Of a stretch of DNA of 64,000 nt, positions 1 through 64,000 are shown one piece after another. Under the pieces are notes generated by a model, which saw nothing but the letters and a program-made list of their open reading frames with translations, was not told the DNA's origin and made no database searches. Source of the stretch: Bacteroidales bacterium (lineage in GTDB: Bacteria; Bacteroidota; Bacteroidia; Bacteroidales; UBA12077); contig OY762280.1 of assembly GCA_963665525.1 (NCBI GenBank), positions 3,948,084 through 4,012,083 on the forward strand. Direction: 5' to 3'. Each line of letters opens with the position of its first letter. Position 1 is the first letter of the stretch. The translations under genes and the position numbers were made by a program.

Positions 1-1770
1 GAAACTTATAAAAGTGTATATCATAGAGATTTGTTTGAGCTTTGGGATTGGCATAGTGTAAGAGTTTATTTAAAACTGAAAGAAGATGTTGATGCTAAAG
101 TATTTGAAAATAAGATTAAGTATTTATTAGATGATTTTCTTGAAGATCGCAATGATGAAATTAAACTCACACCTGTTTGGTTATTTCACTTACGTCAAAG
201 TGACGAAGACGGTTATTGGGCAGTAGTTGTATTGTATGGATCATTAGGATTATTTACATTGCTTCTGGCAGCTATAAATTTTACAAATCTTACTACAGCC
301 TATTCATTAACACGAGCTAAAGAAATTGGAGTGAAAAAAATTGTTGGTTCTTCAAGATTAAATTTGGTGGGACAATTTATTGGGGAATCTCTTATTATGA
401 TTTTTATTTCTTTGCTAATAGCATTTACTATTACTGAAGCAGTTTTACCACTATTTAGTCGGATTGTTTCTACTCCACTTGATATAAGGTATGTCGAAAA
501 TTGGCAATTTACATTGTTCGTTCTTGGAATAACTATTTTGACTGGAATTGTGGCGGGACTTTATCCAGCCTTGGTTTTATCGTCTATTAATCCATTGTTA
601 ATTGTTAAAAATCAAATATTTGATAGTAATAGGTTTAAAAAATTCTCAATGCGTAGAGGATTAATCGTATTTCAAATGGTAATATGTATATTATTTGTAT
701 TAATAACCATAGGTATTCTTAAGCAGTTTAATTATCTACAAAACAAAGAATTAGGATTTAATAAAGAAAATCTACTTATATGTAGTATAAAAAACACAGA
801 AAAAGTAAAAATAAATGAGTTTTCGGCATTGCGCAATGAACTACTTTTGATTCCTGGTGTTGAAGAAACATCATTAGCATACAATACTCCTTTTTATGGA
901 TCAATGGCTCATACCTTGAATTGGGAGGGTGCCCCGGAAGGTGAGAAAATAAGTTGCAGATATAATAAAGCATATGCAACTTTCTTAAAAACTCTGGAAA
1001 TAGAATTATTAGCAGGTAGAGATTTTGATGAAAATAGAATTGCAGATTCCACTGCATGTATTGTAAATGAAACCTTCGTGAGAATATTAGGTTGGAATAT
1101 AGAAGAGGCTATAGGTAAGAGAGTGTGGAATTTACAATATACAATTATAGGCATAACCAAAGACTTTCATCAACAATCTCCTTTTACAAAAATAAGACCT
1201 TATTTTTTATGTAGTCATCCTGGATTTTTGACTGGAAATAAAGTTATAAGCATTCGAGTAGCAGATGCACGAAACAGAAATACTATTAAAAATATTAATA
1301 TCGTTTTGGATGATTTTTTTCCTGATAGCAATTTTGAGCTTACACTGTTCGATGAAAATGCAGATGATGATACCCAGGAAACATTTAGTGCGATAGGGAA
1401 AACTTTTGGATTCTTCTCGGTTATTTCAATTGTAATAGCAATAATTGGGATGTTTGCTTTAGTTGCTTATAGCAGTAAAAGAAAAGTAAAAGAAATAGGT
1501 ATTCGAAAAGTAATTGGAGCTAAATCAACACAAATTTTTGCCGTTATTATGAAAGAGTATCTTAAACTTGTTCTTATAGCAAATATTATTGCTATCCCTC
1601 TTGGATATTTTATGATGAATGCAGATCCTTCCTATTACAAACCAGAAGCAGATTATTCTATATTTGTTTGGGTTGGAATGCTGTCATTCGTTATAATAAT
1701 AGCTATTATTAGTATTCAAGTTCTAAAATCATCGAGGGCAAACCCAGTTGATAGTTTACGTTATGAATAA
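1..1770 (+). CDS. ABC transporter permease, FtsX/MacB-type (5' end lies upstream of the window)
   Basis: The reading frame is open from base 1 (ETYKSVYHRDLFELW...), so the codon at 31 is not the true start. Two FtsX-type motifs are present (KEIGVKKIVGSSR and KEIGIRKVIGAKS), each followed by TM helices, with a large extracytoplasmic domain between them. Confidence 0.85.
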   Translation, partial: ETYKSVYHRDLFELWDWHSVRVYLKLKEDVDAKVFENKIKYLLDDFLEDRNDEIKLTPVWLFHLRQSDEDGYWAVVVLYGSLGLFTLLLAAINFTNLTTAYSLTRAKEIGVKKIVGSSRLNLVGQFIGESLIMIFISLLIAFTITEAVLPLFSRIVSTPLDIRYVENWQFTLFVLGITILTGIVAGLYPALVLSSINPLLIVKNQIFDSNRFKKFSMRRGLIVFQMVICILFVLITIGILKQFNYLQNKELGFNKENLLICSIKNTEKVKINEFSALRNELLLIPGVEETSLAYNTPFYGSMAHTLNWEGAPEGEKISCRYNKAYATFLKTLEIELLAGRDFDENRIADSTACIVNETFVRILGWNIEEAIGKRVWNLQYTIIGITKDFHQQSPFTKIRPYFLCSHPGFLTGNKVISIRVADARNRNTIKNINIVLDDFFPDSNFELTLFDENADDDTQETFSAIGKTFGFFSVISIVIAIIGMFALVAYSSKRKVKEIGIRKVIGAKSTQIFAVIMKEYLKLVLIANIIAIPLGYFMMNADPSYYKPEADYSIFVWVGMLSFVIIIAIISIQVLKSSRANPVDSLRYE

Positions 1771-1793
1771 TATAAATCTTGTTTTTAGAATTG

Positions 1794-1823
1794 ATCCGAA
1801 GTTGTAAGGCTTCGGATTTTTTT
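1794..1823 (+). terminator. Rho-independent terminator after the permease gene
   Basis: The stem atccgaag / cttcggat (8 bp, 8-nt loop) is followed by a run of six T. Confidence 0.75.
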
Positions 1824-1880
1824 AATTATTTATGCTAGCTTTGTTAAACAAAATTGATGAACTTTTGTTTTTAAATATTT

Positions 1881-2324
1881 ATGACAGAGATTGATAATAG
1901 AATTGTTGAGTTTATTAATAAACATCACGTACTTACTCTAGCTACCTCGAAAAATAATATACCTTACTGTGCCAATTGTTTTTATGTGTATTCTGAGGAT
2001 CAAAATATGTTGGTTTTTACTACCGATCATAAAACCAAGCATGCGCAAGATGTTTCTAAAAATAGTATAGTTGCCGGATCAATTGTTTTAGAAACGAATG
2101 TTGTTGGAAAAATTCAGGGAGTGCAGTTTCAGGGAAAAATGTATGAGCCAAAAGATGAATTGTTAAAAGCTGTAAAAGCAAGATATCTAAAAAGATTTCC
2201 GGTTGCCATGTTAATGAAAACTAATTTATGGGTTGTTGAGATAAGTTTTCTTAAATTTACAGATAATCGATTGGGTTTTGGAAAGAAACTATATTGGGGA
2301 AACGAAGCTTCAGAAATAGAATAA
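1881..2324 (+). CDS. Pyridoxamine 5'-phosphate oxidase-fold protein (YhbP/UPF0306-like)
   Basis: 147 aa. The N-terminus (FINKHHVLTLATS...PYCANCFYVY) and the overall pattern resemble the YhbP-type FMN-binding split-barrel family. Confidence 0.65.
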   Translation: MTEIDNRIVEFINKHHVLTLATSKNNIPYCANCFYVYSEDQNMLVFTTDHKTKHAQDVSKNSIVAGSIVLETNVVGKIQGVQFQGKMYEPKDELLKAVKARYLKRFPVAMLMKTNLWVVEISFLKFTDNRLGFGKKLYWGNEASEIE

Positions 2325-2325
2325 T

Positions 2326-3342
2326 ATGATTTTAGTAACAGGTGGAACAGGTTTAGTAGGTTCTCATTTGCTTTTTGAATTGGCACAAAGGAATGAAGAA
2401 GTTAGGGTTATTGTTCGTAACAGGCAAAAAATTAAACTTGTAGAAAAAGTATTTTCATATTATTCCGAAGATTATAAAGAATTAGTTGAAAAGATTCAGT
2501 GGGTAAATGGAGATCTTTTCGATTTAAGTTCTTTATCAGAAGCATTTGTAGGTGTAAATAAAGTTTATCATTGTGCTGCTATTGTATCTATTGGAGGGAA
2601 AAACCCAGATCAATTGATTAATGAAAATGTTGGATTAACAGAGAATATGGTTAATTTATGCCTAGAGAATAAAATCGAAAAGCTTTGTCATGTAAGCTCC
2701 ATAGCGACAATGGGAAATTCTGTAAATGGAGAACTAATTACTGAAGGTACAACGTGGACATCTTCAAAAAATCGTTCGGCTTATTCGGTTAGTAAGTTCA
2801 AATCGGAAATGGAAGTTTGGCGTGGTGTAGAAGAAGGATTAAATGCTGTAATTGTGAATCCATCGGTTATATTGGGGCCAGGGTTCTGGAATTCGGGGAG
2901 CGGAGCTTTGTTTACTAAAGCTGCAAAAGGAATGAAGTATTATACTCAGGGGATAACAGGTTTTGTTGATGTTCGTGATGTTGTTCGTTCTATGATTAAG
3001 TTAATGGAAAGTGACATATGTTCTGAACGATTCATTTTGAATTCAGAGAATATAAGTTACAAACAGCTTTTCGATATGGTTGCCGAAGCTATGCAAGTTA
3101 ATAAACCAAAAAAAGAAGCTTCAAAATCTTTATTAAAACTTGCGGTAGGTTTAGATTCTGTGGCAAGTAGTTTAAAAATAAAAAAGCAAGAAATTACAAA
3201 AGATGTGATACGTGCAAGCACATCGATAACGAAATATTCAAATCAGAAAATTCTTGAGTCTATAGGAATAGATTTTATTCCAGTGGAGACTAGTATAAAA
3301 AAGATTGCACAATTATTTAAAGAAGATATAATAAAGAACTAA
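2326..3342 (+). CDS. NAD-dependent epimerase/dehydratase family (extended SDR)
   Basis: It has an N-terminal Rossmann motif (VTGGTGLVGSHL) and a catalytic YxxxK (YSVSK). The start is 1 nt after the upstream stop. Confidence 0.85.
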   Translation: MILVTGGTGLVGSHLLFELAQRNEEVRVIVRNRQKIKLVEKVFSYYSEDYKELVEKIQWVNGDLFDLSSLSEAFVGVNKVYHCAAIVSIGGKNPDQLINENVGLTENMVNLCLENKIEKLCHVSSIATMGNSVNGELITEGTTWTSSKNRSAYSVSKFKSEMEVWRGVEEGLNAVIVNPSVILGPGFWNSGSGALFTKAAKGMKYYTQGITGFVDVRDVVRSMIKLMESDICSERFILNSENISYKQLFDMVAEAMQVNKPKKEASKSLLKLAVGLDSVASSLKIKKQEITKDVIRASTSITKYSNQKILESIGIDFIPVETSIKKIAQLFKEDIIKN

Positions 3343-3391
3343 TTACAAATCTGTAAAAGTTGTTTATTATTATCAATTAATACAAAATATT

Positions 3392-5542
3392 ATGAGTAAA
3401 GGAAAAAATAAGACAGGAAAGAGGAAGAGCTCAAAAAGATTAAATAAACAAATTCTTACTAATAAAATAATAGGGTTATTTACTAATAACCCAAACAAGA
3501 CCTATAATTATAAGCAAATTGCTAAGCAGTTTGAAGTAAAAGACGAAGGACAAAAAGCCTTAATATCAGCCATACTTTATGAATTACACGATTATGGTAG
3601 TTTGGTGGAAATTTCGCGTGGTAAGTTTAAGTTGGTTACACAAGGTGGTTATATAGAAGGAACGGTAGATTTAACTTTAAAAGGATCAGGTTATATCGTA
3701 TCGGATGATTGTGATGAAGATATCTTTGTGTCGCAATCTAATCTTAATCATGCATTAAATGGTGATTTTGTAAAAGTATATTTATATGCTAAGAAAAGAG
3801 GTAGACAACCTGAAGGTGAAGTTGTTGAAATATTAAAAAGATCAAAAGAAAATATTGTTGGTGTTGTTCAGGTATCAAAGACTTTTGCATTTATGACAGC
3901 AAATAGTAAGCAGATGCCTTACGATGTTTTTATTCCATTACCAAAATTGAAAGGCGCAAAAAATGGTGATAAAGTGGTCGTAAAAATAACTGAATGGCCC
4001 GAAAAATATAAAAACCCTTTTGGTGAAGTAGTAAGTGTACTTGGAAAACCTGGCGAGAATGAAACAGAGATGCATGCGATATTGGCCGAGTTTGATTTGC
4101 CCTATGAATTTGATAAAAAGGTTGAAGACGCAGCGAATAAAGTTCCTGTTGAAATAACTAAAGAGGATTATAAGGCTAGAAGAGATTTTCGTGATATCAC
4201 AACTTTTACAATTGACCCAATCGATGCAAAAGATTTTGACGATGCTTTATCAATACAAAAACTGGAAAGTGGGAATTGGCAGATTGGTGTTCATATTGCA
4301 GATGTGACACATTATGTAACACCAGATTCAATTGTCGATAGGGAAGCATACGAAAGAGCCACATCAGTTTATCTGGTTGATCGTGTTGTTCCGATGATTC
4401 CTGAAAAACTATCAAATTTGGTTTGTAGTTTACGTCCAAATGAAGAGAAACTTTGTTATAGTATTGTTTTTGAATTAGATGATAAAGGTGATGTGCTTGA
4501 TCAATGGATAGGAAGAACGGTTATAAATTCTAACAGGCGTTTCAACTATGAGGAGGCACAGCAGATTATTGAAGGTGGTGAAGGGGATTTTAAAGAAGAA
4601 CTTTTAATCTTGAATGATCTTGCTCAAAAAATACGCGCTAGACGTTTTAAAAATGGTGCAATTTCATTTGAACGTGTTGAAGTTAAATTTGATATTGATG
4701 AAAAAGGAAAACCTCTTGGAGTTTTCTTTAAAGAGCACAAAGAATCGAATCAACTAATTGAAGAGTTCATGCTATTAGCTAATAAACGTGTTGCTGAGTT
4801 TATAGGTCGAGTTAAAAAAGGACAAAAAGCAAAAACTTTTGTGTATAGAATTCACGATAAACCAGATCCAGAAAAGTTAGAACGATTCGCAAGGTTTATT
4901 CAGCGATTTGGATATGGAATTAATACAAGAAACCAGAAAAACATTACAACTTCAATTAATGATTTGCTGGATGAGGTTCAAGGAAAAAAAGAACAAAATG
5001 TTATTGAAACCTTGGCTGTTAGAGCGATGGCTAAAGCAATTTATTCTACTAAAAATGTGGGTCATTATGGACTTTCATTTCCTTTCTATACTCATTTTAC
5101 TTCTCCTATTCGCCGTTATCCAGATATGATGGTTCATAGAATGTTAACGGATTATTTAGAAGATGGAAAAAGCAAAAATAAGTCTAAATACGAGGATAGA
5201 TGTAAACACTCTTCGGAAATGGAACGCAGATCTGCTGAAGCAGAAAGAGCATCCATTAAATATAAACAGGTTGAGTTTATGAAAGATCACATTGGTGAAG
5301 AGTTTGATGGAATAATATCTGGTGTAACAGAGTGGGGATTTTATGTTGAATTGAATGAAAGTAAATGCGAAGGGCTAGTTCATATTCGTGAATTGGATGA
5401 TGACTATTATTTCTTCGATGAAGATGATTATGCAATTATTGGGAAACGAAATAAGAAAACTTACCAGCTAGGTGATCCTGTAAAAATTAAGATCGTACGA
5501 GCCGATCTGGAAAAGAAACAACTTGACTACACCTTGGCTTAA
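3392..5542 (+). CDS. rnr: Ribonuclease R
   Basis: 716 aa. It has a basic N-terminus, cold-shock-like region, RNB catalytic motifs (DPIDAKDFDDALS, HFTSPIRRYPD) and a C-terminal S1 domain (FDGIISGVTEWGFYVEL). Confidence 0.95.
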   Translation: MSKGKNKTGKRKSSKRLNKQILTNKIIGLFTNNPNKTYNYKQIAKQFEVKDEGQKALISAILYELHDYGSLVEISRGKFKLVTQGGYIEGTVDLTLKGSGYIVSDDCDEDIFVSQSNLNHALNGDFVKVYLYAKKRGRQPEGEVVEILKRSKENIVGVVQVSKTFAFMTANSKQMPYDVFIPLPKLKGAKNGDKVVVKITEWPEKYKNPFGEVVSVLGKPGENETEMHAILAEFDLPYEFDKKVEDAANKVPVEITKEDYKARRDFRDITTFTIDPIDAKDFDDALSIQKLESGNWQIGVHIADVTHYVTPDSIVDREAYERATSVYLVDRVVPMIPEKLSNLVCSLRPNEEKLCYSIVFELDDKGDVLDQWIGRTVINSNRRFNYEEAQQIIEGGEGDFKEELLILNDLAQKIRARRFKNGAISFERVEVKFDIDEKGKPLGVFFKEHKESNQLIEEFMLLANKRVAEFIGRVKKGQKAKTFVYRIHDKPDPEKLERFARFIQRFGYGINTRNQKNITTSINDLLDEVQGKKEQNVIETLAVRAMAKAIYSTKNVGHYGLSFPFYTHFTSPIRRYPDMMVHRMLTDYLEDGKSKNKSKYEDRCKHSSEMERRSAEAERASIKYKQVEFMKDHIGEEFDGIISGVTEWGFYVELNESKCEGLVHIRELDDDYYFFDEDDYAIIGKRNKKTYQLGDPVKIKIVRADLEKKQLDYTLA

Positions 5543-5557
5543 TTAAATCAATTTTTC

Positions 5558-5583
5558 GAACAGACCAATTGCTGTTCTTTTTA
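5558..5583 (+). terminator. Weak rho-independent terminator after rnr
   Basis: The stem gaacag / ctgttc (6 bp, 8-nt loop) is followed by tttttatt. Confidence 0.45.
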
Positions 5584-5708
5584 TTCAAATTATTTACTGA
5601 TCTATACAGACCTACTTAAATTATAGAATTTCGAAAAAAACAGTCGAAAAATTTTGCATTCAAGTTTTCAAAACTTAAATTTGAATTAGAACTAAAAATA
5701 TTCGAAAA

Positions 5709-6314
5709 ATGATCAAAGAACATATCGTAAAGAAACAAAAAGCAATAAAACATAAAATTGTAAATATTGCATCCAACGTTTTTAGTAAATTCGGATTTAA
5801 AAAAGCAACCATGGAAGACATTGCTTATGCTGCAGGAATGGGGAAAAGTTCAATTTATTATTATTTTAAGAGCAAAGAGGAAATCTTTGAAGCGGTTGTA
5901 AAAAAAGAAGCTTATGAGTTAAGTTTAGAGATCGAAAAAAGGGTTGTAAATGTAAATGATAACCCAAAAGAGAAGATTAGGAATTATGTTTTTATTCGAA
6001 TGAAATATCTAAAAGAAATGGTCAACTTTTATGAAACTTTAAAAAATGATTATTTAGCTAACCTTGCTTTTACAGAGCGTATTCGAAAAAAGTATGATAA
6101 AGATGAACAGCAAACCATAAAAACGATTTTAGAAGAAGGTGTTAACCAAGGAATATTTAATTTAAATAATACAAAACTTGCTTCTACTGCTTTGGTAACA
6201 TTTTTAAAAGGTTTGGAGACTACAATGCTTATTGATGAAGAGTTGGACTTAAAGGGTTTAGAAAAAAACCTGGATGATATTTTGCAGATTTTATTTTATG
6301 GAATGATAAAATAA
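5709..6314 (+). CDS. TetR/AcrR family transcriptional regulator
   Basis: It has an N-terminal TetR HTH (FGFKKATMEDIAYAAGMGKSSIYYYFKSKEEIF) and sits directly upstream of an RND efflux operon. Confidence 0.85.
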   Translation: MIKEHIVKKQKAIKHKIVNIASNVFSKFGFKKATMEDIAYAAGMGKSSIYYYFKSKEEIFEAVVKKEAYELSLEIEKRVVNVNDNPKEKIRNYVFIRMKYLKEMVNFYETLKNDYLANLAFTERIRKKYDKDEQQTIKTILEEGVNQGIFNLNNTKLASTALVTFLKGLETTMLIDEELDLKGLEKNLDDILQILFYGMIK

Positions 6315-6320
6315 ATCAAA

Positions 6321-7781
6321 ATGAAATTGAGATTTCTTTTTGTACTTTTTTTACCTTCAGTTCTTTTTGCTCAAAATACTCTTAATCGAGACGATTGCAG
6401 AAAAATAGCATTAGAGCATAATCGACAAATAATAATTGCCAATGAAAACTTGTCGATGATGTCAGCATTAAATCGTTCTGCAAAAACACAATATTACCCA
6501 AGGTTTGGAGCAAATGGTGCATATATTAAAATGAGCAAAGAAATTAGCTTGCTAAGTGAGAATATGTTTTTACCTATTGTCCCTTCTGAAGCGATTGTAA
6601 ACGGTAAAATTAGTGAATTAATTTTTGCACTTAATCCTGCTTTATTAGAGGAAACCTTTGTTACGGATGGTAGTGGGAATATTGTTTATGATGAAAGTGG
6701 AAATCCTGTTTTTGAGAATTATGCTTATCTGCCAGGACAAGAGGCTACCTTAGATCTACGTGATGTATTTCTATTTAACATGAGTATGAAACAGCCAATT
6801 TATACAGGAGGTAAAATAAAAGAAATTAATCGTTTAACAGAATATGGAAAGGATTTGTTTAATGCAAAAAGATCATTAACAAAAACTGAAATAATAATTG
6901 AAACTGATCAGCGATATTGGCAGGTTATTTCGTTAAAAGAGAAAGTTAAGCTTACAACGATCTATAAACAGATGATAGAAAATCTATTAAATGATCTATA
7001 CAATATTTACGAAGAAGGAATCATTACAAATAATGAAATACTTAAGGCCAAAGTAAAATATAACGAAGTTGATTTAAAGTTGATGAAAGCAAGTAATGGA
7101 TTAAGGCTTGCGCAAATGGCTCTAAATCAAACATTGGGATTTCCCTTGGATACTATTATTTCTTTATCAGATTCTATTATCCTGGATTATGATTTAGTTC
7201 ATGAGTCGAATATGAAAGATGAGGCAATCAAGAAAAGATCAGAAATAGATATGTTAAATTCTACTATAAAAATTGCCGAATCTGCTGAAAAGATAATGAA
7301 ATCAAGATACTTGCCAAACGTTGGCCTAACAGCAAATTATTTATTTATGAATCCAAATCCATACAATGGATTCGAAAAAGAATTTGGAAGCGATTGGAAC
7401 ATTGGTTTGATAGTCAATATACCAATATGGCACTGGAACGATAAGAAACACACTTTACAAGCTTCTAAACATAAAACAGCAGCAATAAAACAGCAGTATG
7501 CAGAAGCACAGGAATTAATTGCTCTCGAAGTTCAACAATCATTATTTAAGTATACCGAGTCAATAAAAAAGGTTGAATTAACGATGGTTTCGGTACAGCA
7601 AGCAGAAGAAAATCTTAAACTTACTAAAGATAGTTTTGATGAAGGCATTTTAAAAACAACTGATTTGTTGGAAGCACAAACCTTGTGGCAAGAAGCATAT
7701 ACTGAATTTATTGAAGCGAAAACAGAGAATAAACTGTGCGAATCAGAACTATTAAAGGTTACAGGAAATCTGAATCAGTAA
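6321..7781 (+). CDS. TolC-family outer membrane efflux protein
   Basis: It has a signal peptide and two long coiled-coil/beta repeats typical of outer membrane factor proteins. It is the first gene of the efflux operon. Confidence 0.85.
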   Translation: MKLRFLFVLFLPSVLFAQNTLNRDDCRKIALEHNRQIIIANENLSMMSALNRSAKTQYYPRFGANGAYIKMSKEISLLSENMFLPIVPSEAIVNGKISELIFALNPALLEETFVTDGSGNIVYDESGNPVFENYAYLPGQEATLDLRDVFLFNMSMKQPIYTGGKIKEINRLTEYGKDLFNAKRSLTKTEIIIETDQRYWQVISLKEKVKLTTIYKQMIENLLNDLYNIYEEGIITNNEILKAKVKYNEVDLKLMKASNGLRLAQMALNQTLGFPLDTIISLSDSIILDYDLVHESNMKDEAIKKRSEIDMLNSTIKIAESAEKIMKSRYLPNVGLTANYLFMNPNPYNGFEKEFGSDWNIGLIVNIPIWHWNDKKHTLQASKHKTAAIKQQYAEAQELIALEVQQSLFKYTESIKKVELTMVSVQQAEENLKLTKDSFDEGILKTTDLLEAQTLWQEAYTEFIEAKTENKLCESELLKVTGNLNQ

Positions 7782-7791
7782 ATTATTTGTT

Positions 7792-8835
7792 ATGAAAAAA
7801 TATATACACATCTTAATGGTTACAATTTTATCCTTTAGTTGTAAAGATAAGATACATAAAACTGACATAACAGATTCAATAATCCCTGTTGTGGTTACAA
7901 AATCGAAACAAATAAAATTTATTCCAAAGCTTGAGTTTTCAGGAACGGCCTTTGCTAATAAAGAAGCAAATTTGGGAACTGCAATTCCGGGGCGAATTGA
8001 AAAAATTTATTTTAACGAAGGACAAAAAGTAAATAAGGGTGATTTATTAGTAGAACTTTCTTCAGAATTATACATGCAAGCTTTAATTGAACGTGATGCC
8101 TTAAAGAAGGATTTTGACAGGGTAAGTAGATTACGTGAGAAAGGAAGCTTAAGCGAACAAGACTTTGATCATGTGAAAGCAAAATATGATGCTTCAGTTG
8201 CTAAAACCCAGATGATGAAAAAGAACTCCGAAATTAGAGCCCCTTTTTCTGGTATTATTGTAGATCATATTGTTAAAGAAGGAGAGAATTACTTTTTTGC
8301 GCCAAGTCTTAAACCCGGGTATTCAACAACATCAGGTATTATAAAGCTAATGCAACTAAGTGAGTTAAAAGTAGAAATTGAGGTGAATGAAAAGGAGATA
8401 TCTAAAATTAAAAAAGGACAAAAAGCATTGATCATTTTTGATGCTTATCCTGAAACTACATATGAAGGCATCGTCACAAGAATTGATCCGATATTATCTA
8501 CTTTATCAAGAACTACTAAAGTTGAGATTAAGATTATTAATCGTGATTTAAAAATAAAGCCAGGCATGTATGCCAGTGTAAAAATCCAAATGCCCGAACA
8601 AAATGCAATAGTTGTTCCTGTTGAAGCAATATACCGACAAGCTGGTACTGGAAATGATTTTGTTTATGTAATAACAGATCAACTTGCTAATAAAATTCCT
8701 GTGAAAAGAAAATATACTTTAAATAATGAAGTTGTTATTGAAGGGATAGAACCCGATGAAACGATTGTTATAGCAGGCAAAAACAAACTAAACGAAAGTT
8801 CTAAGGTAGAAATTAAAGAAAATAAAAATCAATAA
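7792..8835 (+). CDS. RND efflux periplasmic adaptor (membrane fusion protein, HlyD family)
   Basis: It has a lipoprotein-like N-terminus (LSFSC), a biotinyl/lipoyl-like hairpin motif (KVNKGDLLVEL ... IRAPFSGII) and a beta-barrel domain. Confidence 0.9.
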   Translation: MKKYIHILMVTILSFSCKDKIHKTDITDSIIPVVVTKSKQIKFIPKLEFSGTAFANKEANLGTAIPGRIEKIYFNEGQKVNKGDLLVELSSELYMQALIERDALKKDFDRVSRLREKGSLSEQDFDHVKAKYDASVAKTQMMKKNSEIRAPFSGIIVDHIVKEGENYFFAPSLKPGYSTTSGIIKLMQLSELKVEIEVNEKEISKIKKGQKALIIFDAYPETTYEGIVTRIDPILSTLSRTTKVEIKIINRDLKIKPGMYASVKIQMPEQNAIVVPVEAIYRQAGTGNDFVYVITDQLANKIPVKRKYTLNNEVVIEGIEPDETIVIAGKNKLNESSKVEIKENKNQ

Positions 8836-8855
8836 TATGTTTAAATTGATTTAAC

Positions 8856-11800
8856 ATGAAATTACCCAAGATAAGTGTTAATAGACCAGTTGCTACAATC
8901 ATGGCCTTTATGGCAGTCTTATTGTTTGGATTGGTTTCTTTACAAAAGCTCCCTTTGGATATTATGCCCGAGATGGAGCTTCCTACCTTGACTATTATGA
9001 CCATTTATCCGGGAGCTTCTGCTAATGAAGTGGAAGAACAAGTAACAAAAGTGTTAGAAGAGGTTCTGGCTGGAACCGAAGGTCTAAAAGATATAACATC
9101 TGATTCGCAAGAAAATATTTCCTTCATTGCTTTACAATTTGCCTGGGGTACCAATATAACGGATGCAGCAAATGATGCGAGAGACTTAATGGAACTGGTT
9201 AAACGAAAACTTCCTGACAATTCAGAAAATCCGATTATTTATAAAATAAATTCTTCTCTTTTTCCAATATTAGTATATGGTGTAACGGCCACGGAAAATT
9301 ATTATGGGATAAATAATATTATCAAAGATGAAATTGCAGGCCCGTTAAAAAAAGTAAAAGGTGTTGGTTCTGTGGTTTATATTGGTCAGCCCGAAAGGGA
9401 AATAAAGATTAATATCGATCCACAAAAACTTTCAGCGTATAACATGTCAATTGCCCAGATAGCTAACATTTTAAAGACTGAAAATATCACTATTCCTGGA
9501 GGTAATATAAAAATTGGAATTAGTGATTTAGCCGTGAAGGTTCCTGGTAAATTTGAAAGTGTTGAACAGATTGAGAATATTGTACTGGTTAACTACCAGA
9601 ATTATATTATAAAACTTAAAGATGTAGCTAAGGTTGAAGATGGTTACAAAGAAAAGGATGAGTGGGCTCGATCAAAAAACGGCTTGGGTGTTGCGCTTTT
9701 AATTCAAAAACAATCGGGAGTAAACACCTTAGAAGTGGCTAATGCTATTCGTAGTAAAATGGAAGAGATAAAGCAAAATCTTCCGAGCGATATGGAGGCT
9801 TTTGAGATTATTAATACCGATGAGTTAATAGTGCAGTCAATAAAGAATTTAACCAGAACCTTATGGTGGGCATTGCTTTTTGTTATAATTGTAGTTTTTG
9901 TATTCTTACGCGAATGGAAATCAAGTTTAATCGTATTTCTAACCATACCATTTTCTTTAATTATTGCCTTTGTAGTAATGTTCATTATCGGATATACCAT
10001 TAATATTTTCTCGTTAATGGCTATTGTTATTGCTATAGGAATGGTTGTGGATAATGCAATTGTTGTTCTTGAAAATATTACTCAACATATCGATAAAGGA
10101 TCAAGACCAAAGCAGGCAGCTATTTTTGGATCGAGCGAGATGGGAATGGCTATTACTGCTTCTACAGCAACAACTCTAATGGTATTTATTCCTATGATCT
10201 TTGTAGGTGGAGTGGTTGGACTGTTATTTAAGCAATTGGCAATTATAACATCTGCAACCATGCTTGCATCATTGATTACTTCCTTATCGCTAACACCCAT
10301 GGCATCTGCCCAATTGCTGAAGACACAAAAGAGATCAGATAAAAAATCAAAAACTAAGATTTATCAGTGGACAGAAAACATCTTTGTTCAGCTCGAGAAA
10401 ATTTATAAAGAATCATTAAACTGGGCAATACATCATAAATTCATAGTTTTAATTTTAGCAATTTTTATATTTGCCGGAAGTCTTCTTATAGGCAAAAGCA
10501 TGGGATCAGATTATATTCCTGCCTTTGATGCTGGTGATGTTTATATTGTTTTTGAAACTGAAGTAGGAACCAGTGCAGAAGAAACTGACCGTATTGCACA
10601 GAAAGTTATGGATATCTTTCGTGAAGAGGTACCAGAAATGGTTCCCGGTTCGTTAGCTTCTATTACAGGACAAACCGAAGGAGGAACCTTAAAGTCGGTT
10701 GGTTTTTCCGAAGGAAAAAATGTAAGTACTGTAATTGCACATTTGGTGTTACCAGATGAAAGAGAGAGATCGGCAGCAGAAATTGGAGAAGTATTACGAA
10801 AAAGGTTAGGTGACATTCCAGAGATAGATAAATTTCATGTTACTGCAGGAAGTATAATTTCCGAAGCAATTACTGGTAGTATAAAACCAATTGAAGTAGA
10901 AGTGTCTGGAACGAACTACCAGGAGATGAATGAATTTGCCCGGGATGTTTATAATAATATGATTAACATTCAAGGATTAACAGATGTTCAATCAACAATT
11001 GATGATGGAAAGTTAGAAGTACAAATAGAAATTAATAAAGATAAAGCATCAGCATTAGCTTTAAATACAGCTATGATAGCATTGCAGGTTCGTCAGAGTA
11101 TTTATGGAGCCGAAGCAGGAGATTATAGTGAGATGGGAGAAGATTATAAAATAAATATCAGGTATGCACTGCAGCACAGATCACAAATAGAGAATCTTGA
11201 AAACATCATGGTTACTAATTTAAGAGGTAATCAGATTCCTATTTCTGCAGTTGCTACTATCAAACTAGGAACCGGACCTTTAGCAATAAATCATAAGTCG
11301 CAACAGAGAATTGTGAAAGTTACAGCTAATTTAGAACAAATATCCTTAGGAGAGGCGGCTAATAAGGTTCAATCGTTCATTGATACCATGAATATTCCAG
11401 ATGGTATAGAAGTTCATTTAGCAGGACAAATTTCAGAGCAGGGGGAATCATTCTCAGACCTGTACACCATTCTTATCATTGGTATTTTATTAGTATATAT
11501 GGTGATGGCAGCACAATTCGAATCCATTAAAGATCCATTTATTATTATGTTTGCAATTCCTTTTACCTTGGTAGGTATCATATTAGCATTTTGGATAACA
11601 GGAATAACCCTGAGTGTTACCACTTTTATTGGTGTAATAATGCTAATGGGAATAGTTGTAAACAATGGAATTGTATTAGTTGATTATACCAACTTGTTAA
11701 GAAAGAGAGGATATAAATTACAGGAAGCAGTTTTAGAAGCAGGAAGATCTCGTATGCGTCCGGTGTTAATGACTTCGTTTACAACCATGTTAGGAATGTT

Positions 11801-11951
11801 GCCTATGGCATTAAGTAAAGGAATGGGTCGCGAAATGTATTCTCCACTTGGGGTTACCATTATTGGAGGTTTATTGGTGTCAACAGTAATTACACTTATT
11901 TTAGTGCCAACCATTTACAGTATTTTTCATCAGTCAAAAGTTAAAAATTAA
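8856..11951 (+). CDS. RND efflux transporter permease (AcrB/HAE1-like)
   Basis: 1031 aa with a 12-TM architecture, two large periplasmic loops and conserved RND blocks (GMVVDNAIVVLENI, GIVVNNGIVLVDY). Confidence 0.95.
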   Translation: MKLPKISVNRPVATIMAFMAVLLFGLVSLQKLPLDIMPEMELPTLTIMTIYPGASANEVEEQVTKVLEEVLAGTEGLKDITSDSQENISFIALQFAWGTNITDAANDARDLMELVKRKLPDNSENPIIYKINSSLFPILVYGVTATENYYGINNIIKDEIAGPLKKVKGVGSVVYIGQPEREIKINIDPQKLSAYNMSIAQIANILKTENITIPGGNIKIGISDLAVKVPGKFESVEQIENIVLVNYQNYIIKLKDVAKVEDGYKEKDEWARSKNGLGVALLIQKQSGVNTLEVANAIRSKMEEIKQNLPSDMEAFEIINTDELIVQSIKNLTRTLWWALLFVIIVVFVFLREWKSSLIVFLTIPFSLIIAFVVMFIIGYTINIFSLMAIVIAIGMVVDNAIVVLENITQHIDKGSRPKQAAIFGSSEMGMAITASTATTLMVFIPMIFVGGVVGLLFKQLAIITSATMLASLITSLSLTPMASAQLLKTQKRSDKKSKTKIYQWTENIFVQLEKIYKESLNWAIHHKFIVLILAIFIFAGSLLIGKSMGSDYIPAFDAGDVYIVFETEVGTSAEETDRIAQKVMDIFREEVPEMVPGSLASITGQTEGGTLKSVGFSEGKNVSTVIAHLVLPDERERSAAEIGEVLRKRLGDIPEIDKFHVTAGSIISEAITGSIKPIEVEVSGTNYQEMNEFARDVYNNMINIQGLTDVQSTIDDGKLEVQIEINKDKASALALNTAMIALQVRQSIYGAEAGDYSEMGEDYKINIRYALQHRSQIENLENIMVTNLRGNQIPISAVATIKLGTGPLAINHKSQQRIVKVTANLEQISLGEAANKVQSFIDTMNIPDGIEVHLAGQISEQGESFSDLYTILIIGILLVYMVMAAQFESIKDPFIIMFAIPFTLVGIILAFWITGITLSVTTFIGVIMLMGIVVNNGIVLVDYTNLLRKRGYKLQEAVLEAGRSRMRPVLMTSFTTMLGMLPMALSKGMGREMYSPLGVTIIGGLLVSTVITLILVPTIYSIFHQSKVKN

Positions 11952-11955
11952 CACA

Positions 11956-12255
11956 ATGAAAATAGTATATCTGACATTTAATGTGAGTATTCGTGAACCT
12001 TTAATTAAAGTGCTTGAAGAAAATGCTGTAACAGATTTTCAGGTTATCGATCAGGTAATAGCAAAAAGTTCAAAAGGAGAGGCAAGATTTAATACTCCTG
12101 TTTGGCCGGGATATAATAATTCTATTTTTATGCAATTTATCGAAGATGACAAAGCCAGAGAGATTATTCAGAAAATTAAGGATTTTAATAAAAACATGAT
12201 CAATGAAAATGAACAAGTTACTGCCTGTTCGTGGACTTTGGATGATATATTTTAA
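11956..12255 (+). CDS. Small P-II-fold-like transporter-associated protein (PG0541-type, from memory)
   Basis: 99 aa. It starts 4 nt after the RND stop. The sequence pattern and position match the small accessory protein commonly found behind Bacteroidota RND pumps. Confidence 0.6.
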   Translation: MKIVYLTFNVSIREPLIKVLEENAVTDFQVIDQVIAKSSKGEARFNTPVWPGYNNSIFMQFIEDDKAREIIQKIKDFNKNMINENEQVTACSWTLDDIF

Positions 12256-12265
12256 TATAGATAAG

Positions 12266-12289
12266 AAACCCGGCATAAAGCCGGGTTTT
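12266..12289. terminator. Bidirectional terminator between convergent genes
   Basis: The stem aaacccggc / gccgggttt is perfect with a 5-nt loop. A/T runs flank both sides. Confidence 0.75.
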
Positions 12290-12298
12290 CTATAGTTA

Positions 12299-15166
12299 TT
12301 AATCGTTAAATAATTGTTTTTCTTTAATTTCAATTATTTTACCATATTTTTTTAATTCGTTAAGATCAATCCTCTTTTTATCTCCTACAATTGCAATAAC
12401 CATAGGCTTGTTTTTAAGATTCTTGTTGTTAAACTCCACAATGTCTTTAAAATTCAGATTCTCGTAGGTTTTAGCTTTAAATTTAGCAGGATCTACCTTA
12501 AAGCCTTTATTATCCCATTCTACAATTTTAGTACTTAAATTTCTAAAATTTGGTTTATCAATGATTGATGATTGTAATAAATAATCTTTTATCATCGGCA
12601 TTCTGTCTGCTTTTTCTGGCATCTCACGAACCAAAGTGTTAAATGTTTCTAAGGCAATGAGTGTTTTATCTGCTTGTGTACCAATATAACCAATAAAGTA
12701 ACTTTGATTGCCTTTGTTTTTTGGAGTTCTAATTCCTGCTCCAGCAGAATATGCTAATGATCGGTATTCTCTTATTTCCTGTAATACCAAACCTGAAAAT
12801 CCTCCCCCAAAATACATATTAAAAGCATCGATATATGCCTGTTGATCCGGATTGTATTGCTCCTGGTTAGTATAAAAATATATCTTACTTTGTAAAGCTT
12901 TTTTCTTATTTACAAGGTAAATAGTATTTTCAGAGTATTGATTTAGCTCAAGATCAAAAGGAGATTTAGATGTTTTATATTCTGATTTAAAATCAAGTTT
13001 TTCCTGAATAGTACTTAGTGCTTTTTGGGCGTCAATCTTACCAGTATAATGAATTTCTGTTTCAAATTCTGTTGCATTTATAAAAGCAGAAACTAATTGT
13101 TCCGTCGATAACTTTTTAATTTCTTTTAAGGTAAGGCGGTCAATGTATTCAGATTTATCACCATATTTAACATATTCAAAAAGAGCATCGGCAATACCAT
13201 CAGCATCTGACTTTTCCATTTTTCGATCACCTTTTGTATTATCAATGATATTAGCAAGTTTGTTTTCTTCTAAAACCGGCTCATTAATAAGTTCATTAAT
13301 TAATGCCAGGGCTTGTGGAAATGATTCTTCTACGCCTTCAATGCTTATTTCTGTATAATCATCATTTGAGTAAATAGAATAAGAACAAGCTATTTTGCTA
13401 AACTCACGTTTAAGTTCTTTGGTAGTTTTTGTCTTGGTACCTGCATAATTCATAATATCTCCTGCATATCTCATTAGTGGAATTTCTGTTTCTCCTGCAC
13501 CAAATTTAATTTCTAATGAGAAGATATCATTTACTGGATTTTTAGTATAATAAAAATGTACATTTTCTTGCAGATTTTTAGAGATTACATCTTTATGAAT
13601 ATCAATGTAGTTAGGCTCGGTTTTTGTTGCTGGTAAAGACTCAAGGTATTTGGCAAACTCCGATTTGGCATTTGTGTTGGAAACAACAGCTTCGTATTCG
13701 GGTTTATCAATTTTTTCCGGTTTAGAGAATCCCATTTTAGAATAGAAAGCTAAAAAGTCGTTACCATAATATTGGTTTGCTACACGAATAACATCTTCTT
13801 TTGTCACTGATTTTATTTTTTCGGGATAACTAAAAACTTCTTCAACAGAAACTCCCCTAATAAATGCTTCCGAAATCAGGTAAGATCTTCCTTCTGGTTC
13901 TTCAACAGATAATTGATGTTCGGTATATAGATCTTTTTTAGAAGCTTCAACAAGCCAATCTTCAAATTCACCTTTTTTTAATTTATTAACTTTTTCAAGC
14001 ACCAATTCTTCTGCTGATTCTAACTTCTGACCAATAATTTTAGGCACAAAAAAGATGATGGTCGCTCCATGATCCTGATAAGGTAATGGAATTACACCGG
14101 CATACATAATTTTATTGTCGATACTTAATTCGTCTAATAATCCTGACTGATTATAGTTGGATAATATGTTATTTGCAATATCTAAGGCTTCTTTGTCTGG
14201 ATGCCCTGCTGTAACTGTTCTAAATCCTAATAAACCCAGCTTTACCGGACTAAGTTTTGCTTCTACAAATTCACGACCATGAAAGGCTTCTTCTTCCCAA
14301 ATTTTTGGTTCGGGCACTTTACCATTTTCTAGTTTACCAAATGTTCTTTCAATGATAGGTTTTGCTATTGTAGGATCAAAATTTCCAGAAAGTACTAAGG
14401 CCATATTGTTAGCAACATAATAGGTTTTAAAAAATTCATACATTTTAGTTAATGACGGATTTTTTAAATCATCAATAGTACCTATGGTCGTTTGTTGTCC
14501 ATATGGATGATTCTTAAAAAAGCTTTTTTGAAATTGCTCTAATAAGTTCGACATAAACATATCAGAATACATATTCTTTTCTTCGTAAACAACTTCAAGT
14601 TCAGATTGGAATCCTCTGAAAACAGGTTCTTTAAGCCTATGTGCATAAAGTTCTAACCATTTTTCAAGTTGATTTGGAGGAAATGAATTATAATATACCG
14701 TTTCATCAGCTCCTGTACCTGCATTAATATTTTTACTACCCATGCTATTAAGTACATTACTAAACTCATTTGGGATAGCATATTGATTAGCTTTAACAGA
14801 TTCTTCGTTAATTTGTTTTTGAATCGATTTACGTTCTTCTTCGTTTTCTGTTTGTCCTAGTTTATCATATAACTCAAAGATCTTATCAATATGTATTTTT
14901 TCTTTTCCCCAATCTGTAGTTCCTAATTGAGTAGTTCCTTTAAAGAGCATATGTTCCTGGTAGTGTGCCATTCCTGTTGCATCGGCAGCGTCGTTTTTTG
15001 AGCCTGCTCGTGTTATGGTCATTCCAAAAACTTCTGATGCTGTTGGATCCTGATTTAAGTATACAGTTAATCCATTTTGTAGTTTGTATACTTCAATATT
15101 TTGGCCATTCGTATTTATAAAGAATGCCAAGCAAAGATTAATAAGTAAGAGATGTTTTAATTTCAT
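12299..15166 (-). CDS. M16-family zinc peptidase (insulinase/pitrilysin-like, double-module)
   Basis: 955 aa with a signal peptide, the inverted zinc motif HxxEH (AHYQEHMLFKG) and a duplicated M16 module length. Confidence 0.9.
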   Translation of the reverse strand: MKLKHLLLINLCLAFFINTNGQNIEVYKLQNGLTVYLNQDPTASEVFGMTITRAGSKNDAADATGMAHYQEHMLFKGTTQLGTTDWGKEKIHIDKIFELYDKLGQTENEEERKSIQKQINEESVKANQYAIPNEFSNVLNSMGSKNINAGTGADETVYYNSFPPNQLEKWLELYAHRLKEPVFRGFQSELEVVYEEKNMYSDMFMSNLLEQFQKSFFKNHPYGQQTTIGTIDDLKNPSLTKMYEFFKTYYVANNMALVLSGNFDPTIAKPIIERTFGKLENGKVPEPKIWEEEAFHGREFVEAKLSPVKLGLLGFRTVTAGHPDKEALDIANNILSNYNQSGLLDELSIDNKIMYAGVIPLPYQDHGATIIFFVPKIIGQKLESAEELVLEKVNKLKKGEFEDWLVEASKKDLYTEHQLSVEEPEGRSYLISEAFIRGVSVEEVFSYPEKIKSVTKEDVIRVANQYYGNDFLAFYSKMGFSKPEKIDKPEYEAVVSNTNAKSEFAKYLESLPATKTEPNYIDIHKDVISKNLQENVHFYYTKNPVNDIFSLEIKFGAGETEIPLMRYAGDIMNYAGTKTKTTKELKREFSKIACSYSIYSNDDYTEISIEGVEESFPQALALINELINEPVLEENKLANIIDNTKGDRKMEKSDADGIADALFEYVKYGDKSEYIDRLTLKEIKKLSTEQLVSAFINATEFETEIHYTGKIDAQKALSTIQEKLDFKSEYKTSKSPFDLELNQYSENTIYLVNKKKALQSKIYFYTNQEQYNPDQQAYIDAFNMYFGGGFSGLVLQEIREYRSLAYSAGAGIRTPKNKGNQSYFIGYIGTQADKTLIALETFNTLVREMPEKADRMPMIKDYLLQSSIIDKPNFRNLSTKIVEWDNKGFKVDPAKFKAKTYENLNFKDIVEFNNKNLKNKPMVIAIVGDKKRIDLNELKKYGKIIEIKEKQLFND

Positions 15167-15332
15167 AATGGTAATTTATTATTTAGTAACAATACTACAA
15201 TATTTAACTTTATAAAGCTACAAATATTTATTGTTTTTCGATAAAACATAAAATCAAAATGCCTAAATTAAATTATAACAATTATTATAAAATTAGTATC
15301 TTGGCAAATACTAAAAACTAAAAATTTGTATT

Positions 15333-15800
15333 ATGAAAATTAGATTATTCATTATTTCTCTGCTATTAGGTATTTTTTTTATTCCAGATTTAATAGCTCA
15401 AGATGCCGATAAAGTCTTAGGTTATTGGTTAACCCAGTATGAGGACTCGCAGGTTAAAATCTTCAAAACAAAAGATGGTAAATATTATGGAAATGTCAAG
15501 TGGCTCGAAAAACCAAATAATGATGATGGAACACCTAGACTTGATAAAGAAAATGAAGATGAGAAATTAAGGAGCCGTACAATACTTGGCTTGCAAATAT
15601 TAAAGTCGTTTGAATACGATGCAGATGATAAAGAATGGGTCGATGGTACCATTTATGATCCTAAAAATGGAAAAACATATAAATGTTTTATGTGGTTTGA
15701 AGATGGCGATGATCAAACACTACATGTAAAAGGTTTTATTGGATTTTCTTTGTTAGGAAGAGAGGTTGAATGGACCAGGGAAGAAAGTTTAAGAGAGTAA
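15333..15800 (+). CDS. DUF2147-domain secreted protein
   Basis: It has a signal peptide and the characteristic blocks GYW...QVKIFK..GKYYG and DGTIYDPKNGKTYKC. Confidence 0.8.
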   Translation: MKIRLFIISLLLGIFFIPDLIAQDADKVLGYWLTQYEDSQVKIFKTKDGKYYGNVKWLEKPNNDDGTPRLDKENEDEKLRSRTILGLQILKSFEYDADDKEWVDGTIYDPKNGKTYKCFMWFEDGDDQTLHVKGFIGFSLLGREVEWTREESLRE

Positions 15801-15844
15801 TTGAAATAAACATACTTATAAATAGACTTATCATAAGTCTTAGT

Positions 15845-15891
15845 TGTCATCCCCAACTTGCTCCGATGAATATCGGGAGGGGATTTTTTTA
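15845..15891 (+). terminator. Compound hairpin plus T-run (terminator; head resembles the REP-like motif at 37985)
   Basis: In tgtcATCCCCaacttgCTCCGATgaatATCGGGAGGGGATtttttt, the outer stem is atcccc/ggggat and the inner stem is ctccgat/atcgg(g)ag, followed by a run of T. The listed ORF start at 15844 lies inside this structure. Confidence 0.55.
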
Positions 15892-15900
15892 TTTCAACGT

Positions 15901-16551
15901 ATGAGTAAAGAACAAATTATACAACAAACAATAGGATTTGTAAAAAATAAATTGGATGGTGATAGCTCGGGTCACGATTGGTGGCATATTAGCCGGGTAT
16001 GGAATTTATCCAAGCAAATTCAAAAAGAAGAAGGGGGTGATTTATTCATAATTGAAATGGCTGCATTATTACACGATGTGGCAGATTGGAAGTTTTATAA
16101 AAACGAAGATGAAGGTTTAAGAGTAATTGTTGATTGGTTAAAAGAAATGAAAATTGAGAAGGTTTATAGCGAGTATATTATTGACATCATTCAAAATGTA
16201 TCGTTTAAAGGTGCTGGTGTGGATGATTGTATGAATAGTTTAGAGGGAAAGATTGTTCAAGATGCAGATCGATTGGATGCGATAGGAGCAATAGGTGTGG
16301 GTAGAGCATTTGCATTTGGAGGTAAGTTTCAAAGAGAAATGCATAATCCAAATCAGGAAAAACGGATGCATAAGAATTTTGAAGAATATAAATCTGCAAA
16401 GGGAACAACCATTAATCATTTTTATGAAAAATTACTTCTGTTAAAAGATCGTCTGAATACACAAACAGCAAAAGAAATTGCAGAAAAACGTCATGCATTT
16501 ATGGAAACTTTCTTAAAACAATTCTACAATGAGTGGAATAATCTAAAATAG
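15901..16551 (+). CDS. HD-domain phosphohydrolase
   Basis: It has the HD motif (LLHDVADWK) and a metal-binding H (DWWHISRV). I moved the start to the ATG at 15901, because the upstream extension overlaps a terminator hairpin. Confidence 0.85.
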   Translation: MSKEQIIQQTIGFVKNKLDGDSSGHDWWHISRVWNLSKQIQKEEGGDLFIIEMAALLHDVADWKFYKNEDEGLRVIVDWLKEMKIEKVYSEYIIDIIQNVSFKGAGVDDCMNSLEGKIVQDADRLDAIGAIGVGRAFAFGGKFQREMHNPNQEKRMHKNFEEYKSAKGTTINHFYEKLLLLKDRLNTQTAKEIAEKRHAFMETFLKQFYNEWNNLK

Positions 16552-16578
16552 TATGCTTAACTTAGAGTTAAGAATTTC

Positions 16579-17277
16579 ATGAAAATGAGAAGATTAACTC
16601 CGTATTTCAACGATTTTTTCAACTTATTCTTTCCTGATCTTTGTGTTGTTTGTAATACACATCTTATCAGTCAGGAAGATTTAATTTGTACCAGGTGTTT
16701 ATATAATTTACCAAAAACAAATTACCATAAAGAAGTTAACAACCCCGTATCACAATTATTCTGGGGAAGAACAAGTATTGAGTTTGCTACGGCATATTTT
16801 ACTTTTAAAAAAGGAAGCAAATACCAGCATATGATGCATAAGTTTAAATATCACGGCAAGAAGGAAATTGGGTATGTGTTGGGAAAATCTTTTGGGAATC
16901 AATTACGAAATAGCAATTTTGAAAAAATAGATATCATCATTCCTGTACCTTTACATAAAAGTAAATTAAAGAAACGAGGATATAACCAAAGTGAATGGAT
17001 AGGAAAAGGTTTATCAGAAACTTTGAATAAACCTTTAGATACAACATCATTTATTCGTTCTATAGCTACTGAAACACAAACCCGCAAATCGAGATTTGAA
17101 CGATGGAAGAATGTTGAGAATATTTTTAAGATTACGGATAAGAATGCAATTCAGGGAAAACATATTTTATTGGTAGATGATGTGGTTACAACAGGTTCAA
17201 CACTTGAGGCTTGTGCAAATATTTTACTCGAAATGGAAGGAACGATAGTGAGTATAGCAACATTGGCAGTTGCTTAA
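16579..17277 (+). CDS. ComF-family phosphoribosyltransferase-domain protein
   Basis: It has an N-terminal double Cys pair (CVVC...CTRC) and a C-terminal PRTase motif (ILLVDDVVTTGSTL). Confidence 0.85.
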   Translation: MKMRRLTPYFNDFFNLFFPDLCVVCNTHLISQEDLICTRCLYNLPKTNYHKEVNNPVSQLFWGRTSIEFATAYFTFKKGSKYQHMMHKFKYHGKKEIGYVLGKSFGNQLRNSNFEKIDIIIPVPLHKSKLKKRGYNQSEWIGKGLSETLNKPLDTTSFIRSIATETQTRKSRFERWKNVENIFKITDKNAIQGKHILLVDDVVTTGSTLEACANILLEMEGTIVSIATLAVA

Positions 17278-17309
17278 AGAGGATACTATTTTATTATGCG
17301 AGCAATTAA

Positions 17310-17876
17310 CTAAATACCTCCCCAACGTTTAGTATCAATATTAAAATCGGCTAAATCTAGCACCCTGTTTATAACAGTTAAAACAGTTTCATGAATATTC
17401 TGAGGTCGAGAGTAAAACGATGGACTGGCAGGACAAATGATTCCACCTGCAAGTGTGATTGTTTCCATATTTTGAATATGAATTAAATTATATGGAAGTT
17501 CTCGAGGGACAAGTATCAATTTTTGTTTTTCTTTTAAAATAACATCTGCTGCCCTTGTAATTAGATCGTCTGAAATTCCGTGAGCAATTCTACCAACAGT
17601 TCCCATAGAGCATGGGCAAATTATCATGGTATTAAACTGTGCTGATCCAGAAGCAAAGGGAGCATAAAAATCGTTGATAGCATAGAATTTAAAAGGATAA
17701 TTTTTATATGAATCGTTTTCAAGTTCATATTCCCAAATTTCTCTGGCATTTTTAGAGAATACTAATCCAACTTCATCAATTTGATCTTTAATTTGAATTA
17801 AAGAATCAAGTAATAACTTCGCATATATTGATCCGCTTGCTCCACTTACAGCAACGATTAGTTTATGTTTTTTCAT
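17310..17876 (-). CDS. ubiX: Flavin prenyltransferase UbiX
   Basis: 188 aa with a flavoprotein fold and the motifs VAVSGASGSIY, MIICPCSMGTVGRIAHG and LILVPRE. Confidence 0.9.
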   Translation of the reverse strand: MKKHKLIVAVSGASGSIYAKLLLDSLIQIKDQIDEVGLVFSKNAREIWEYELENDSYKNYPFKFYAINDFYAPFASGSAQFNTMIICPCSMGTVGRIAHGISDDLITRAADVILKEKQKLILVPRELPYNLIHIQNMETITLAGGIICPASPSFYSRPQNIHETVLTVINRVLDLADFNIDTKRWGGI

Positions 17877-17881
17877 TGATT

Positions 17882-18493
17882 TTATTTTTTACCAAAGCTG
17901 GCAATTTCATAATAAACAGCAAATGTTAACACATTGTTGTATTGTCCACGGTTTAAAAAATAAGTTTGATCTCCTGGATGATCTCTAACCGGTAATATAG
18001 AGTAGTTAAAACGCACATTGATAAAAAGCTTGTCTATAATTTGATATTCAACTCCAGCTAATCCGGAGAGTTCAAACTCATCAAATGGAGGATCAGCAGG
18101 TTCATCTCCTGCCTCATTTTTATTTTCTGTTGATTTTTGTAGATAACCGGCAGCTAATCCAACATTAGCTGAAAATCTGTTTAAAAAATGGTATTTTAAA
18201 AATATGGGGATTTCAATATAATTTAACTTAGATTGGTAAAATGTACCTTGATCGTCATCATTTGATTTACTGCCCTTTTGAACGTACTTTAGCTCCAATT
18301 GTGCATCAATGTATTTATTTAGTTTTGCATTGGTATAAATCCCAAAAGCCAAACCTGCTTTACTATATCCTCCCCAGTTATCACCATCGAGTTGCGAAGC
18401 CGATAATCCGGCAAATACTCCTCCACCAAAAGTTTGAGAAAAACTATAATTGTTGATAACTAATAAAATAAGTATAATGATTATTTTTTTCAT
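17882..18493 (-). CDS. Small outer-membrane beta-barrel (porin-family) protein
   Basis: It has a signal peptide, an alternating amphipathic beta-strand pattern and an aromatic-rich C-terminal strand. Confidence 0.7.
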   Translation of the reverse strand: MKKIIIILILLVINNYSFSQTFGGGVFAGLSASQLDGDNWGGYSKAGLAFGIYTNAKLNKYIDAQLELKYVQKGSKSNDDDQGTFYQSKLNYIEIPIFLKYHFLNRFSANVGLAAGYLQKSTENKNEAGDEPADPPFDEFELSGLAGVEYQIIDKLFINVRFNYSILPVRDHPGDQTYFLNRGQYNNVLTFAVYYEIASFGKK

Positions 18494-18646
18494 ATCTTTA
18501 ATAGTTAACTAGGAGCTAAAATACATAAAAAGAAGAAAGGCCTCTTAAATAAATTAAGGTTTATTAGCAAACTTTAACATTTAAGGTCCGTATAGTAAGG
18601 TATAGTTTTTGTTTATTTGTATTAGTAACAACAAACACCCCTTGGC

Positions 18647-19012
18647 ATGAGAAAGATTTTACTTTTAATACTAGTTACTTTTACTATTGGAACCTCATCT
18701 GTAAGATCAGAAAATTCTGAACAGATTCAACCCGATTCTTCGATTATTAATATTCAAGAGATACAAAAATTGAAATTGTATCCCAATCCAGCATCAACAT
18801 ATTTATTTATTGATTATGATGTTCTTTTTGTAAAAGAGGCAAAACTTCAAATTTATAATTCAATTGGAGCTGTTGTTTATACTAAGAAACTGGAAGAAAA
18901 GAAAGGTAATATAAAAGTGTCCGTTTCTGATTTTAAGAACGGACTGTATTTCTGTTCGCTTCAAATTGACGGAAAGCTATTAAATACTCGTAAGATATTA
19001 ATTAATCATTAA
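18647..19012 (+). CDS. Small secreted protein consisting mainly of a T9SS C-terminal sorting domain
   Basis: It has a signal peptide followed by LKLYPNPASTYLFIDY...GLYFCSLQIDGKLLNTRKILI, the typical Por-secretion tail. Confidence 0.7.
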   Translation: MRKILLLILVTFTIGTSSVRSENSEQIQPDSSIINIQEIQKLKLYPNPASTYLFIDYDVLFVKEAKLQIYNSIGAVVYTKKLEEKKGNIKVSVSDFKNGLYFCSLQIDGKLLNTRKILINH

Positions 19013-19697
19013 GATAATCACTTTTTAAGATATCAATAAGCTGGCGAACTCCAACGCTGGCTTTTTCTTTTATAAAATGTACATTTTTATTTGAAGTATA
19101 AACATCGTTAGGATCAATAAGAAATATGGGAATTCCAGATGGAGCATAATCAATTAACCCGGCGGCAGGATATACATTCAGTGAAGTTCCTACTACAATA
19201 AATATATCAGCTGTTTGACTAATGCTTGCAGCTTCAGAGATGGCAGGGACAGCTTCTCCAAACCAAACTATATGAGGACGTAGCTGAGAACCTTTCTCAC
19301 AAGTATCGCCTAATTTTAGTTCCCAATCCTTTAATTCATAAATTAAATCCGGATCGATAGTGCTTCGTGCTTTTTTTAATTCACCATGTAAGTGCAAAAC
19401 ATTGGTGCTTCCGGCACGTTCGTGTAAGTCATCCACATTTTGGGTTATGATTTGCACTGTAAAATAGTTTTCTAACTCAACTAATCCTTTGTGTCCTTCA
19501 TTAGGAGATGCCTCAAATAGTTTTCTACGACGCTCGTTATAAAAACGCATAACCAATTCAGGATTAGAATCCCAGGCTTGAGGACTTGCAACTTCCATAA
19601 CATCATATTCTTCCCAAAGACCACCCATTTCACGAAATGTTTTAATGCCACTTTCGGCACTTATTCCTGCTCCGGTTAATACTACGATTTTTTTCAT
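19002..19697 (-). CDS. cobB: NAD-dependent protein deacylase (Sir2 family)
   Basis: It has the motifs GAGISAESGIKTFR, QNVDDLHERAG and HG.., plus the C-terminal Rossmann part. I chose the ATG at 19697 rather than the TTG at 19718. Confidence 0.9.
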   Translation of the reverse strand: MKKIVVLTGAGISAESGIKTFREMGGLWEEYDVMEVASPQAWDSNPELVMRFYNERRRKLFEASPNEGHKGLVELENYFTVQIITQNVDDLHERAGSTNVLHLHGELKKARSTIDPDLIYELKDWELKLGDTCEKGSQLRPHIVWFGEAVPAISEAASISQTADIFIVVGTSLNVYPAAGLIDYAPSGIPIFLIDPNDVYTSNKNVHFIKEKASVGVRQLIDILKSDYLND

Positions 19698-19853
19698 TAG
19701 ATAAATTTTAGAGTCCAAATTACTTATTATTAGTGTAATTTGAAAGAAGTTCGTTTTTTAAATCCGTATTCAAAAAATCACATTTTTATTTTTAGTATTT
19801 TAGCCAATGCTCTTAGCTTTTTTAAAGGTGCTGGAATACTGTATAATAGATTT

Positions 19854-21803
19854 ATGATAGATTATAATACCATACAAAGAATAATTGATACTGCTGAAAT
19901 TACGGAAGTAGTTCAGGATTTTGTGAATCTTAAAAAACGTGGTGTTAACTATCTTGGTTTATGTCCTTTTCATAACGAAAAAACACCTTCATTTATCGTT
20001 TCCCCATCCAAAGGAATATACAAATGCTTTGGTTGTGGCAAAGGAGGAAATGCAGTAAACTTTATTATGGAGCATGAGCATTTGGGTTATCCCGAGGCAC
20101 TTAAATATCTTGCTAAAAAATATAATATTGAAGTTGTTGAAAAAGAGCTTACTGCAGAGGAAATTCAACAGCAGAACGAACGCGATAGTTTATTGGTTGT
20201 AACCAAATTTGCGAACACTTATTTCCAGGATAAACTTCATAAAAATACTGATGGGCGTGCTATTGGATTAAGCTATTTTAAAGAAAGAGGTTTTCGTGAA
20301 GATATCATCGAAAAATTTGAGCTGGGGTATAGCCTGGATGTTCGTGATGCTTTTACAAAAGCAGCTAAGGAAAAAGGATTTAAAATTGATTTCCTGGAGA
20401 AAACAGGTCTAACCATAGTTAATGAAAATGGCCAATATGATCGCTTTCGTGGAAGGGTAATTTTTCCTATTCATGGATTATCAGGAAATGTGATTGGTTT
20501 TGGTGGGCGTATTCTGAAAAAAGATACTAAAACTGCGAAATACCTTAATTCGCCTGAATCGGATATTTATCATAAGAGTCGTGTGTTATATGGAATGTTT
20601 CAGGCAAAGAAATCTATTACACAGCTCGACAAATGTTATTTGGTGGAGGGCTATACTGATGTTATCTCCATGCATCAATCGGGAATTGAAAATGTAGTAG
20701 CTTCTTCGGGAACATCTTTAACGGTTGAGCAGATAAGACTGATTAAACGATTTACGCCAAACGTGACTATAATTTATGATGGCGATGCTGCTGGGATTAA
20801 AGCTTCGTTACGTGGAATTGATTTGATTTTGGAACAAGGGCTGAATGTTAGGGTATTATTATTACCCGATGGTGAAGATCCTGATTCCTTTGCTAAAAGT
20901 CATAGTGCTGCAGAATTAGTAGAGCATATTGAGAAGAACGAAGAGGATTTTATTACATTTAAAACACGTTTGCTTTTTAATGAAGCGAAAAACGATCCGG
21001 TTAGAAAAGCAAATCTTATAACCGATATTGTTCGATCAATAGCAGTTATTCCGGAAACTATTGTTCGTACTGTTTATATTAAAGAGTGTAGTGATATATT
21101 GGAGATCGATGAAAAAGTTCTTTATGGTGAAATCAATAAAATCAGAAGAAAGAATTACGAGAAAGAGTATAAAAGAACTTTATCACCAGATGCCAGCTTA
21201 AAAACGGGTTCTCCTTCTCTTCCTTCATCGCTTGAGGGATATTATGCAGAACCTCAGGAGAAGGAAATTATTAGGTTATTATTGCATTATGCCGATCACA
21301 CTTTGTATACTTACCAGGAAAATAAATATGATGAACCACGAAGTGTTACTGTTGCAGAATATACCATAGGTGAAATTTTGAATGATGATTTAGAGTTTAA
21401 GAATCTAATTTATAAACAGATTTTTCAGGAGTATTTAGAATCGGTAAATTCAGGGTCGAAGCTCAACGATAAACATTTTATTTATCACTCCGATCCAGAG
21501 ATTAGTAAACTGGCAGCTGATTTATTAAGTACATCTTATACCTTAAGTAAAATTTTCAAAAAAGGAGGGGCTTATATCGAAACAGAAGAGCAGAAATTGA
21601 AAAATCTGGTTCCGGAAACCATCATTGCATATAAAAGAAAAATCCTCGAAATAGCACAAAGTAGTGCAAAAGAAAAGCTAAAAGAAGCACAAGAAAAGAA
21701 ATCCTCAAATGAGGAACTTGAGCATCTTCAAAAAGAGTTTATGCAAATTACCTCTGTGATAAGTGCTATTGCAAAAGAACGTGGTTGGATTGCATTTAAG
21801 TAA
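19854..21803 (+). CDS. dnaG: DNA primase
   Basis: It has a zinc ribbon (CPFHNEKTPSF...CFGCGKGG), the TOPRIM motif (LVEGYTDVIS ... IIYDGDAAG) and a C-terminal helical domain. I chose the ATG at 19854 rather than the TTG at 19740. Confidence 0.95.
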   Translation: MIDYNTIQRIIDTAEITEVVQDFVNLKKRGVNYLGLCPFHNEKTPSFIVSPSKGIYKCFGCGKGGNAVNFIMEHEHLGYPEALKYLAKKYNIEVVEKELTAEEIQQQNERDSLLVVTKFANTYFQDKLHKNTDGRAIGLSYFKERGFREDIIEKFELGYSLDVRDAFTKAAKEKGFKIDFLEKTGLTIVNENGQYDRFRGRVIFPIHGLSGNVIGFGGRILKKDTKTAKYLNSPESDIYHKSRVLYGMFQAKKSITQLDKCYLVEGYTDVISMHQSGIENVVASSGTSLTVEQIRLIKRFTPNVTIIYDGDAAGIKASLRGIDLILEQGLNVRVLLLPDGEDPDSFAKSHSAAELVEHIEKNEEDFITFKTRLLFNEAKNDPVRKANLITDIVRSIAVIPETIVRTVYIKECSDILEIDEKVLYGEINKIRRKNYEKEYKRTLSPDASLKTGSPSLPSSLEGYYAEPQEKEIIRLLLHYADHTLYTYQENKYDEPRSVTVAEYTIGEILNDDLEFKNLIYKQIFQEYLESVNSGSKLNDKHFIYHSDPEISKLAADLLSTSYTLSKIFKKGGAYIETEEQKLKNLVPETIIAYKRKILEIAQSSAKEKLKEAQEKKSSNEELEHLQKEFMQITSVISAIAKERGWIAFK

Positions 21804-21829
21804 AAATCCGGATATTTCTACCCGGATTT
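21804..21829. terminator. Hairpin between convergent dnaG and creD
   Basis: The stem aaatccgg / ccggattt is 8 bp with a 10-nt loop. A T-run lies a few nt downstream. Confidence 0.5.
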
Positions 21830-21843
21830 AATACTTTTTTGTC

Positions 21844-23166
21844 TTATTCATTTAAATCATTTGATTCTAAATTTGAATACCAATCAATTCTTTTTGATAG
21901 ATACATAACAATTGCTAAAGCTATAAATAAACCAATACTTCCTAATAGTAAGGAATAATCTTGTAATTGGAGTATTACAAATAAAAATGAATATAATATG
22001 ATCAGCACAAAAGCAATGATGGCTGTCAGTTTTTTACTTTTGAAAATGCTGTGTGAATATACTGTTATTAAACTAATAATGGAGATACCAGCTATAAGGT
22101 AAGCCAAATTAAAATTGATTTGTTCCGATAATGAAACAAGTAAAGTATAGAAAATACTTAATCCAAGACCTACCAGAAGATATTGAATTGGATGTATTCT
22201 TTTTTTGTTTAAAATTTCTGAAAAGAAAAATACCATAAAGGTCAAAGCGATAAACATAATGGCATATTTTACCGATCGCTCTGATTTTAGATAATGATCG
22301 ACAGGAAGTAATAGTTTAACTCCAAATGATGATTCATTTAAGGAGTATTTGTTCCCAATCCATTGTTGTGGATAAGAACGATTTACATGCAATACCTTCC
22401 AGTTTGCTTCAAATCCATGTTCAGATATTTTATGATTATTTGGTAAAAATGCACCATCGAAACTAGGATTAGTCCAATCTGATGTTATATTGATGTTTGT
22501 TTCTTTACCGAGAGGAATGAAATTTAAATATTCACTTCCATTTAAGTTTAAATCAAATGCAAAGGTATATTTATTTTCATCTGTAATATTAATAAAAGAT
22601 GATACTCCGCTATGGTCAGTCTGATAACTAATTCCGGGATTTACATCATATGTTTCCTTATTCCATTTTACTTTTATTACATCTTTTATTCCTCGCATAT
22701 CAGGAATCCGAATTGAAAGTGTTGCCTGATCCCATAAAATATTTTTTTCTTGAATTTTCCAATCTTGAAAATTAGGTTTATTAAAACTTCCGCTGAAATT
22801 TAGGTTGGTTTTATATACTATTACCTTATAAATACCTCTTTTTCTTTCTTCTGGTGATATTTTTCCTTTAATATTTAATTTTTCAGGCAGAAAATGAGCA
22901 TAACGGATTTCTTCAATAATTTCTTTATCCTTTTTATAATAGGATTTGTAAGGAACTGTTATAATGGGTCCACCAATGGTTTGAGGATTTCCCCATTTAA
23001 AACTTACTTCAGAAATTGCAGAATTGCGTAAAGAATTTCTTTCTTGAATAAGGTTCTTGATCATTCCTGCAGGTATAAGAAGAACAAGAATCAATAAACC
23101 AACTATTATTGATTTAATCGTAATTGAATTTTGGAACCAGTTCTTGGATGATTGTTTATCAGTCAT
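21844..23166 (-). CDS. creD: Cell envelope integrity protein CreD
   Basis: 440 aa. One N-terminal TM helix, then IQERNSLRNSAISEVSFKWGNPQTIGGPIITVPY, a large periplasmic region and five C-terminal TM helices, as in CreD. Confidence 0.8.
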   Translation of the reverse strand: MTDKQSSKNWFQNSITIKSIIVGLLILVLLIPAGMIKNLIQERNSLRNSAISEVSFKWGNPQTIGGPIITVPYKSYYKKDKEIIEEIRYAHFLPEKLNIKGKISPEERKRGIYKVIVYKTNLNFSGSFNKPNFQDWKIQEKNILWDQATLSIRIPDMRGIKDVIKVKWNKETYDVNPGISYQTDHSGVSSFINITDENKYTFAFDLNLNGSEYLNFIPLGKETNINITSDWTNPSFDGAFLPNNHKISEHGFEANWKVLHVNRSYPQQWIGNKYSLNESSFGVKLLLPVDHYLKSERSVKYAIMFIALTFMVFFFSEILNKKRIHPIQYLLVGLGLSIFYTLLVSLSEQINFNLAYLIAGISIISLITVYSHSIFKSKKLTAIIAFVLIILYSFLFVILQLQDYSLLLGSIGLFIALAIVMYLSKRIDWYSNLESNDLNE

Positions 23167-23454
23167 TTTAACTTGTTTTGGTTAGTAATTTAAATACTCC
23201 AGGATTGGGAAAATATTGTTAAATAAGGAGTTAATTAATGTTAAAAGAGGTGTTTTAAAATGATAACTTGCTTTAAAGTAGGTCAGGTGAAGAATCTGTT
23301 TTTTTTCGGATATGCTAATAAGGAAAGTAATTTTGATGTGAAACCTGAACCTACCAGCAAGCATTTTGTAATGTTGAACTATATTAAATACTCGAATTTT
23401 TGCTAAAAATTGCTTCAGTTGTAGTTAAGAAAAGTTAAAAGGTGTAAAGATGTC

Positions 23455-26400
23455 TTAAGAAGAATGTTTCTTTAAGGTGAATTCAATGTTAGTTCCTTTT
23501 TGTGGTTCACTTAAAATTGAAATGATTCCACCATTTTTCTCGATAAATTCTTTACAAAGAATAAGCCCTAATCCGGATCCTTTTTCATTTGCGAGGCCTG
23601 GAGTTGTATGGTGTGTGTCAATTCTAAATAGTTTATTCTGATCTTCTTTTTTAATGCCAATTCCAGAATCTTTCACCGAATATTTAAGAAACTCTGTGTC
23701 ATCTGAGCAGGTAATTTCTATAATGCCATTTTCAGGAGTAAATTTAACGGCATTTGAAAGGAGGTTACGAATAACAGTTTTGATCATATTTTCGTCTGCA
23801 TAAGCGATAGTTCCTTTTTTTACATTTACTTTAAGGTCAATGTTTTTAGAGCCTAGTTTTCGTTTTATAAGTTCAATGCTTTCGTTTGTTAAAGAGTGAA
23901 TGTCAATAAGTTTAGGGAAAAACTTGATTTCACCCATTTGTGTCGACGACCAATCGAGAAGATTTTCAAGTAAGTTAAAAGTTGTTTGCGAAAGTTTATT
24001 TAATTCTCCAATAAATCCTTTGGTTTGCTCTTTATTATATTCGTCAAAATCATTAAATATTAAATTTGTTGAACCTGCCAGTGTACTTATCGGGTTTCTT
24101 AAATCATGCGCAATAATTCTAAAAAATTTGTTTTTAGTGGCATTACTTTTAGCCAATTTATCTCTTTGTTCTTCAATTTCCTGTTTTTGATCGAGAATTT
24201 CTCTTTCTGCTTGTTTTATCTTCGTGATATCAGAATCAATGGCGATTAAATTTATCGTATCACCATTTTTATCGATTACATGTGTAAGTGTTGTTTGTGC
24301 CCACAGTTCTTTCCCATCACGAGTTCTGGTTTTAAACTGATAAACTACAGATTTTTTATCATTTATGCATGATTTAACAGCCTCTCTGATATTTGGATTA
24401 TCGCTACCGTCAATAATATTGATATTTTTTTCTTTGATGTACTGGTCTTGAGTATATCCATACATTCTGGTAAATCCATCATTGATCCATTCAAGGTTTC
24501 CATCTTTATCGAATATCGTAATGGCATTATCTGTTTCGCTGGCAACTTTCGATAACTTTATTAATTCTACATTTGCTTTCTTTAATTTTAAGGCCTGGTT
24601 GGTAATCTCCCATTTTTGTTTCTCAAGTTCTTCGTTTTTTGCACTTATCCGTTCATTGGCATCTTTAAGGTGTTCGGCTTGTACCAGAATCTCTTCCTTT
24701 TGCATTAGAATTTCCTGAGTTCTTTCAATAACAATTTTTTCAAGTTTCTCTTTTTCTTTAATTAATCGGTAGGTATACAAGCGAACAATAAGAATGATTA
24801 AAAAGATACCTATAACAATATATCCTAAAACAGCAGCAAATCTTCTATACCATGGAGGAAGAATAGTAAATTTAAATTCAGCAGCAGGGCTTTCAAGCAT
24901 ATATAAGTTGCGTGATTTAACTTTGAAAGTATAATTACCTTCTTTTAAATTGGTGTATTCTTTTTTTGTTTCAGCACTCCAAGGTGACCATTCTTTATCG
25001 AAACCGTCTAAATAAAAACTAAATTCATTTTTTAACTCATCTTCATAAAACGGAAGTGAATATTTAAAGATTAGTGAATTGTCTTTGTATTCAAGAATGG
25101 TATTGACATCAATAATTGAACTCGTATCTATTGATAAGATATCGGCAGAATCTCTATAATAATTTGTTCCACTATAAATAATTGAATCATTAGCTCTTAT
25201 TTCACGAATTACTGCAGGACGAAGATTAAAGTAGTCTTTTTCTTCCAGAACTTGATATCTAAAAATTGCATCTGTAGTACTAAACCATTCTGATGGATCG
25301 GCATAGGTTGTAATATATCGTGTTGATGTTACATCTTTATATATTTTATACCATGCCAGTGTATCGTAATACATAGTTAAAGCTTCTTCCTCTTCTTCTT
25401 GATCATTAGATACAACAAGATTTTCAAATCTGTTGGTTGAGTCGTTAAATATTTGGTAAGTATTGTTGTTAATATATACAAGTTTGTTTTTATAAGTGCT
25501 AAAAAGAACTGATTGTTCTGAGCTTAATCCGTTTTCTTTATTGTAAAAGGATATCTCATTGATATCATTTTTCGGATCTTCAACTTTATAAACTCCTTTA
25601 TATCTGGCACTAAGCCATAAATCACCAACGGAGTCTTCTATAATGTCTCGTATTTGATCAGTAATATGATATTTTAAACCATGATCAATCCACTTTCCTT
25701 TAGTATAGCTCAGATGCGCAATCCCATTCGTTAAACCTAGAAAAATTTGAGATGGGTCATGTTTGTACTGATAGATATCAAATATAGCTTTATAATCAGA
25801 TATTTTTATGGATCGTCCTCCAATAATTTGATAAAGACCATTGCTAGAAGCTACTAATAATAATATTTTATCGGAGGTAGGAGCGAAGTATTTTTCTCTA
25901 CTGTATAATAAAGCTTCGGTTTTTTCAAAATCAGTATTAGGTAAAATAAAATATAAAAAACTCCAGGCTTGTTCAAAGTTTCCTTCTACAGGCTTAAAAT
26001 TATTAATGGTATAATTGACATTTTCATTTTTCCTGGAAGTATAGTATACTCCAGATACGGTAGATATATATAAATTATTGTCTAAGCACGATATATCAGA
26101 AATATTCCCATTAATTCCTTTATCGTTGTTCCAAAACCTAAAAGGAGAAAAAATATCTATTTGGCTAATTCCATTGGCAAGTGCAATCCATAAATTTTGA
26201 TCTTTATCAAGATATAGATATTGTGCAGAGCTTACCGTTCCTGTTGTTTCTTCATTGATAACATCTATTACATTCCATGTTTTATCTACTATGAGCACAT
26301 CTCCTGAGATACTTCCCATTGCATATAGTGAATCAGAAATTGGAATGCCATGATAAAATGGATTATTTAAAAAGTAGTTATTTAAATTTTTAGCATTAGC

Positions 26401-27132
26401 AGATAATACAGAAACAGGAATAATCTTACCATGATCATATATATACAAACCCTTAGTTCTGGTACAGATGAGTAGCTTGTCATCATAAGGTAGAATAGAA
26501 TGAATTCTCTTATTTGCAAAGTATTCACCTTTTTCTATTAAAAGTAAAGAATCGTTTTCAAATTTGAGTAAACCATTTCCCATTTCCTGCACATACAGTT
26601 GAGAATTAACCTTGTGGCTTAAATAAAATCTCTCTTTGGATTTTTTCCAGAAATCTATTTTTTGATTTTTGTATCGAAACAGATAATAATCAGACAGAAA
26701 GAATACCTGTCCATTGATACAGTTAATGTCCCAAATATCACCAAAATTAGCACAAGAAGAGTCAATTAAATGTGTTAAGGAGTGATAATTTAAAGATCCA
26801 TTTTTATCAGGTAGTAATTGTCCAAGTTCTTCATAAGCTCCGGCATAAATATGATTATCTTGATCTATTGCCAACGTTCTTACTGCTGAACTATTAGGGA
26901 TATATATTTTTCTCCACTCAATACCGTCGTATTCTAAAATACAACTAGCATTCCCAAAATACATGATTCCTCTTTGATCTTGAATAATAGACCAGTTTTG
27001 TGATGAAGCTTTGTAATCTTTTGAAGTATAATGTTTCGAAATTAGTAATCCTCGTTCTTGACCATATAGCCATAGGGAACTAAATAAGAAAGAAATAAAA
27101 ACAATGATATATTTGTGTTTGGGTATAAGCAT
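23455..27132 (-). CDS. Sensor histidine kinase with periplasmic beta-propeller/Y_Y_Y domains, PAS domain and HisKA-HATPase core
   Basis: 1225 aa. It has a long N-terminal repeat region, a Y_Y_Y-like block (YSLPFYEDE...YTFKVKS), one TM helix, a coiled coil and a PAS domain. The kinase core has the H-box FFRIIAHDLRNP and the N and G boxes (NLLSNAVKFT, DSGIGI, GSGLGL). Confidence 0.9.
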   Translation of the reverse strand: MLIPKHKYIIVFISFLFSSLWLYGQERGLLISKHYTSKDYKASSQNWSIIQDQRGIMYFGNASCILEYDGIEWRKIYIPNSSAVRTLAIDQDNHIYAGAYEELGQLLPDKNGSLNYHSLTHLIDSSCANFGDIWDINCINGQVFFLSDYYLFRYKNQKIDFWKKSKERFYLSHKVNSQLYVQEMGNGLLKFENDSLLLIEKGEYFANKRIHSILPYDDKLLICTRTKGLYIYDHGKIIPVSVLSANAKNLNNYFLNNPFYHGIPISDSLYAMGSISGDVLIVDKTWNVIDVINEETTGTVSSAQYLYLDKDQNLWIALANGISQIDIFSPFRFWNNDKGINGNISDISCLDNNLYISTVSGVYYTSRKNENVNYTINNFKPVEGNFEQAWSFLYFILPNTDFEKTEALLYSREKYFAPTSDKILLLVASSNGLYQIIGGRSIKISDYKAIFDIYQYKHDPSQIFLGLTNGIAHLSYTKGKWIDHGLKYHITDQIRDIIEDSVGDLWLSARYKGVYKVEDPKNDINEISFYNKENGLSSEQSVLFSTYKNKLVYINNNTYQIFNDSTNRFENLVVSNDQEEEEEALTMYYDTLAWYKIYKDVTSTRYITTYADPSEWFSTTDAIFRYQVLEEKDYFNLRPAVIREIRANDSIIYSGTNYYRDSADILSIDTSSIIDVNTILEYKDNSLIFKYSLPFYEDELKNEFSFYLDGFDKEWSPWSAETKKEYTNLKEGNYTFKVKSRNLYMLESPAAEFKFTILPPWYRRFAAVLGYIVIGIFLIILIVRLYTYRLIKEKEKLEKIVIERTQEILMQKEEILVQAEHLKDANERISAKNEELEKQKWEITNQALKLKKANVELIKLSKVASETDNAITIFDKDGNLEWINDGFTRMYGYTQDQYIKEKNINIIDGSDNPNIREAVKSCINDKKSVVYQFKTRTRDGKELWAQTTLTHVIDKNGDTINLIAIDSDITKIKQAEREILDQKQEIEEQRDKLAKSNATKNKFFRIIAHDLRNPISTLAGSTNLIFNDFDEYNKEQTKGFIGELNKLSQTTFNLLENLLDWSSTQMGEIKFFPKLIDIHSLTNESIELIKRKLGSKNIDLKVNVKKGTIAYADENMIKTVIRNLLSNAVKFTPENGIIEITCSDDTEFLKYSVKDSGIGIKKEDQNKLFRIDTHHTTPGLANEKGSGLGLILCKEFIEKNGGIISILSEPQKGTNIEFTLKKHSS

Positions 27133-27842
27133 TAGGTTATATTATTTAAGTTAGCTAATGCTTCATTTACTTCTTCTTTATATTTTCTTCCAATTGGTAA
27201 TTCAGTATTGCCAATATCAATTCCTGATAAGCTATATGCATCTACTTTATTTAGTGCAACAATAAAAGATCTGTGGATGCGTAAAAAAAAGGTGTTATTT
27301 AAAATTGACTCAAAATAACTAAGTTGTTGCTTTGTGACAACAGTTTTACATGTTGTAACAACTTTAACATAGTCTTTAACACTTTCAAGATATAATATAT
27401 TTTTAAGATAAACCTTAACCATTTTTTTATTTTCTTTTAAATAAATAAAATCATCATTGTTTGAGACCTTATTATTAATAGATGGCTTAAGTTTTTCATA
27501 AACTCTATTTACAGGTTTTAGTAACCTTTCTAAAGTTACAGGTTTTAAAATATAATCTTCAACATTTAACTCAAACCCATCAATAGCATAGTTTTTATTA
27601 GCTGTAGTAAATATTACTGAAGGAGCATTAGGTAAGCTTCTTAAAAAATCAACACCAGTTAAATTTGGCATTTCAATATCAAGAAAAAGTAAATCAACCG
27701 TATTCTTTTTGATAAACTCATATACAGGCAAAGCATTATCGAATTTTCCAATGATTTCTACATATGGAATTTTCTTTAAGTAACCTTCAATAATAGTTAT
27801 AGCCAATGGTTCATCATCTACTATAACGCACTTCAGTTTCAT
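27132..27842 (-). CDS. LytTR-family response regulator
   Basis: It has a receiver domain (VIVDDEP, LFLDIEMP, T..A..K) and a C-terminal LytTR DNA-binding domain. Its TAA overlaps the kinase ATG by 1 nt. Confidence 0.9.
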   Translation of the reverse strand: MKLKCVIVDDEPLAITIIEGYLKKIPYVEIIGKFDNALPVYEFIKKNTVDLLFLDIEMPNLTGVDFLRSLPNAPSVIFTTANKNYAIDGFELNVEDYILKPVTLERLLKPVNRVYEKLKPSINNKVSNNDDFIYLKENKKMVKVYLKNILYLESVKDYVKVVTTCKTVVTKQQLSYFESILNNTFFLRIHRSFIVALNKVDAYSLSGIDIGNTELPIGRKYKEEVNEALANLNNIT

Positions 27843-28065
27843 AAATGTTTTTAAGTTAGGTGGTTAGGCTTTCCCTTTAGTTAAAATTAACGAGCAATTT
27901 AAAAATTATTTTTAAAAAACAATAACACTAACTAAATAAAAATATAAGAAAACTGAGAAATAGTGTTTTTATAGGTAGCAAATTGTTGTTTGTCTATATG
28001 CAAAAAATATTATAAAAATATGTAATATTTTGAGCAAGATTTATTTAACCCTAAAACTATTTACT

Positions 28066-31000
28066 ATGAAAAAATTTACTCTACTAACTTTAACCTTAAC
28101 TTTAATATTGAGTTTTACGTTATGGGCTCAAAAGGGTTACATTAACCCTGCCGCCAAGTATAGTGAAATGCTTGGTTATCGATACGAAATTCAAAATACA
28201 AAAGCTGGTGGTGAAGTAGGTATGGTGCATCTTCCCGATGGACAAATTGTTAATGCCTGGGATTTCTATAAAGGAAAAGTAGCTCAGGAATTTTCTTATG
28301 CAGCAAAGTTAGGCTTTGATCTGGAAACAGAAGTGGTTAAGAAAAATGGTTTCACAACCGAACGAGCTGTTTGTATAAGAATGAATAAAGGTATTGAAGA
28401 AAGAATTCCTTTATTAGAACTAATGGAACTTAATGGAGAGCCTTTAAATGCAGAGGTTCAAAGAACTGCTCCTTCAATTTATGAGAAGGCAACAGTTGAT
28501 CCTTCATTCTCTGCATCAAAAAGTTTACCTACAGAGTTTGATTGGAGAGATTATAATGGGCATGCTTATATAGGAGAAGCTCGTGATCAAGGTGGATGTG
28601 GTTCTTGTTATTCTTTTGGAGCTACTGCTTGTGCTGAAGGTACTTATAACTATGCAACAGGTAGTTATGATAGTAATGCAGCTGATTTTTCTGAAGGTTG
28701 GATTGCTTTTTGTTTAAGTGAAATGTCTGCTTATAGCAGTCACTTTAGTGGTTGTAATGGTGCTGATTATGAATACATGGAATTACAAGCATTAGTTGAT
28801 GTAGGACATATTGATGAATCATATTTCCCATATTCAGATGCAAATAATCAATCTTGTCCTTCTACTACAGACAATGCACCAAAAATTCAATTTGAAGGAT
28901 GGTACAGAGTTCCAAGCAGCGACGTAGATGCTATTAAAACAGCGATCATGACATATGGAGTTGTGGATGCTGCAGTATATGTTACAACTTCATTCCAAAA
29001 CTACAGTGGTGGTGTTTGGTCTGATTCTAATAGCGGATGTAGCAATGGAGCTTATACTACAACTAACCACGCTATTGCTTTAGTAGGTTGGGGCCATGAT
29101 GCAACCGAAGGTGATTATTGGATCTTAAGAAACTCTTGGGGAACAAGTTGGGGAGAGAATGGTTATATGAGAATCTCTGTGAATTCTGCAGCGGTTGACT
29201 GTGCCGTTTGTTATATGGTATATCAAAATGTTCCACAACCTCCAGTTGCTGGATTTAGTGCTGATGCTACAACAGTAGTTGCTGGAAGTACTGTTAACTT
29301 TACTGATGAGTCGGCTAATAACCCTACTTCTTGGTCTTGGTCATTCGAAGGTGGAACTCCATCAACAAGTACAACTCAAAACCCATCTGTTACTTATAAT
29401 ACTTTAGGAACATATAATGTTACTTTAACTGCTACAAATGCTGAAGGTAATGATACTGAAACAAAAACAGCTTATATCAATGTAGTTGATGAAATCATTA
29501 ATTACTGCGAATCTGCAGGAAATAATTTCTCATATGAATGGATTGCTGGTGTTCAGGTTGGTGATTTCTCTAATACATCAGGTGCAGCAGGTTATACTGA
29601 CTTTACTAATTTAACAGCAAACTTAACTGCTGGTCAAACATACAATATTACATTAACTCCTGATTTCAGTGGTTCTACTTATGATGAATATTGGAAAATC
29701 TGGATTGATTTAAATCATGATGGTGATTTTGATGATGCTGGTGAAAATGTATTCGATCAAGGTGGAATGAGTAAAACAACAGTTACAGGAACAATTACTA
29801 TTCCTTCAGGAACAGCTTCAACAACAACTCGTATGCGTGTTACTATGAAATATAATGGAGAACCTACTGCTTGTGAAACTTCATTCAGCTATGGTGAGGT
29901 TGAAGATTACACAGTATTTATTGGTGGTGGTGATGATGAAGCTCCAACTGCTCCATCTGGATTAGCAGCATCTAATATTACTATGACAAGTGTAAGTTTA
30001 AGCTGGAATGCAGCTACTGATAATGTTGGTGTTACAGGGTATCAAGTATATCAAAACGGATCATTATTAGCAAACACAACTGGTACTTCTTATAATGTAA
30101 CCGGATTAAATTCAGGAACAAATTATTCTTATTATGTAATTGCTGAAGATGCTGCTGGTAACGAATCAGCACAAAGTAATACAGTTAACATAACTACTTT
30201 AACTGATACTGAAGCTCCAACTACTCCAACAGGATTAGCTAGCTCTGGTATTGCTCAAACAAGCTTTACTTTATCATGGAATGCATCAACAGATAATGTT
30301 GCTGTAACAGGATATAATGTATATCAAGATGGTACTTTATTAACAAATACATCAGCAACTTCATTTAGTGTTACCGGATTATCTCCTGCTACTACATATG
30401 CATATTATGTTACTGCTGAAGATGCTGCTGGAAATATTTCAGGAGTAAGCGGAACGTTAAATGTAACAACTACCGATGAGGTTATTGTAGTTGATTATTG
30501 TGATCTTTATGCTACAAATACTGTCTTTGAATGGATAGATTTGGTAGGATTAAATGACCTTTACAATGAATCTAGCAAAAATGGTGGATATGCTGATTTC
30601 ACTAATCTGGTAGCAAATGTATCACAAGGTACAAGTTATACAGCTTATATAAGTGCTGGATTTAGAAGAAGAACTTATACTGAATATTGGAATGTATGGA
30701 TTGACTTTAATATTGATGGTGAATTTACAAGCGATGAAATTGTAGTTCAAGGTAGTGTTGCCGATGGAGATGTTTATACTGCAACTGTTGATATTCCTGC
30801 TACAGCTACAATTGGTCAAACAAGAATGAGAGCTGCTATGTGGGATACTGACTATCCTTCTTCTTGTGGATCTTATAAATATGGTGAAGTAGAGGATTAT
30901 ACTGTAAATATTACAGCTAAGTCTGCTCCATCAGGAAGATTGGTAAGTGGCAAACAATTAGGTAATGATGAAGTTGCAGGTATTAAGTTATTCCCTAATC

Positions 31001-31200
31001 CTGTTAAAGATGAATTAAATCTTGAAATTTCATATGACAATGCTAAAGTTAAAATTTTCAATGCTACAGGTGCAGTTGTTAAAGAAGTGGAACTTAATGG
31101 AGAGAAAATAATTAATGTTTCTGATCTGGCAACTGGTTTATATATTCTTACTGTTGAGGATGAAAAAGGTCCTATTACAGAAACATTTGTAAAACAATAA
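28066..31200 (+). CDS. Multidomain secreted C1 (papain-like) cysteine peptidase with PKD, two GEVED-type, two FN3 domains and a T9SS C-terminal domain
   Basis: Catalytic residues are QGGCGSCYSFGA, NHAIALVGWG and NSWGTSWGENGYMRI. It also has a PKD-like block (FTDES...WSWSFEGGTPSTS), two YGEVEDYTV motifs, two FN3 repeats and a KLFPNPVKDELNL...GLYILTV tail. I set the start at the ATG at 28066. Confidence 0.9.
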   Translation: MKKFTLLTLTLTLILSFTLWAQKGYINPAAKYSEMLGYRYEIQNTKAGGEVGMVHLPDGQIVNAWDFYKGKVAQEFSYAAKLGFDLETEVVKKNGFTTERAVCIRMNKGIEERIPLLELMELNGEPLNAEVQRTAPSIYEKATVDPSFSASKSLPTEFDWRDYNGHAYIGEARDQGGCGSCYSFGATACAEGTYNYATGSYDSNAADFSEGWIAFCLSEMSAYSSHFSGCNGADYEYMELQALVDVGHIDESYFPYSDANNQSCPSTTDNAPKIQFEGWYRVPSSDVDAIKTAIMTYGVVDAAVYVTTSFQNYSGGVWSDSNSGCSNGAYTTTNHAIALVGWGHDATEGDYWILRNSWGTSWGENGYMRISVNSAAVDCAVCYMVYQNVPQPPVAGFSADATTVVAGSTVNFTDESANNPTSWSWSFEGGTPSTSTTQNPSVTYNTLGTYNVTLTATNAEGNDTETKTAYINVVDEIINYCESAGNNFSYEWIAGVQVGDFSNTSGAAGYTDFTNLTANLTAGQTYNITLTPDFSGSTYDEYWKIWIDLNHDGDFDDAGENVFDQGGMSKTTVTGTITIPSGTASTTTRMRVTMKYNGEPTACETSFSYGEVEDYTVFIGGGDDEAPTAPSGLAASNITMTSVSLSWNAATDNVGVTGYQVYQNGSLLANTTGTSYNVTGLNSGTNYSYYVIAEDAAGNESAQSNTVNITTLTDTEAPTTPTGLASSGIAQTSFTLSWNASTDNVAVTGYNVYQDGTLLTNTSATSFSVTGLSPATTYAYYVTAEDAAGNISGVSGTLNVTTTDEVIVVDYCDLYATNTVFEWIDLVGLNDLYNESSKNGGYADFTNLVANVSQGTSYTAYISAGFRRRTYTEYWNVWIDFNIDGEFTSDEIVVQGSVADGDVYTATVDIPATATIGQTRMRAAMWDTDYPSSCGSYKYGEVEDYTVNITAKSAPSGRLVSGKQLGNDEVAGIKLFPNPVKDELNLEISYDNAKVKIFNATGAVVKEVELNGEKIINVSDLATGLYILTVEDEKGPITETFVKQ
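29938..30480 (+). repeat. Intragenic tandem duplication (2 x 273 nt) encoding two FN3 modules
   Basis: EAPTAPSGLAASNIT...YYVIAEDAAGNES is matched by EAPTTPTGLASSGIA...YYVTAEDAAGNIS. The repeat period is 273 nt (29938 and 30211). Confidence 0.8.
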
Positions 31201-31222
31201 TTGTTAATTTCTAGGATAATTG

Positions 31223-31255
31223 AAAGAGCTCCAATTTGGAGCTCTTTCTTTTTTT
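31223..31255 (+). terminator. Strong rho-independent terminator after the peptidase gene
   Basis: The stem aaagagctcc / ggagctcttt is 10 bp with a 5-nt loop, followed by cttttttt. Confidence 0.85.
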
Positions 31256-31447
31256 AAATTTCTACGAAAATGACTTTTTAGGGGTCAATCTTTGTCGTTT
31301 ATCGATAAACAGTAAATAATTAAAAAAGTAATGTTACTTTTCGGGTGTTAATTTCATGGTTATCCAAAATATTAATTTGTAATTTTTTAGGCCTCTTGGT
31401 CTAACACTCTATTTAACCCAAACATTCTAATTTATTAGTCTTAACCC

Positions 31448-31472
31448 AAAAGAGCCAACGGCTCTTTTTTTC
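31448..31472 (+). terminator. Second, orphan terminator-like hairpin about 200 nt downstream of the first
   Basis: aaagagcc aac ggctcttt followed by ttttttt. No annotated CDS ends here. Confidence 0.5.
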
Positions 31473-31528
31473 TTTTGATAACCTCTATTAATCTTTTTCG
31501 TATTTATATTGTCTTATAAAGAAAACTT

Positions 31529-32911
31529 ATGAAAAAGATAATCTTATTATTACTGGCAACTTTTACATTATTAACATGTAATAACAATTTATCAGACAAA
31601 TTAAGTGATAAAGAGGTGGTTGATTTAATTTTTGAATCATCCAAAACAAATTACGAAGCATATAATAACTTACAATACTTAACAGAAAATTTTCCAAAAC
31701 GTTTAGCGTGTTATCGTCAGGGTATTGAAGCTGCAGAGTGGACCAAAGCAGTAATGGAACAGATGGATTTGGATGAAGTGTTTTTGCAAGAAGCTAATGT
31801 AATGAACTGGAAAAGAGGAGATGCGGAAATCGGGAAAATAATTGTAGGTGAAGAGGAAATTAATGTGAACGTTTGTGCTTTAGGTCGAGGAATAGGAACA
31901 GGGGATGCAGGTATTGAAGCTGAGGTATTAGAAGTTGACGGTTTAGAAGCTTTACAAAAGCTGTCAAAATCAGAAGTGAAAGGTAAAATAGTTTTTTTTA
32001 ATGGAGCAATGAATCCAGAATATGAAAACCCGTTTAAAGCTTACGGAGAAACTGCAGGACAAAGATTTACAGGACCAATTTTAGCTGCTGAATATGGAGC
32101 AGTAGGGACTGTTATTAGATCATTAACAACTTCAATTGATGAATTTCCTCATACCGGAACAACGCGTAAAGCAAATGATGAAGAAACAGTTCCTGCCGTT
32201 TGTATAGCAACAAAACATGCTAATTTATTAAGTGAACAGCTTAAGACCAATCCTAAATTGAAATTCTATTTTAGAACAACTTGTGAGAATCTTCCAGACA
32301 CAATTTCTTATAATGCAATTGGTGAAATTACAGGATCAGAATTTCCGAATGAGTATATTACCGTGGGAGGTCATTTAGATTCCTGGGATAACAGCCCGGG
32401 AGCTCATGATGATGGAGGAGGATGTATGCAAGCAATGGAGATGCTTCGAATTTTTAAAGAGATTGGATATAAACCGAAACATTCCATAAGAGCCGTTATG
32501 TTTATGGACGAAGAAATATCGCAAGGCGGAGGCAGGGCATATGCTGAACAAGCTAAATTGAAAGGTGAAAAGCATATTCTTGCCATCGAAAGTGATAGGG
32601 GTGTAACTCAACCGCGTGGTTTTACTATGGATGCAAATTCCCAAGTTATTGAAAAATTAACTTCATACAAGTATTTGTTTGAACCATATGATATTACTGT
32701 TTTTGAGGCAGGTTATGGTGGTGTTGATATTAGTCCTTTAAAAGAATTTGGGACGCCTGTTCTTGGACTTGATGTGGATGCAACTAACTATTTTAAATGG
32801 CATCATTGTGCCAATGATACTTTTGATCAGGTTAAAAGAGAAGAAATGCAAAAAGGAGCAGCTACTATGGCTGCCCTTATATATTTAGTAGATAAATATG
32901 GTTTAGAATAG
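31529..32911 (+). CDS. M28-family aminopeptidase with PA domain
   Basis: It has a signal/lipoprotein N-terminus and the zinc-binding blocks GGHLDSWDNSPGAHDDGGG and MFMDEE. Confidence 0.9.
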   Translation: MKKIILLLLATFTLLTCNNNLSDKLSDKEVVDLIFESSKTNYEAYNNLQYLTENFPKRLACYRQGIEAAEWTKAVMEQMDLDEVFLQEANVMNWKRGDAEIGKIIVGEEEINVNVCALGRGIGTGDAGIEAEVLEVDGLEALQKLSKSEVKGKIVFFNGAMNPEYENPFKAYGETAGQRFTGPILAAEYGAVGTVIRSLTTSIDEFPHTGTTRKANDEETVPAVCIATKHANLLSEQLKTNPKLKFYFRTTCENLPDTISYNAIGEITGSEFPNEYITVGGHLDSWDNSPGAHDDGGGCMQAMEMLRIFKEIGYKPKHSIRAVMFMDEEISQGGGRAYAEQAKLKGEKHILAIESDRGVTQPRGFTMDANSQVIEKLTSYKYLFEPYDITVFEAGYGGVDISPLKEFGTPVLGLDVDATNYFKWHHCANDTFDQVKREEMQKGAATMAALIYLVDKYGLE

Positions 32912-33043
32912 ATATATTCTATTTTTAAAATTTTATTCTGTGATTTTTATAAAATCAGGTTTTAAATAACAGGATTGTATAAAGAATAATATTAATTTCG
33001 TAGAAGTATCGTTTTATGGTTAATTTACGAAAGAGTATTATTC

Positions 33044-36000
33044 ATGAAAAAACTATTCAAAGTATTTATATGGTTCGTATTTACAATACTTGTTTTAATT
33101 ATTGTATTAATCAGCGTAGCTAAATTAGCTGAAAATAAGATTGCAAATATTGCCCTACAGAAAGTGAGCGAAAGTATAGAAGCTCCGGTTGCAATGGATG
33201 AGGTGTCGTTTACTTTATTGCGACGATTTCCTTTAGCAACTATCGAACTGAATAATGTAAAACTTGGCTCGTCAGTTATTAAGAATAGTAAAGATTCATT
33301 AGACTACAATACAGATACCATTGTTAGTATCGACAAAATTTATGTTTCGGTAAAATCAAGACCTCTTATAAAAGGTATTATCGAAATTATGAAAGTTGAT
33401 GTTGAAGGGGCTAATATAAACTATCATGTAGACACGAGTGGTGTTACAAATATTGATTTTTTAATGAGTTCTACTGATTCAACTGAAGTTGATACAAGCT
33501 CTTCGAGCCCTTTAAATTTAACCTTAACAGATTTAACACTTAGTAATGTTATTTGTAATTATAATGATGAATTACTTGGAGCAAAGGCAAGAGTTACAAT
33601 TCCTGATTTAAAGTTAGATGCTAAACTTCTAGGTGATGATATGAAGGCCTCTGTAAAAGGAGACATTTTATTTGATAAATGTTCATACGATCAAACAAAT
33701 CTATATTTAATGAATCAGCTAAGTATAGGATTGGATGCTGATTATGAGAACGATTCAGTGCAAATACACGAATTGTTAATAAATACCGATGGTGCATTGT
33801 TAAATGTATTGGGAAGTGTTAAGTTGGGAGATATTATTAAAACCGATGTGTCGGTTAATGGTTCGTATTTTATACTTGAAGATTTAATTAAATATGTACC
33901 GGCAGAAATGCAGAAAGAATTTAGTTTAAATGATATTTCTGGAAAGTTAAACTTGGATGCTAAGATAGCAGGAAATTATTCCGAAGTTGAAATACCGCGA
34001 GTGGATGCTACAATTCAGTTACTCGAAGGAAATGTCAAAACGAAAGATTATCCTGAGTTAAAAAATATTGAATTAAAAGGGAGTGTGAGTAATGGAATCT
34101 TAAAGAATAATCAGTCTACCCAGGCTAAATTTGATAAAGTACATTTCGAAACAGCAAAGAGTAAATTTGATATTGTGTTTTCAATATTAGATATTGATCA
34201 TCCAAAATATAATGTGACAACTAATTTAGATATTAATCTAGCAGAATTTAGACAATTCATTCCCGATTCACTTATTGAGCACATTGATGGAAATATTATT
34301 GCAAGTTTATCTACAAAAGGAGAGCTTCCAGATTCCATAGGTGATGATTTTATTGATCAGGTAATGGCAAATAGTAAATTGAATGTTCAACTGAATGGGT
34401 TGAATGTTGATATGACATCATCCTTATCAATAGAAAATTTGTCAACAGCTTTTACATATAAACCGAATAATTTTTCAGTAAGTAACTTAAATATCGATGT
34501 TCCTGCATATAATTTTGAATTAAGAAACACATCCTTAAATACCGACTTTTACGGTAGTATAAATAATCTTGCTGCTTTAAGATTAAATGTTAAAGATTAT
34601 CATATTGAAACAAAAGGAGCTGAGATATCAGGTTATGTTAAAGTAAAAAACCTTGAACAACCAAGTTATGACACTCATACTAAATTAGTTTTTGCACTTG
34701 ATGAAACAAAAGCCTTACTTCCCGATTCATTGCTTTCCGAATTGAAAGGAAAATTAATGGTCGATATTAAATCAAAAGCTACATTAAATTTAGATTCAAT
34801 TGCCGATCAGGCTATTGATGCTGCATTTAATAAAAGTGTGGTTAAAGTAAATATGGATCAAATCACAGCGGTTTTACCTGATAATCCATACACAATAGAG
34901 AATTTGTCGGGAAATATTCAAATGAGTCCTGAGGCTGTGAAAATAGATAAAATGTCGGGAGTGGCAGCAGGAATTACCTTTAATATTGACTCAACAGAAG
35001 TGTGGAATTCTTATGAGACATTTGTAATGGGAAGTAAAAAAGAGATTTTTACTTTACAAACAAATATTACTATTGATGAGATTAATAATGATCTTCTTCA
35101 AACATTTATGCCTACTGATACAACAAGTGAGTTAATTTCAGAACAAGTTGAAGAATCTGATGTGCCAGATCGAACCGATGGAGCTAATCCTGATAATAAA
35201 GAGCCTGCTGATACAACAATTAAATATTTACTTCCTGATTTAAGTCAGTTTGGATTACCTCATTTCTTAGTTCGCGGGAAACTAGCTATAAAAAGGGTAG
35301 AGTATGGTAAAAATATTGTGGATGATATTTCAGTGAAATTCCGTTTTGCTGACAGTTTGTATGTTATCGATCAATTTAAATTGAAAACTTGTGAGGGCGA
35401 ATTAAATACTTCGTTAAAAGTGGATGCTCGTAATTGGGAAAACCCGGTGATTGATGTTAAAAATTATATCAGCAACCTTAATGTAAAAACTCTGCTAATG
35501 GCCAACGATAATTTTGGAGATTCATCGTTAACTTACGAAAAAGTAACAGGATTATTAACCAGCGAATTACATGTAAGGGCATTTTATGAAAACGGAGAGT
35601 TTCCAACTAATAAAGTAAAAGCTCAGGGAGACTTTACCTTAGAAGATGGAAGTATTCATGGATATGAACCTTTAGTAGAGTTATCAAAAAATAAAATTGT
35701 AGGAGGATTAAAAGAGTTGGATGAGCTCGATTTTAATACTTTAAAAACGGCCATCTTTATGAGAAAAGGAAAAATCTTTATTCCTAAAACCAATATTATT
35801 ACTTCATCGATGGATATTACTGCTTTTGCAATGCATGGCTTAGAAGGAGATTACGAATATCACTTAAAGTTAAATTTAGGAGATGTATTAACAGGTAAGA
35901 ACGATGAAATTATGAAGGAACAGGCCAAGCAGAATAAAGCAGACGGCAGTACTGTTGAAAGAAGTGGAATTAAGTTATATTCTATGGAATATAATGGGAA

Positions 36001-36178
36001 TAGGAAAAATGGTTTCGATAATGATAAATTGGAGAAGAAATTTAAACAAGAATTAAATAAGCAGGATGGACTGTTAAGATTATCATTTAAACCCGAATTG
36101 GTTAACTTTAGCACGGATCTTGATAGAACAAAAAGGAATCAAGATATTATTGATGAATACGGAAAGAAAAGTGAGTAA
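33044..36178 (+). CDS. AsmA-family / TamB-like large envelope protein
   Basis: 1044 aa with a single N-terminal TM anchor, a long beta-rich repetitive body and a C-terminal AsmA-like region. Confidence 0.75.
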   Translation: MKKLFKVFIWFVFTILVLIIVLISVAKLAENKIANIALQKVSESIEAPVAMDEVSFTLLRRFPLATIELNNVKLGSSVIKNSKDSLDYNTDTIVSIDKIYVSVKSRPLIKGIIEIMKVDVEGANINYHVDTSGVTNIDFLMSSTDSTEVDTSSSSPLNLTLTDLTLSNVICNYNDELLGAKARVTIPDLKLDAKLLGDDMKASVKGDILFDKCSYDQTNLYLMNQLSIGLDADYENDSVQIHELLINTDGALLNVLGSVKLGDIIKTDVSVNGSYFILEDLIKYVPAEMQKEFSLNDISGKLNLDAKIAGNYSEVEIPRVDATIQLLEGNVKTKDYPELKNIELKGSVSNGILKNNQSTQAKFDKVHFETAKSKFDIVFSILDIDHPKYNVTTNLDINLAEFRQFIPDSLIEHIDGNIIASLSTKGELPDSIGDDFIDQVMANSKLNVQLNGLNVDMTSSLSIENLSTAFTYKPNNFSVSNLNIDVPAYNFELRNTSLNTDFYGSINNLAALRLNVKDYHIETKGAEISGYVKVKNLEQPSYDTHTKLVFALDETKALLPDSLLSELKGKLMVDIKSKATLNLDSIADQAIDAAFNKSVVKVNMDQITAVLPDNPYTIENLSGNIQMSPEAVKIDKMSGVAAGITFNIDSTEVWNSYETFVMGSKKEIFTLQTNITIDEINNDLLQTFMPTDTTSELISEQVEESDVPDRTDGANPDNKEPADTTIKYLLPDLSQFGLPHFLVRGKLAIKRVEYGKNIVDDISVKFRFADSLYVIDQFKLKTCEGELNTSLKVDARNWENPVIDVKNYISNLNVKTLLMANDNFGDSSLTYEKVTGLLTSELHVRAFYENGEFPTNKVKAQGDFTLEDGSIHGYEPLVELSKNKIVGGLKELDELDFNTLKTAIFMRKGKIFIPKTNIITSSMDITAFAMHGLEGDYEYHLKLNLGDVLTGKNDEIMKEQAKQNKADGSTVERSGIKLYSMEYNGNRKNGFDNDKLEKKFKQELNKQDGLLRLSFKPELVNFSTDLDRTKRNQDIIDEYGKKSE

Positions 36179-36191
36179 GAGTAAAATCATA

Positions 36192-36803
36192 ATGCGTTTT
36201 TTAATTGTACTGGTACTAATTGTTGTTGCTGTAGTATTGTTTCAAAAGAAGAAGGATAACCGGGTTGAAGCTAATATTTTTCAGAATGAGATGGATATTG
36301 TGCATGGTTCTGATAGCGCTGATTTAACTATTTACTTGTTTTCGAATTATACTTGCGCTTTTTGCAGGAAGTTTTTCAATAATGTATATCCTGAATTAAA
36401 AAAAGAATATATCGATAGTGGAAAAGTAAAATTAGTAATAAAACCTATTGCTTTAACAAATAATGAAGCCGTTATTAATTCATTAAAAATTGTAGTTTGT
36501 TTAAATAAATACGGAAACATGGAAAAGCTTCATGAATTATTATTACTAGAACCTAAAGTAATATATTCGGGTAAGTTTGAACAGGTTGTTGATGAGTTAA
36601 CTGCAAAAGATGAATTTGTTGCTGAATGTATGTTAGGAGGTGAAGCAGAGGTGTATTTATCGAGAAACTTAATTGACTTTAAAAGATTAAATTGTACAGG
36701 TACCCCAACTTTTGTTATCAATAATAAAATATATAAAGGTTACGTTGAATATGAAAGGTTTAAAAAAGTAGTTGAAAAAGAACGTCAATATGCTTTACAT
36801 TAG
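36192..36803 (+). CDS. DsbA-like thioredoxin-fold protein
   Basis: It has an N-terminal TM anchor, the CxxC motif CAFC and a C-terminal GTPTFVINNK cis-Pro-type block. I set the start at the ATG at 36192, because the longer ORF overlaps the AsmA gene. Confidence 0.75.
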   Translation: MRFLIVLVLIVVAVVLFQKKKDNRVEANIFQNEMDIVHGSDSADLTIYLFSNYTCAFCRKFFNNVYPELKKEYIDSGKVKLVIKPIALTNNEAVINSLKIVVCLNKYGNMEKLHELLLLEPKVIYSGKFEQVVDELTAKDEFVAECMLGGEAEVYLSRNLIDFKRLNCTGTPTFVINNKIYKGYVEYERFKKVVEKERQYALH

Positions 36804-36861
36804 CCGTATTATTCATTAATTTGCACTTTTAAATAGAATTAATTTTAAACTCAGATATAAG

Positions 36862-37242
36862 ATGAAAGTAAAGAAGTATTTAGTTTGGATGATGATGGTT
36901 CTTGCAGTTGCTATTGTAGCTTGTGAAGATGATGAACCAACCGAATCTTGCGATAGCGAAGATTTGTCTGCTGATTTTCAATGCCCTGAAGATGTTGATG
37001 CAATAGCTACTTTTTGTAGTGATGGTACAAATAGATCATACTATACTTTTGGTGGTACCGATTATTATTGTACAGGAGTGGAGGCATCAACTTGCGACGC
37101 TGCTTTAAATACGATAAGTAATTTATTACTTGAGGCAGGATGTAGTTCAAAAAAGAAATCAATGGAGGCTGGACTAATTAAGTTAACTACTATGGCAGAA
37201 AACTTGCTCGAAGAAGTGAGAACAGGTTCTGTTTGTGAGTAG
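36862..37242 (+). CDS. Cys-rich acidic lipoprotein, unknown function
   Basis: The lipobox AIVAC is followed by EDDEPTE. The mature part has eight further Cys. I recognise no family. Confidence 0.55.
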   Translation: MKVKKYLVWMMMVLAVAIVACEDDEPTESCDSEDLSADFQCPEDVDAIATFCSDGTNRSYYTFGGTDYYCTGVEASTCDAALNTISNLLLEAGCSSKKKSMEAGLIKLTTMAENLLEEVRTGSVCE

Positions 37243-37263
37243 TACTTACTCTAAAGATAAAAG

Positions 37264-37293
37264 AAAACGGACAAATTTTATTTGTCCGTTTTT
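37264..37293. terminator. Bidirectional terminator between convergent genes
   Basis: The stem aaaacggacaaa / tttgtccgtttt is 12 bp with a 5-nt loop, and A/T runs flank both sides. Confidence 0.8.
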
Positions 37294-37313
37294 ATATTGT
37301 TAGTTTTTACTTT

Positions 37314-37844
37314 TTAGTCTTTTGAAGAGAAAGAAAACTTTTTTTTTTGCTTCTTAAGTTTTGCTTCAAGCTTTTCACCACGTAAGTTAACTCCAATAAT
37401 AGTACCTTCACCATCAATTAAATAACTGACAGGAATACTTTTTACTCCATAGGCCTGGGCAGCAGCATTTTTCCACCCTTTTAAATCGCCAACATGGTAA
37501 GGCCAATCTAGCTTATCGTCTTGAATTGCTTTTTCCCAAAAAGCTTTATGAAAATCAAGAGAAACACTAAGAACCGTAAATCCATTGCCGTTTTTAAATT
37601 TTGCATCCTTGTATTCATGGTAAGCTTTAACAATATTTGGATTTTCTTTTCGACATGGCTTACACCATGCAGCCCAAAAATCAATTAAAACCAATTTACC
37701 TTTTAAGTCCGATAATTGAAACTCTTCACCTGAAATTAAATTTAAGTTTATTTCTGGTGCTTTATCACCAACTTTAAAATCTTGACTAAAAGAATTAAAT
37801 GCTATTAAACTAAGCGCAAAAAGAATAATCTGTTTTGTTCTCAT
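37314..37844 (-). CDS. TlpA/ResA-family thiol-disulfide oxidoreductase
   Basis: It has a signal peptide and the motif LIDFWAAWCKPCRKENP, with thioredoxin-fold length. Confidence 0.9.
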   Translation of the reverse strand: MRTKQIILFALSLIAFNSFSQDFKVGDKAPEINLNLISGEEFQLSDLKGKLVLIDFWAAWCKPCRKENPNIVKAYHEYKDAKFKNGNGFTVLSVSLDFHKAFWEKAIQDDKLDWPYHVGDLKGWKNAAAQAYGVKSIPVSYLIDGEGTIIGVNLRGEKLEAKLKKQKKKFSFSSKD

Positions 37845-37930
37845 TATAAAAAACTTCTAAAAATTATCACCTTGCTAAGATACATAATATATGAATAACG
37901 CTTGTATCAATATTTTGTTTTAGAAAGAAA

Positions 37931-37962
37931 AACCCTGTCAAGGTTTAAACTCTGACAGGGTT
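37931..37962. repeat. Palindromic intergenic hairpin
   Basis: aaccctgtca - 12 nt - tgacagggtt, a perfect 10-bp inverted repeat. Confidence 0.5.
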
Positions 37963-37984
37963 GGCAATATTATACTGTTTCTTT

Positions 37985-38050
37985 TGTCACTCTGAGCTTG
38001 TCGAAGAGTGAGTTAGTATTTGTTAATCCTTCGATAAACTCAGGATGACA
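37985..38050. repeat. REP-like element: two inverted copies of a ~25-nt motif (TGTCAyyCTGAG..TCGAAGrr)
   Basis: tgtcactctgagcttgtcgaagagtga and the reverse complement of atccttcgataaactcaggatgaca share the motif. Each copy is itself a small hairpin (tcactct/agagtga and atcct/aggat). Confidence 0.6.
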
Positions 38051-38067
38051 AAAACTAAATAGTAATA

Positions 38068-40119
38068 TTAGTTATATGTTGGTAAGAAAGAATATTCTTC
38101 ACCATACTTTAACATTTGTTTAGTATAGTTATCAGGATATTCAACTTTAATGTCCACGATTTTATCATTTTCCATTACTGGAATTAATTCAGGATTTACA
38201 AAACCACCAAATACAGCACGGTTCAATTTTGCATATCTCTCTAATAATTCTTTATGTAAATCATAATCAATTTGTACTCCATAATCTTCAACAAGAGCTT
38301 CACCAGCTGCATAATCACCTTCTGATTTGATTCGTTGAACTTCAGCTAATAATTCACCGAAAATAATTCTTAGTTTTTCGTAATCGTTAATTCTAATATA
38401 AGTTTTATCATTACTGGTATACATTTCAATTACGTTTTCAGCTTTCCCTTTTTCATAAGCCCATTTCGAAATCATTTGACGACCACGCATATGAGCTTGC
38501 TCAACATTTTTACCAAGCTTGATTCTTGCCAACTGACCCATTAATCCATTTAAGATATACGAATCGTATTGTGCTTTGTATGCTTCAGCATCAGGTAATA
38601 ATCCTAATTCAACCATTTTAGCATCTGGTAAATAGTACAGACCAAACAAGTCAGCACGTGATTCTTCAAGAGGTGTTTGATATCCTTTTAATGCTCCAGG
38701 ATCTGTTCCTGGTAATAATTGACCACTACCATGACCTACAACCTCATGTAAATCGGTATGTAACATTCCAGTAATGTCAATATATTTTTTGTAACGTTCT
38801 TTTACCTCTTCCGATTCAACAAACTCGTCAAGATAACCTGAACGTCCTCCCTGGCTGTATGAGAAACCAATATTTTTTAAAGTAACAGATTTCGATCCAT
38901 GATCTTTACGAATCCAATCAGCATTTGGCAAGTTAATTCCTAATGGAGAATTTGGATAACAAGCGCCGCCTAACTGCACAACATCAATTACTTTTGCTGT
39001 AACACCAGTAACTTTTTCTTTCTTAAATTGCTTAGCAACCGGAGAATGATCTTCGAACCATTGTGCTTGTTGACCAATAACTTCAGTTAATTCTGTAGCT
39101 TTTTCATTTTTAACATTTACCACTGATTCCCAAGCTGCTTTCATTGCCATTGGATCGTCGTAAACTTCAATAAATCCATTAACATAATCAATTTTTACAT
39201 CGGTATTACCAGCCCAAAGAACATTGTATTCGTCCCAAATTTCCAAATCACCAGTTTTATAATATTCAATCAATAATTCAAATTCTTTCGCTTGAGTTTC
39301 GTTTTCAGCAACAGTTTTAGCTTTTTCTAACCAATAAATTATTTTTTGGATAGCAGCTCCGTACATTCCATCAGCAGTGTAAGCAATTTCTTTTACTTTA
39401 CCATTCTCTTTAACAACTTTAGTATTTAAACCATAGCTAATAGGAGTTGGGTCGTTTTTATCAACTATAGCATCGTAATATTTATTAACTTCTTCAAGAT
39501 TGACACCTTCGTAGAAATTACTTGCCGAATTAGCAACAATATCAGTTCCTTTTTCGGATGCTACTTTTTTAGCATATAAATTAGGATCAAACATAATTGG
39601 AGTTGCTTTAGTTATTAATTCTTCAACAGTTTGATTTTCTTCTAACGGAAGTTTTGATGCATCAGAATTAAGAACTAAATTCTTGAAATACTCTTCGCTA
39701 AATTCAGGTAAAAACTTATCGGTTGAATAGTGATGATGAATACCTGCCGAGAACCAAACACGTTTGGTATAGTTCATAAATTTGGTAAAATCTTCACTTG
39801 TTTTATCGCCAGTATAAGAAGCAACTATTGCATCTAATGTTCTACGGATAAATAAATTGTGTTTAAAGTTTTGATCAAAAGTAATATCTCTACCACATTT
39901 TGCCGCTTCGCTTAAATAATATAAGAGCTCTTTTTGGCGTAAATCTAAACTTTCGAAATCAGGAATTTGATAGCGTAAAATTCTGATCTCTTCAAAACGA
40001 TCAATTTCGTATTGGAATTCTCCTTCTTCTGTTTGTGCAGGTTTTTCAACACAACCAGAAATAAATAAACTTGTCATTAATATAAAAATTAAAGAAATGA
40101 ATGATAAATACTTTTTCAT
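38068..40119 (-). CDS. M49-family metallopeptidase (dipeptidyl-peptidase III-like) lipoprotein
   Basis: It has the lipobox ISGC, the zinc motif HEVVGH and the second motif EESRAD, about 50 residues apart as in DPP III. Confidence 0.85.
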   Translation of the reverse strand: MKKYLSFISLIFILMTSLFISGCVEKPAQTEEGEFQYEIDRFEEIRILRYQIPDFESLDLRQKELLYYLSEAAKCGRDITFDQNFKHNLFIRRTLDAIVASYTGDKTSEDFTKFMNYTKRVWFSAGIHHHYSTDKFLPEFSEEYFKNLVLNSDASKLPLEENQTVEELITKATPIMFDPNLYAKKVASEKGTDIVANSASNFYEGVNLEEVNKYYDAIVDKNDPTPISYGLNTKVVKENGKVKEIAYTADGMYGAAIQKIIYWLEKAKTVAENETQAKEFELLIEYYKTGDLEIWDEYNVLWAGNTDVKIDYVNGFIEVYDDPMAMKAAWESVVNVKNEKATELTEVIGQQAQWFEDHSPVAKQFKKEKVTGVTAKVIDVVQLGGACYPNSPLGINLPNADWIRKDHGSKSVTLKNIGFSYSQGGRSGYLDEFVESEEVKERYKKYIDITGMLHTDLHEVVGHGSGQLLPGTDPGALKGYQTPLEESRADLFGLYYLPDAKMVELGLLPDAEAYKAQYDSYILNGLMGQLARIKLGKNVEQAHMRGRQMISKWAYEKGKAENVIEMYTSNDKTYIRINDYEKLRIIFGELLAEVQRIKSEGDYAAGEALVEDYGVQIDYDLHKELLERYAKLNRAVFGGFVNPELIPVMENDKIVDIKVEYPDNYTKQMLKYGEEYSFLPTYN

Positions 40120-40344
40120 GGTATAAGGGTTTAGTTATTTAATTTGTTCAATGTTTATAAGACACTATTTTAATTCATTCGTTTAATAGAATAAGATTAT
40201 ACAAAAATAAGGGTTTTATTTAAATCTGGTGGTCATAAAAAGAATTGATCTAAAACAGTTTTTTAGTTGATCTATTGAATGTGCAAAAATATGTTTAATA
40301 ACACATTATAGTTTAAATTTGATATAGATTAAAAATGGAAAGTT

Positions 40345-40737
40345 GTGACATTAAAAGTTTCTGATATAAAAAAATATTCGATCCGTTTAGCAGAAAAGGG
40401 AGAGGTTCTTACCTGGGTGGGTCCATGCTCTGTTAAAAAAATTGAGAGTAATGAGATTCCACTAGATGGAAGAAAATACGAATGTGGTGGTACTATTTAT
40501 TTAGCTAATGGATTGGATTTACAAGCAAGTTTTAGAATTAAAAAATCAAATGATCCTATGCTTATTGAAGATACCATTTATACTAAGATTGATGAAGTAT
40601 GGTATAAATTAGGGGAACCTGATTTTTATTCTAAAACAGAACTGGATAAAGAAGATGTTTTTCCGATAGAATGGGAACCTGATACGCCAATTGAAAATTT
40701 AGGTAAGGGTCCATTTAAAATGGATTTTAAGGGTTAG
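40345..40737 (+). CDS. Hypothetical protein (GTG start)
   Basis: The 130-aa ORF has no in-frame ATG upstream and an in-frame TAA at 40330. I recognise no family. Confidence 0.45.
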   Translation: MTLKVSDIKKYSIRLAEKGEVLTWVGPCSVKKIESNEIPLDGRKYECGGTIYLANGLDLQASFRIKKSNDPMLIEDTIYTKIDEVWYKLGEPDFYSKTELDKEDVFPIEWEPDTPIENLGKGPFKMDFKG

Positions 40738-40794
40738 CAAATTCTTAGAATAAAAGAAGATCTCTGTAATTAAGAAATCTTCTTTTTTTTTATT

Positions 40795-41187
40795 TTATTC
40801 TAATGTCTTGATTTTATTCCTGAATAAGAACCAAATAAGACAGGTAACTAAGAATAGAAATAAAGCATAAAGTGGTGCAATAAGAGAAACTCTTAATCCT
40901 CCAACAACCAAAGCTGGTGAAATATCTCCTGCATTTTGAATGGCTAAAAATGCTCCATACATTCCTAACATTCGATAAAACCACGAAAAAAGAAATCCAA
41001 AGGCACCAATAAAAAGGATAGTAGAATTAAATTTATTAAGTTTTTTTAAATCTTTATTATCTGACTTATAAACTTGCATGAATCTTACAATACAGAAGAT
41101 AACCAATATCCACATGATATAATGTAGTGTCATGAAGAATGGTCCTCCTTCCATAAAATGTCCTTTAAATAAACTTGCTACTGACAT
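40795..41187 (-). CDS. Small 3-TM membrane protein, MotA/TolQ/ExbB-like channel segment
   Basis: The C-terminal region GMYGAFLAIQNAGDISPALVVGGLRVSLIAPLYALFLF resembles the conserved ExbB/TolQ helix pair. The assignment is tentative. Confidence 0.45.
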   Translation of the reverse strand: MSVASLFKGHFMEGGPFFMTLHYIMWILVIFCIVRFMQVYKSDNKDLKKLNKFNSTILFIGAFGFLFSWFYRMLGMYGAFLAIQNAGDISPALVVGGLRVSLIAPLYALFLFLVTCLIWFLFRNKIKTLE

Positions 41188-41260
41188 AATTTTTAGTTTT
41201 AGATATGTAGTCTACTTAAAACGTAGACCACAGAATGGTTAATAATAAGGTAATTTTAAA

Positions 41261-42148
41261 TTATTTTGCTTCGTTGGTTTTGGCTAGAGATACTAAACCT
41301 CCCATAGCTCCAAGGTTCATTGAATCAAGAGCTGAACTAGGAACAATAACCATTGATCCTTTTTCTTTTAAACCTTCGAATAACATATTCATTCCACGAA
41401 GTTGCAATGCAACAGGATTATCTGCATATTGCTCACTTGCTTTGGCAAATTTTTCTGCGATCTCTGTTTCGGCAGTTCCCAGAATAACTCTTGCTCTGCG
41501 TTCTCTTTCTGCTTGTGCTTCTTTACTCATGGCATCAGCTAGGGCTTGTGGAATAACAATATCTTTTATACCAACAGTTTGACAGGTTATTCCCCAAGGA
41601 TTGGTGTTGTGATCAAGAATTTTTTGCAAATCATCGGCTATTTTATCTCTCTCCTGAAGTAAATCGGCTAACTCGTGTTTCCCAATAATATCGCGCAATC
41701 CGGTTTGTGCAATATAAGATATGGCTTTAACATATTCTTGTACTTCAAGAGCAGCTTTTTCTACATCCCAAACAGTCCAGTAAACTACAGCATCAACATT
41801 TACAGGAACTGTGTCTTTGGTTAAGGTTTGATCGGCCATAAAATCGGTTACCCGAACACGTTGGTCAATGTAGGTGTCAATTTTATCTACAATAGGAATA
41901 ATCATGAAAGGACCTGGACCTTTTAAGCCCTGATATTTACCAAGACGCAATACAACAGCTTTTTCCCATTGATCTGCAATGTGAATGGAGCATGCAATGA
42001 ACAAAGAAAGTAGGATTGAGGGAACCAAAATAGAAATATTAATAATCTCTAAAAAATATAATCCAAACGATACAGTCAATAAAATAATAAGTACTGTAAT
42101 AGAAATTGGATTAAGAAAGCTTTTAGTAATCGTTTGTTTCGTTTTCAT
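41261..42148 (-). CDS. SPFH/Band 7 (stomatin-like, slipin) membrane protein
   Basis: It has N-terminal TM helices, an SPFH core (VRVTDF...VPVNVDAVVYW...IKDIVIP) and an Ala/Glu-rich coiled coil (EAQAERERRARV). Confidence 0.9.
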   Translation of the reverse strand: MKTKQTITKSFLNPISITVLIILLTVSFGLYFLEIINISILVPSILLSLFIACSIHIADQWEKAVVLRLGKYQGLKGPGPFMIIPIVDKIDTYIDQRVRVTDFMADQTLTKDTVPVNVDAVVYWTVWDVEKAALEVQEYVKAISYIAQTGLRDIIGKHELADLLQERDKIADDLQKILDHNTNPWGITCQTVGIKDIVIPQALADAMSKEAQAERERRARVILGTAETEIAEKFAKASEQYADNPVALQLRGMNMLFEGLKEKGSMVIVPSSALDSMNLGAMGGLVSLAKTNEAK

Positions 42149-42195
42149 AATTTTTAGATTTAACTTGCTTGTAAAATAATTACGGGCATTGTCTC

Positions 42196-42564
42196 TTATT
42201 TTTGTTTTTGTAGTTCGTTTATAATATCGTTTACTGAGAATCCATAGCTATACGCTATTGTACAAAACTCATGACATATTTCTTTTAGTTTTTCATTTCT
42301 TTCTTTTTCGGAAATTTGAATTTCTATTGTAGAAATAAAAGTGCCTGTGCCTTGTTGGGTTTCAAGAATATTTTGTATTTCAAGCTCTTTATAAGCTTTT
42401 GCGACTGTATTTAAGTTAACTTTTAAATCAACAGCCAAAGCTCGTACTGTAGGTAGTTGCTCTCCAATTTTTAAATTACCACTGGCAATACCAAATTTTA
42501 TCTGATCGATAATTTGTCGGTAAAATGGAGTTCCTGCTTTTGGGTCTAATTTAAATTGAATCAT
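42196..42564 (-). CDS. GntR-family transcriptional regulator, YtrA subfamily
   Basis: 122 aa. It has the GntR wHTH (PFYRQIIDQIKFGIASGNLKIGEQLPTVRALAVDLKVNLNTVAKAY) and a short C-terminal helix pair. Confidence 0.9.
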   Translation of the reverse strand: MIQFKLDPKAGTPFYRQIIDQIKFGIASGNLKIGEQLPTVRALAVDLKVNLNTVAKAYKELEIQNILETQQGTGTFISTIEIQISEKERNEKLKEICHEFCTIAYSYGFSVNDIINELQKQK

Positions 42565-42752
42565 TGTTCTATTATATTATTGTCATATAAGAATAGTACA
42601 AACATACAAGATAAATTAATTCATGTCAAGTTTTTTTGAATGTTTTTTTGATTAAGATTCTGAGGATACTATAGATAGAGGTGTTTAAAAAAAGAAATCA
42701 CCACTAAATTATTGTGATGATCTCCTTTTAACTAAATAAACAACTAAATTAA

Positions 42753-43802
42753 TTATGTGGTTTTAATTAATTTATCGAAATACATTGCAAACGAGCGATA
42801 TAAAAAGTGAGTCCATTTACCAAACGGAACTATTATTACAGCCCACTGTACAAGAACTATTAAATGGAATAAATACATCCAAAGGTTGTTTTCGATAATA
42901 TTTAAATCGATAAAAACTCTTACAATAAATGCTGTTAATCCCATTAAGAATAGCCAGATTACAAAAAACCAGTCCGATGGTTGTGAGAACTTGTTTACTT
43001 CTCTGTTTTTTCTAATTCTTCCAATCATAAATATGAATGTAATTGCAAAAATTGCAATACTTTCAATATATCCTAAAAGAATAATAAACATGTTTTCTGT
43101 CCCAAACCAATCTAGAACAACGGTAGTAAAAAGTAAAGCCAGATAACCAAATACAAGTATCATATGCATTAGCCAACGTCTATAACTATCGTCGCAACCC
43201 AAAGTTCGCTTTTGAGTAAACATATGAATAAACAGTTCTTTGGCTGTTAACAGATAGGTTTTAAATTTTACTTTTTTGCCTGGTTTTAATATTACAAACC
43301 ACCACATTCGTGCTAAGTTAGGAATAAGTATAACTGCAAAAACAGCAGCAATAGCAAGCATTTCGAATGTATGTCCAAAGTGCATAATTGCTTCGGTATT
43401 AAAATTTAGTTTAAAACTAAACCAAATAACTGCGATAGCAGTAGCAATAAATGCAAACAGACTAAAAAATAATGATTTGTATAATAGACCCGATAAACCG
43501 GTCCAGTCGTATTTTGCAGTAAGCCATCTTCTTAACGACATCATTAATTCGCCAGGATTAGCTTCTCGCGGACAAGTACTTGCACAATCGCCGCAATAAT
43601 AACATAACCAAGGATCTAATGATGATGTAATTTTCTGATCTAACCCAAGAACACTGGCACGCACCATTTTTCGTGGGAAAGAATTGTCTTTATCAGATAA
43701 GCTGCATACAGCAGTACAATTCCCGCAATTATAACACGCATTAAAATCGTTGTTACCGTATTTGAAGATTTCTTTTGCAAATTTAGGATTTATTCTTGCC
43801 AT
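42753..43802 (-). CDS. QmoC-like subunit: HdrC-type 2x[4Fe-4S] domain fused to a 6-TM cytochrome-b-like (HdrE/NarI-type) membrane domain
   Basis: It has two ferredoxin-type motifs (CYNCGNCTAVC and CYYCGDCASTCP). About six hydrophobic helices follow, carrying candidate haem-ligand His residues (HFGH, MHMIL, FHLIV, WTHF). Confidence 0.8.
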   Translation of the reverse strand: MARINPKFAKEIFKYGNNDFNACYNCGNCTAVCSLSDKDNSFPRKMVRASVLGLDQKITSSLDPWLCYYCGDCASTCPREANPGELMMSLRRWLTAKYDWTGLSGLLYKSLFFSLFAFIATAIAVIWFSFKLNFNTEAIMHFGHTFEMLAIAAVFAVILIPNLARMWWFVILKPGKKVKFKTYLLTAKELFIHMFTQKRTLGCDDSYRRWLMHMILVFGYLALLFTTVVLDWFGTENMFIILLGYIESIAIFAITFIFMIGRIRKNREVNKFSQPSDWFFVIWLFLMGLTAFIVRVFIDLNIIENNLWMYLFHLIVLVQWAVIIVPFGKWTHFLYRSFAMYFDKLIKTT

Positions 43803-43807
43803 ATGAT

Positions 43808-44086
43808 TTACTTTTTCAATTTGTAAAAATAGTATTCATCCATATCATCAATTTCCCCGGTTTCAATACTTCCGTATTTTTGCAAAGTCATTAAATGATA
43901 GGTGACTATATCAAAAGGAATACCTGTTTCTTTAGCAATTTGAGGAATGGTTTTATCTTCCGCTTCGAGAGCTTTCAGGATTTGTTTTTTTATCCTGTTA
44001 AACTCTTTCATTTTTTCTTTTACTTCATCGGAAACTTTCCTCGTTTTCTTAATAATGTCTATTGTTTTTTCCATAATATCTTGCAT
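43808..44086 (-). CDS. Small winged-helix DNA-binding-like protein (Cys-free)
   Basis: 92 aa. The pattern RIKKQILKALEAEDKTIPQIAKETGIPFDIVTYHLMTLQKYGSIE looks like an ArsR/MarR-type wHTH. The gene lies 2 nt and 5 nt from its neighbours inside the operon. Confidence 0.55.
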   Translation of the reverse strand: MQDIMEKTIDIIKKTRKVSDEVKEKMKEFNRIKKQILKALEAEDKTIPQIAKETGIPFDIVTYHLMTLQKYGSIETGEIDDMDEYYFYKLKK

Positions 44087-44088
44087 TA

Positions 44089-46023
44089 TTAATCAATTAA
44101 AGCTTCAATCATACTTTCCATTTCTTTGTCTGTGTATCCAATTAAGTCAATTGCATTTTCAGGACAAACAGGTAAGCACATTCCGCATCCTTTACATAAT
44201 GATTTATTTACAACAGCAACCTCTTTACCATCGGTTGTAGTTTTTGAAATAGCATCGTACGGACAAGCGTTAGAGCAGTTATCACACCACGAACATTTAT
44301 CGTTATGAATAACGGCCATGGTTGGTTCAAGTTCAATTTCGCCTAAGCTAACCAAAGAGTTTGCTTTAGATGCAGCCGATAGTGCCGATTTTACCGATTC
44401 GGTAATATTTAAAGGAGCCTGACAAGCACCTGAAATTAATACTCCATCGATAACGGTTTCTACAGGACGTAGCTTAGGATGTATTTCGTTAAAGAATTTA
44501 TCTCTACCAACAGGAACTTTAAGTAAGTTAACAATGCCTTCGTATTCTCTAGGAACCATTCCGGTTACTAAAACAACTAAATCAGCATTAATTTCTACTT
44601 CTTCGTTGTCGGTTAAAATATCTTTAATTTTAACTATAGTTTCGTTGCCAACATATTGAACTTCCGGAGGAGAATCTTCGAAAGATTGTAAGAAAATATC
44701 GCCAGCTTCGGATGCTTGATGATAAAGTTTCTCTTGCTTTCCGTAAGTTCTTATTCCACGGTTAAAATGGAAGTTATTAATGTTTGGATATTTTTCTTTA
44801 ACAAGAATCGCGGTATGAATTGCTGATGTACAGCAATAACGCGAGCAATATTTATTAGGCCCATCAACCTGACGACTACCAACACAATAGATGTAAGCTA
44901 TATTTTTAACTTCTTGATGATTGTATAATAATTTATCATTATTAAGTTCAATTAATCGCTTAAATTGCTGAAGTGTAATTACATTACTTACCTCATGGTA
45001 TCCAAATTCGCCTTTTTCAGGTTCATAAGGGTTAAATCCGGTACAAAGCTGAATAGCTCCAACAGTAATTTCTGTTTCGGTTTCAGTTTGTTCAAGATCA
45101 ATATCATCGCATATGGCCACACATTCGCCACATTTAGTACAAGCTTTATAATCAATTGCAGGAATTTCAGGAAACTCACTACAGTAGTTTTTAAAAATAG
45201 CTTTACGTTTTGTGATGTTAAAATTGAAATCGTCATCAACCTCAACAGGGCATACTTCAATAGCTTTTTGGAACTTCTCTTTATCAAGTTTGCAATCGGG
45301 TTTAATATAGCGTGGAATAGTTTTTAATTTAAGACTATATTCTCCAACACTACCTTTTTTCTCAGCAATTTCGGTTCCGGTATAAAGCGTAATTTTTGGA
45401 TGAGAAATAATTTCATTGTATAAACGAGATACTACTTCTTGTCCGGTTTCATTAGTTGTAAACAATACGTTCCATTGAGAGGTACGACCACCAACAAAAT
45501 GTTCGCGCTCAATTAAATGAACAGTCGTTCCCATTTCGGCAAGTTCCAAAGCAGCACGCATTCCTGCAATACCAGCACCAACAACAGCAATGGCATTTTG
45601 CGATGGAATTTTAACAGGAGTAAGTTCTTTTGAATATTTTACTCTTTCAATTCCTCCCTGAACTAATTTTATGGCCTTTTCGGTTGCCATTGGGGCATTA
45701 TCGGAATGTGCCCAGGAGCCTTGTTCACGGATATTAACCTGAACGTAATTGTAAGGATTTAACCCGGCGCGTATCGCTACATTTCTAAATGTAAACAAGT
45801 GTAATTTTGGAGAACAAGATGCAACAACTATAGCATCCAAACTTTGTTCTTTGATATCGTTAGCAATTTCTTGTTGTGTGGAATCGGCACAGGCAAACAT
45901 GGTTGTTTTTGCCAGTGTAACTCCTTCAACTTTTGCGGCAGCTTCTTTTACTTTTTCAACATCTACATAGTCGGAAATATTCGAGCCGCACATGCATACA
46001 TATACTCCAATTTTATTTTTCAT
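44089..46023 (-). CDS. HdrA-like FAD/FeS oxidoreductase (QmoB-like but lacking the MvhD domain)
   Basis: It has an N-terminal CMCG motif, the dinucleotide fold VVGAGIAGMRAALELAE, the HdrA signature CVGSRQ...YCSRYCC and a C-terminal 2x4Fe-4S (CSWCDNCSNACP, CKGCGMCLPVCP). It overlaps the upstream gene by 11 nt. Confidence 0.85.
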   Translation of the reverse strand: MKNKIGVYVCMCGSNISDYVDVEKVKEAAAKVEGVTLAKTTMFACADSTQQEIANDIKEQSLDAIVVASCSPKLHLFTFRNVAIRAGLNPYNYVQVNIREQGSWAHSDNAPMATEKAIKLVQGGIERVKYSKELTPVKIPSQNAIAVVGAGIAGMRAALELAEMGTTVHLIEREHFVGGRTSQWNVLFTTNETGQEVVSRLYNEIISHPKITLYTGTEIAEKKGSVGEYSLKLKTIPRYIKPDCKLDKEKFQKAIEVCPVEVDDDFNFNITKRKAIFKNYCSEFPEIPAIDYKACTKCGECVAICDDIDLEQTETETEITVGAIQLCTGFNPYEPEKGEFGYHEVSNVITLQQFKRLIELNNDKLLYNHQEVKNIAYIYCVGSRQVDGPNKYCSRYCCTSAIHTAILVKEKYPNINNFHFNRGIRTYGKQEKLYHQASEAGDIFLQSFEDSPPEVQYVGNETIVKIKDILTDNEEVEINADLVVLVTGMVPREYEGIVNLLKVPVGRDKFFNEIHPKLRPVETVIDGVLISGACQAPLNITESVKSALSAASKANSLVSLGEIELEPTMAVIHNDKCSWCDNCSNACPYDAISKTTTDGKEVAVVNKSLCKGCGMCLPVCPENAIDLIGYTDKEMESMIEALID

Positions 46024-47311
46024 GAGTACCTCCTCTCAAGTAGCCTGCAGTTTCTGAGGAAGCTGCTCCGGCCGATAATATTGAATCTGGGATATCCATT
46101 GGCCCTGATGCTGTTCCTGCTACATAAACCCCATCAATATTGGTTTGTGCAGGGTTGGCAAGTAAATCTCTTTGTTGAACATAATTAAATTGATCTAACT
46201 CAAGATTGTTGTTAAACATTGATTTAACACCATCGTTGGCTAAAATACCAGTCGATAAAACAACCATATCGTGATTCGCTTCTTTAACAGTTCCACTTTC
46301 AATATCCTCGTATCTTAACTTAAGGTCTCCATCTTCAATTTCTTCTATTTTACCAATCTTACCTTTAATAAAGCTTACACCCATATCTTTTGCTTGTTGG
46401 TAAAACTCGTTAAATCCTTTACCAAACGACCGTATGTGTAAGTAATAAATTGTGATATCGGCCATAGGTAATGCTCCCATTAAAAGCTGGGCTTGCTTAA
46501 TTGAATACATACAGCAAACTTGTGAACATATTGGATTTCCAACAGTTTCGTCGCGCGAACCAGCACATAATACATAAGCAATATTGTCGGGCATTTTACC
46601 ATCTTTAGGTCTTAGAACAGTATTGTATGGACGTGTTGGAACTAGCTGACGTTCCATTTGCATGGCTGTAAGTACATTTTTGAATTTTCCAAAACCGTAT
46701 CTTGGAATATTTTCTGCATCGAATAGTTTATATCCGGTTGCAATAATTACCGATTTTGCCTGAATAGCTATGTCTTGCTTTTCTTGAGTAAAATCGATAC
46801 AGTTTGCAGGGCAGGCTTTTTCACATGCTCCGCATAAGCTACAGTTTTCAATATCTATTGCAGCAACCCTGGGATTGGCAATACTAAAAGGTACATAAAC
46901 AGCTTTACGGCCAACTAAATCCCATTGATATTGGTCTTTTACCACTACAGGGCATTTGTCTTCGCAAATCTGGCATCCTGTGCATGATTCTTCATCAACA
47001 TAGCGTGGATACTTGGTTAAGGTAGCGCGAAAATCAAATTCAGACTTTTTATCAATATTACTTACCTGGCTGTTGGTATAAATAGTTATATTTGGATGTC
47101 TTGCTGTTTCGGATACTTTAGGTGTTGTAATACATGCAGAACAATCTAATGTTGGAAAAACCTTACTTAAGTGGATCATTTTACCACCCAGGGATAAGTC
47201 TTTTTCAACAATAATGACTTTATAACCTTGGTTTGCAAGGTTAAGAGCTGCTTCTTCTCCAGAAATTCCTCCACCAATAACAAGAACATCGTATTCTTCT
47301 GATTTTGTCAT
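46013..47311 (-). CDS. HdrA-like FAD/FeS oxidoreductase (QmoA-like)
   Basis: It has VLVIGGGISGEEAAL, FPTLDCSACITTPK and CAGSRDE...CSQVCCMY, matching HdrA signatures, plus two inserted ferredoxin motifs (CTGCQICEDKCP, CSLCGACEKACP). Confidence 0.9.
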   Translation of the reverse strand: MTKSEEYDVLVIGGGISGEEAALNLANQGYKVIIVEKDLSLGGKMIHLSKVFPTLDCSACITTPKVSETARHPNITIYTNSQVSNIDKKSEFDFRATLTKYPRYVDEESCTGCQICEDKCPVVVKDQYQWDLVGRKAVYVPFSIANPRVAAIDIENCSLCGACEKACPANCIDFTQEKQDIAIQAKSVIIATGYKLFDAENIPRYGFGKFKNVLTAMQMERQLVPTRPYNTVLRPKDGKMPDNIAYVLCAGSRDETVGNPICSQVCCMYSIKQAQLLMGALPMADITIYYLHIRSFGKGFNEFYQQAKDMGVSFIKGKIGKIEEIEDGDLKLRYEDIESGTVKEANHDMVVLSTGILANDGVKSMFNNNLELDQFNYVQQRDLLANPAQTNIDGVYVAGTASGPMDIPDSILSAGAASSETAGYLRGGTHEK

Positions 47312-47327
47312 ATTGAGTAATTTTTAG

Positions 47328-47729
47328 TTAATTCTCCGAAGCTTTAGATAATTGCTCATGAAATGTTTTCATGTGCTTTACAAAAGCTTCTGCACAAACG
47401 GAACATATAGCAGCCATTTTTAATCGGGCAGGATCCATATTTTTTTCTTTCATGATAGCATGAGTCGCTTGCACTATTTTTGATGTTTTTTCAGAACAAG
47501 TATCGCTATAAGGACAGTCGGTTCCGTCAGCAGCAATAAAAACACCATCGAATCCTTTTTCGAAAGCATGTAAAATCCATTGTGGTTTTACCGAGCTAGA
47601 ACAAGGAACATTAACAGTATAAACTGTTGCAGGATAATGTTTTTTAAGGAGCCCCGCCATATCGATCGCGGGGTCCGAAATTTTCTCAGTTGAAAAAACC
47701 AGAATCTTTGGATTCTTTAATTTTTCCAT
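47328..47729 (-). CDS. MvhD/FlpD-like iron-sulfur protein (hydrogenase delta-subunit family)
   Basis: 133 aa. The layout ILVFST...VPCSS...FDGVFIAADGTDCPYSDTC...AICSVCAEAF is typical of MvhD-type [2Fe-2S] proteins that partner HdrA. Confidence 0.8.
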   Translation of the reverse strand: MEKLKNPKILVFSTEKISDPAIDMAGLLKKHYPATVYTVNVPCSSSVKPQWILHAFEKGFDGVFIAADGTDCPYSDTCSEKTSKIVQATHAIMKEKNMDPARLKMAAICSVCAEAFVKHMKTFHEQLSKASEN

Positions 47730-47732
47730 CGT

Positions 47733-47984
47733 TTATCCTTTCTTCATGTAAATTTTGAAGTATCCTGACTCTTCTACTGTACCTAAGTAGTCGTGGCCTT
47801 TTTTAGCAGCCCACTTAGGGATATCTTTTTTAGTTCCTTCGTCGGCAGAAAGAACTTCCATAATTTGACCTGAAGTTATTTCGCCAATTGCTTTTTTAGC
47901 AGCTAAAAGTGGTCCTGGACATGCTGTTCCTCTTGCGTCGACTGATTTGTCAACATTTAATGCTTGTAATTCTTCTGTTGTCAT
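47733..47984 (-). CDS. TusA-family sulfurtransferase (second copy)
   Basis: 83 aa with the CPxP active-site motif in VDARGTACPGPLLAAKKAI. Confidence 0.9.
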   Translation of the reverse strand: MTTEELQALNVDKSVDARGTACPGPLLAAKKAIGEITSGQIMEVLSADEGTKKDIPKWAAKKGHDYLGTVEESGYFKIYMKKG

Positions 47985-48004
47985 AACTATATCTCCTTTA
48001 AATT

Positions 48005-48418
48005 TTAAATAAATAAATTAACGTCTGTTTCTTGAATAGACTCAATGTATTCTCCAATTCCACAAATGTCATCAACCACATCAATGAAATCTTCGATTTT
48101 TTCTCCACCGGCAATTTTACCTGCTAAACTGCAGATATGGATTTTTACTTCGGTCATTTCTTTTGCCATTTCGAAAAACTCAATCCACGATGGTGTTGAT
48201 AAGCTTTCGAGAGCAGCTTTAAATTCGTCGGGTGTTTGAACATCTTCGCTCATATTTGATATATCGGCAGCTTTACTTTTTAAGAATGCATGACCTGCAT
48301 TTACCAGAACAAATAAATCTACTTCCATATCGTCGGCAGCAGCACCACTTAAAATAACGCCAACACTTGTTAATTTATCGATGCTTGATGTGCTCAAACC
48401 TATTGTCATTTTTGCCAT
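48005..48418 (-). CDS. DsrE/DsrF-like sulfur-relay family protein
   Basis: 137 aa with an alpha/beta pattern (VGVILSGAAADD...DLFVLVNAGHAF...KIHICSLAG) typical of the DsrE_2/COG2210-type relatives of DsrE. The candidate active Cys is in HICS. Confidence 0.75.
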   Translation of the reverse strand: MAKMTIGLSTSSIDKLTSVGVILSGAAADDMEVDLFVLVNAGHAFLKSKAADISNMSEDVQTPDEFKAALESLSTPSWIEFFEMAKEMTEVKIHICSLAGKIAGGEKIEDFIDVVDDICGIGEYIESIQETDVNLFI

Positions 48419-48443
48419 AATAATTCAATTTTTGTATTAAAGA

Positions 48444-48947
48444 TTAACCTCCACAGCCTCCGCTCGATTCTTCTTTTTTAGGTTCTGCAACAGGTGCAGC
48501 TTCACCCATTCCTTGTTCAACTAATTCAGGATAAGTTGCTTCCCAATCGAACCAGCTAAAATCAAGCAAATAACAATCGGAATATTTTAATAATTCCAGA
48601 GATTGAACAGCTAATGCACCGCTACCCATTTCGTTACCAATTACTAAAGTTTTTATTCTACGATTTGATATTTTACCCGAGAATTCCAGTAATCCGCGAG
48701 GAATATGAATTGATCCCGGAATGTGGCCAAGTATAAAATCATAATCTTCGCGACAATCAACAATTTGAATCTCAGTGTGATTATCAATTAGATTTTTTAA
48801 TTCTTCCATGCCCAATGTTTTGATTTCTGCTTTTGCAGCAGCTATCATATCATCTACATTTTCATAAACTGTATTATCTTTCTGAACACAGCTTGATAAT
48901 AAGATGATTGACAATAAGGTCGGAAAAATGAATTTTATAAATCTCAT
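48444..48947 (-). CDS. Rhodanese-domain lipoprotein without active-site Cys, ending in GGCGG
   Basis: It has the lipobox LLSSC and a rhodanese core (IVDCREDYDFILGHIPGSIHIPRG). The active-site loop reads LVIGNEMGSGALA, with no Cys. A Pro/Glu/Ala linker follows, then the C-terminal SSGGCGG and a stop. Confidence 0.8.
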   Translation of the reverse strand: MRFIKFIFPTLLSIILLSSCVQKDNTVYENVDDMIAAAKAEIKTLGMEELKNLIDNHTEIQIVDCREDYDFILGHIPGSIHIPRGLLEFSGKISNRRIKTLVIGNEMGSGALAVQSLELLKYSDCYLLDFSWFDWEATYPELVEQGMGEAAPVAEPKKEESSGGCGG

Positions 48948-48958
48948 AATTACTTATT

Positions 48959-49765
48959 TTATAATTTCCATTCGTTGTATGCTCCGTCGTAAACTTTTAC
49001 GTTAGGATACTCAAGAACTGAAGTTAATGCAAGATATACTATCCCGGCTCTTACGCTGGTTGCACAGTAAAGAATAATTTCTTTGTCTTTGGTAATACCT
49101 GCACCATTAAATAATGCTTGTAAATCTTCTTTTGATTTAAGTTTACCGCCATCGGCTAAAACATTTTTATACTCTAAGTGCTTAGCACCTTCGATGTATC
49201 CTTCTGCCCATTCTGTATCGTCTCTAACATCAACAAGAATAGCCGACTTTAATTTAGATTTTACATAAGCTTTATCGGCAAAGATTTTAGCATTTACTTT
49301 AGGAGTAAATGTTACAGCAGCTTTTTTTGTTGCAGCATTTGTAACTGGACCTCTTGCGGTTCTCCATGCTTGCATATGACCATCCATAACTTTCACATCG
49401 TTGAATCCTAAATATTTTAGAATCCAGTATAAACGGCCTGCACCTTTATTTGAACCTGTATCGTAAATGATGATTTTTTTAGCTGGATCAATTCCTTTTT
49501 CTCCTAAGATAGTAGCTAGTTCAGCTGGAGATTTAAGAATTCCTTTAGGATCAGTTGTGCTTGCTAAGTCGTTAATGTTCACATTAACCGCATTTCTGAT
49601 ATGCACTTTTGCATAATCGGCTGGAGTTCTAGTAGATACAATAACAGCATCTTTGCTATTCACTAATTTCTTAGCTTCGGCAGCAGAAATTAAATCCTGA
49701 GCAAAAGAAAGATTTGCGAATATAGCTACTAATAAAAGACTAAATAATATGTTTTTTAATTTCAT
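48959..49765 (-). CDS. Secreted two-domain rhodanese (thiosulfate sulfurtransferase type)
   Basis: It has a signal peptide (LSFA|QD). The N-domain loop IYDTGSNKGAGR is inactive (Asp in place of Cys). The C-domain loop LYCATSVRAG is active. Confidence 0.9.
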   Translation of the reverse strand: MKLKNILFSLLLVAIFANLSFAQDLISAAEAKKLVNSKDAVIVSTRTPADYAKVHIRNAVNVNINDLASTTDPKGILKSPAELATILGEKGIDPAKKIIIYDTGSNKGAGRLYWILKYLGFNDVKVMDGHMQAWRTARGPVTNAATKKAAVTFTPKVNAKIFADKAYVKSKLKSAILVDVRDDTEWAEGYIEGAKHLEYKNVLADGGKLKSKEDLQALFNGAGITKDKEIILYCATSVRAGIVYLALTSVLEYPNVKVYDGAYNEWKL

Positions 49766-49776
49766 AATTTCGTTTA

Positions 49777-50823
49777 TTAAAATTTAACCTGAACTTGCAA
49801 TACAACCTGATCGTTAGGAATTTCTAAAGCTTGTTCTGCTTTGTATCTGTAATTTAATTGAACACGTGTCCAATCGTTTAAGAAATAGTTTAATCCAAAT
49901 GTCATGATTGTTTCAGAGTTGTCGTCGATATCTACGTCAGAATCAAAGCATTCAAATTTGAATACTGGTTGTAAATTCCATCTTGTAGTATACATTGCCT
50001 GTGCAAAATAACCGCTACGAGTTACACCACCAGTATGATATTCGATTGGTGTACCATCGCAACCACCACCAGTTGTGTAATCGCCAGTATCATCGGCCCA
50101 AAGATATTCTGCCTGAAATAAGAAATTTCCGGTTTTTATTTGTACTTCGCCACCTAAACGAGTTTTCTCGTTATCTTCTTCGGCACCTGTTTTACCATAG
50201 GCAAAACTACCGCCTACCTGAAGAAAATCAACAGGAGCAAATGTTAATCTTCCTTTTATACTTTTAGCTTTGTTTTCATCTTCGAAACCTTTTTCATAAT
50301 CATTCATTAAAGCTAAATAGTAGTTGATTTTAGAGTCGAGAAGACTACCAAAAACCATAGCTCCCATATCGCGTTGCGGACCTGCTAGTTCGTCAACAGC
50401 TTTTGAACGATAGATAGTATGAAGAGACTGACAAGGTGTGTTTTGCTCTAAACTTAATGGCGATTTAAACTGACCAAAGCTTATTTTGGCAAAATCGTAT
50501 CGTGAATAAGTCACAAATGCATCTAGTAACCATGGCGATCCTGATTTGAATCGAGAGAAATCAACCATGAAGAAATAACTTACATCGTAAGGAATATTTC
50601 CAACTGCAGCTATTCTTGCACGGTTAAAGGTAAAGCTGTTAGCATCTTTACCATCGGTAGTTTGATAATATTCCCACTGTGGCTGAATGTAACCTTTAAT
50701 GCTTACTCCTTCGTCGGAAGAAGCTTCCATACATCCTTGTGCAGAAACAAGCTGTGTAGATGTTAATACCACAAGAATTGAGAGGCTAAATATTGATAAT
50801 ATCTTTTTAATCATTTTTTTCAT
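49777..50823 (-). CDS. Outer-membrane porin, phosphate-selective porin O/P-like family
   Basis: It has a signal peptide (LVSA|QG), an N-terminal FTFNRARIAAVGNI block like the porin O/P family, a beta-strand periodicity and the C-terminal ...VLQVQVKF. Confidence 0.75.
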   Translation of the reverse strand: MKKMIKKILSIFSLSILVVLTSTQLVSAQGCMEASSDEGVSIKGYIQPQWEYYQTTDGKDANSFTFNRARIAAVGNIPYDVSYFFMVDFSRFKSGSPWLLDAFVTYSRYDFAKISFGQFKSPLSLEQNTPCQSLHTIYRSKAVDELAGPQRDMGAMVFGSLLDSKINYYLALMNDYEKGFEDENKAKSIKGRLTFAPVDFLQVGGSFAYGKTGAEEDNEKTRLGGEVQIKTGNFLFQAEYLWADDTGDYTTGGGCDGTPIEYHTGGVTRSGYFAQAMYTTRWNLQPVFKFECFDSDVDIDDNSETIMTFGLNYFLNDWTRVQLNYRYKAEQALEIPNDQVVLQVQVKF

Positions 50824-50832
50824 ATTTTTAAT

Positions 50833-50866
50833 TAAAAAATAAGCTAAGTAGCTTTTGCTACCCAGC
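50833..50866 (-). terminator. Intra-operon terminator/attenuator-like hairpin (minus strand)
   Basis: The minus-strand RNA reads gcugggtagc-aaaa-gcuacuuagc, a 10-bp stem with two G-U pairs, followed by uuauuuuuu. On the plus strand the same positions would be A-C mismatches. Confidence 0.45.
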
Positions 50867-50877
50867 TTAAATATTTT

Positions 50878-51843
50878 TTATTCTAATGGTAAGTCAGTAA
50901 TTGCTGTAGCATCCCACTTGTGTGAAGTAAGATTATCATAAATCATACTATTAACACCATTTTTTAAACTGTGTGGAGTATAACCTAATACATATAAATA
51001 AGCTGTTACCATTGAAGAAGTTTGTCCTGTCCAGCAATATGTTACCACATCTTTTGATGGATCAAGATACATATATTCTCCACCAGCTAATGTTAAAGGC
51101 TTAATTCGGTATGCACCAGAAATGTGTCCGTAAGTTGTAACATCAGCCGCATCCCAGAAATTATTTACATAGTAACTTCCTGGACTAGCTAATACGTCAG
51201 ACCCAGCAACACCTTGGAAACCAGCTGTTAATAATGCAGTAACTCTTGCGGCAAGAATTTCAGCACCTGTTCCTGTAGTTGTAATATCAGGATCGTCGAA
51301 TTGAGTAGTTTGAGTACTTACAGCACCAGGAGCAGCAATCCAGTTAGGGCTATCAATTGTATTACATGAACCACTCCATGAGTCAAGGCTGGTATGCCAT
51401 CCACTCATTCCCCATTTTAATACTTTGGCATCAGTATAACCGCTTAAACGTAAAGCAACGGTTCCATGTCCTGCTCCTTGTCCGCTATAACAAACAACAA
51501 TAATTGGTTTTCCGGCAGCATTACCTGCTTCGGTAACAATATTACCTAAAGTTGAATTTACTGCTCCAGGAATATGACTTGTGTTATATGCGTCAGAAGA
51601 TCTGATATCAATTATATAATAAGAGCTTAGGTTATCTTTTATAGCATCAGCAGTAGTGATCCAGTCAGTTAGTATATTATCCAAATCCAAATCGTTAGCT
51701 ACTAAGTACTCTTTTAGAATCTGAAATTCAGTGTCGGTTTGACGGTCTGGAGTTGCATCGTCATCACTGTCGTCTTTACAAGATGTTAAAACAAATGCAG
51801 GAATAATTAAAATTAATAATGCGTACTTTAAAAACTTTTTCAT
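50878..51843 (-). CDS. Lipoprotein with two rhodanese-like domains and an acidic post-Cys tract
   Basis: The lipobox VLTSC is followed by KDDSDDDATPD. Two rhodanese modules carry the loops VVCYSGQGAGHG and TYCWTGQTSS. I chose the ATG at 51843, because the longer ORF overlaps the upstream gene. Confidence 0.8.
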   Translation of the reverse strand: MKKFLKYALLILIIPAFVLTSCKDDSDDDATPDRQTDTEFQILKEYLVANDLDLDNILTDWITTADAIKDNLSSYYIIDIRSSDAYNTSHIPGAVNSTLGNIVTEAGNAAGKPIIVVCYSGQGAGHGTVALRLSGYTDAKVLKWGMSGWHTSLDSWSGSCNTIDSPNWIAAPGAVSTQTTQFDDPDITTTGTGAEILAARVTALLTAGFQGVAGSDVLASPGSYYVNNFWDAADVTTYGHISGAYRIKPLTLAGGEYMYLDPSKDVVTYCWTGQTSSMVTAYLYVLGYTPHSLKNGVNSMIYDNLTSHKWDATAITDLPLE

Positions 51844-51878
51844 AGTATTATAAATTTTGGTTAGTATTTTCTTATTTA

Positions 51879-52355
51879 TTATCCTCCACAACCACCTGAC
51901 TCAGGTTGCTTAGTAATAGCAGGGGCTCCGCCTGAAAATTTCATCCAACCACCTTTAAGGTTAGATATATTTTCGAATCCCAATTTTTGAAGTGATTTTG
52001 CAGCAAGAGCACCACGGCCACCTACTTTGCAATACACAATAATTTTATCAGTTTTTAGAGGGGTGTACATGAATTGCTCTTCCCAGAAATATTCATCAAG
52101 AATAAGGAATTCTAATTCACCACGAGGAATAGAGAATGATCCCGGAATATTTCCTGCTTCGTATTCGGAAGGTTGTCTTACATCTATTAAAAGGAATTCT
52201 TCTCCATTATCAATCATCGATTTTAAAGTATCGACAGATATTTCATTTATTTCGGTTGCAACAACACTAGCTAATTCTTTACCATCTTCATATATGGCAG
52301 TACAAGAAGAAAACAAGAAGATGAGCAGTGCTGCGATTGATATATTAAATTTCAT
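51879..52355 (-). CDS. Rhodanese lipoprotein with intact active-site Cys, ending in GGCGG
   Basis: It has the lipobox LFSSC, the core LIDVRQPSEYEAGNIPGSFSIPRG and the active loop IVYCKVGGRGALA. The C-terminus reads ...APAITKQPESGGCGG followed by TAA. Confidence 0.85.
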   Translation of the reverse strand: MKFNISIAALLIFLFSSCTAIYEDGKELASVVATEINEISVDTLKSMIDNGEEFLLIDVRQPSEYEAGNIPGSFSIPRGELEFLILDEYFWEEQFMYTPLKTDKIIVYCKVGGRGALAAKSLQKLGFENISNLKGGWMKFSGGAPAITKQPESGGCGG

Positions 52356-52381
52356 AATTTTGTTTTTAATAGTTTCAATAA

Positions 52382-53596
52382 TTAAAAAGCACTGAATTTT
52401 CCTGTGCGTTCATTCCACTTAACAAATACATACCATATTAGTATTACTACAAGAACTAGAATAAAAGCTCCAGCATAGCCTAAATAGTCAGGCAAATAAT
52501 TTTTGAACTTCATTGTATGAGGGAGTGCATCAACGATTGCAGGAACAATATATTTTTTAGAAATAGGGGATACAAGTAAGAATCCTAATGCAGCCATCCA
52601 TAATTTAACCTGCCCTTCGCCTACACGCCAAAGTGTTCCAACGGCACATCCTCCGGCAACAGTCATTCCTAATCCAAAAATAAATCCTCCTAAAAGACCA
52701 CGTAACCAGAAATGTCCAAAAACCCAGGTCATTTCACGAGCACGAATAGTAGCATCGCCTGCACCAATACCAAAATATTTAATGGCAGTGAAACCTATTA
52801 ATGTAATAACTAAACCGGCCATTACTCCAACAGAACCATCGCTTTCGCCTGTCATAAAAGGATCGCGGAATGCTTTAACGATACAAAAGCGTGATCGTTG
52901 GCAAATGAGTCCCATTAATAATCCTGAAATTATAAACCAGGCTAATACGCCATTGGTTCCGGCAACTCTATATGCAAGAACAAAAGTTCCGATAGAAACG
53001 ATCCATCCTAACCAGATTTGCCATTTTCCTGTTTTTTCTGATGCAGCAAGGAAAGTAAAACTTTTACCTGTGCTAAAAGAAGGGAACTTTTCCATTTCCC
53101 AAAGCAAGTATTTAAGAGCAATTATAGTACCAGCAAAAAGTCCTATAGTAAAAATAATTGCTCCACCTGATAATGCTGGGACACCCGAGAAAAATGAACC
53201 AATTGTACAACCTAATCCCAGAGTTGCTCCAATAGCCATTAATGCACCTCCAATAAATCCTTTTATTAATTCTCCTTTAGGAGGTATTCGTAAGGCAAAT
53301 TCTTTTGAGAAGAGAGCTCCGGCAAATGATCCTAAAACCAGTATCAGGCAAAGCATACCATAAAGACTGGTACTTGTAGGTGCAGCATTTTCAAAAGCAG
53401 AAATACCCAGGAGCTTAAAAATATTCTCACCCCAGTTATTAATACCACCACTAGCACCCCAAGGACTTTTTACGGTAAATAGTAAAATGTTTAGTAGTCC
53501 CAGAGTAACACCACCAACCCATACTGGCCAGTGTTTGGCGAAAAAAATATTAAATAATTCGCGAAGTATTCCTGGCTCTTTTTGTTGATCAGCCAT
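52382..53596 (-). CDS. YeeE/YedE-family sulfur-compound (thiosulfate-type) transporter
   Basis: 404 aa and polytopic. It has the repeated Cys-containing motifs LGLGCTIGSFFSG, GLICQRSRFC and VAGGCAVGTLWRVGEG that are characteristic of YeeE/YedE. Confidence 0.9.
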   Translation of the reverse strand: MADQQKEPGILRELFNIFFAKHWPVWVGGVTLGLLNILLFTVKSPWGASGGINNWGENIFKLLGISAFENAAPTSTSLYGMLCLILVLGSFAGALFSKEFALRIPPKGELIKGFIGGALMAIGATLGLGCTIGSFFSGVPALSGGAIIFTIGLFAGTIIALKYLLWEMEKFPSFSTGKSFTFLAASEKTGKWQIWLGWIVSIGTFVLAYRVAGTNGVLAWFIISGLLMGLICQRSRFCIVKAFRDPFMTGESDGSVGVMAGLVITLIGFTAIKYFGIGAGDATIRAREMTWVFGHFWLRGLLGGFIFGLGMTVAGGCAVGTLWRVGEGQVKLWMAALGFLLVSPISKKYIVPAIVDALPHTMKFKNYLPDYLGYAGAFILVLVVILIWYVFVKWNERTGKFSAF

Positions 53597-53605
53597 TTTT
53601 ACCTC

Positions 53606-53836
53606 CTACTTTTTTTGTATTAGAAACCTGAAAACACCATTTTCAACTTCACCTTCTTCAAGTAAAGCGTTTCCTGTTTTTTCACACCATTTTGGTAGGT
53701 CTGATTTTGTTCCAGGATCGGTTCCTAACATTTCAAGCACATCTCCAGAACCTAATCCTTTAATTGCTTTTGCCAGTTTCATCATTGGCATAGGACATGA
53801 AAGCCCTTTTACGTCTAATGTTTCTTTAATTTCCAT
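53606..53836 (-). CDS. TusA-family sulfurtransferase (first copy, paired with YeeE)
   Basis: 76 aa with the motif LDVKGLSCPMPMMKLAKAI (CPxP). It lies 9 nt upstream of the YeeE gene. Confidence 0.9.
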   Translation of the reverse strand: MEIKETLDVKGLSCPMPMMKLAKAIKGLGSGDVLEMLGTDPGTKSDLPKWCEKTGNALLEEGEVENGVFRFLIQKK

Positions 53837-53954
53837 ATCAATAAAATTTAGTGATTATTTCGTTGGAGTAAAGGTTGTTAATTAATTAACACAAGTAAAG
53901 AAAACCTTTGTGATGTTCATCCAGTATAAATCATGAGATTGGGTAGCAAGAAAA

Positions 53955-53968
53955 CTGATTTAGATCAA
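53955..53968. promoter_or_regulatory. Candidate Crp/FNR-type operator (cTGAT-N4-ATCAA)
   Basis: CTGATTTAGATCAA matches 9 of 10 positions of TTGAT-N4-ATCAA. It lies in the divergent region between the sulfur operon (ATG at 53836) and the Crp/Fnr gene (ATG at 54026). Confidence 0.4.
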
Positions 53969-54025
53969 CTTTTTTGCTGATTTATTGTTATATTTATATC
54001 ATTAAAGCCTATTAATGTTGTACTT

Positions 54026-54721
54026 ATGGAAAAGATATCTGCTTTAAATAGTTGTACAGTAAGCAATGCAAAATGTATTTGTTTTGATTTATTGACGCCA
54101 GAACAAAGAGAATTGATTGAAAAAAATTCGATTGATGTTCGATATAAGAAAGGTGAAGTAATTTGTAAACATGGTACTTTTGCTCCACATGTTATTCTAC
54201 TTAAAGAGGGCTTGGCAAAAATTTATTTAGAGGGTTTAAATGATTCCTTAATCTTAAAAATAATTACTTCGGGTAATTTAATTGGGTTAACTTCTGTTAT
54301 GGAAGATAATAATGTGTTTCATTATTCAGCATCGGCATATGTTGATTCTTCTGCCAGCTTAATAGATATCAATATCTTTAGAAAAATTCTTAAAGAAAAT
54401 GCCGAATTTGCAAATTCGGTAATAAATATTTTATGTGAAAATTCCTTACAAACTTTCGGAAGATTTTTCTGCTTAACACATAAACAACTATATGGTAGAA
54501 TGGCAGATATTATCTTATGTTTATCTGAAAGAATCTTTAAAGAAAAAAGTTTTGTTTTAAATCTTACAAGAAAAGAGCTGGCTGAATTAACAGGGATGTC
54601 AACGGAAAGCGTTATACGAATGCTTAAGAAATTTAAAGATGACGGAATAATAGAACTGCAAGGAAAGGAAGTCGTTATTTCAAATTATGATTTATTGCGT
54701 AAGATTAGCGAATATGGATAA
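54026..54721 (+). CDS. Crp/Fnr-family transcriptional regulator
   Basis: It has a cNMP-binding-like beta-barrel and a C-terminal HTH (TRKELAELTGMSTESVIRMLKKF). The N-terminus carries the Cys residues CTVSNAKCIC. Confidence 0.9.
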   Translation: MEKISALNSCTVSNAKCICFDLLTPEQRELIEKNSIDVRYKKGEVICKHGTFAPHVILLKEGLAKIYLEGLNDSLILKIITSGNLIGLTSVMEDNNVFHYSASAYVDSSASLIDINIFRKILKENAEFANSVINILCENSLQTFGRFFCLTHKQLYGRMADIILCLSERIFKEKSFVLNLTRKELAELTGMSTESVIRMLKKFKDDGIIELQGKEVVISNYDLLRKISEYG

Positions 54722-54724
54722 TAT

Positions 54725-55417
54725 CTATCCATTTTTACTTATCTCTTTTAGTAGTTCCAGGTTTAAGATCTTTATTTTTTTACCCTTTAGCTGAATAATT
54801 TTTTCATCATTAAATTCTGATAATATTCGGGCAACACTTTCAATGGCCATTCCGGAAAGCTCGGCTAAATCTTTTCGATTAACATATGAAAATACATCAA
54901 TTGATTTAAACTCTTCTCTGTTTAAGTATAATAATACATTAGCTAATTTTCCATTTAATTGTTTTAAACCAAGGTTTAAACATTTGGTTAACATAATATT
55001 GTAGTTTTTACAATACCAACTTGCTAATTCGCGAGAAAAATCGCAGCTCATAGAGATTAAGTCTTTAATGGCATTTTGATTAATTGCACATACTTTTGTT
55101 TCAGTAATTGCAGCTGCTGAGAAATAATAGGAATCGTCGCCGTATAAAGAGGTTAATCCAATAAAATCATGCGGTTTTAGTAGTTTGATGATAATATTTT
55201 TACCGGGACCTTCGATGTATACTTTTACTAATCCATTAAGAACATATAAAATATCAGATACACGTGTGCCTTCTTTAATTATTGTTTCTCCTTTGTTATA
55301 TGTAACATGGGTTTTGACTAGATTATTAAACTCATCAATTATTTCAATATCCTGGATAAAACATTCCGATTTTCTGTTGCAATCTGTACAGTTAGTTTTT
55401 ATTAAATATCTGTCCAT
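54725..55417 (-). CDS. Crp/Fnr-family transcriptional regulator (paralog, convergent)
   Basis: It has the same architecture, with the HTH NRKDLAELSGMAIESVARILSEF and the N-terminal Cys cluster CTDCNRKSEC. Confidence 0.9.
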   Translation of the reverse strand: MDRYLIKTNCTDCNRKSECFIQDIEIIDEFNNLVKTHVTYNKGETIIKEGTRVSDILYVLNGLVKVYIEGPGKNIIIKLLKPHDFIGLTSLYGDDSYYFSAAAITETKVCAINQNAIKDLISMSCDFSRELASWYCKNYNIMLTKCLNLGLKQLNGKLANVLLYLNREEFKSIDVFSYVNRKDLAELSGMAIESVARILSEFNDEKIIQLKGKKIKILNLELLKEISKNG

Positions 55418-55494
55418 TTTAACAGTGGGGTTTAAATAATAAATTGATAGTTGCAGTATATAAAGATATAAAATATTATGAAAAAATATGGAAG

Positions 55495-55529
55495 GGAATA
55501 AAAAATGGAAATCTATCTGATTTCCATTT
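55495..55529 (-). terminator. Rho-independent terminator after the 160-aa hypothetical gene
   Basis: The perfect 10-bp stem aaatggaaat / atttccattt has a 7-nt loop and is followed on the minus strand by a T-run. Confidence 0.6.
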
Positions 55530-55558
55530 AATATAAAGATTAAAAACAGGGAATTCTA

Positions 55559-56038
55559 CTACAGAGTGAATTCTAGCGGAATATCTTTTTTTGAATTAGA
55601 AAGCATTTTGTTTAAGATCGCTTCTTCTTGGTGAGTTTTTTTCAGCATATAGTAGAAAACATTAGCTACAGTTTCGCTTAATTCATTTTCCGAAGCTAAG
55701 ATATTGTAAAGCTTGATTAGACAATTATCAAAATGCAATTTAATATCGATTAATTCTGTCATGGATAAATTTGGTCCTGTTTTGATGTTTGTAAAACATT
55801 CATTTATTTGATCCGATAATTTTTCACAGGGGAAACATAACCAGCAGTTCATTACTTCCGCTACTTTTTTATGTTTTTCTAAATAGATTTCTCGAGATTT
55901 CTCATGTTGAAACAAATCATAAATCAATGATTTCATTTCTTGGTCCTCTATCTTTTCATAAATATTAAGATATAAATTAGCTAATTGTTTATGATAAGAT
56001 TGGATTTTTTCTATAATCTTACTTTTTTGTTTATACAT
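55559..56038 (-). CDS. Hypothetical helical protein
   Basis: The ORF has good coding character. I chose the ATG at 56038 (MYKQKSK...). It contains CWLCFPCEK. I recognise no family. Confidence 0.5.
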   Translation of the reverse strand: MYKQKSKIIEKIQSYHKQLANLYLNIYEKIEDQEMKSLIYDLFQHEKSREIYLEKHKKVAEVMNCWLCFPCEKLSDQINECFTNIKTGPNLSMTELIDIKLHFDNCLIKLYNILASENELSETVANVFYYMLKKTHQEEAILNKMLSNSKKDIPLEFTL

Positions 56039-56352
56039 AGTTCTTATTGTTTTAAGGTTGCTAAAATTCAGAAAATCAACTATTGAGTAGTTGTTGTTCT
56101 TATAAATAAAGGTAGTAAGATTAATGTTTAAAATCATTTGATGATAGTGTTTTTATATCAAGAAAAACTTTGAGATTTATCAAATTATTTGATTTGTACT
56201 GAGATATTTTAATTCAAATTGGTCAGAAATAAATTATAGGTTCATAAGAATTAAACCTTTATAAAAAATCAATATCAAATTAACAGATTGATAATTAGAG
56301 TTACTTTATTTAAGAATGTTTATATTTACATCTCTTTGTATTAACCGATTTG

Positions 56353-56733
56353 ATGAAAAATAGTGCGCGATTAAATAAAATCATTGTATTCATTGTTCTT
56401 CCGGCAATTAGCTGGCTATTCTTTAATTCAGTTTATTACAGACATTTACATGAGCTTCCTTCGGGAATAACAATTTCACATGCTCATCCATACGATAAAA
56501 CATCTGATAATAATTCAACTTGTCCTTTTTCTTCTCATGATCATACAGAAGATGAGTACTTACTTTACGATGTGATGTCGAATTTAATTGTTCCGATTGT
56601 ATTTGTATTGTTTGCCATTGCTACTTTTTTTACTGCCATTATACAAGATTATAGATTCGAATTAAAAGAATCTATTTATCAATCTGAGTTTTACCTCTAC
56701 AAAAACTATCGGGGACCACCAGCAAAATTCTAA
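56353..56733 (+). CDS. Small 2-TM membrane protein with a His-rich loop
   Basis: The loop HLHELPSGITISHAHPYDKTSDNNSTCPFSSHDHTEDE lies between two hydrophobic helices. It is the first gene of the metal-uptake cluster. Confidence 0.55.
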   Translation: MKNSARLNKIIVFIVLPAISWLFFNSVYYRHLHELPSGITISHAHPYDKTSDNNSTCPFSSHDHTEDEYLLYDVMSNLIVPIVFVLFAIATFFTAIIQDYRFELKESIYQSEFYLYKNYRGPPAKF

Positions 56734-56835
56734 ATCATACAATCAAGCTATATGTTCATATAGTGCCTTTTACAATTAGAATTTTATGTAATATAATCCA
56801 TGTATTAGCTACAGGGGTGGTAATAACTAATCATC

Positions 56836-58113
56836 ATGAAAATAAAAATATTTTTGGTACTGATATTCCTAATTAATATCAGTTTATCTTATGCACAGTC
56901 CGAAGGTGAATTGGCAACACGTATCGATTCTTTAGAGTTTCAATTAAAACAACTGCAAAATAAAATTGAGAAGAAAGAAAAGAAAGATGAATTAAAAGAG
57001 CTGATGGACAGGGCAAAGCATCTTTCATCACAAGAGAAAAAAGAGAGTAGTGATATTTCTAAAAAATTCCATAGTGGTATACGTCAACAACAAGGATTAA
57101 ATCCAAACATTAGTGTTAGTGGCGATTTTTTTACTTCGTACAGCACAGCCGAAAATGATATTATTAATGAACCAAGTGAGTTTTCATATGGAAATAATAA
57201 TTTTTATATGCGAGAACTTGAGTTGGCTTTAGTGGCACCACTCGATCCGTTTACTCGTGGAAAAACATTCTTAAGCATTACTGATGAAGGTCTTGAGTTA
57301 GAAGAAGCTTATATGGAGTTAATAAACCTGCCATTAAATATGAATTTAAAAGCAGGTATTTTTCATGCAGAGTATGGATTATTAAACAGATATCATCCTC
57401 ATGCTTTACCTCAGTTCGATAAACCAAAGGCTTTGATGTATCATTTTGGAGAAGGAGGATTAGGAGGTGCAGGTTTAGCAGTTAATTTTATGTTTCCAAA
57501 ACCTATTTTAGCTGATGCCAGCTCGTTCGATTTTACTGTTGTTGATGGAGGCAATGGAATGAGCTATACTACCGACCGAGATATTAATCTGCTTTATATT
57601 GGTAATTTTAAAAACTATTATGATATTAACGATGATAGTTACTTCGAATTTACCTTAGCTGGTGTAACAGGACAAAATGATAGTACTGGAAATTATAATT
57701 CTCATATTGGAAGTTTAGGTTTGCACTACAAATGGTCTCCGGTAGGCAGATCAAAGTACAGAACATTCGACTGGAAAACGGAGTTTATTTATGGATATCA
57801 CGAGGGAGCTTTAAAAGATATAGAAACTTTTGGTTGTTATACATCGCTTCAAAATAAATTGAATGCACGATTTTGGATTAGTGGTAGAGTAGGATACACA
57901 GAACTTCCTTATAATAAATCTGAATACGAAATCGACTATTCTATTTGTTTGGACTTCTGGCAAAGTGAATTTGTGTTTTTCCGATTTCAATATCAATATA
58001 ACGACAGGCATATTGATAATATGATGGGCTATATGGGAAAAATGCCAAGCGATCATGTATTTACATTACATGTTAACTGGGCTATGGGACCACATAAACA
58101 TGAGGCATATTAA
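56836..58113 (+). CDS. Putative outer-membrane beta-barrel/porin with N-terminal coiled coil
   Basis: It has a signal peptide (SYA|QS), a Lys/Glu coiled-coil segment, a beta-strand-rich body and an aromatic C-terminal residue. Confidence 0.6.
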   Translation: MKIKIFLVLIFLINISLSYAQSEGELATRIDSLEFQLKQLQNKIEKKEKKDELKELMDRAKHLSSQEKKESSDISKKFHSGIRQQQGLNPNISVSGDFFTSYSTAENDIINEPSEFSYGNNNFYMRELELALVAPLDPFTRGKTFLSITDEGLELEEAYMELINLPLNMNLKAGIFHAEYGLLNRYHPHALPQFDKPKALMYHFGEGGLGGAGLAVNFMFPKPILADASSFDFTVVDGGNGMSYTTDRDINLLYIGNFKNYYDINDDSYFEFTLAGVTGQNDSTGNYNSHIGSLGLHYKWSPVGRSKYRTFDWKTEFIYGYHEGALKDIETFGCYTSLQNKLNARFWISGRVGYTELPYNKSEYEIDYSICLDFWQSEFVFFRFQYQYNDRHIDNMMGYMGKMPSDHVFTLHVNWAMGPHKHEAY

Positions 58114-58138
58114 AATAGAAACATATAAAAAATTAGAT

Positions 58139-59164
58139 ATGAAAAAATTAAAAATTTTATTAGCTGTTTTACTGATTTCATCAGGAACATTATTTGCCGA
58201 TAATGGCAAAATTAAAGTGATTTGTTCATTTTCCGATTATGCTACTATAGTAGAGCAAATCGCAAAAGATAAAGCTGATGTTGAGTTTATTGCATCGGGA
58301 GAACAAGATCCTCACTTTGTAGCTCCAAAGCCAAGTTATGCCATGATGCTTAATAAAGCAGATATGTGGGTAACAACAGGATTAGATTTAGAAGTTTGGT
58401 CGACTACCTTATTAGATAAAGCAAGAAATAAGAAAATCATTGATGGAGCCAATGGTTTTGTTGCAGTATCCGATGGAGTAAAAATATTACAGAAAGTAAC
58501 AAAAGGAGATAGAACAGATGGCGATGTACACTTAATGGGGAATCCTCACATTAATACAAGTCCTGTTAACTGGAAAATTATAGCTAAAAATGTTACCATT
58601 GGACTAAAGAAAGTTGATCCTGCAAATGCAGCATTTTATGAGAATAATCGCGACGAGTATATTCAACGTGTTGATAATGCTTTATTCGGAGAAGCTTTAG
58701 TTGAAATGTTTGGTGGCGAAACATTAACGGAAATGTTATTAAATCACACCTTATTTGAGTTTCTGGAAAGTGATTACGAAGGTCAAAAATTAGTTGATTT
58801 ACTTGGTGGATGGTTAAAAGAAGCATCATCATTTCGAGGTAAAAAAATTATTGCTTACCATAAAAACTGGGCTTATTTTGCGGATGTTTTTGGTTTAAAT
58901 ATCATTGGTTTTATTGAGCCAAAACCGGGAATTCCACCTTCAGCAAAACATGTTCAGTATATGACAAATCTTATCGAAGAACAAAATATTAAGTTAATGC
59001 TTGTGGCAAGTTATTTCGAAAAGAAATCACCTCAAATGATTGAATCAAAAACAGGAGTGAAAGCAGTTTATCTTCCTTTATTCTCTAAGAGTATTGAAGG
59101 AGTTGATGATAACTTCGCTTTAATGGATTATTGGATTAAGCAGGTAAAAAGTAATATCAAATAG
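58139..59164 (+). CDS. Metal ABC transporter substrate-binding protein (ZnuA/TroA cluster A-I)
   Basis: It has a signal peptide and metal-ligand blocks (GEQDPHF, DVHLMGNPH, YHKNWAYF, and a C-terminal lobe). I chose the ATG at 58139. Confidence 0.9.
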   Translation: MKKLKILLAVLLISSGTLFADNGKIKVICSFSDYATIVEQIAKDKADVEFIASGEQDPHFVAPKPSYAMMLNKADMWVTTGLDLEVWSTTLLDKARNKKIIDGANGFVAVSDGVKILQKVTKGDRTDGDVHLMGNPHINTSPVNWKIIAKNVTIGLKKVDPANAAFYENNRDEYIQRVDNALFGEALVEMFGGETLTEMLLNHTLFEFLESDYEGQKLVDLLGGWLKEASSFRGKKIIAYHKNWAYFADVFGLNIIGFIEPKPGIPPSAKHVQYMTNLIEEQNIKLMLVASYFEKKSPQMIESKTGVKAVYLPLFSKSIEGVDDNFALMDYWIKQVKSNIK

Positions 59165-59166
59165 TT

Positions 59167-60006
59167 ATGATCGATAATTTGATTTTTTTAGGTCCGGCAT
59201 TAACGGCATGTATTATTCTGGCAGGAATCCTGAGTTATTTTGGGAATCACATATTAACGCGTGGAATTATATTTATTGATATAGCCATTGCACAGGTTGC
59301 AGCTCTGGGAACTATGATAGGTTTACTGTTGGGTTTTGCCGAGGAGTCTGCTGCTGTGCAGGTAATATCATATTCATTTACAGTGCTTATTATCATTTTC
59401 TTTGTGATGCTCCGATCAAAAAAGATGGAAATATCGCAAGAAACCATTATTGGAATTATTTACTGTGTGGCACTAGGAACCGCATTGTTATTAGCAGAAA
59501 GTATACCGGGAGGTTCGAATTACATTACAAAAACCATTACAGGTAATATTCTTTGGGTAACGTGGAAGCAAGTAATAATTACTCTTTTAGTGGTTTTAGT
59601 GGTAGGAATAATACATGTTTTTTATGCTAAGAAGTTTATAGAGATTTCAGAAGCAATTCGAGATAAGAAACCAATGCAATCATATAGATTTCAAGAATTG
59701 ATTTTTTTCATAACATTTGGTTTTGTAATTGTAAAAGCCGTGTTTATTCAAGGTATATTTTTAGTATTTATTCTATTAATAGCTCCTGCTGCTATCGCAC
59801 GATTATTTACTCAAAATTGGAAACAGAGATTTATATGGAGTTGGATTATTGGCATTTTGGGATCGGCTATTGGAATTTACATTTCGTATGATTTTAATAT
59901 TTCGAACGGACCAGCTATTGTTTGCCTGTTAGGTACTTTTGTGTTTCTGGCTGCTTTTATAAAAGCATTTCAGCGAATTTTTGCTAAAAAGGCTTTAACT
60001 AAATAA
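59167..60006 (+). CDS. Metal ABC transporter permease (ABC-3/ZnuB family)
   Basis: 279 aa with 8-9 TM helices and the motifs FIDIAIAQVAALG and LLIAPAAIARL. Confidence 0.9.
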   Translation: MIDNLIFLGPALTACIILAGILSYFGNHILTRGIIFIDIAIAQVAALGTMIGLLLGFAEESAAVQVISYSFTVLIIIFFVMLRSKKMEISQETIIGIIYCVALGTALLLAESIPGGSNYITKTITGNILWVTWKQVIITLLVVLVVGIIHVFYAKKFIEISEAIRDKKPMQSYRFQELIFFITFGFVIVKAVFIQGIFLVFILLIAPAAIARLFTQNWKQRFIWSWIIGILGSAIGIYISYDFNISNGPAIVCLLGTFVFLAAFIKAFQRIFAKKALTK

Positions 60007-60025
60007 ACGGATAAAATTATTAAAT

Positions 60026-60886
60026 ATGACAATATTAGAATTTATGTTAGCGCCTTTAATGGCCTGTATATTACTAATTCTTATCAATGTATATTTCGGA
60101 ATACATGTATTAAAACGTGAGATTATATTTATTGATATTGCTCTTGCACAAATAGCAGCATTTGGAACTTCTGTAGCTGCAGTTATTGAACATATTATGC
60201 ACGAAGGACATGCTCATAGTCACGATCATTCGGAACATTCTATGATGGCTTATTTGTTGTCTTTGGCATTTATTACTTTTTCGGCACTGGTGTTTTCATT
60301 TTTGAAGAACAGAAAACTAAGTATTCCTTTAGAAGCTATTATAGGTATATCCTATGCTTTTGCCACAACAGCAGCTGTAATTATTCTGGATAAAGGCGCT
60401 GGTGGTGATGTTCATATTCATGATATGCTTGTAGGTTCAATATTATGGGTTTCGTGGGCTCAGGTTATTAAATTAGCGATAGTTGTTGGTTTGGTGGGAG
60501 TAATACATTTTGTTTTCCGTAAGAAGTTTACCCAACTTTCCGATAATTATCATAACAAAGAGTGTAAAATGAAAGGTTCAATACTCTGGGATTTTCTATT
60601 TTACTTAACTTTTGGTGTGGTCATTATCGAAGCTGTAAATATCAGTGGAATATTAACGGTGTTTGCATTTCTGATTTTACCGGCAGCATTTTCTGCTATG
60701 TTTAGTAAAAATTGGACTCACAGAATCATTATAGGAGCTGTTTTAGGAACCTTGGTTTCTGCATTCGGGCTATATTTTTCATGGAATATGGATGTTCCGG
60801 TTGCTCCGCTAATTATTATTATGCTTGGAGTGTTTTTATTGCTAGGAGCTTTATATAAACGTCTTATTAACTTAAAAAAGAGTTAA
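60026..60886 (+). CDS. Metal ABC transporter permease (ABC-3/ZnuB family) with a His-rich loop
   Basis: It is a paralog of the previous gene (FIDIALAQIAAFG, LILPAAFSAMF) and carries the insert HIMHEGHAHSHDHSEHS. Confidence 0.9.
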   Translation: MTILEFMLAPLMACILLILINVYFGIHVLKREIIFIDIALAQIAAFGTSVAAVIEHIMHEGHAHSHDHSEHSMMAYLLSLAFITFSALVFSFLKNRKLSIPLEAIIGISYAFATTAAVIILDKGAGGDVHIHDMLVGSILWVSWAQVIKLAIVVGLVGVIHFVFRKKFTQLSDNYHNKECKMKGSILWDFLFYLTFGVVIIEAVNISGILTVFAFLILPAAFSAMFSKNWTHRIIIGAVLGTLVSAFGLYFSWNMDVPVAPLIIIMLGVFLLLGALYKRLINLKKS

Positions 60887-60904
60887 TAAATTTTGGTTTT
60901 TAGG

Positions 60905-60938
60905 AGAGAGTCATCAAGAAATTGATGACTCTCTTTTT
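60905..60938. terminator. Bidirectional terminator between convergent genes
   Basis: agagagtcatcaa-gaa-attgatgactctct, a stem of about 13 bp, followed by tttt. Confidence 0.8.
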
Positions 60939-61419
60939 AATTAGCAGGATATGAAAAATGCATTTGAACCATTCGCCAGCTTCCTTGACGTTTTTCAAGT
61001 ACTCCTGTCCAACGGGTATTTTCCCAATTAACTTCTTGATCTTCCCAACGATTCAAATCGTTCAGCATACAATAGTACCATGCAACAGTACCATCTTGTG
61101 AAATATTAATATGCATATCCCAGGTTTCAAATCCTATATGTTTAAATCTTGGGTCTAACCAAAATTTTTCAGCTTGCTTAAATTGGTTAATACCAATTAC
61201 AACGTTATTGCTAGGATGCACCTCAAGATAGTTTGAATCATTGGCAATGATGCTGTATAGCAATGTGGTATCCTTATCTTTAGCCCAGCGGATCGTATTT
61301 TTAATGGTTTCTTCAACAAGGATTTTCTCGGTTGCAAAATCAATTTCTTGTGCTGGTTTTTCTTTTTTACATGAAAAAAGAATTAAGCTTAATAATAAAA
61401 TTATTAGTGTTTGTTTCAT
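60937..61419 (-). CDS. Lipoprotein, NTF2-like (SnoaL/DUF4440-like) fold, paralog A
   Basis: It has the lipobox ILFSC and the C-terminal pattern NWENTRWTGVLEKRQGSWRMVQMHFSYP, typical of NTF2-like cone folds. I chose the ATG at 61419. Confidence 0.55.
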   Translation of the reverse strand: MKQTLIILLLSLILFSCKKEKPAQEIDFATEKILVEETIKNTIRWAKDKDTTLLYSIIANDSNYLEVHPSNNVVIGINQFKQAEKFWLDPRFKHIGFETWDMHINISQDGTVAWYYCMLNDLNRWEDQEVNWENTRWTGVLEKRQGSWRMVQMHFSYPAN

Positions 61420-61441
61420 TTTAATGTAATTTAAGTTTTTG

Positions 61442-61939
61442 TTATTTATTGGTAAATGAAAAATGTTGCTGAACAACTTTCCACTCATTATTTCTTTTTT
61501 CTAGAATACCTGTCCATCTTACTTTCTCCCAATTAATCTCTTGATCTTCCCATTTGTTGTAATCGTCTATAATACAAAAAAACCAAGCATAACTTCCAGA
61601 TTGAGAGAGATTGATTTCTAAATCACAAATTTCATGACTAATCGCTTTAAATCTTTCGTCTAACCAGAACTTTTTATTTTGTTCGATTCCTTCGGGATAA
61701 TACACGACTCTATTGTATGGTGTAATACTTCTAAATATACTATCTGAAGAAATACTGTTAAGAAAAAGGTCAATATTTTTGGTTTTTGCCCAGCCAAAAA
61801 CATTATTTAATGTTTTCTCAATGAGTAGTTTTTCTTTTTCTGTACTGTTAGTACTTTTATCAATGTTCACTAAAATGATTATTAGCAGTATTAATGAGAA
61901 AAGGAAAACATACCAGGTTGCTTTTGGAATTTTCTTCAT
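61442..61939 (-). CDS. Membrane-anchored NTF2-like protein, paralog B
   Basis: It is clearly homologous to the adjacent gene (NWEKVRWTGILEKRNNEWKVVQQHFSF; FWLDERFK versus FWLDPRFK). Confidence 0.55.
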   Translation of the reverse strand: MKKIPKATWYVFLFSLILLIIILVNIDKSTNSTEKEKLLIEKTLNNVFGWAKTKNIDLFLNSISSDSIFRSITPYNRVVYYPEGIEQNKKFWLDERFKAISHEICDLEINLSQSGSYAWFFCIIDDYNKWEDQEINWEKVRWTGILEKRNNEWKVVQQHFSFTNK

Positions 61940-62108
61940 GGTTAAAATATTTTATTATTGGAATGCAAGGTAAGAGATTAAGAAATAGCTTAAGTCTTAA
62001 CTTATCGGGATGGATTACAAGTTTACATTTATTGAAATTATGAATTAAAATAGTCCGAATATCTCGGGAAAGACTTCTTAATCATAAAAAAATATGTAAT
62101 TTGTAATT

Positions 62109-63278
62109 ATGAAAGAACTTGCATTAATTGGACTTGTACAAACAGTATATTTTTCGCTCATTGTTTTTATGAAGAAAAGAAAAGAACTAAAAGACTATTT
62201 CTTGATTCTATTTCTTCTTTTAGTTGGCTCAGAATTATTTTATCGATATTATTCACAAATTAACACAAGTGCAGAGAATAAATGGATAGCCATTTTTGAT
62301 ATCATATATTGGGCAATTCTAGGTCCTGTAATACTACTTTATGTTCAATCTGTTATTAATAAAACGAAAAAGTTAGAGTTAATACATTTATTACATCTAA
62401 TCCCATTAATTATTAGTATCATTCCCTTTATTGATTATATTTTAATTAGTAATCATGAAAGTTTCTTGTATTATTATTTTAGTACGCAAGGATTCATGAA
62501 GTTTGCTATAGCTTACGTTTGGGAGTATACTTCGTTTTTTTATATTGTATATTCAATAGTTGTTTTAATTAAGCACAGAAATAATGTTAAAGAGTTTTAT
62601 TCTACAACCGAAAATAAAAAATTACTTTGGCTACTTTATTTAACAGGAGGATTTGGCTTTTATATTTTTATATCCTATTTATCGTGGGTATTGAAAGATT
62701 TAGCTATTATTGAAACATCATTTAAATTTATTCAGATTATTGTTCCAGTTTTAGTAGTTTATGTTTTTGGTGTTGGACTTTATGGTTACAAACAAGAAGG
62801 TGTTTTTACGAATATTGAATTAAAACAAACTAAAATTATTACTTCTAATAAAACGAAACTAAGAAAACGGAATACTAAATATGCTAAATCGGGTTTAGGC
62901 GAAATAGAAAGTGAAGAGTTAAAAGAGAAGTTGCGTAAAGTAATGAAAAACGAAAAACCATTCCTGGATTGTGACCTAACCATATCGGTTTTAGCTAATA
63001 AGATTGAAACAACAACACATAAATTATCACAAGTTATTAATGAAACTTATCATAAGAATTTCTTTGATTTTATTAACTCATATCGAATCGAGGAGGTTAA
63101 AAATCAGCTTATGGATTCTGAAAATGATCATTATAAAATTATGGCTGTAGCTTATGATTGTGGGTTTAATTCAAAATCTACCTTTTACTCAATATTTAAA
63201 AAACATACAAGATTAACACCTTCAGAATACAAAAGCGAAATGCTTAAGCAATTAAAAGAAAAAGAACTTATTAACTAA
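62109..63278 (+). CDS. AraC-family transcriptional regulator with an N-terminal multi-TM domain
   Basis: About 230 aa with 6-7 hydrophobic helices are followed by the AraC HTH pair (LTISVLANKIETTTHKLSQVIN ... IMAVAYDCGFNSKSTFYSIFKKHT). Confidence 0.85.
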   Translation: MKELALIGLVQTVYFSLIVFMKKRKELKDYFLILFLLLVGSELFYRYYSQINTSAENKWIAIFDIIYWAILGPVILLYVQSVINKTKKLELIHLLHLIPLIISIIPFIDYILISNHESFLYYYFSTQGFMKFAIAYVWEYTSFFYIVYSIVVLIKHRNNVKEFYSTTENKKLLWLLYLTGGFGFYIFISYLSWVLKDLAIIETSFKFIQIIVPVLVVYVFGVGLYGYKQEGVFTNIELKQTKIITSNKTKLRKRNTKYAKSGLGEIESEELKEKLRKVMKNEKPFLDCDLTISVLANKIETTTHKLSQVINETYHKNFFDFINSYRIEEVKNQLMDSENDHYKIMAVAYDCGFNSKSTFYSIFKKHTRLTPSEYKSEMLKQLKEKELIN

Positions 63279-63282
63279 TTAA

Positions 63283-63474
63283 TTACTTAATTGCATAACA
63301 TCTCGATGGTCTTTGTGTTATTGGTGCTAAAGTTGTTTTCTTATTGCTTAACTTTTTAGTCTTATCTTCTATATTTTTTGTGTTTGAAACATTATTTGTA
63401 ATGCAGATCACAATTAGCATAACAATTGAAATAATAAAGATAAAAATGGCAGCTAAAGGAGTTTTTATTTTCAT
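63283..63474 (-). CDS. Possible small single-TM protein
   Basis: The 63-aa ORF has one hydrophobic helix and a basic tail. There is no further support. Confidence 0.3.
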   Translation of the reverse strand: MKIKTPLAAIFIFIISIVMLIVICITNNVSNTKNIEDKTKKLSNKKTTLAPITQRPSRCYAIK

Positions 63475-63633
63475 TACAATATAGTTTTATTAATATGAAA
63501 TCAAATTTATTGATTCAATCTATAAGTTAAGTACTGTTCTATCGGTTTGGATATTTTACTTATGAATCATGTGTCCGAATAGATCGGCAAAGACCATATT
63601 CTTTATGTATCCTATATTTTTACATAAAAAATT

Positions 63634-64000
63634 ATGTTTATGCTAACACAAAATTTCAGGATTAGGAAATGTAAGATAAAAGATTTTGAATCAATTTTTA
63701 GATTGCTTAAACAACTATGACCTGATAAAAATCTTAACATACATGATTTAAAGAAGGTTTTTAGAAAAGGTTTAGAGTCAAGTTTTCAAGAGTACTTATG
63801 TGTCGAGCGTGAAAATAATTTAATAGGATTTGCTTCTTTATCCATAAAAAATAATTTGTGGCAGGCAGGAAATCTTGGGCATATTGATGAATTAGTTGTT
63901 GATTCATTTTACCGGGGAAGCGGAATAGGCAAGAAGCTTCTTACAAGCTTAATTAATAAAGCACAAAAATTAAAGTGTAAACGAATAGAATTAGATACTG
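63634..64000 (+). pseudogene. GNAT-family N-acetyltransferase interrupted by an in-frame TGA (3' end outside the window)
   Basis: The ATG at 63634 gives MFMLTQNFRIRKCKIKDFESIFRLLKQL, then TGA at 63718-63720. The same frame continues PDKNLN...LVVDSFYRGSGIGKKLLTSLINKAQKLKCKRIELDT, which contains the GNAT acetyl-CoA motif R/Q-x-x-G-x-G/A. Confidence 0.7.

Follow-up and report, generated by a model that had tools for sequence, protein, structure and literature searches.

Introduction

The single-domain rhodanese Sud of Wolinella succinogenes is periplasmic, serves polysulfide respiration, and carries sulfur on a cysteine; to our knowledge, the active-site cysteine is the only functional cysteine in Sud and in PspE/GlpE-type rhodaneses, which are soluble and have neither a C-terminal cysteine arm nor a lipid anchor. 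A cysteine on a flexible C-terminal arm is the substrate carrier of DsrC/TusE, DsrC itself being a cytoplasmic protein. In SoxY, the cysteine of the C-terminal GGCGG is the established covalent sulfur-binding site (PMC6067878), and, placed on a mobile "swinging arm", it is this cysteine that carries sulfur intermediates covalently (PMC6067878; PMC11237559). It has been proposed for Hyphomicrobium that sulfur passes from the SoxY cysteine to three cysteines of the YeeE-like importer SoxT, and onward to TusA, DsrE3, and an Hdr-like system (PMC11582611); in the same work, carrier-bound periplasmic sulfur is described as reaching the cytoplasm via YeeE-like importers "by unknown means". Geobacter sulfurreducens uses the rhodanese-like lipoprotein ExtH, the porin ExtI, and the multihaem polysulfide reductase MccSep in S(0)/polysulfide respiration (PMC13510729), where the routing of polysulfide or elemental sulfur across the outer membrane and periplasm to the reductase is posed as an open question.

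We analysed a 64,000-nucleotide stretch of Bacteroidales DNA (the window), which encodes a rhodanese lipoprotein, RhdA, ending in GGCGG. The principle of a cysteine on a C-terminal arm is common to RhdA and DsrC/TusE, and DsrC differs from RhdA in its location, its fold, and its two cysteines. Because the RhdA tail is conserved across ~70 species and the gene is almost always beside one for YeeE, the protein is probably a sulfur carrier, and one, hitherto undescribed, that hands sulfur across the cell envelope.

The RhdA protein

The features of rhdA, as predicted from the ORF, its homologues, and an AlphaFold2 (AF2) model, are as follows.

51879..52355, minus strand: RhdA, lipoprotein of 158 aa, one rhodanese domain followed by a GGCGG arm at the C-terminus (ORF with an ATG start; Pfam; AF2; 120 homologues)
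52302..52355, minus strand: predicted signal peptide and lipobox Cys18 (MKFNISIAALLIFLFSSC; Cys18 conservation)
51933..52238, minus strand: rhodanese domain, residues 40-141 (Pfam, AF2, structure comparison)
52029-52031, minus strand: catalytic Cys109 in the CKVGGR loop (aligned structures)
51897..51932, minus strand: flexible polar linker, residues 142-153 (GGAPAITKQPES; predicted coil, falling pLDDT)
51882..51896, minus strand: GGCGG tail with Cys156 at 51888-51890, the proposed covalent sulfur-carrying residue (conservation)

The 3' end of the gene reads GGT GGT TGT GGA GGA (51896-51882), followed by TAA (51881-51879) and a second TAA (51878-51876), and the protein thus terminates in ...ESGGCGG. 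The ORF, the terminal string GGAPAITKQPESGGCGG, the lipobox (LFSSC, in which Cys18 is the lipobox cysteine), and the active-site loop (IVYCKVGGRG, containing Cys109) were all found in the sequence as the original prediction had quoted them. A signal peptide ending in a lipobox (MKFNISIAALLIFLFSS-C18) is what defines bacterial lipoproteins, and Cys18 is invariant in 66/66 aligned homologues and found in 73 of 74 locus copies; RhdA is predicted from this conservation to be lipidated at Cys18.

Pfam Rhodanese (PF00581) matched residues 40-141 with E=9e-21 and 74.7 bits, against a cut-off of 22.2, and it was the sole Pfam domain at E<=0.01, no SoxY domain being detected at that threshold. The AlphaFold2 model is a confident rhodanese fold (mean pLDDT 91.3), of which residues 141-158 are modelled as coil with pLDDT dropping to ~61, and the closest structures found by Foldseek were 6mxv, 2hhg, TSTD1, and Sud (PDB 1qxn), with a probability of 1.00. 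The single-domain fold is thus shared with Sud and PspE/GlpE-type rhodaneses (Foldseek, phmmer). Cys109 aligns with the catalytic cysteine of 6mxv and 2hhg, and the loop C109-K-V-G-G-R114 is a six-residue C-X4-R of the sulfurtransferase type rather than the seven-residue loop of the Cdc25/Acr2 type. By its modelled fold and its loop, RhdA is a member of the rhodanese/sulfurtransferase superfamily, as had been proposed in describing its body as a rhodanese lipoprotein unlike SoxY, with a putative thiosulfate or persulfide sulfurtransferase activity. No NCBIfam model scored above its cut-off for RhdA or for its paralogue RhdB (below), and RhdA gave no match at all to ExtH.

The likeness to SoxY is that of an exported protein with a GGCGG cysteine at the end of a flexible C-terminal arm. 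The differences are that the body of RhdA is a rhodanese alpha/beta domain in a Sec/lipoprotein-type protein, that the linker of the RhdA family is long and hypervariable, and that the tail may also be GGC, GGCG, or GGCGD. The resemblance between the two tails is one of convergence, not homology.

The RhdA operon

The gene order is Crp/Fnr / TusA-YeeE-RhdA-surface rhodanese-porin-tandem rhodanese-RhdB-DsrE-TusA-MvhD-QmoABC-like, and it is conserved in related loci. Besides rhdA, the following features were assigned in the window.

54725-55417, minus strand: Crp/Fnr-family regulator (Pfam)
54026-54721, plus strand: Crp/Fnr-family regulator (Pfam)
53955-53968: candidate FNR/CRP box, CTGATTTAGATCAA, ~135 bp upstream of tusA
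53606..53836, minus strand: TusA-like cytoplasmic sulfur carrier 1, 76 aa, CPMP motif (Pfam TusA, 9e-25)
52382..53596, minus strand: YeeE/YedE-family sulfur transporter of the inner membrane, 404 aa, directly upstream of rhdA (Pfam Sulf_transp, 2.7e-52)
50878..51843, minus strand: Rhd2L, two-domain rhodanese lipoprotein, 321 aa from the ATG at 51843 (lipid Cys, then KDDSDDD)
49777..50823, minus strand: OprO/P-type outer-membrane porin, ExtI-like, 348 aa (Pfam Porin_O_P, 1.7e-14)
48959..49765, minus strand: RhdT, secreted tandem rhodanese, 268 aa, type-I signal peptide (Pfam Rhodanese, 1.7e-39)
48444..48947, minus strand: RhdB, paralogous 167-aa rhodanese lipoprotein ending ...SSGGCGG (tail codons 48447-48461)
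48005..48418, minus strand: DsrE-like protein, 137 aa (Pfam DrsE_2, 3e-8)
47733..47984, minus strand: TusA-like carrier 2, 83 aa
47328..47729, minus strand: MvhD/FlpD-like iron-sulfur protein (Pfam FlpD, 5e-30)
46013-47311, minus strand: HdrA/QmoA-like protein (NCBIfam HdrA2; synteny)
44089-46023, minus strand: HdrA/QmoB-like protein (NCBIfam HdrA2; synteny)
43808-44086, minus strand: small 92-aa ORF in the Qmo-like module
42753-43802, minus strand: QmoC-like membrane subunit (NCBIfam QmoC, 1.5e-46)

The sulfur role that had been suggested for RhdA is supported by these neighbours (YeeE, TusA, DsrE, and rhodaneses), which point to sulfur trafficking. No Sox family, and specifically no SoxZ, SoxXA, or SoxB, was found among the window ORFs scanned, i.e., those outside the stretch at ~28-37 kb, and none of the genes called in the inspected related loci belonged to a Sox family. 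The YeeE of the operon scored below all four NCBIfam cut-offs (136 bits against 350 for YedE/FdhT, and 95 and 93 bits against 400 and 645 for the TsuA models); by these scores, which lie under the cut-offs of both TsuA and the selenium YedE, it is a distinct subfamily. The HdrA2 matches of the QmoA/B-like pair (4.5e-140 and 7.7e-170) and the QmoC match are likewise all under the NCBIfam equivalog cut-offs, and a Pfam/NCBIfam scan of the cytoplasmic module of the operon found no HdrB-type catalytic subunit. Every cysteine predicted to relay sulfur is 100% conserved in YeeE (Cys130, Cys238, and Cys317 in 65/65 copies), the DsrE-like protein (Cys96, 68/68), Rhd2L (both catalytic cysteines, 48/48), and RhdT (Cys234, 55/55, the catalytic cysteine being in the second domain); TusA Cys14 is kept in 107/109 copies, and five cysteines of the MvhD-like protein are conserved in 49/49.

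Lipoproteins of the Bacteroidetes are exported to the surface by a signal (LES) of the form K-(D/E)2 or Q-A-(D/E)2 directly after the lipid cysteine (PMC5080379). Rhd2L (C-KDDSDDD) carries a conserved K-(D/E)2 at that position, consistent with a surface-exposed protein. Neither RhdA (C-TAIYEDG) nor RhdB (C-VQKDNT) has an LES, and both are thus predicted to face the periplasm.

RhdB is 31% identical to RhdA, and Gly-Asn occupies the place of the catalytic cysteine (LVIGNEMGSGA). Its model is again a rhodanese fold, with the tail (residues 150-167) at pLDDT <50 (AF2); the arm is disordered in the AF2 models of both paralogues. Of 50 RhdB homologues, 48 end in GGCGG or GGCGD. The original prediction did not include this second tailed rhodanese in the same operon, nor the tight coupling to YeeE and TusA. 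At other loci, the tandem rhodanese RhdT itself bears a ...SSDGGC tail.

The related loci were collected with 24 closer sequences of the RhdA family as the query. RhdA directly follows YeeE in 65 of 69 species-level loci; the order of the whole operon is conserved as well, and the same operon is present in another phylum, Krumholzibacteriota. Tailed rhodaneses still adjoin YeeE and TusA in unrelated operons (L076-L079). In what we call type II loci, the tailed rhodanese is beside an octahaem cytochrome of the OTR family (559 bits to TIGR04315, whose cut-off is 375), together with a PhsC-like cytochrome b.

The operon order also matches the SoxY hand-off proposal (PMC11582611). Rhd-TusA-DsrE2 and YTD (YedE-TusA-DsrE) clusters correspond to its cytoplasmic half (YeeE, TusA, DsrE); as described, however, these clusters are without tailed periplasmic rhodanese lipoproteins, a dedicated porin, or a Qmo-like module. 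As in the ExtH/ExtI/MccSep cluster, type II loci bring together a rhodanese lipoprotein, an OprP-like porin, and a periplasmic multihaem cytochrome (here the OTR octahaem protein), and the Geobacter cluster is, by analogy, a functional precedent for them. The two differ in that ExtH and ExtI model matches in the RhdA operon fall far under the cut-offs: the porin scored 46.6 bits against 150 for ExtI (NF040900, 2e-12), and RhdT scored 64.6 bits against 200 for ExtH (NF040901), its match to 3-MST also being under the cut-off. Furthermore, the type II cytochrome is of the octahaem OTR type and not a pentahaem selenoprotein, and a cysteine arm is not described for ExtH (PMC13510729).

Conservation of the C-terminal arm

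One of the final four residues is a cysteine in 168 of 172 homologues, and the tailed terminus recurs in loci of 69 genome-database species from independent assemblies, in which TAA, TGA, and TAG are all used as stops. Since the same terminus is reached in independent assemblies with three stop codons, neither the stop nor the frame is an artefact. Codons vary synonymously at every tail position (TGT 39 times and TGC 23 times for cysteine, and four glycine codons). In an alignment of 66 sequences, down to 36% identity, Cys156 occupies one of only 10 invariant columns, and the catalytic cysteine is not among the 10. The entropy per column is ~0-1 bit over the tail versus ~3 bits over the preceding, hypervariable linker, which has a median length of 18 residues (range 5-40). 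The proposal that the tail is a functional element on a flexible linker, conserved in orthologues, thus holds, and the outcome that would have undone it, an unconserved tail or a misread stop or frame, was not what we found.

Chance does not account for the tail either. Among the 252 window ORFs (stop-to-stop, >=50 aa), the ending [GSA]GC(G[GDE]) is found just twice, in the two rhodanese lipoproteins of the RhdA operon; in the related loci, 128 of 3,515 ORFs are tailed in this way, of which 125 match operon rhodaneses (123 RhdA/RhdB and two RhdT). Multi-domain rhodaneses made up most of the result when 1.84 billion representatives were searched with a profile, and that search served only to sample tails. 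The tail occurs on one-, two-, and three-domain rhodaneses, specifically beside YeeE. Four homologues have no tail cysteine, one of which also has no catalytic cysteine through an evident frameshift. An evident frameshift at L022 has put the tail ...SSGGCGG into the +1 frame; the RhdA of L071 has neither cysteine and ends at TAA. No selenocysteine variant of the tail was found, and no listed homologue stops just before the cysteine position.

The catalytic cysteine behaves differently. It is absent from 64 of the 172 family members, 106 keeping both cysteines, and 66 of 74 locus copies retain Cys109. Serine takes its place in 15 homologues from the RhdA search, and glycine in all but one of the 50 from the RhdB search, as in RhdB itself; almost all of these serine and glycine homologues keep the tail cysteine. 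It is the tail cysteine, not the catalytic one, that is the invariant residue of the family, and the catalytic cysteine is dispensable, which sets the family apart from Sud and PspE/GlpE-type rhodaneses. The original prediction of a self-loading carrier is only partly supported: RhdA does possess both cysteines, but self-loading by its own catalytic cysteine cannot be the general mechanism, as the serine and glycine homologues retain the tail cysteine.

Tailed rhodaneses as proposed sulfur carriers

The reading that we favour, with slightly better than even confidence, is that RhdA and RhdB are rhodanese-bodied, SoxY-like swinging-arm carriers that feed sulfane sulfur to the cysteine relay of YeeE. 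Both would be membrane-tethered and periplasm-facing, with the rhodanese domain as the body and, as the working residue, the invariant glycine-flanked cysteine at the tip of the disordered polar linker of ~15-30 residues. Sulfane sulfur would be bound covalently to this cysteine in persulfide or polysulfide form, or perhaps as an S-thiosulfonate. The arm may be loaded in cis from the protein's own Cys109, where present, in trans from surface Rhd2L or the secreted tandem RhdT, or by direct reaction with polysulfide. At ~16 residues and 3.4 Å per residue, the arm would extend ~50 Å, against a domain of ~35-40 Å, and by this length arithmetic alone, it could fold back to Cys109 or reach YeeE. The small Gly-Cys-Gly tip would then hand its sulfur to the three cysteines that form the channel relay of the neighbouring YeeE, whence it would pass to TusA, DsrE, the second TusA, and a MvhD/HdrA/Qmo-like redox module connected with the quinone pool. 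In the second type of operon, the tailed carrier would present its cargo to the periplasmic octahaem cytochrome c of the tetrathionate-reductase family, with its PhsC-like cytochrome b partner. The cargo chemistry, the transfer of the cargo to YeeE, and the way in which electrons flow, like the lipidation and topology, are suggested by conservation and gene neighbourhood.

A free sulfur compound, rather than a protein-bound one, might instead be what YeeE imports, although we consider this unlikely. The characterised YeeE/TsuA takes up free thiosulfate, with YeeD/TusA, and needs no protein donor, at least in the account that PMC13047784 gives in citing Tanaka 2020 and Ikei 2024, and the periplasmic rhodaneses might thus simply produce thiosulfate, e.g., from polysulfide and sulfite, as periplasmic rhodaneses have been proposed to do in other anaerobes; the tail cysteine, with no part in carrying sulfur, would then serve as a protective or regulatory thiol, bind a metal, or mark the protein for sorting or processing. 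This gives no reason for rhodaneses without a catalytic cysteine to keep a perfectly conserved tail, and the recurrence of the tail on one-, two-, and three-domain rhodaneses beside YeeE is left unexplained. The varying distance of the cysteine from the terminus (GGC, GGCG, GGCGG, GGCGD) further argues against a protease or sortase recognition motif, and no transmembrane or CTERM-type sorting domain follows the cysteine.

C-terminal resolving cysteines are common in thiol enzymes, and the tail cysteine could be one, attacking a persulfide or thiosulfonate on Cys109, freeing sulfide or sulfite, and forming an intramolecular disulfide that a periplasmic reductant reduces. RhdA would thereby reduce thiosulfate or polysulfide on its own, or act as a redox switch. 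Its intact CX4R loop, an arm long enough to fold back, and the 106 family members with both cysteines are in keeping with this chemistry. It is nonetheless improbable, as the 64 members that are tailed without a catalytic cysteine include RhdB in the same operon and all but one of its 50 homologues, the operon genes scanned contain no periplasmic thiol-disulfide oxidoreductase or DsbD-like gene, and the strict adjacency to YeeE is left unexplained.

To much the same low degree, we credit selenium (or tellurium) as the cargo of the arm, the operon then being one for selenite or Se(0) uptake and reduction. The best NCBIfam match of YeeE is the selenium YedE/FdhT model, TusA matches YedF, and the porin and RhdT match ExtI and ExtH, both of the Geobacter selenite/tellurite operon; ExtI takes up selenite, judging from the title of a reference cited in PMC13510729. 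All of these matches, however, are far under curated cut-offs, and a set of DsrE, two TusA, and a Qmo/HdrA-like or OTR-type module is characteristic of dissimilatory sulfur metabolism. An operon of ~13 genes under Crp/Fnr control is also large for a trace element, and the Geobacter enzyme linked to ext proved to reduce polysulfide and to be required for S(0) respiration. The source MAGs of the related loci, moreover, appear to be from sulfidic and sediment habitats, their isolate labels reading as sulfidic springs and caves, cold seeps, and the deep Black Sea. Finally, the notion of a chance motif or an assembly artefact (a wrong stop or frame), to which the shortness of the motif alone lends anything, is of negligible probability and was ruled out by the 168/172 homologues, the 69 species, the synonymous codons, the three stops, and the 2/252 window ORFs.

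Implications and regulation

Returning to carriers that dock on YeeE, a broader and more tentative proposal, which we hold at rather less than even confidence, is that tailed rhodaneses constitute an unrecognised class of extracytoplasmic swinging-arm carriers, convergent with SoxY, that dock on YeeE-family importers and pass sulfane sulfur directly into the channel relay. Within Bacteroidota and Krumholzibacteriota, their place would be in the middle of an unbroken cysteine chain running from surface rhodanese lipoprotein and porin through periplasmic rhodaneses, arm carriers, YeeE, TusA, DsrE, and TusA to either a Qmo/HdrA-like module or an OTR-type octahaem cytochrome. Such a class would imply a new energy metabolism based on zero-valent sulfur, thiosulfate, or tetrathionate in organisms usually regarded as fermenters. 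More generally, if the carrier role is correct, the SoxY GGCGG-arm solution evolved independently on a rhodanese scaffold, and an uncharacterised operon for sulfur respiration or import is widespread in anaerobic Bacteroidota. The RhdA family, with a single invariant terminal cysteine and a gene beside YeeE and TusA in dozens of species, would offer a compact and testable answer both to how carrier-bound periplasmic sulfur enters the cytoplasm through YeeE-like importers and to what route polysulfide or elemental sulfur takes across the outer membrane and periplasm to its reductase.

The original prediction knew of no described example, and our searches agree: no description of the tailed rhodanese architecture was found in the curated families (NCBIfam, Pfam) or in a literature search that covered few subscription journals. 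Annotation pipelines label RhdA and RhdB homologues just "rhodanese-like domain-containing" or "hypothetical", and such generic labels make the tailed arm invisible in metabolic reconstructions.

In almost every related locus, a Crp gene and tusA are divergently oriented. A scan of the entire window for FNR boxes gave 120 matches versus 108 expected, which is not above chance, and the case for the candidate FNR/CRP box upstream of tusA is weak to moderate; what is suggestive is its positional recurrence alone, a candidate box lying at a similar position, ~135 bp 5' of tusA, in several loci.

Operon organization and conservation

RhdA, the rhodanese lipoprotein of interest, is encoded in an operon of ~11 kb (window 42753-53836, - strand), upstream of which lie two Crp/Fnr-family regulators.

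Genes of the operon, from first to last
53606-53836 (-): TusA (tusA1)
52382-53596 (-): YeeE/YedE
51879-52355 (-): RhdA, 158 residues
50878-51843 (-): Rhd2L, two-domain rhodanese lipoprotein
49777-50823 (-): porin, OprO/P-type
48959-49765 (-): RhdT, secreted tandem rhodanese
48444-48947 (-): RhdB, second tailed rhodanese lipoprotein, 167 residues
48005-48418 (-): DsrE-like protein
47733-47984 (-): second TusA
47328-47729 (-): MvhD/FlpD-like protein
46013-47311 (-): HdrA/QmoA-like flavoprotein
44089-46023 (-): HdrA/QmoB-like flavoprotein
43808-44086 (-): small ORF, 92 aa
42753-43802 (-): QmoC-like membrane subunit

An HdrB/CCG subunit is absent from the operon, and the scanned parts of the window contain no Apr, Sat, or Dsr genes. 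The gene order is kept in essentially all sufficiently long loci from 69 species (Bacteroidales, Tenuifilaceae, Marinilabiliales, Lentimicrobiaceae, Draconibacterium, and Paludibacter, with single MAGs labelled Sphingobacteriia and Chlorobiota), and a Krumholzibacteriota MAG carries the same operon. YeeE lies directly upstream of RhdA in 65/69 loci. All the cysteines that would be expected of a relay are conserved: YeeE Cys130, Cys238, and Cys317 (65/65), TusA Cys14 (107/109), DsrE Cys96 (68/68), Rhd2L Cys119 and Cys271 (48/48), and RhdT Cys234 (55/55). One related locus, L003, has an ORF of like size and position to the 92 aa ORF, with no Pfam match.

At window positions 53955-53968, in the intergenic stretch from which tusA1 and a Crp/Fnr gene diverge, an FNR/CRP-type palindrome, CTGATTTAGATCAA, precedes tusA1 by ~132 bp. 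Six other loci have a box at ~135-137 bp, and at ≤1 mismatch it occurs in 13/59 loci, roughly 7-fold over background; over the whole window, the count of such boxes is not above chance.

Anatomy and fold of RhdA

The RhdA sequence reads MKFNISIAALLIFLFSSC-TAIYEDG...IVYCKVGGRG...GGAPAITKQPESGGCGG, its last codons being GGT GGT TGT GGA GGA (51896-51882), with two TAA stops after them. The one domain that Pfam detects is Rhodanese (E=9e-21, residues 40-141); there is no SoxY-like match, and no NCBIfam model scores at or above its own cut-off. AlphaFold2, with 66 homologues as input, gives a confident model (mean pLDDT 91.3), with a rhodanese alpha/beta core to about residue 140 and then a coil tail, predicted to be disordered, in which pLDDT falls to ~61. 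Foldseek and phmmer group the core with sulfurtransferases of the single-domain kind, 6mxv, 2hhg, human TSTD1, and Wolinella Sud among them, with whose catalytic Cys the RhdA Cys109 of the CX4R loop aligns. RhdA is thus a member of the rhodanese superfamily in both fold and active-site loop. The ORF, rhodanese body, CKVGGR loop, lipobox, and GGCGG end of the original prediction are all present where it had placed them. The arm extends 16 residues past the last helix, ~50 Å when extended, which by this length estimate is long enough to span its own ~35-40 Å domain anywhere.

Conservation of the tail

Searching 5.8 billion protein clusters, we obtained 120 RhdA homologues (37-91% identity), all named just "rhodanese-like" or "hypothetical". 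The C-terminus is GGCGG in 64, GGCGD in 10, and SGCGG in 7, and remoter homologues of 170-188 aa end simply in ...GGC. Only ten columns are invariant in a 66-sequence alignment (identity down to 36%); lipobox Cys18, the predicted lipidation site, and tail Cys156 are two of them, and catalytic Cys109 is not. When the sequences are right-aligned, entropy per column is ~3 bits for the linker versus 0-1 bit for the G-G-C-G tail. In loci from 69 genome-database species, the codon of the tail Cys varies synonymously (TGT 39, TGC 23), as does every Gly codon, and TAA, TGA, and TAG are all used as the stop. The motif occurs in just 2/252 window ORFs, and among 3,515 ORFs in the related loci, 125 of the 128 tailed ones match the operon rhodaneses (123 RhdA/RhdB, 2 RhdT). 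A chance motif or an assembly artefact is excluded, and the comparative pattern indicates that the tail is real and under selection.

The tail Cys is kept in 168/172 sequences, whereas the catalytic Cys is kept in 106/172, and for this reason the arm Cys is judged to be the family's conserved functional residue. The catalytic Cys is missing from 64 family members; in fifteen RhdA homologues Ser replaces it with the tail retained, and the rhodanese domain can be catalytically dead. One homologue without the catalytic Cys (P0056) is an evident frameshift, the copy at locus L022 has the tail out of frame, and that at L071 lacks both Cys.

Other tailed rhodaneses and operon types

The original prediction overlooked RhdB, which lies five genes downstream of RhdA. 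It is 31% identical to RhdA, with a signal peptide ending LLSSC, an active-site loop (LVIGNEMGSGA) without Cys, and the C-terminus ...KKEESSGGCGG. GGCGG or GGCGD ends 48/50 RhdB homologues, the catalytic Cys is retained in RhdB of some species, and RhdB is conserved beside DsrE in most related loci. RhdT (301 aa) ends ...SSDGGC in two loci (L040:10719-11624 and L056:9934-10839), apparently a gain of the tail on another rhodanese scaffold.

Five loci (L001, L002, L068-L070) have a second architecture, in which an octahaem cytochrome c and a PhsC-like cytochrome b stand in place of TusA-YeeE and of the Qmo genes, all of which these operons lack. The octahaem cytochrome belongs to the tetrathionate-reductase family (TIGR04315, 559 bits versus a cut-off of 375), with eight CXXCH motifs and N- and C-terminal hydrophobic segments. 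A tailed rhodanese (ending ...GGC), Rhd2L, the porin, and RhdT are kept, and a Crp/Fnr gene is included.

In a wider survey that sampled 15 billion proteins through their 50%-identity representatives, many more lipoprotein rhodaneses bear the tail, including ones with two or three matched rhodanese stretches. Those with readable context (L076-L079) adjoin YeeE and TusA in otherwise unrelated operons, as does L058:17350-17991; these proteins have one to three rhodanese domains, and their partners include a TrxB-like flavoprotein or, alternatively, ATP sulfurylase and Rieske/cytochrome b together with multihaem cytochromes. YeeE is split over two genes in L076/L077.

Predicted localization

In most species K-D-D-x-D-D follows straight after the lipid Cys of Rhd2L (C-KDDSDDD in the window copy), matching the Bacteroidetes lipoprotein export signal K-(D/E)2 (PMC5080379). 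Neither RhdA (C-TAIYEDG) nor RhdB (C-VQKDNT) matches it, which suggests that Rhd2L is surface-exposed and that the tailed pair faces the periplasm. The Rhd2L ORF listed from TTG 51891 overlaps the RhdA tail; its true start is probably ATG 51843.

Proposed mechanism and alternatives

On the simplest reading, RhdA and RhdB would be swinging-arm carriers built on a rhodanese body, with sulfane sulfur or a thiosulfonate bound covalently to the arm Cys. Loading would come from Cys109 of the same molecule in proteins that have it, from Rhd2L or RhdT acting in trans, or from polysulfide itself. The cargo would pass to the Cys relay of YeeE, after which TusA, DsrE, and the second TusA would supply the MvhD/HdrA/Qmo-like module; in the second architecture, the arm would present it to the OTR-type (octahaem) cytochrome. 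We infer the cargo, its hand-off, and the direction of electron flow, and consider delivery from carrier to YeeE somewhat better than an even bet. The original prediction was of a self-loading carrier: comparative evidence strongly supports the carrier arm, but self-loading is optional at most, given the 64 members missing the catalytic Cys.

In SoxY, the Cys of the C-terminal GGCGG is known to bind sulfur covalently (PMC6067878). RhdA is not a SoxY, there being no SoxY domain in it and no SoxY partner proteins among the window ORFs scanned, but it appears to work in the SoxY manner. The operon follows the same logic as the proposed route from SoxY to a YeeE-like importer (PMC11582611), with a rhodanese instead of SoxYZ, and these two precedents make the carrier reading more than analogy. 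For the outer half of the relay, a functional precedent is the Geobacter cluster of rhodanese lipoprotein ExtH, porin ExtI, and multihaem polysulfide reductase MccSep, which S(0) respiration requires; according to the study describing this cluster, how polysulfide gets to the periplasm is unknown (PMC13510729).

That the rhodaneses instead make free thiosulfate for YeeE, the tail being accessory, is consistent with the characterized TsuA/YeeD, but does not explain why dead rhodanese domains keep an invariant tail or why YeeE is repeatedly adjacent, and we think it unlikely. A resolving Cys or redox switch would fit RhdA itself but misfits the 64 members without a catalytic Cys, and is a slighter prospect. 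Equally slight is a selenium or tellurium counterpart of the mechanism, to which sub-threshold matches to YedE, YedF, ExtH, and ExtI point, but against which count the DsrE, Qmo, and OTR modules and the habitats of the source MAGs, which by our reading of isolate labels appear sulfidic.

We regard RhdA as joining a known fold to a carrier principle that is also known, in an architecture not described before, set in an apparently uncharacterized envelope-spanning sulfur relay of Bacteroidota and Krumholzibacteriota. Neither the Pfam and NCBIfam models nor the literature searched, which takes in few subscription journals, describe a rhodanese with a C-terminal Gly-Cys arm, though an earlier description may exist.

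Other features of the window

Upstream of a ZnuA/ABC-3 metal-uptake cluster (58055-60886), at 55559-58113, are three ORFs of 192, 127, and 425 aa for which Pfam gives no match at E≤0.001. A TetR regulator and an OEP/HlyD/AcrB RND efflux system (5709-11951) are ordinary neighbours. So is a small protein (18647-19012) whose Por_Secre_tail domain, the C-terminal sorting domain of T9SS, is consistent with Bacteroidota origin.
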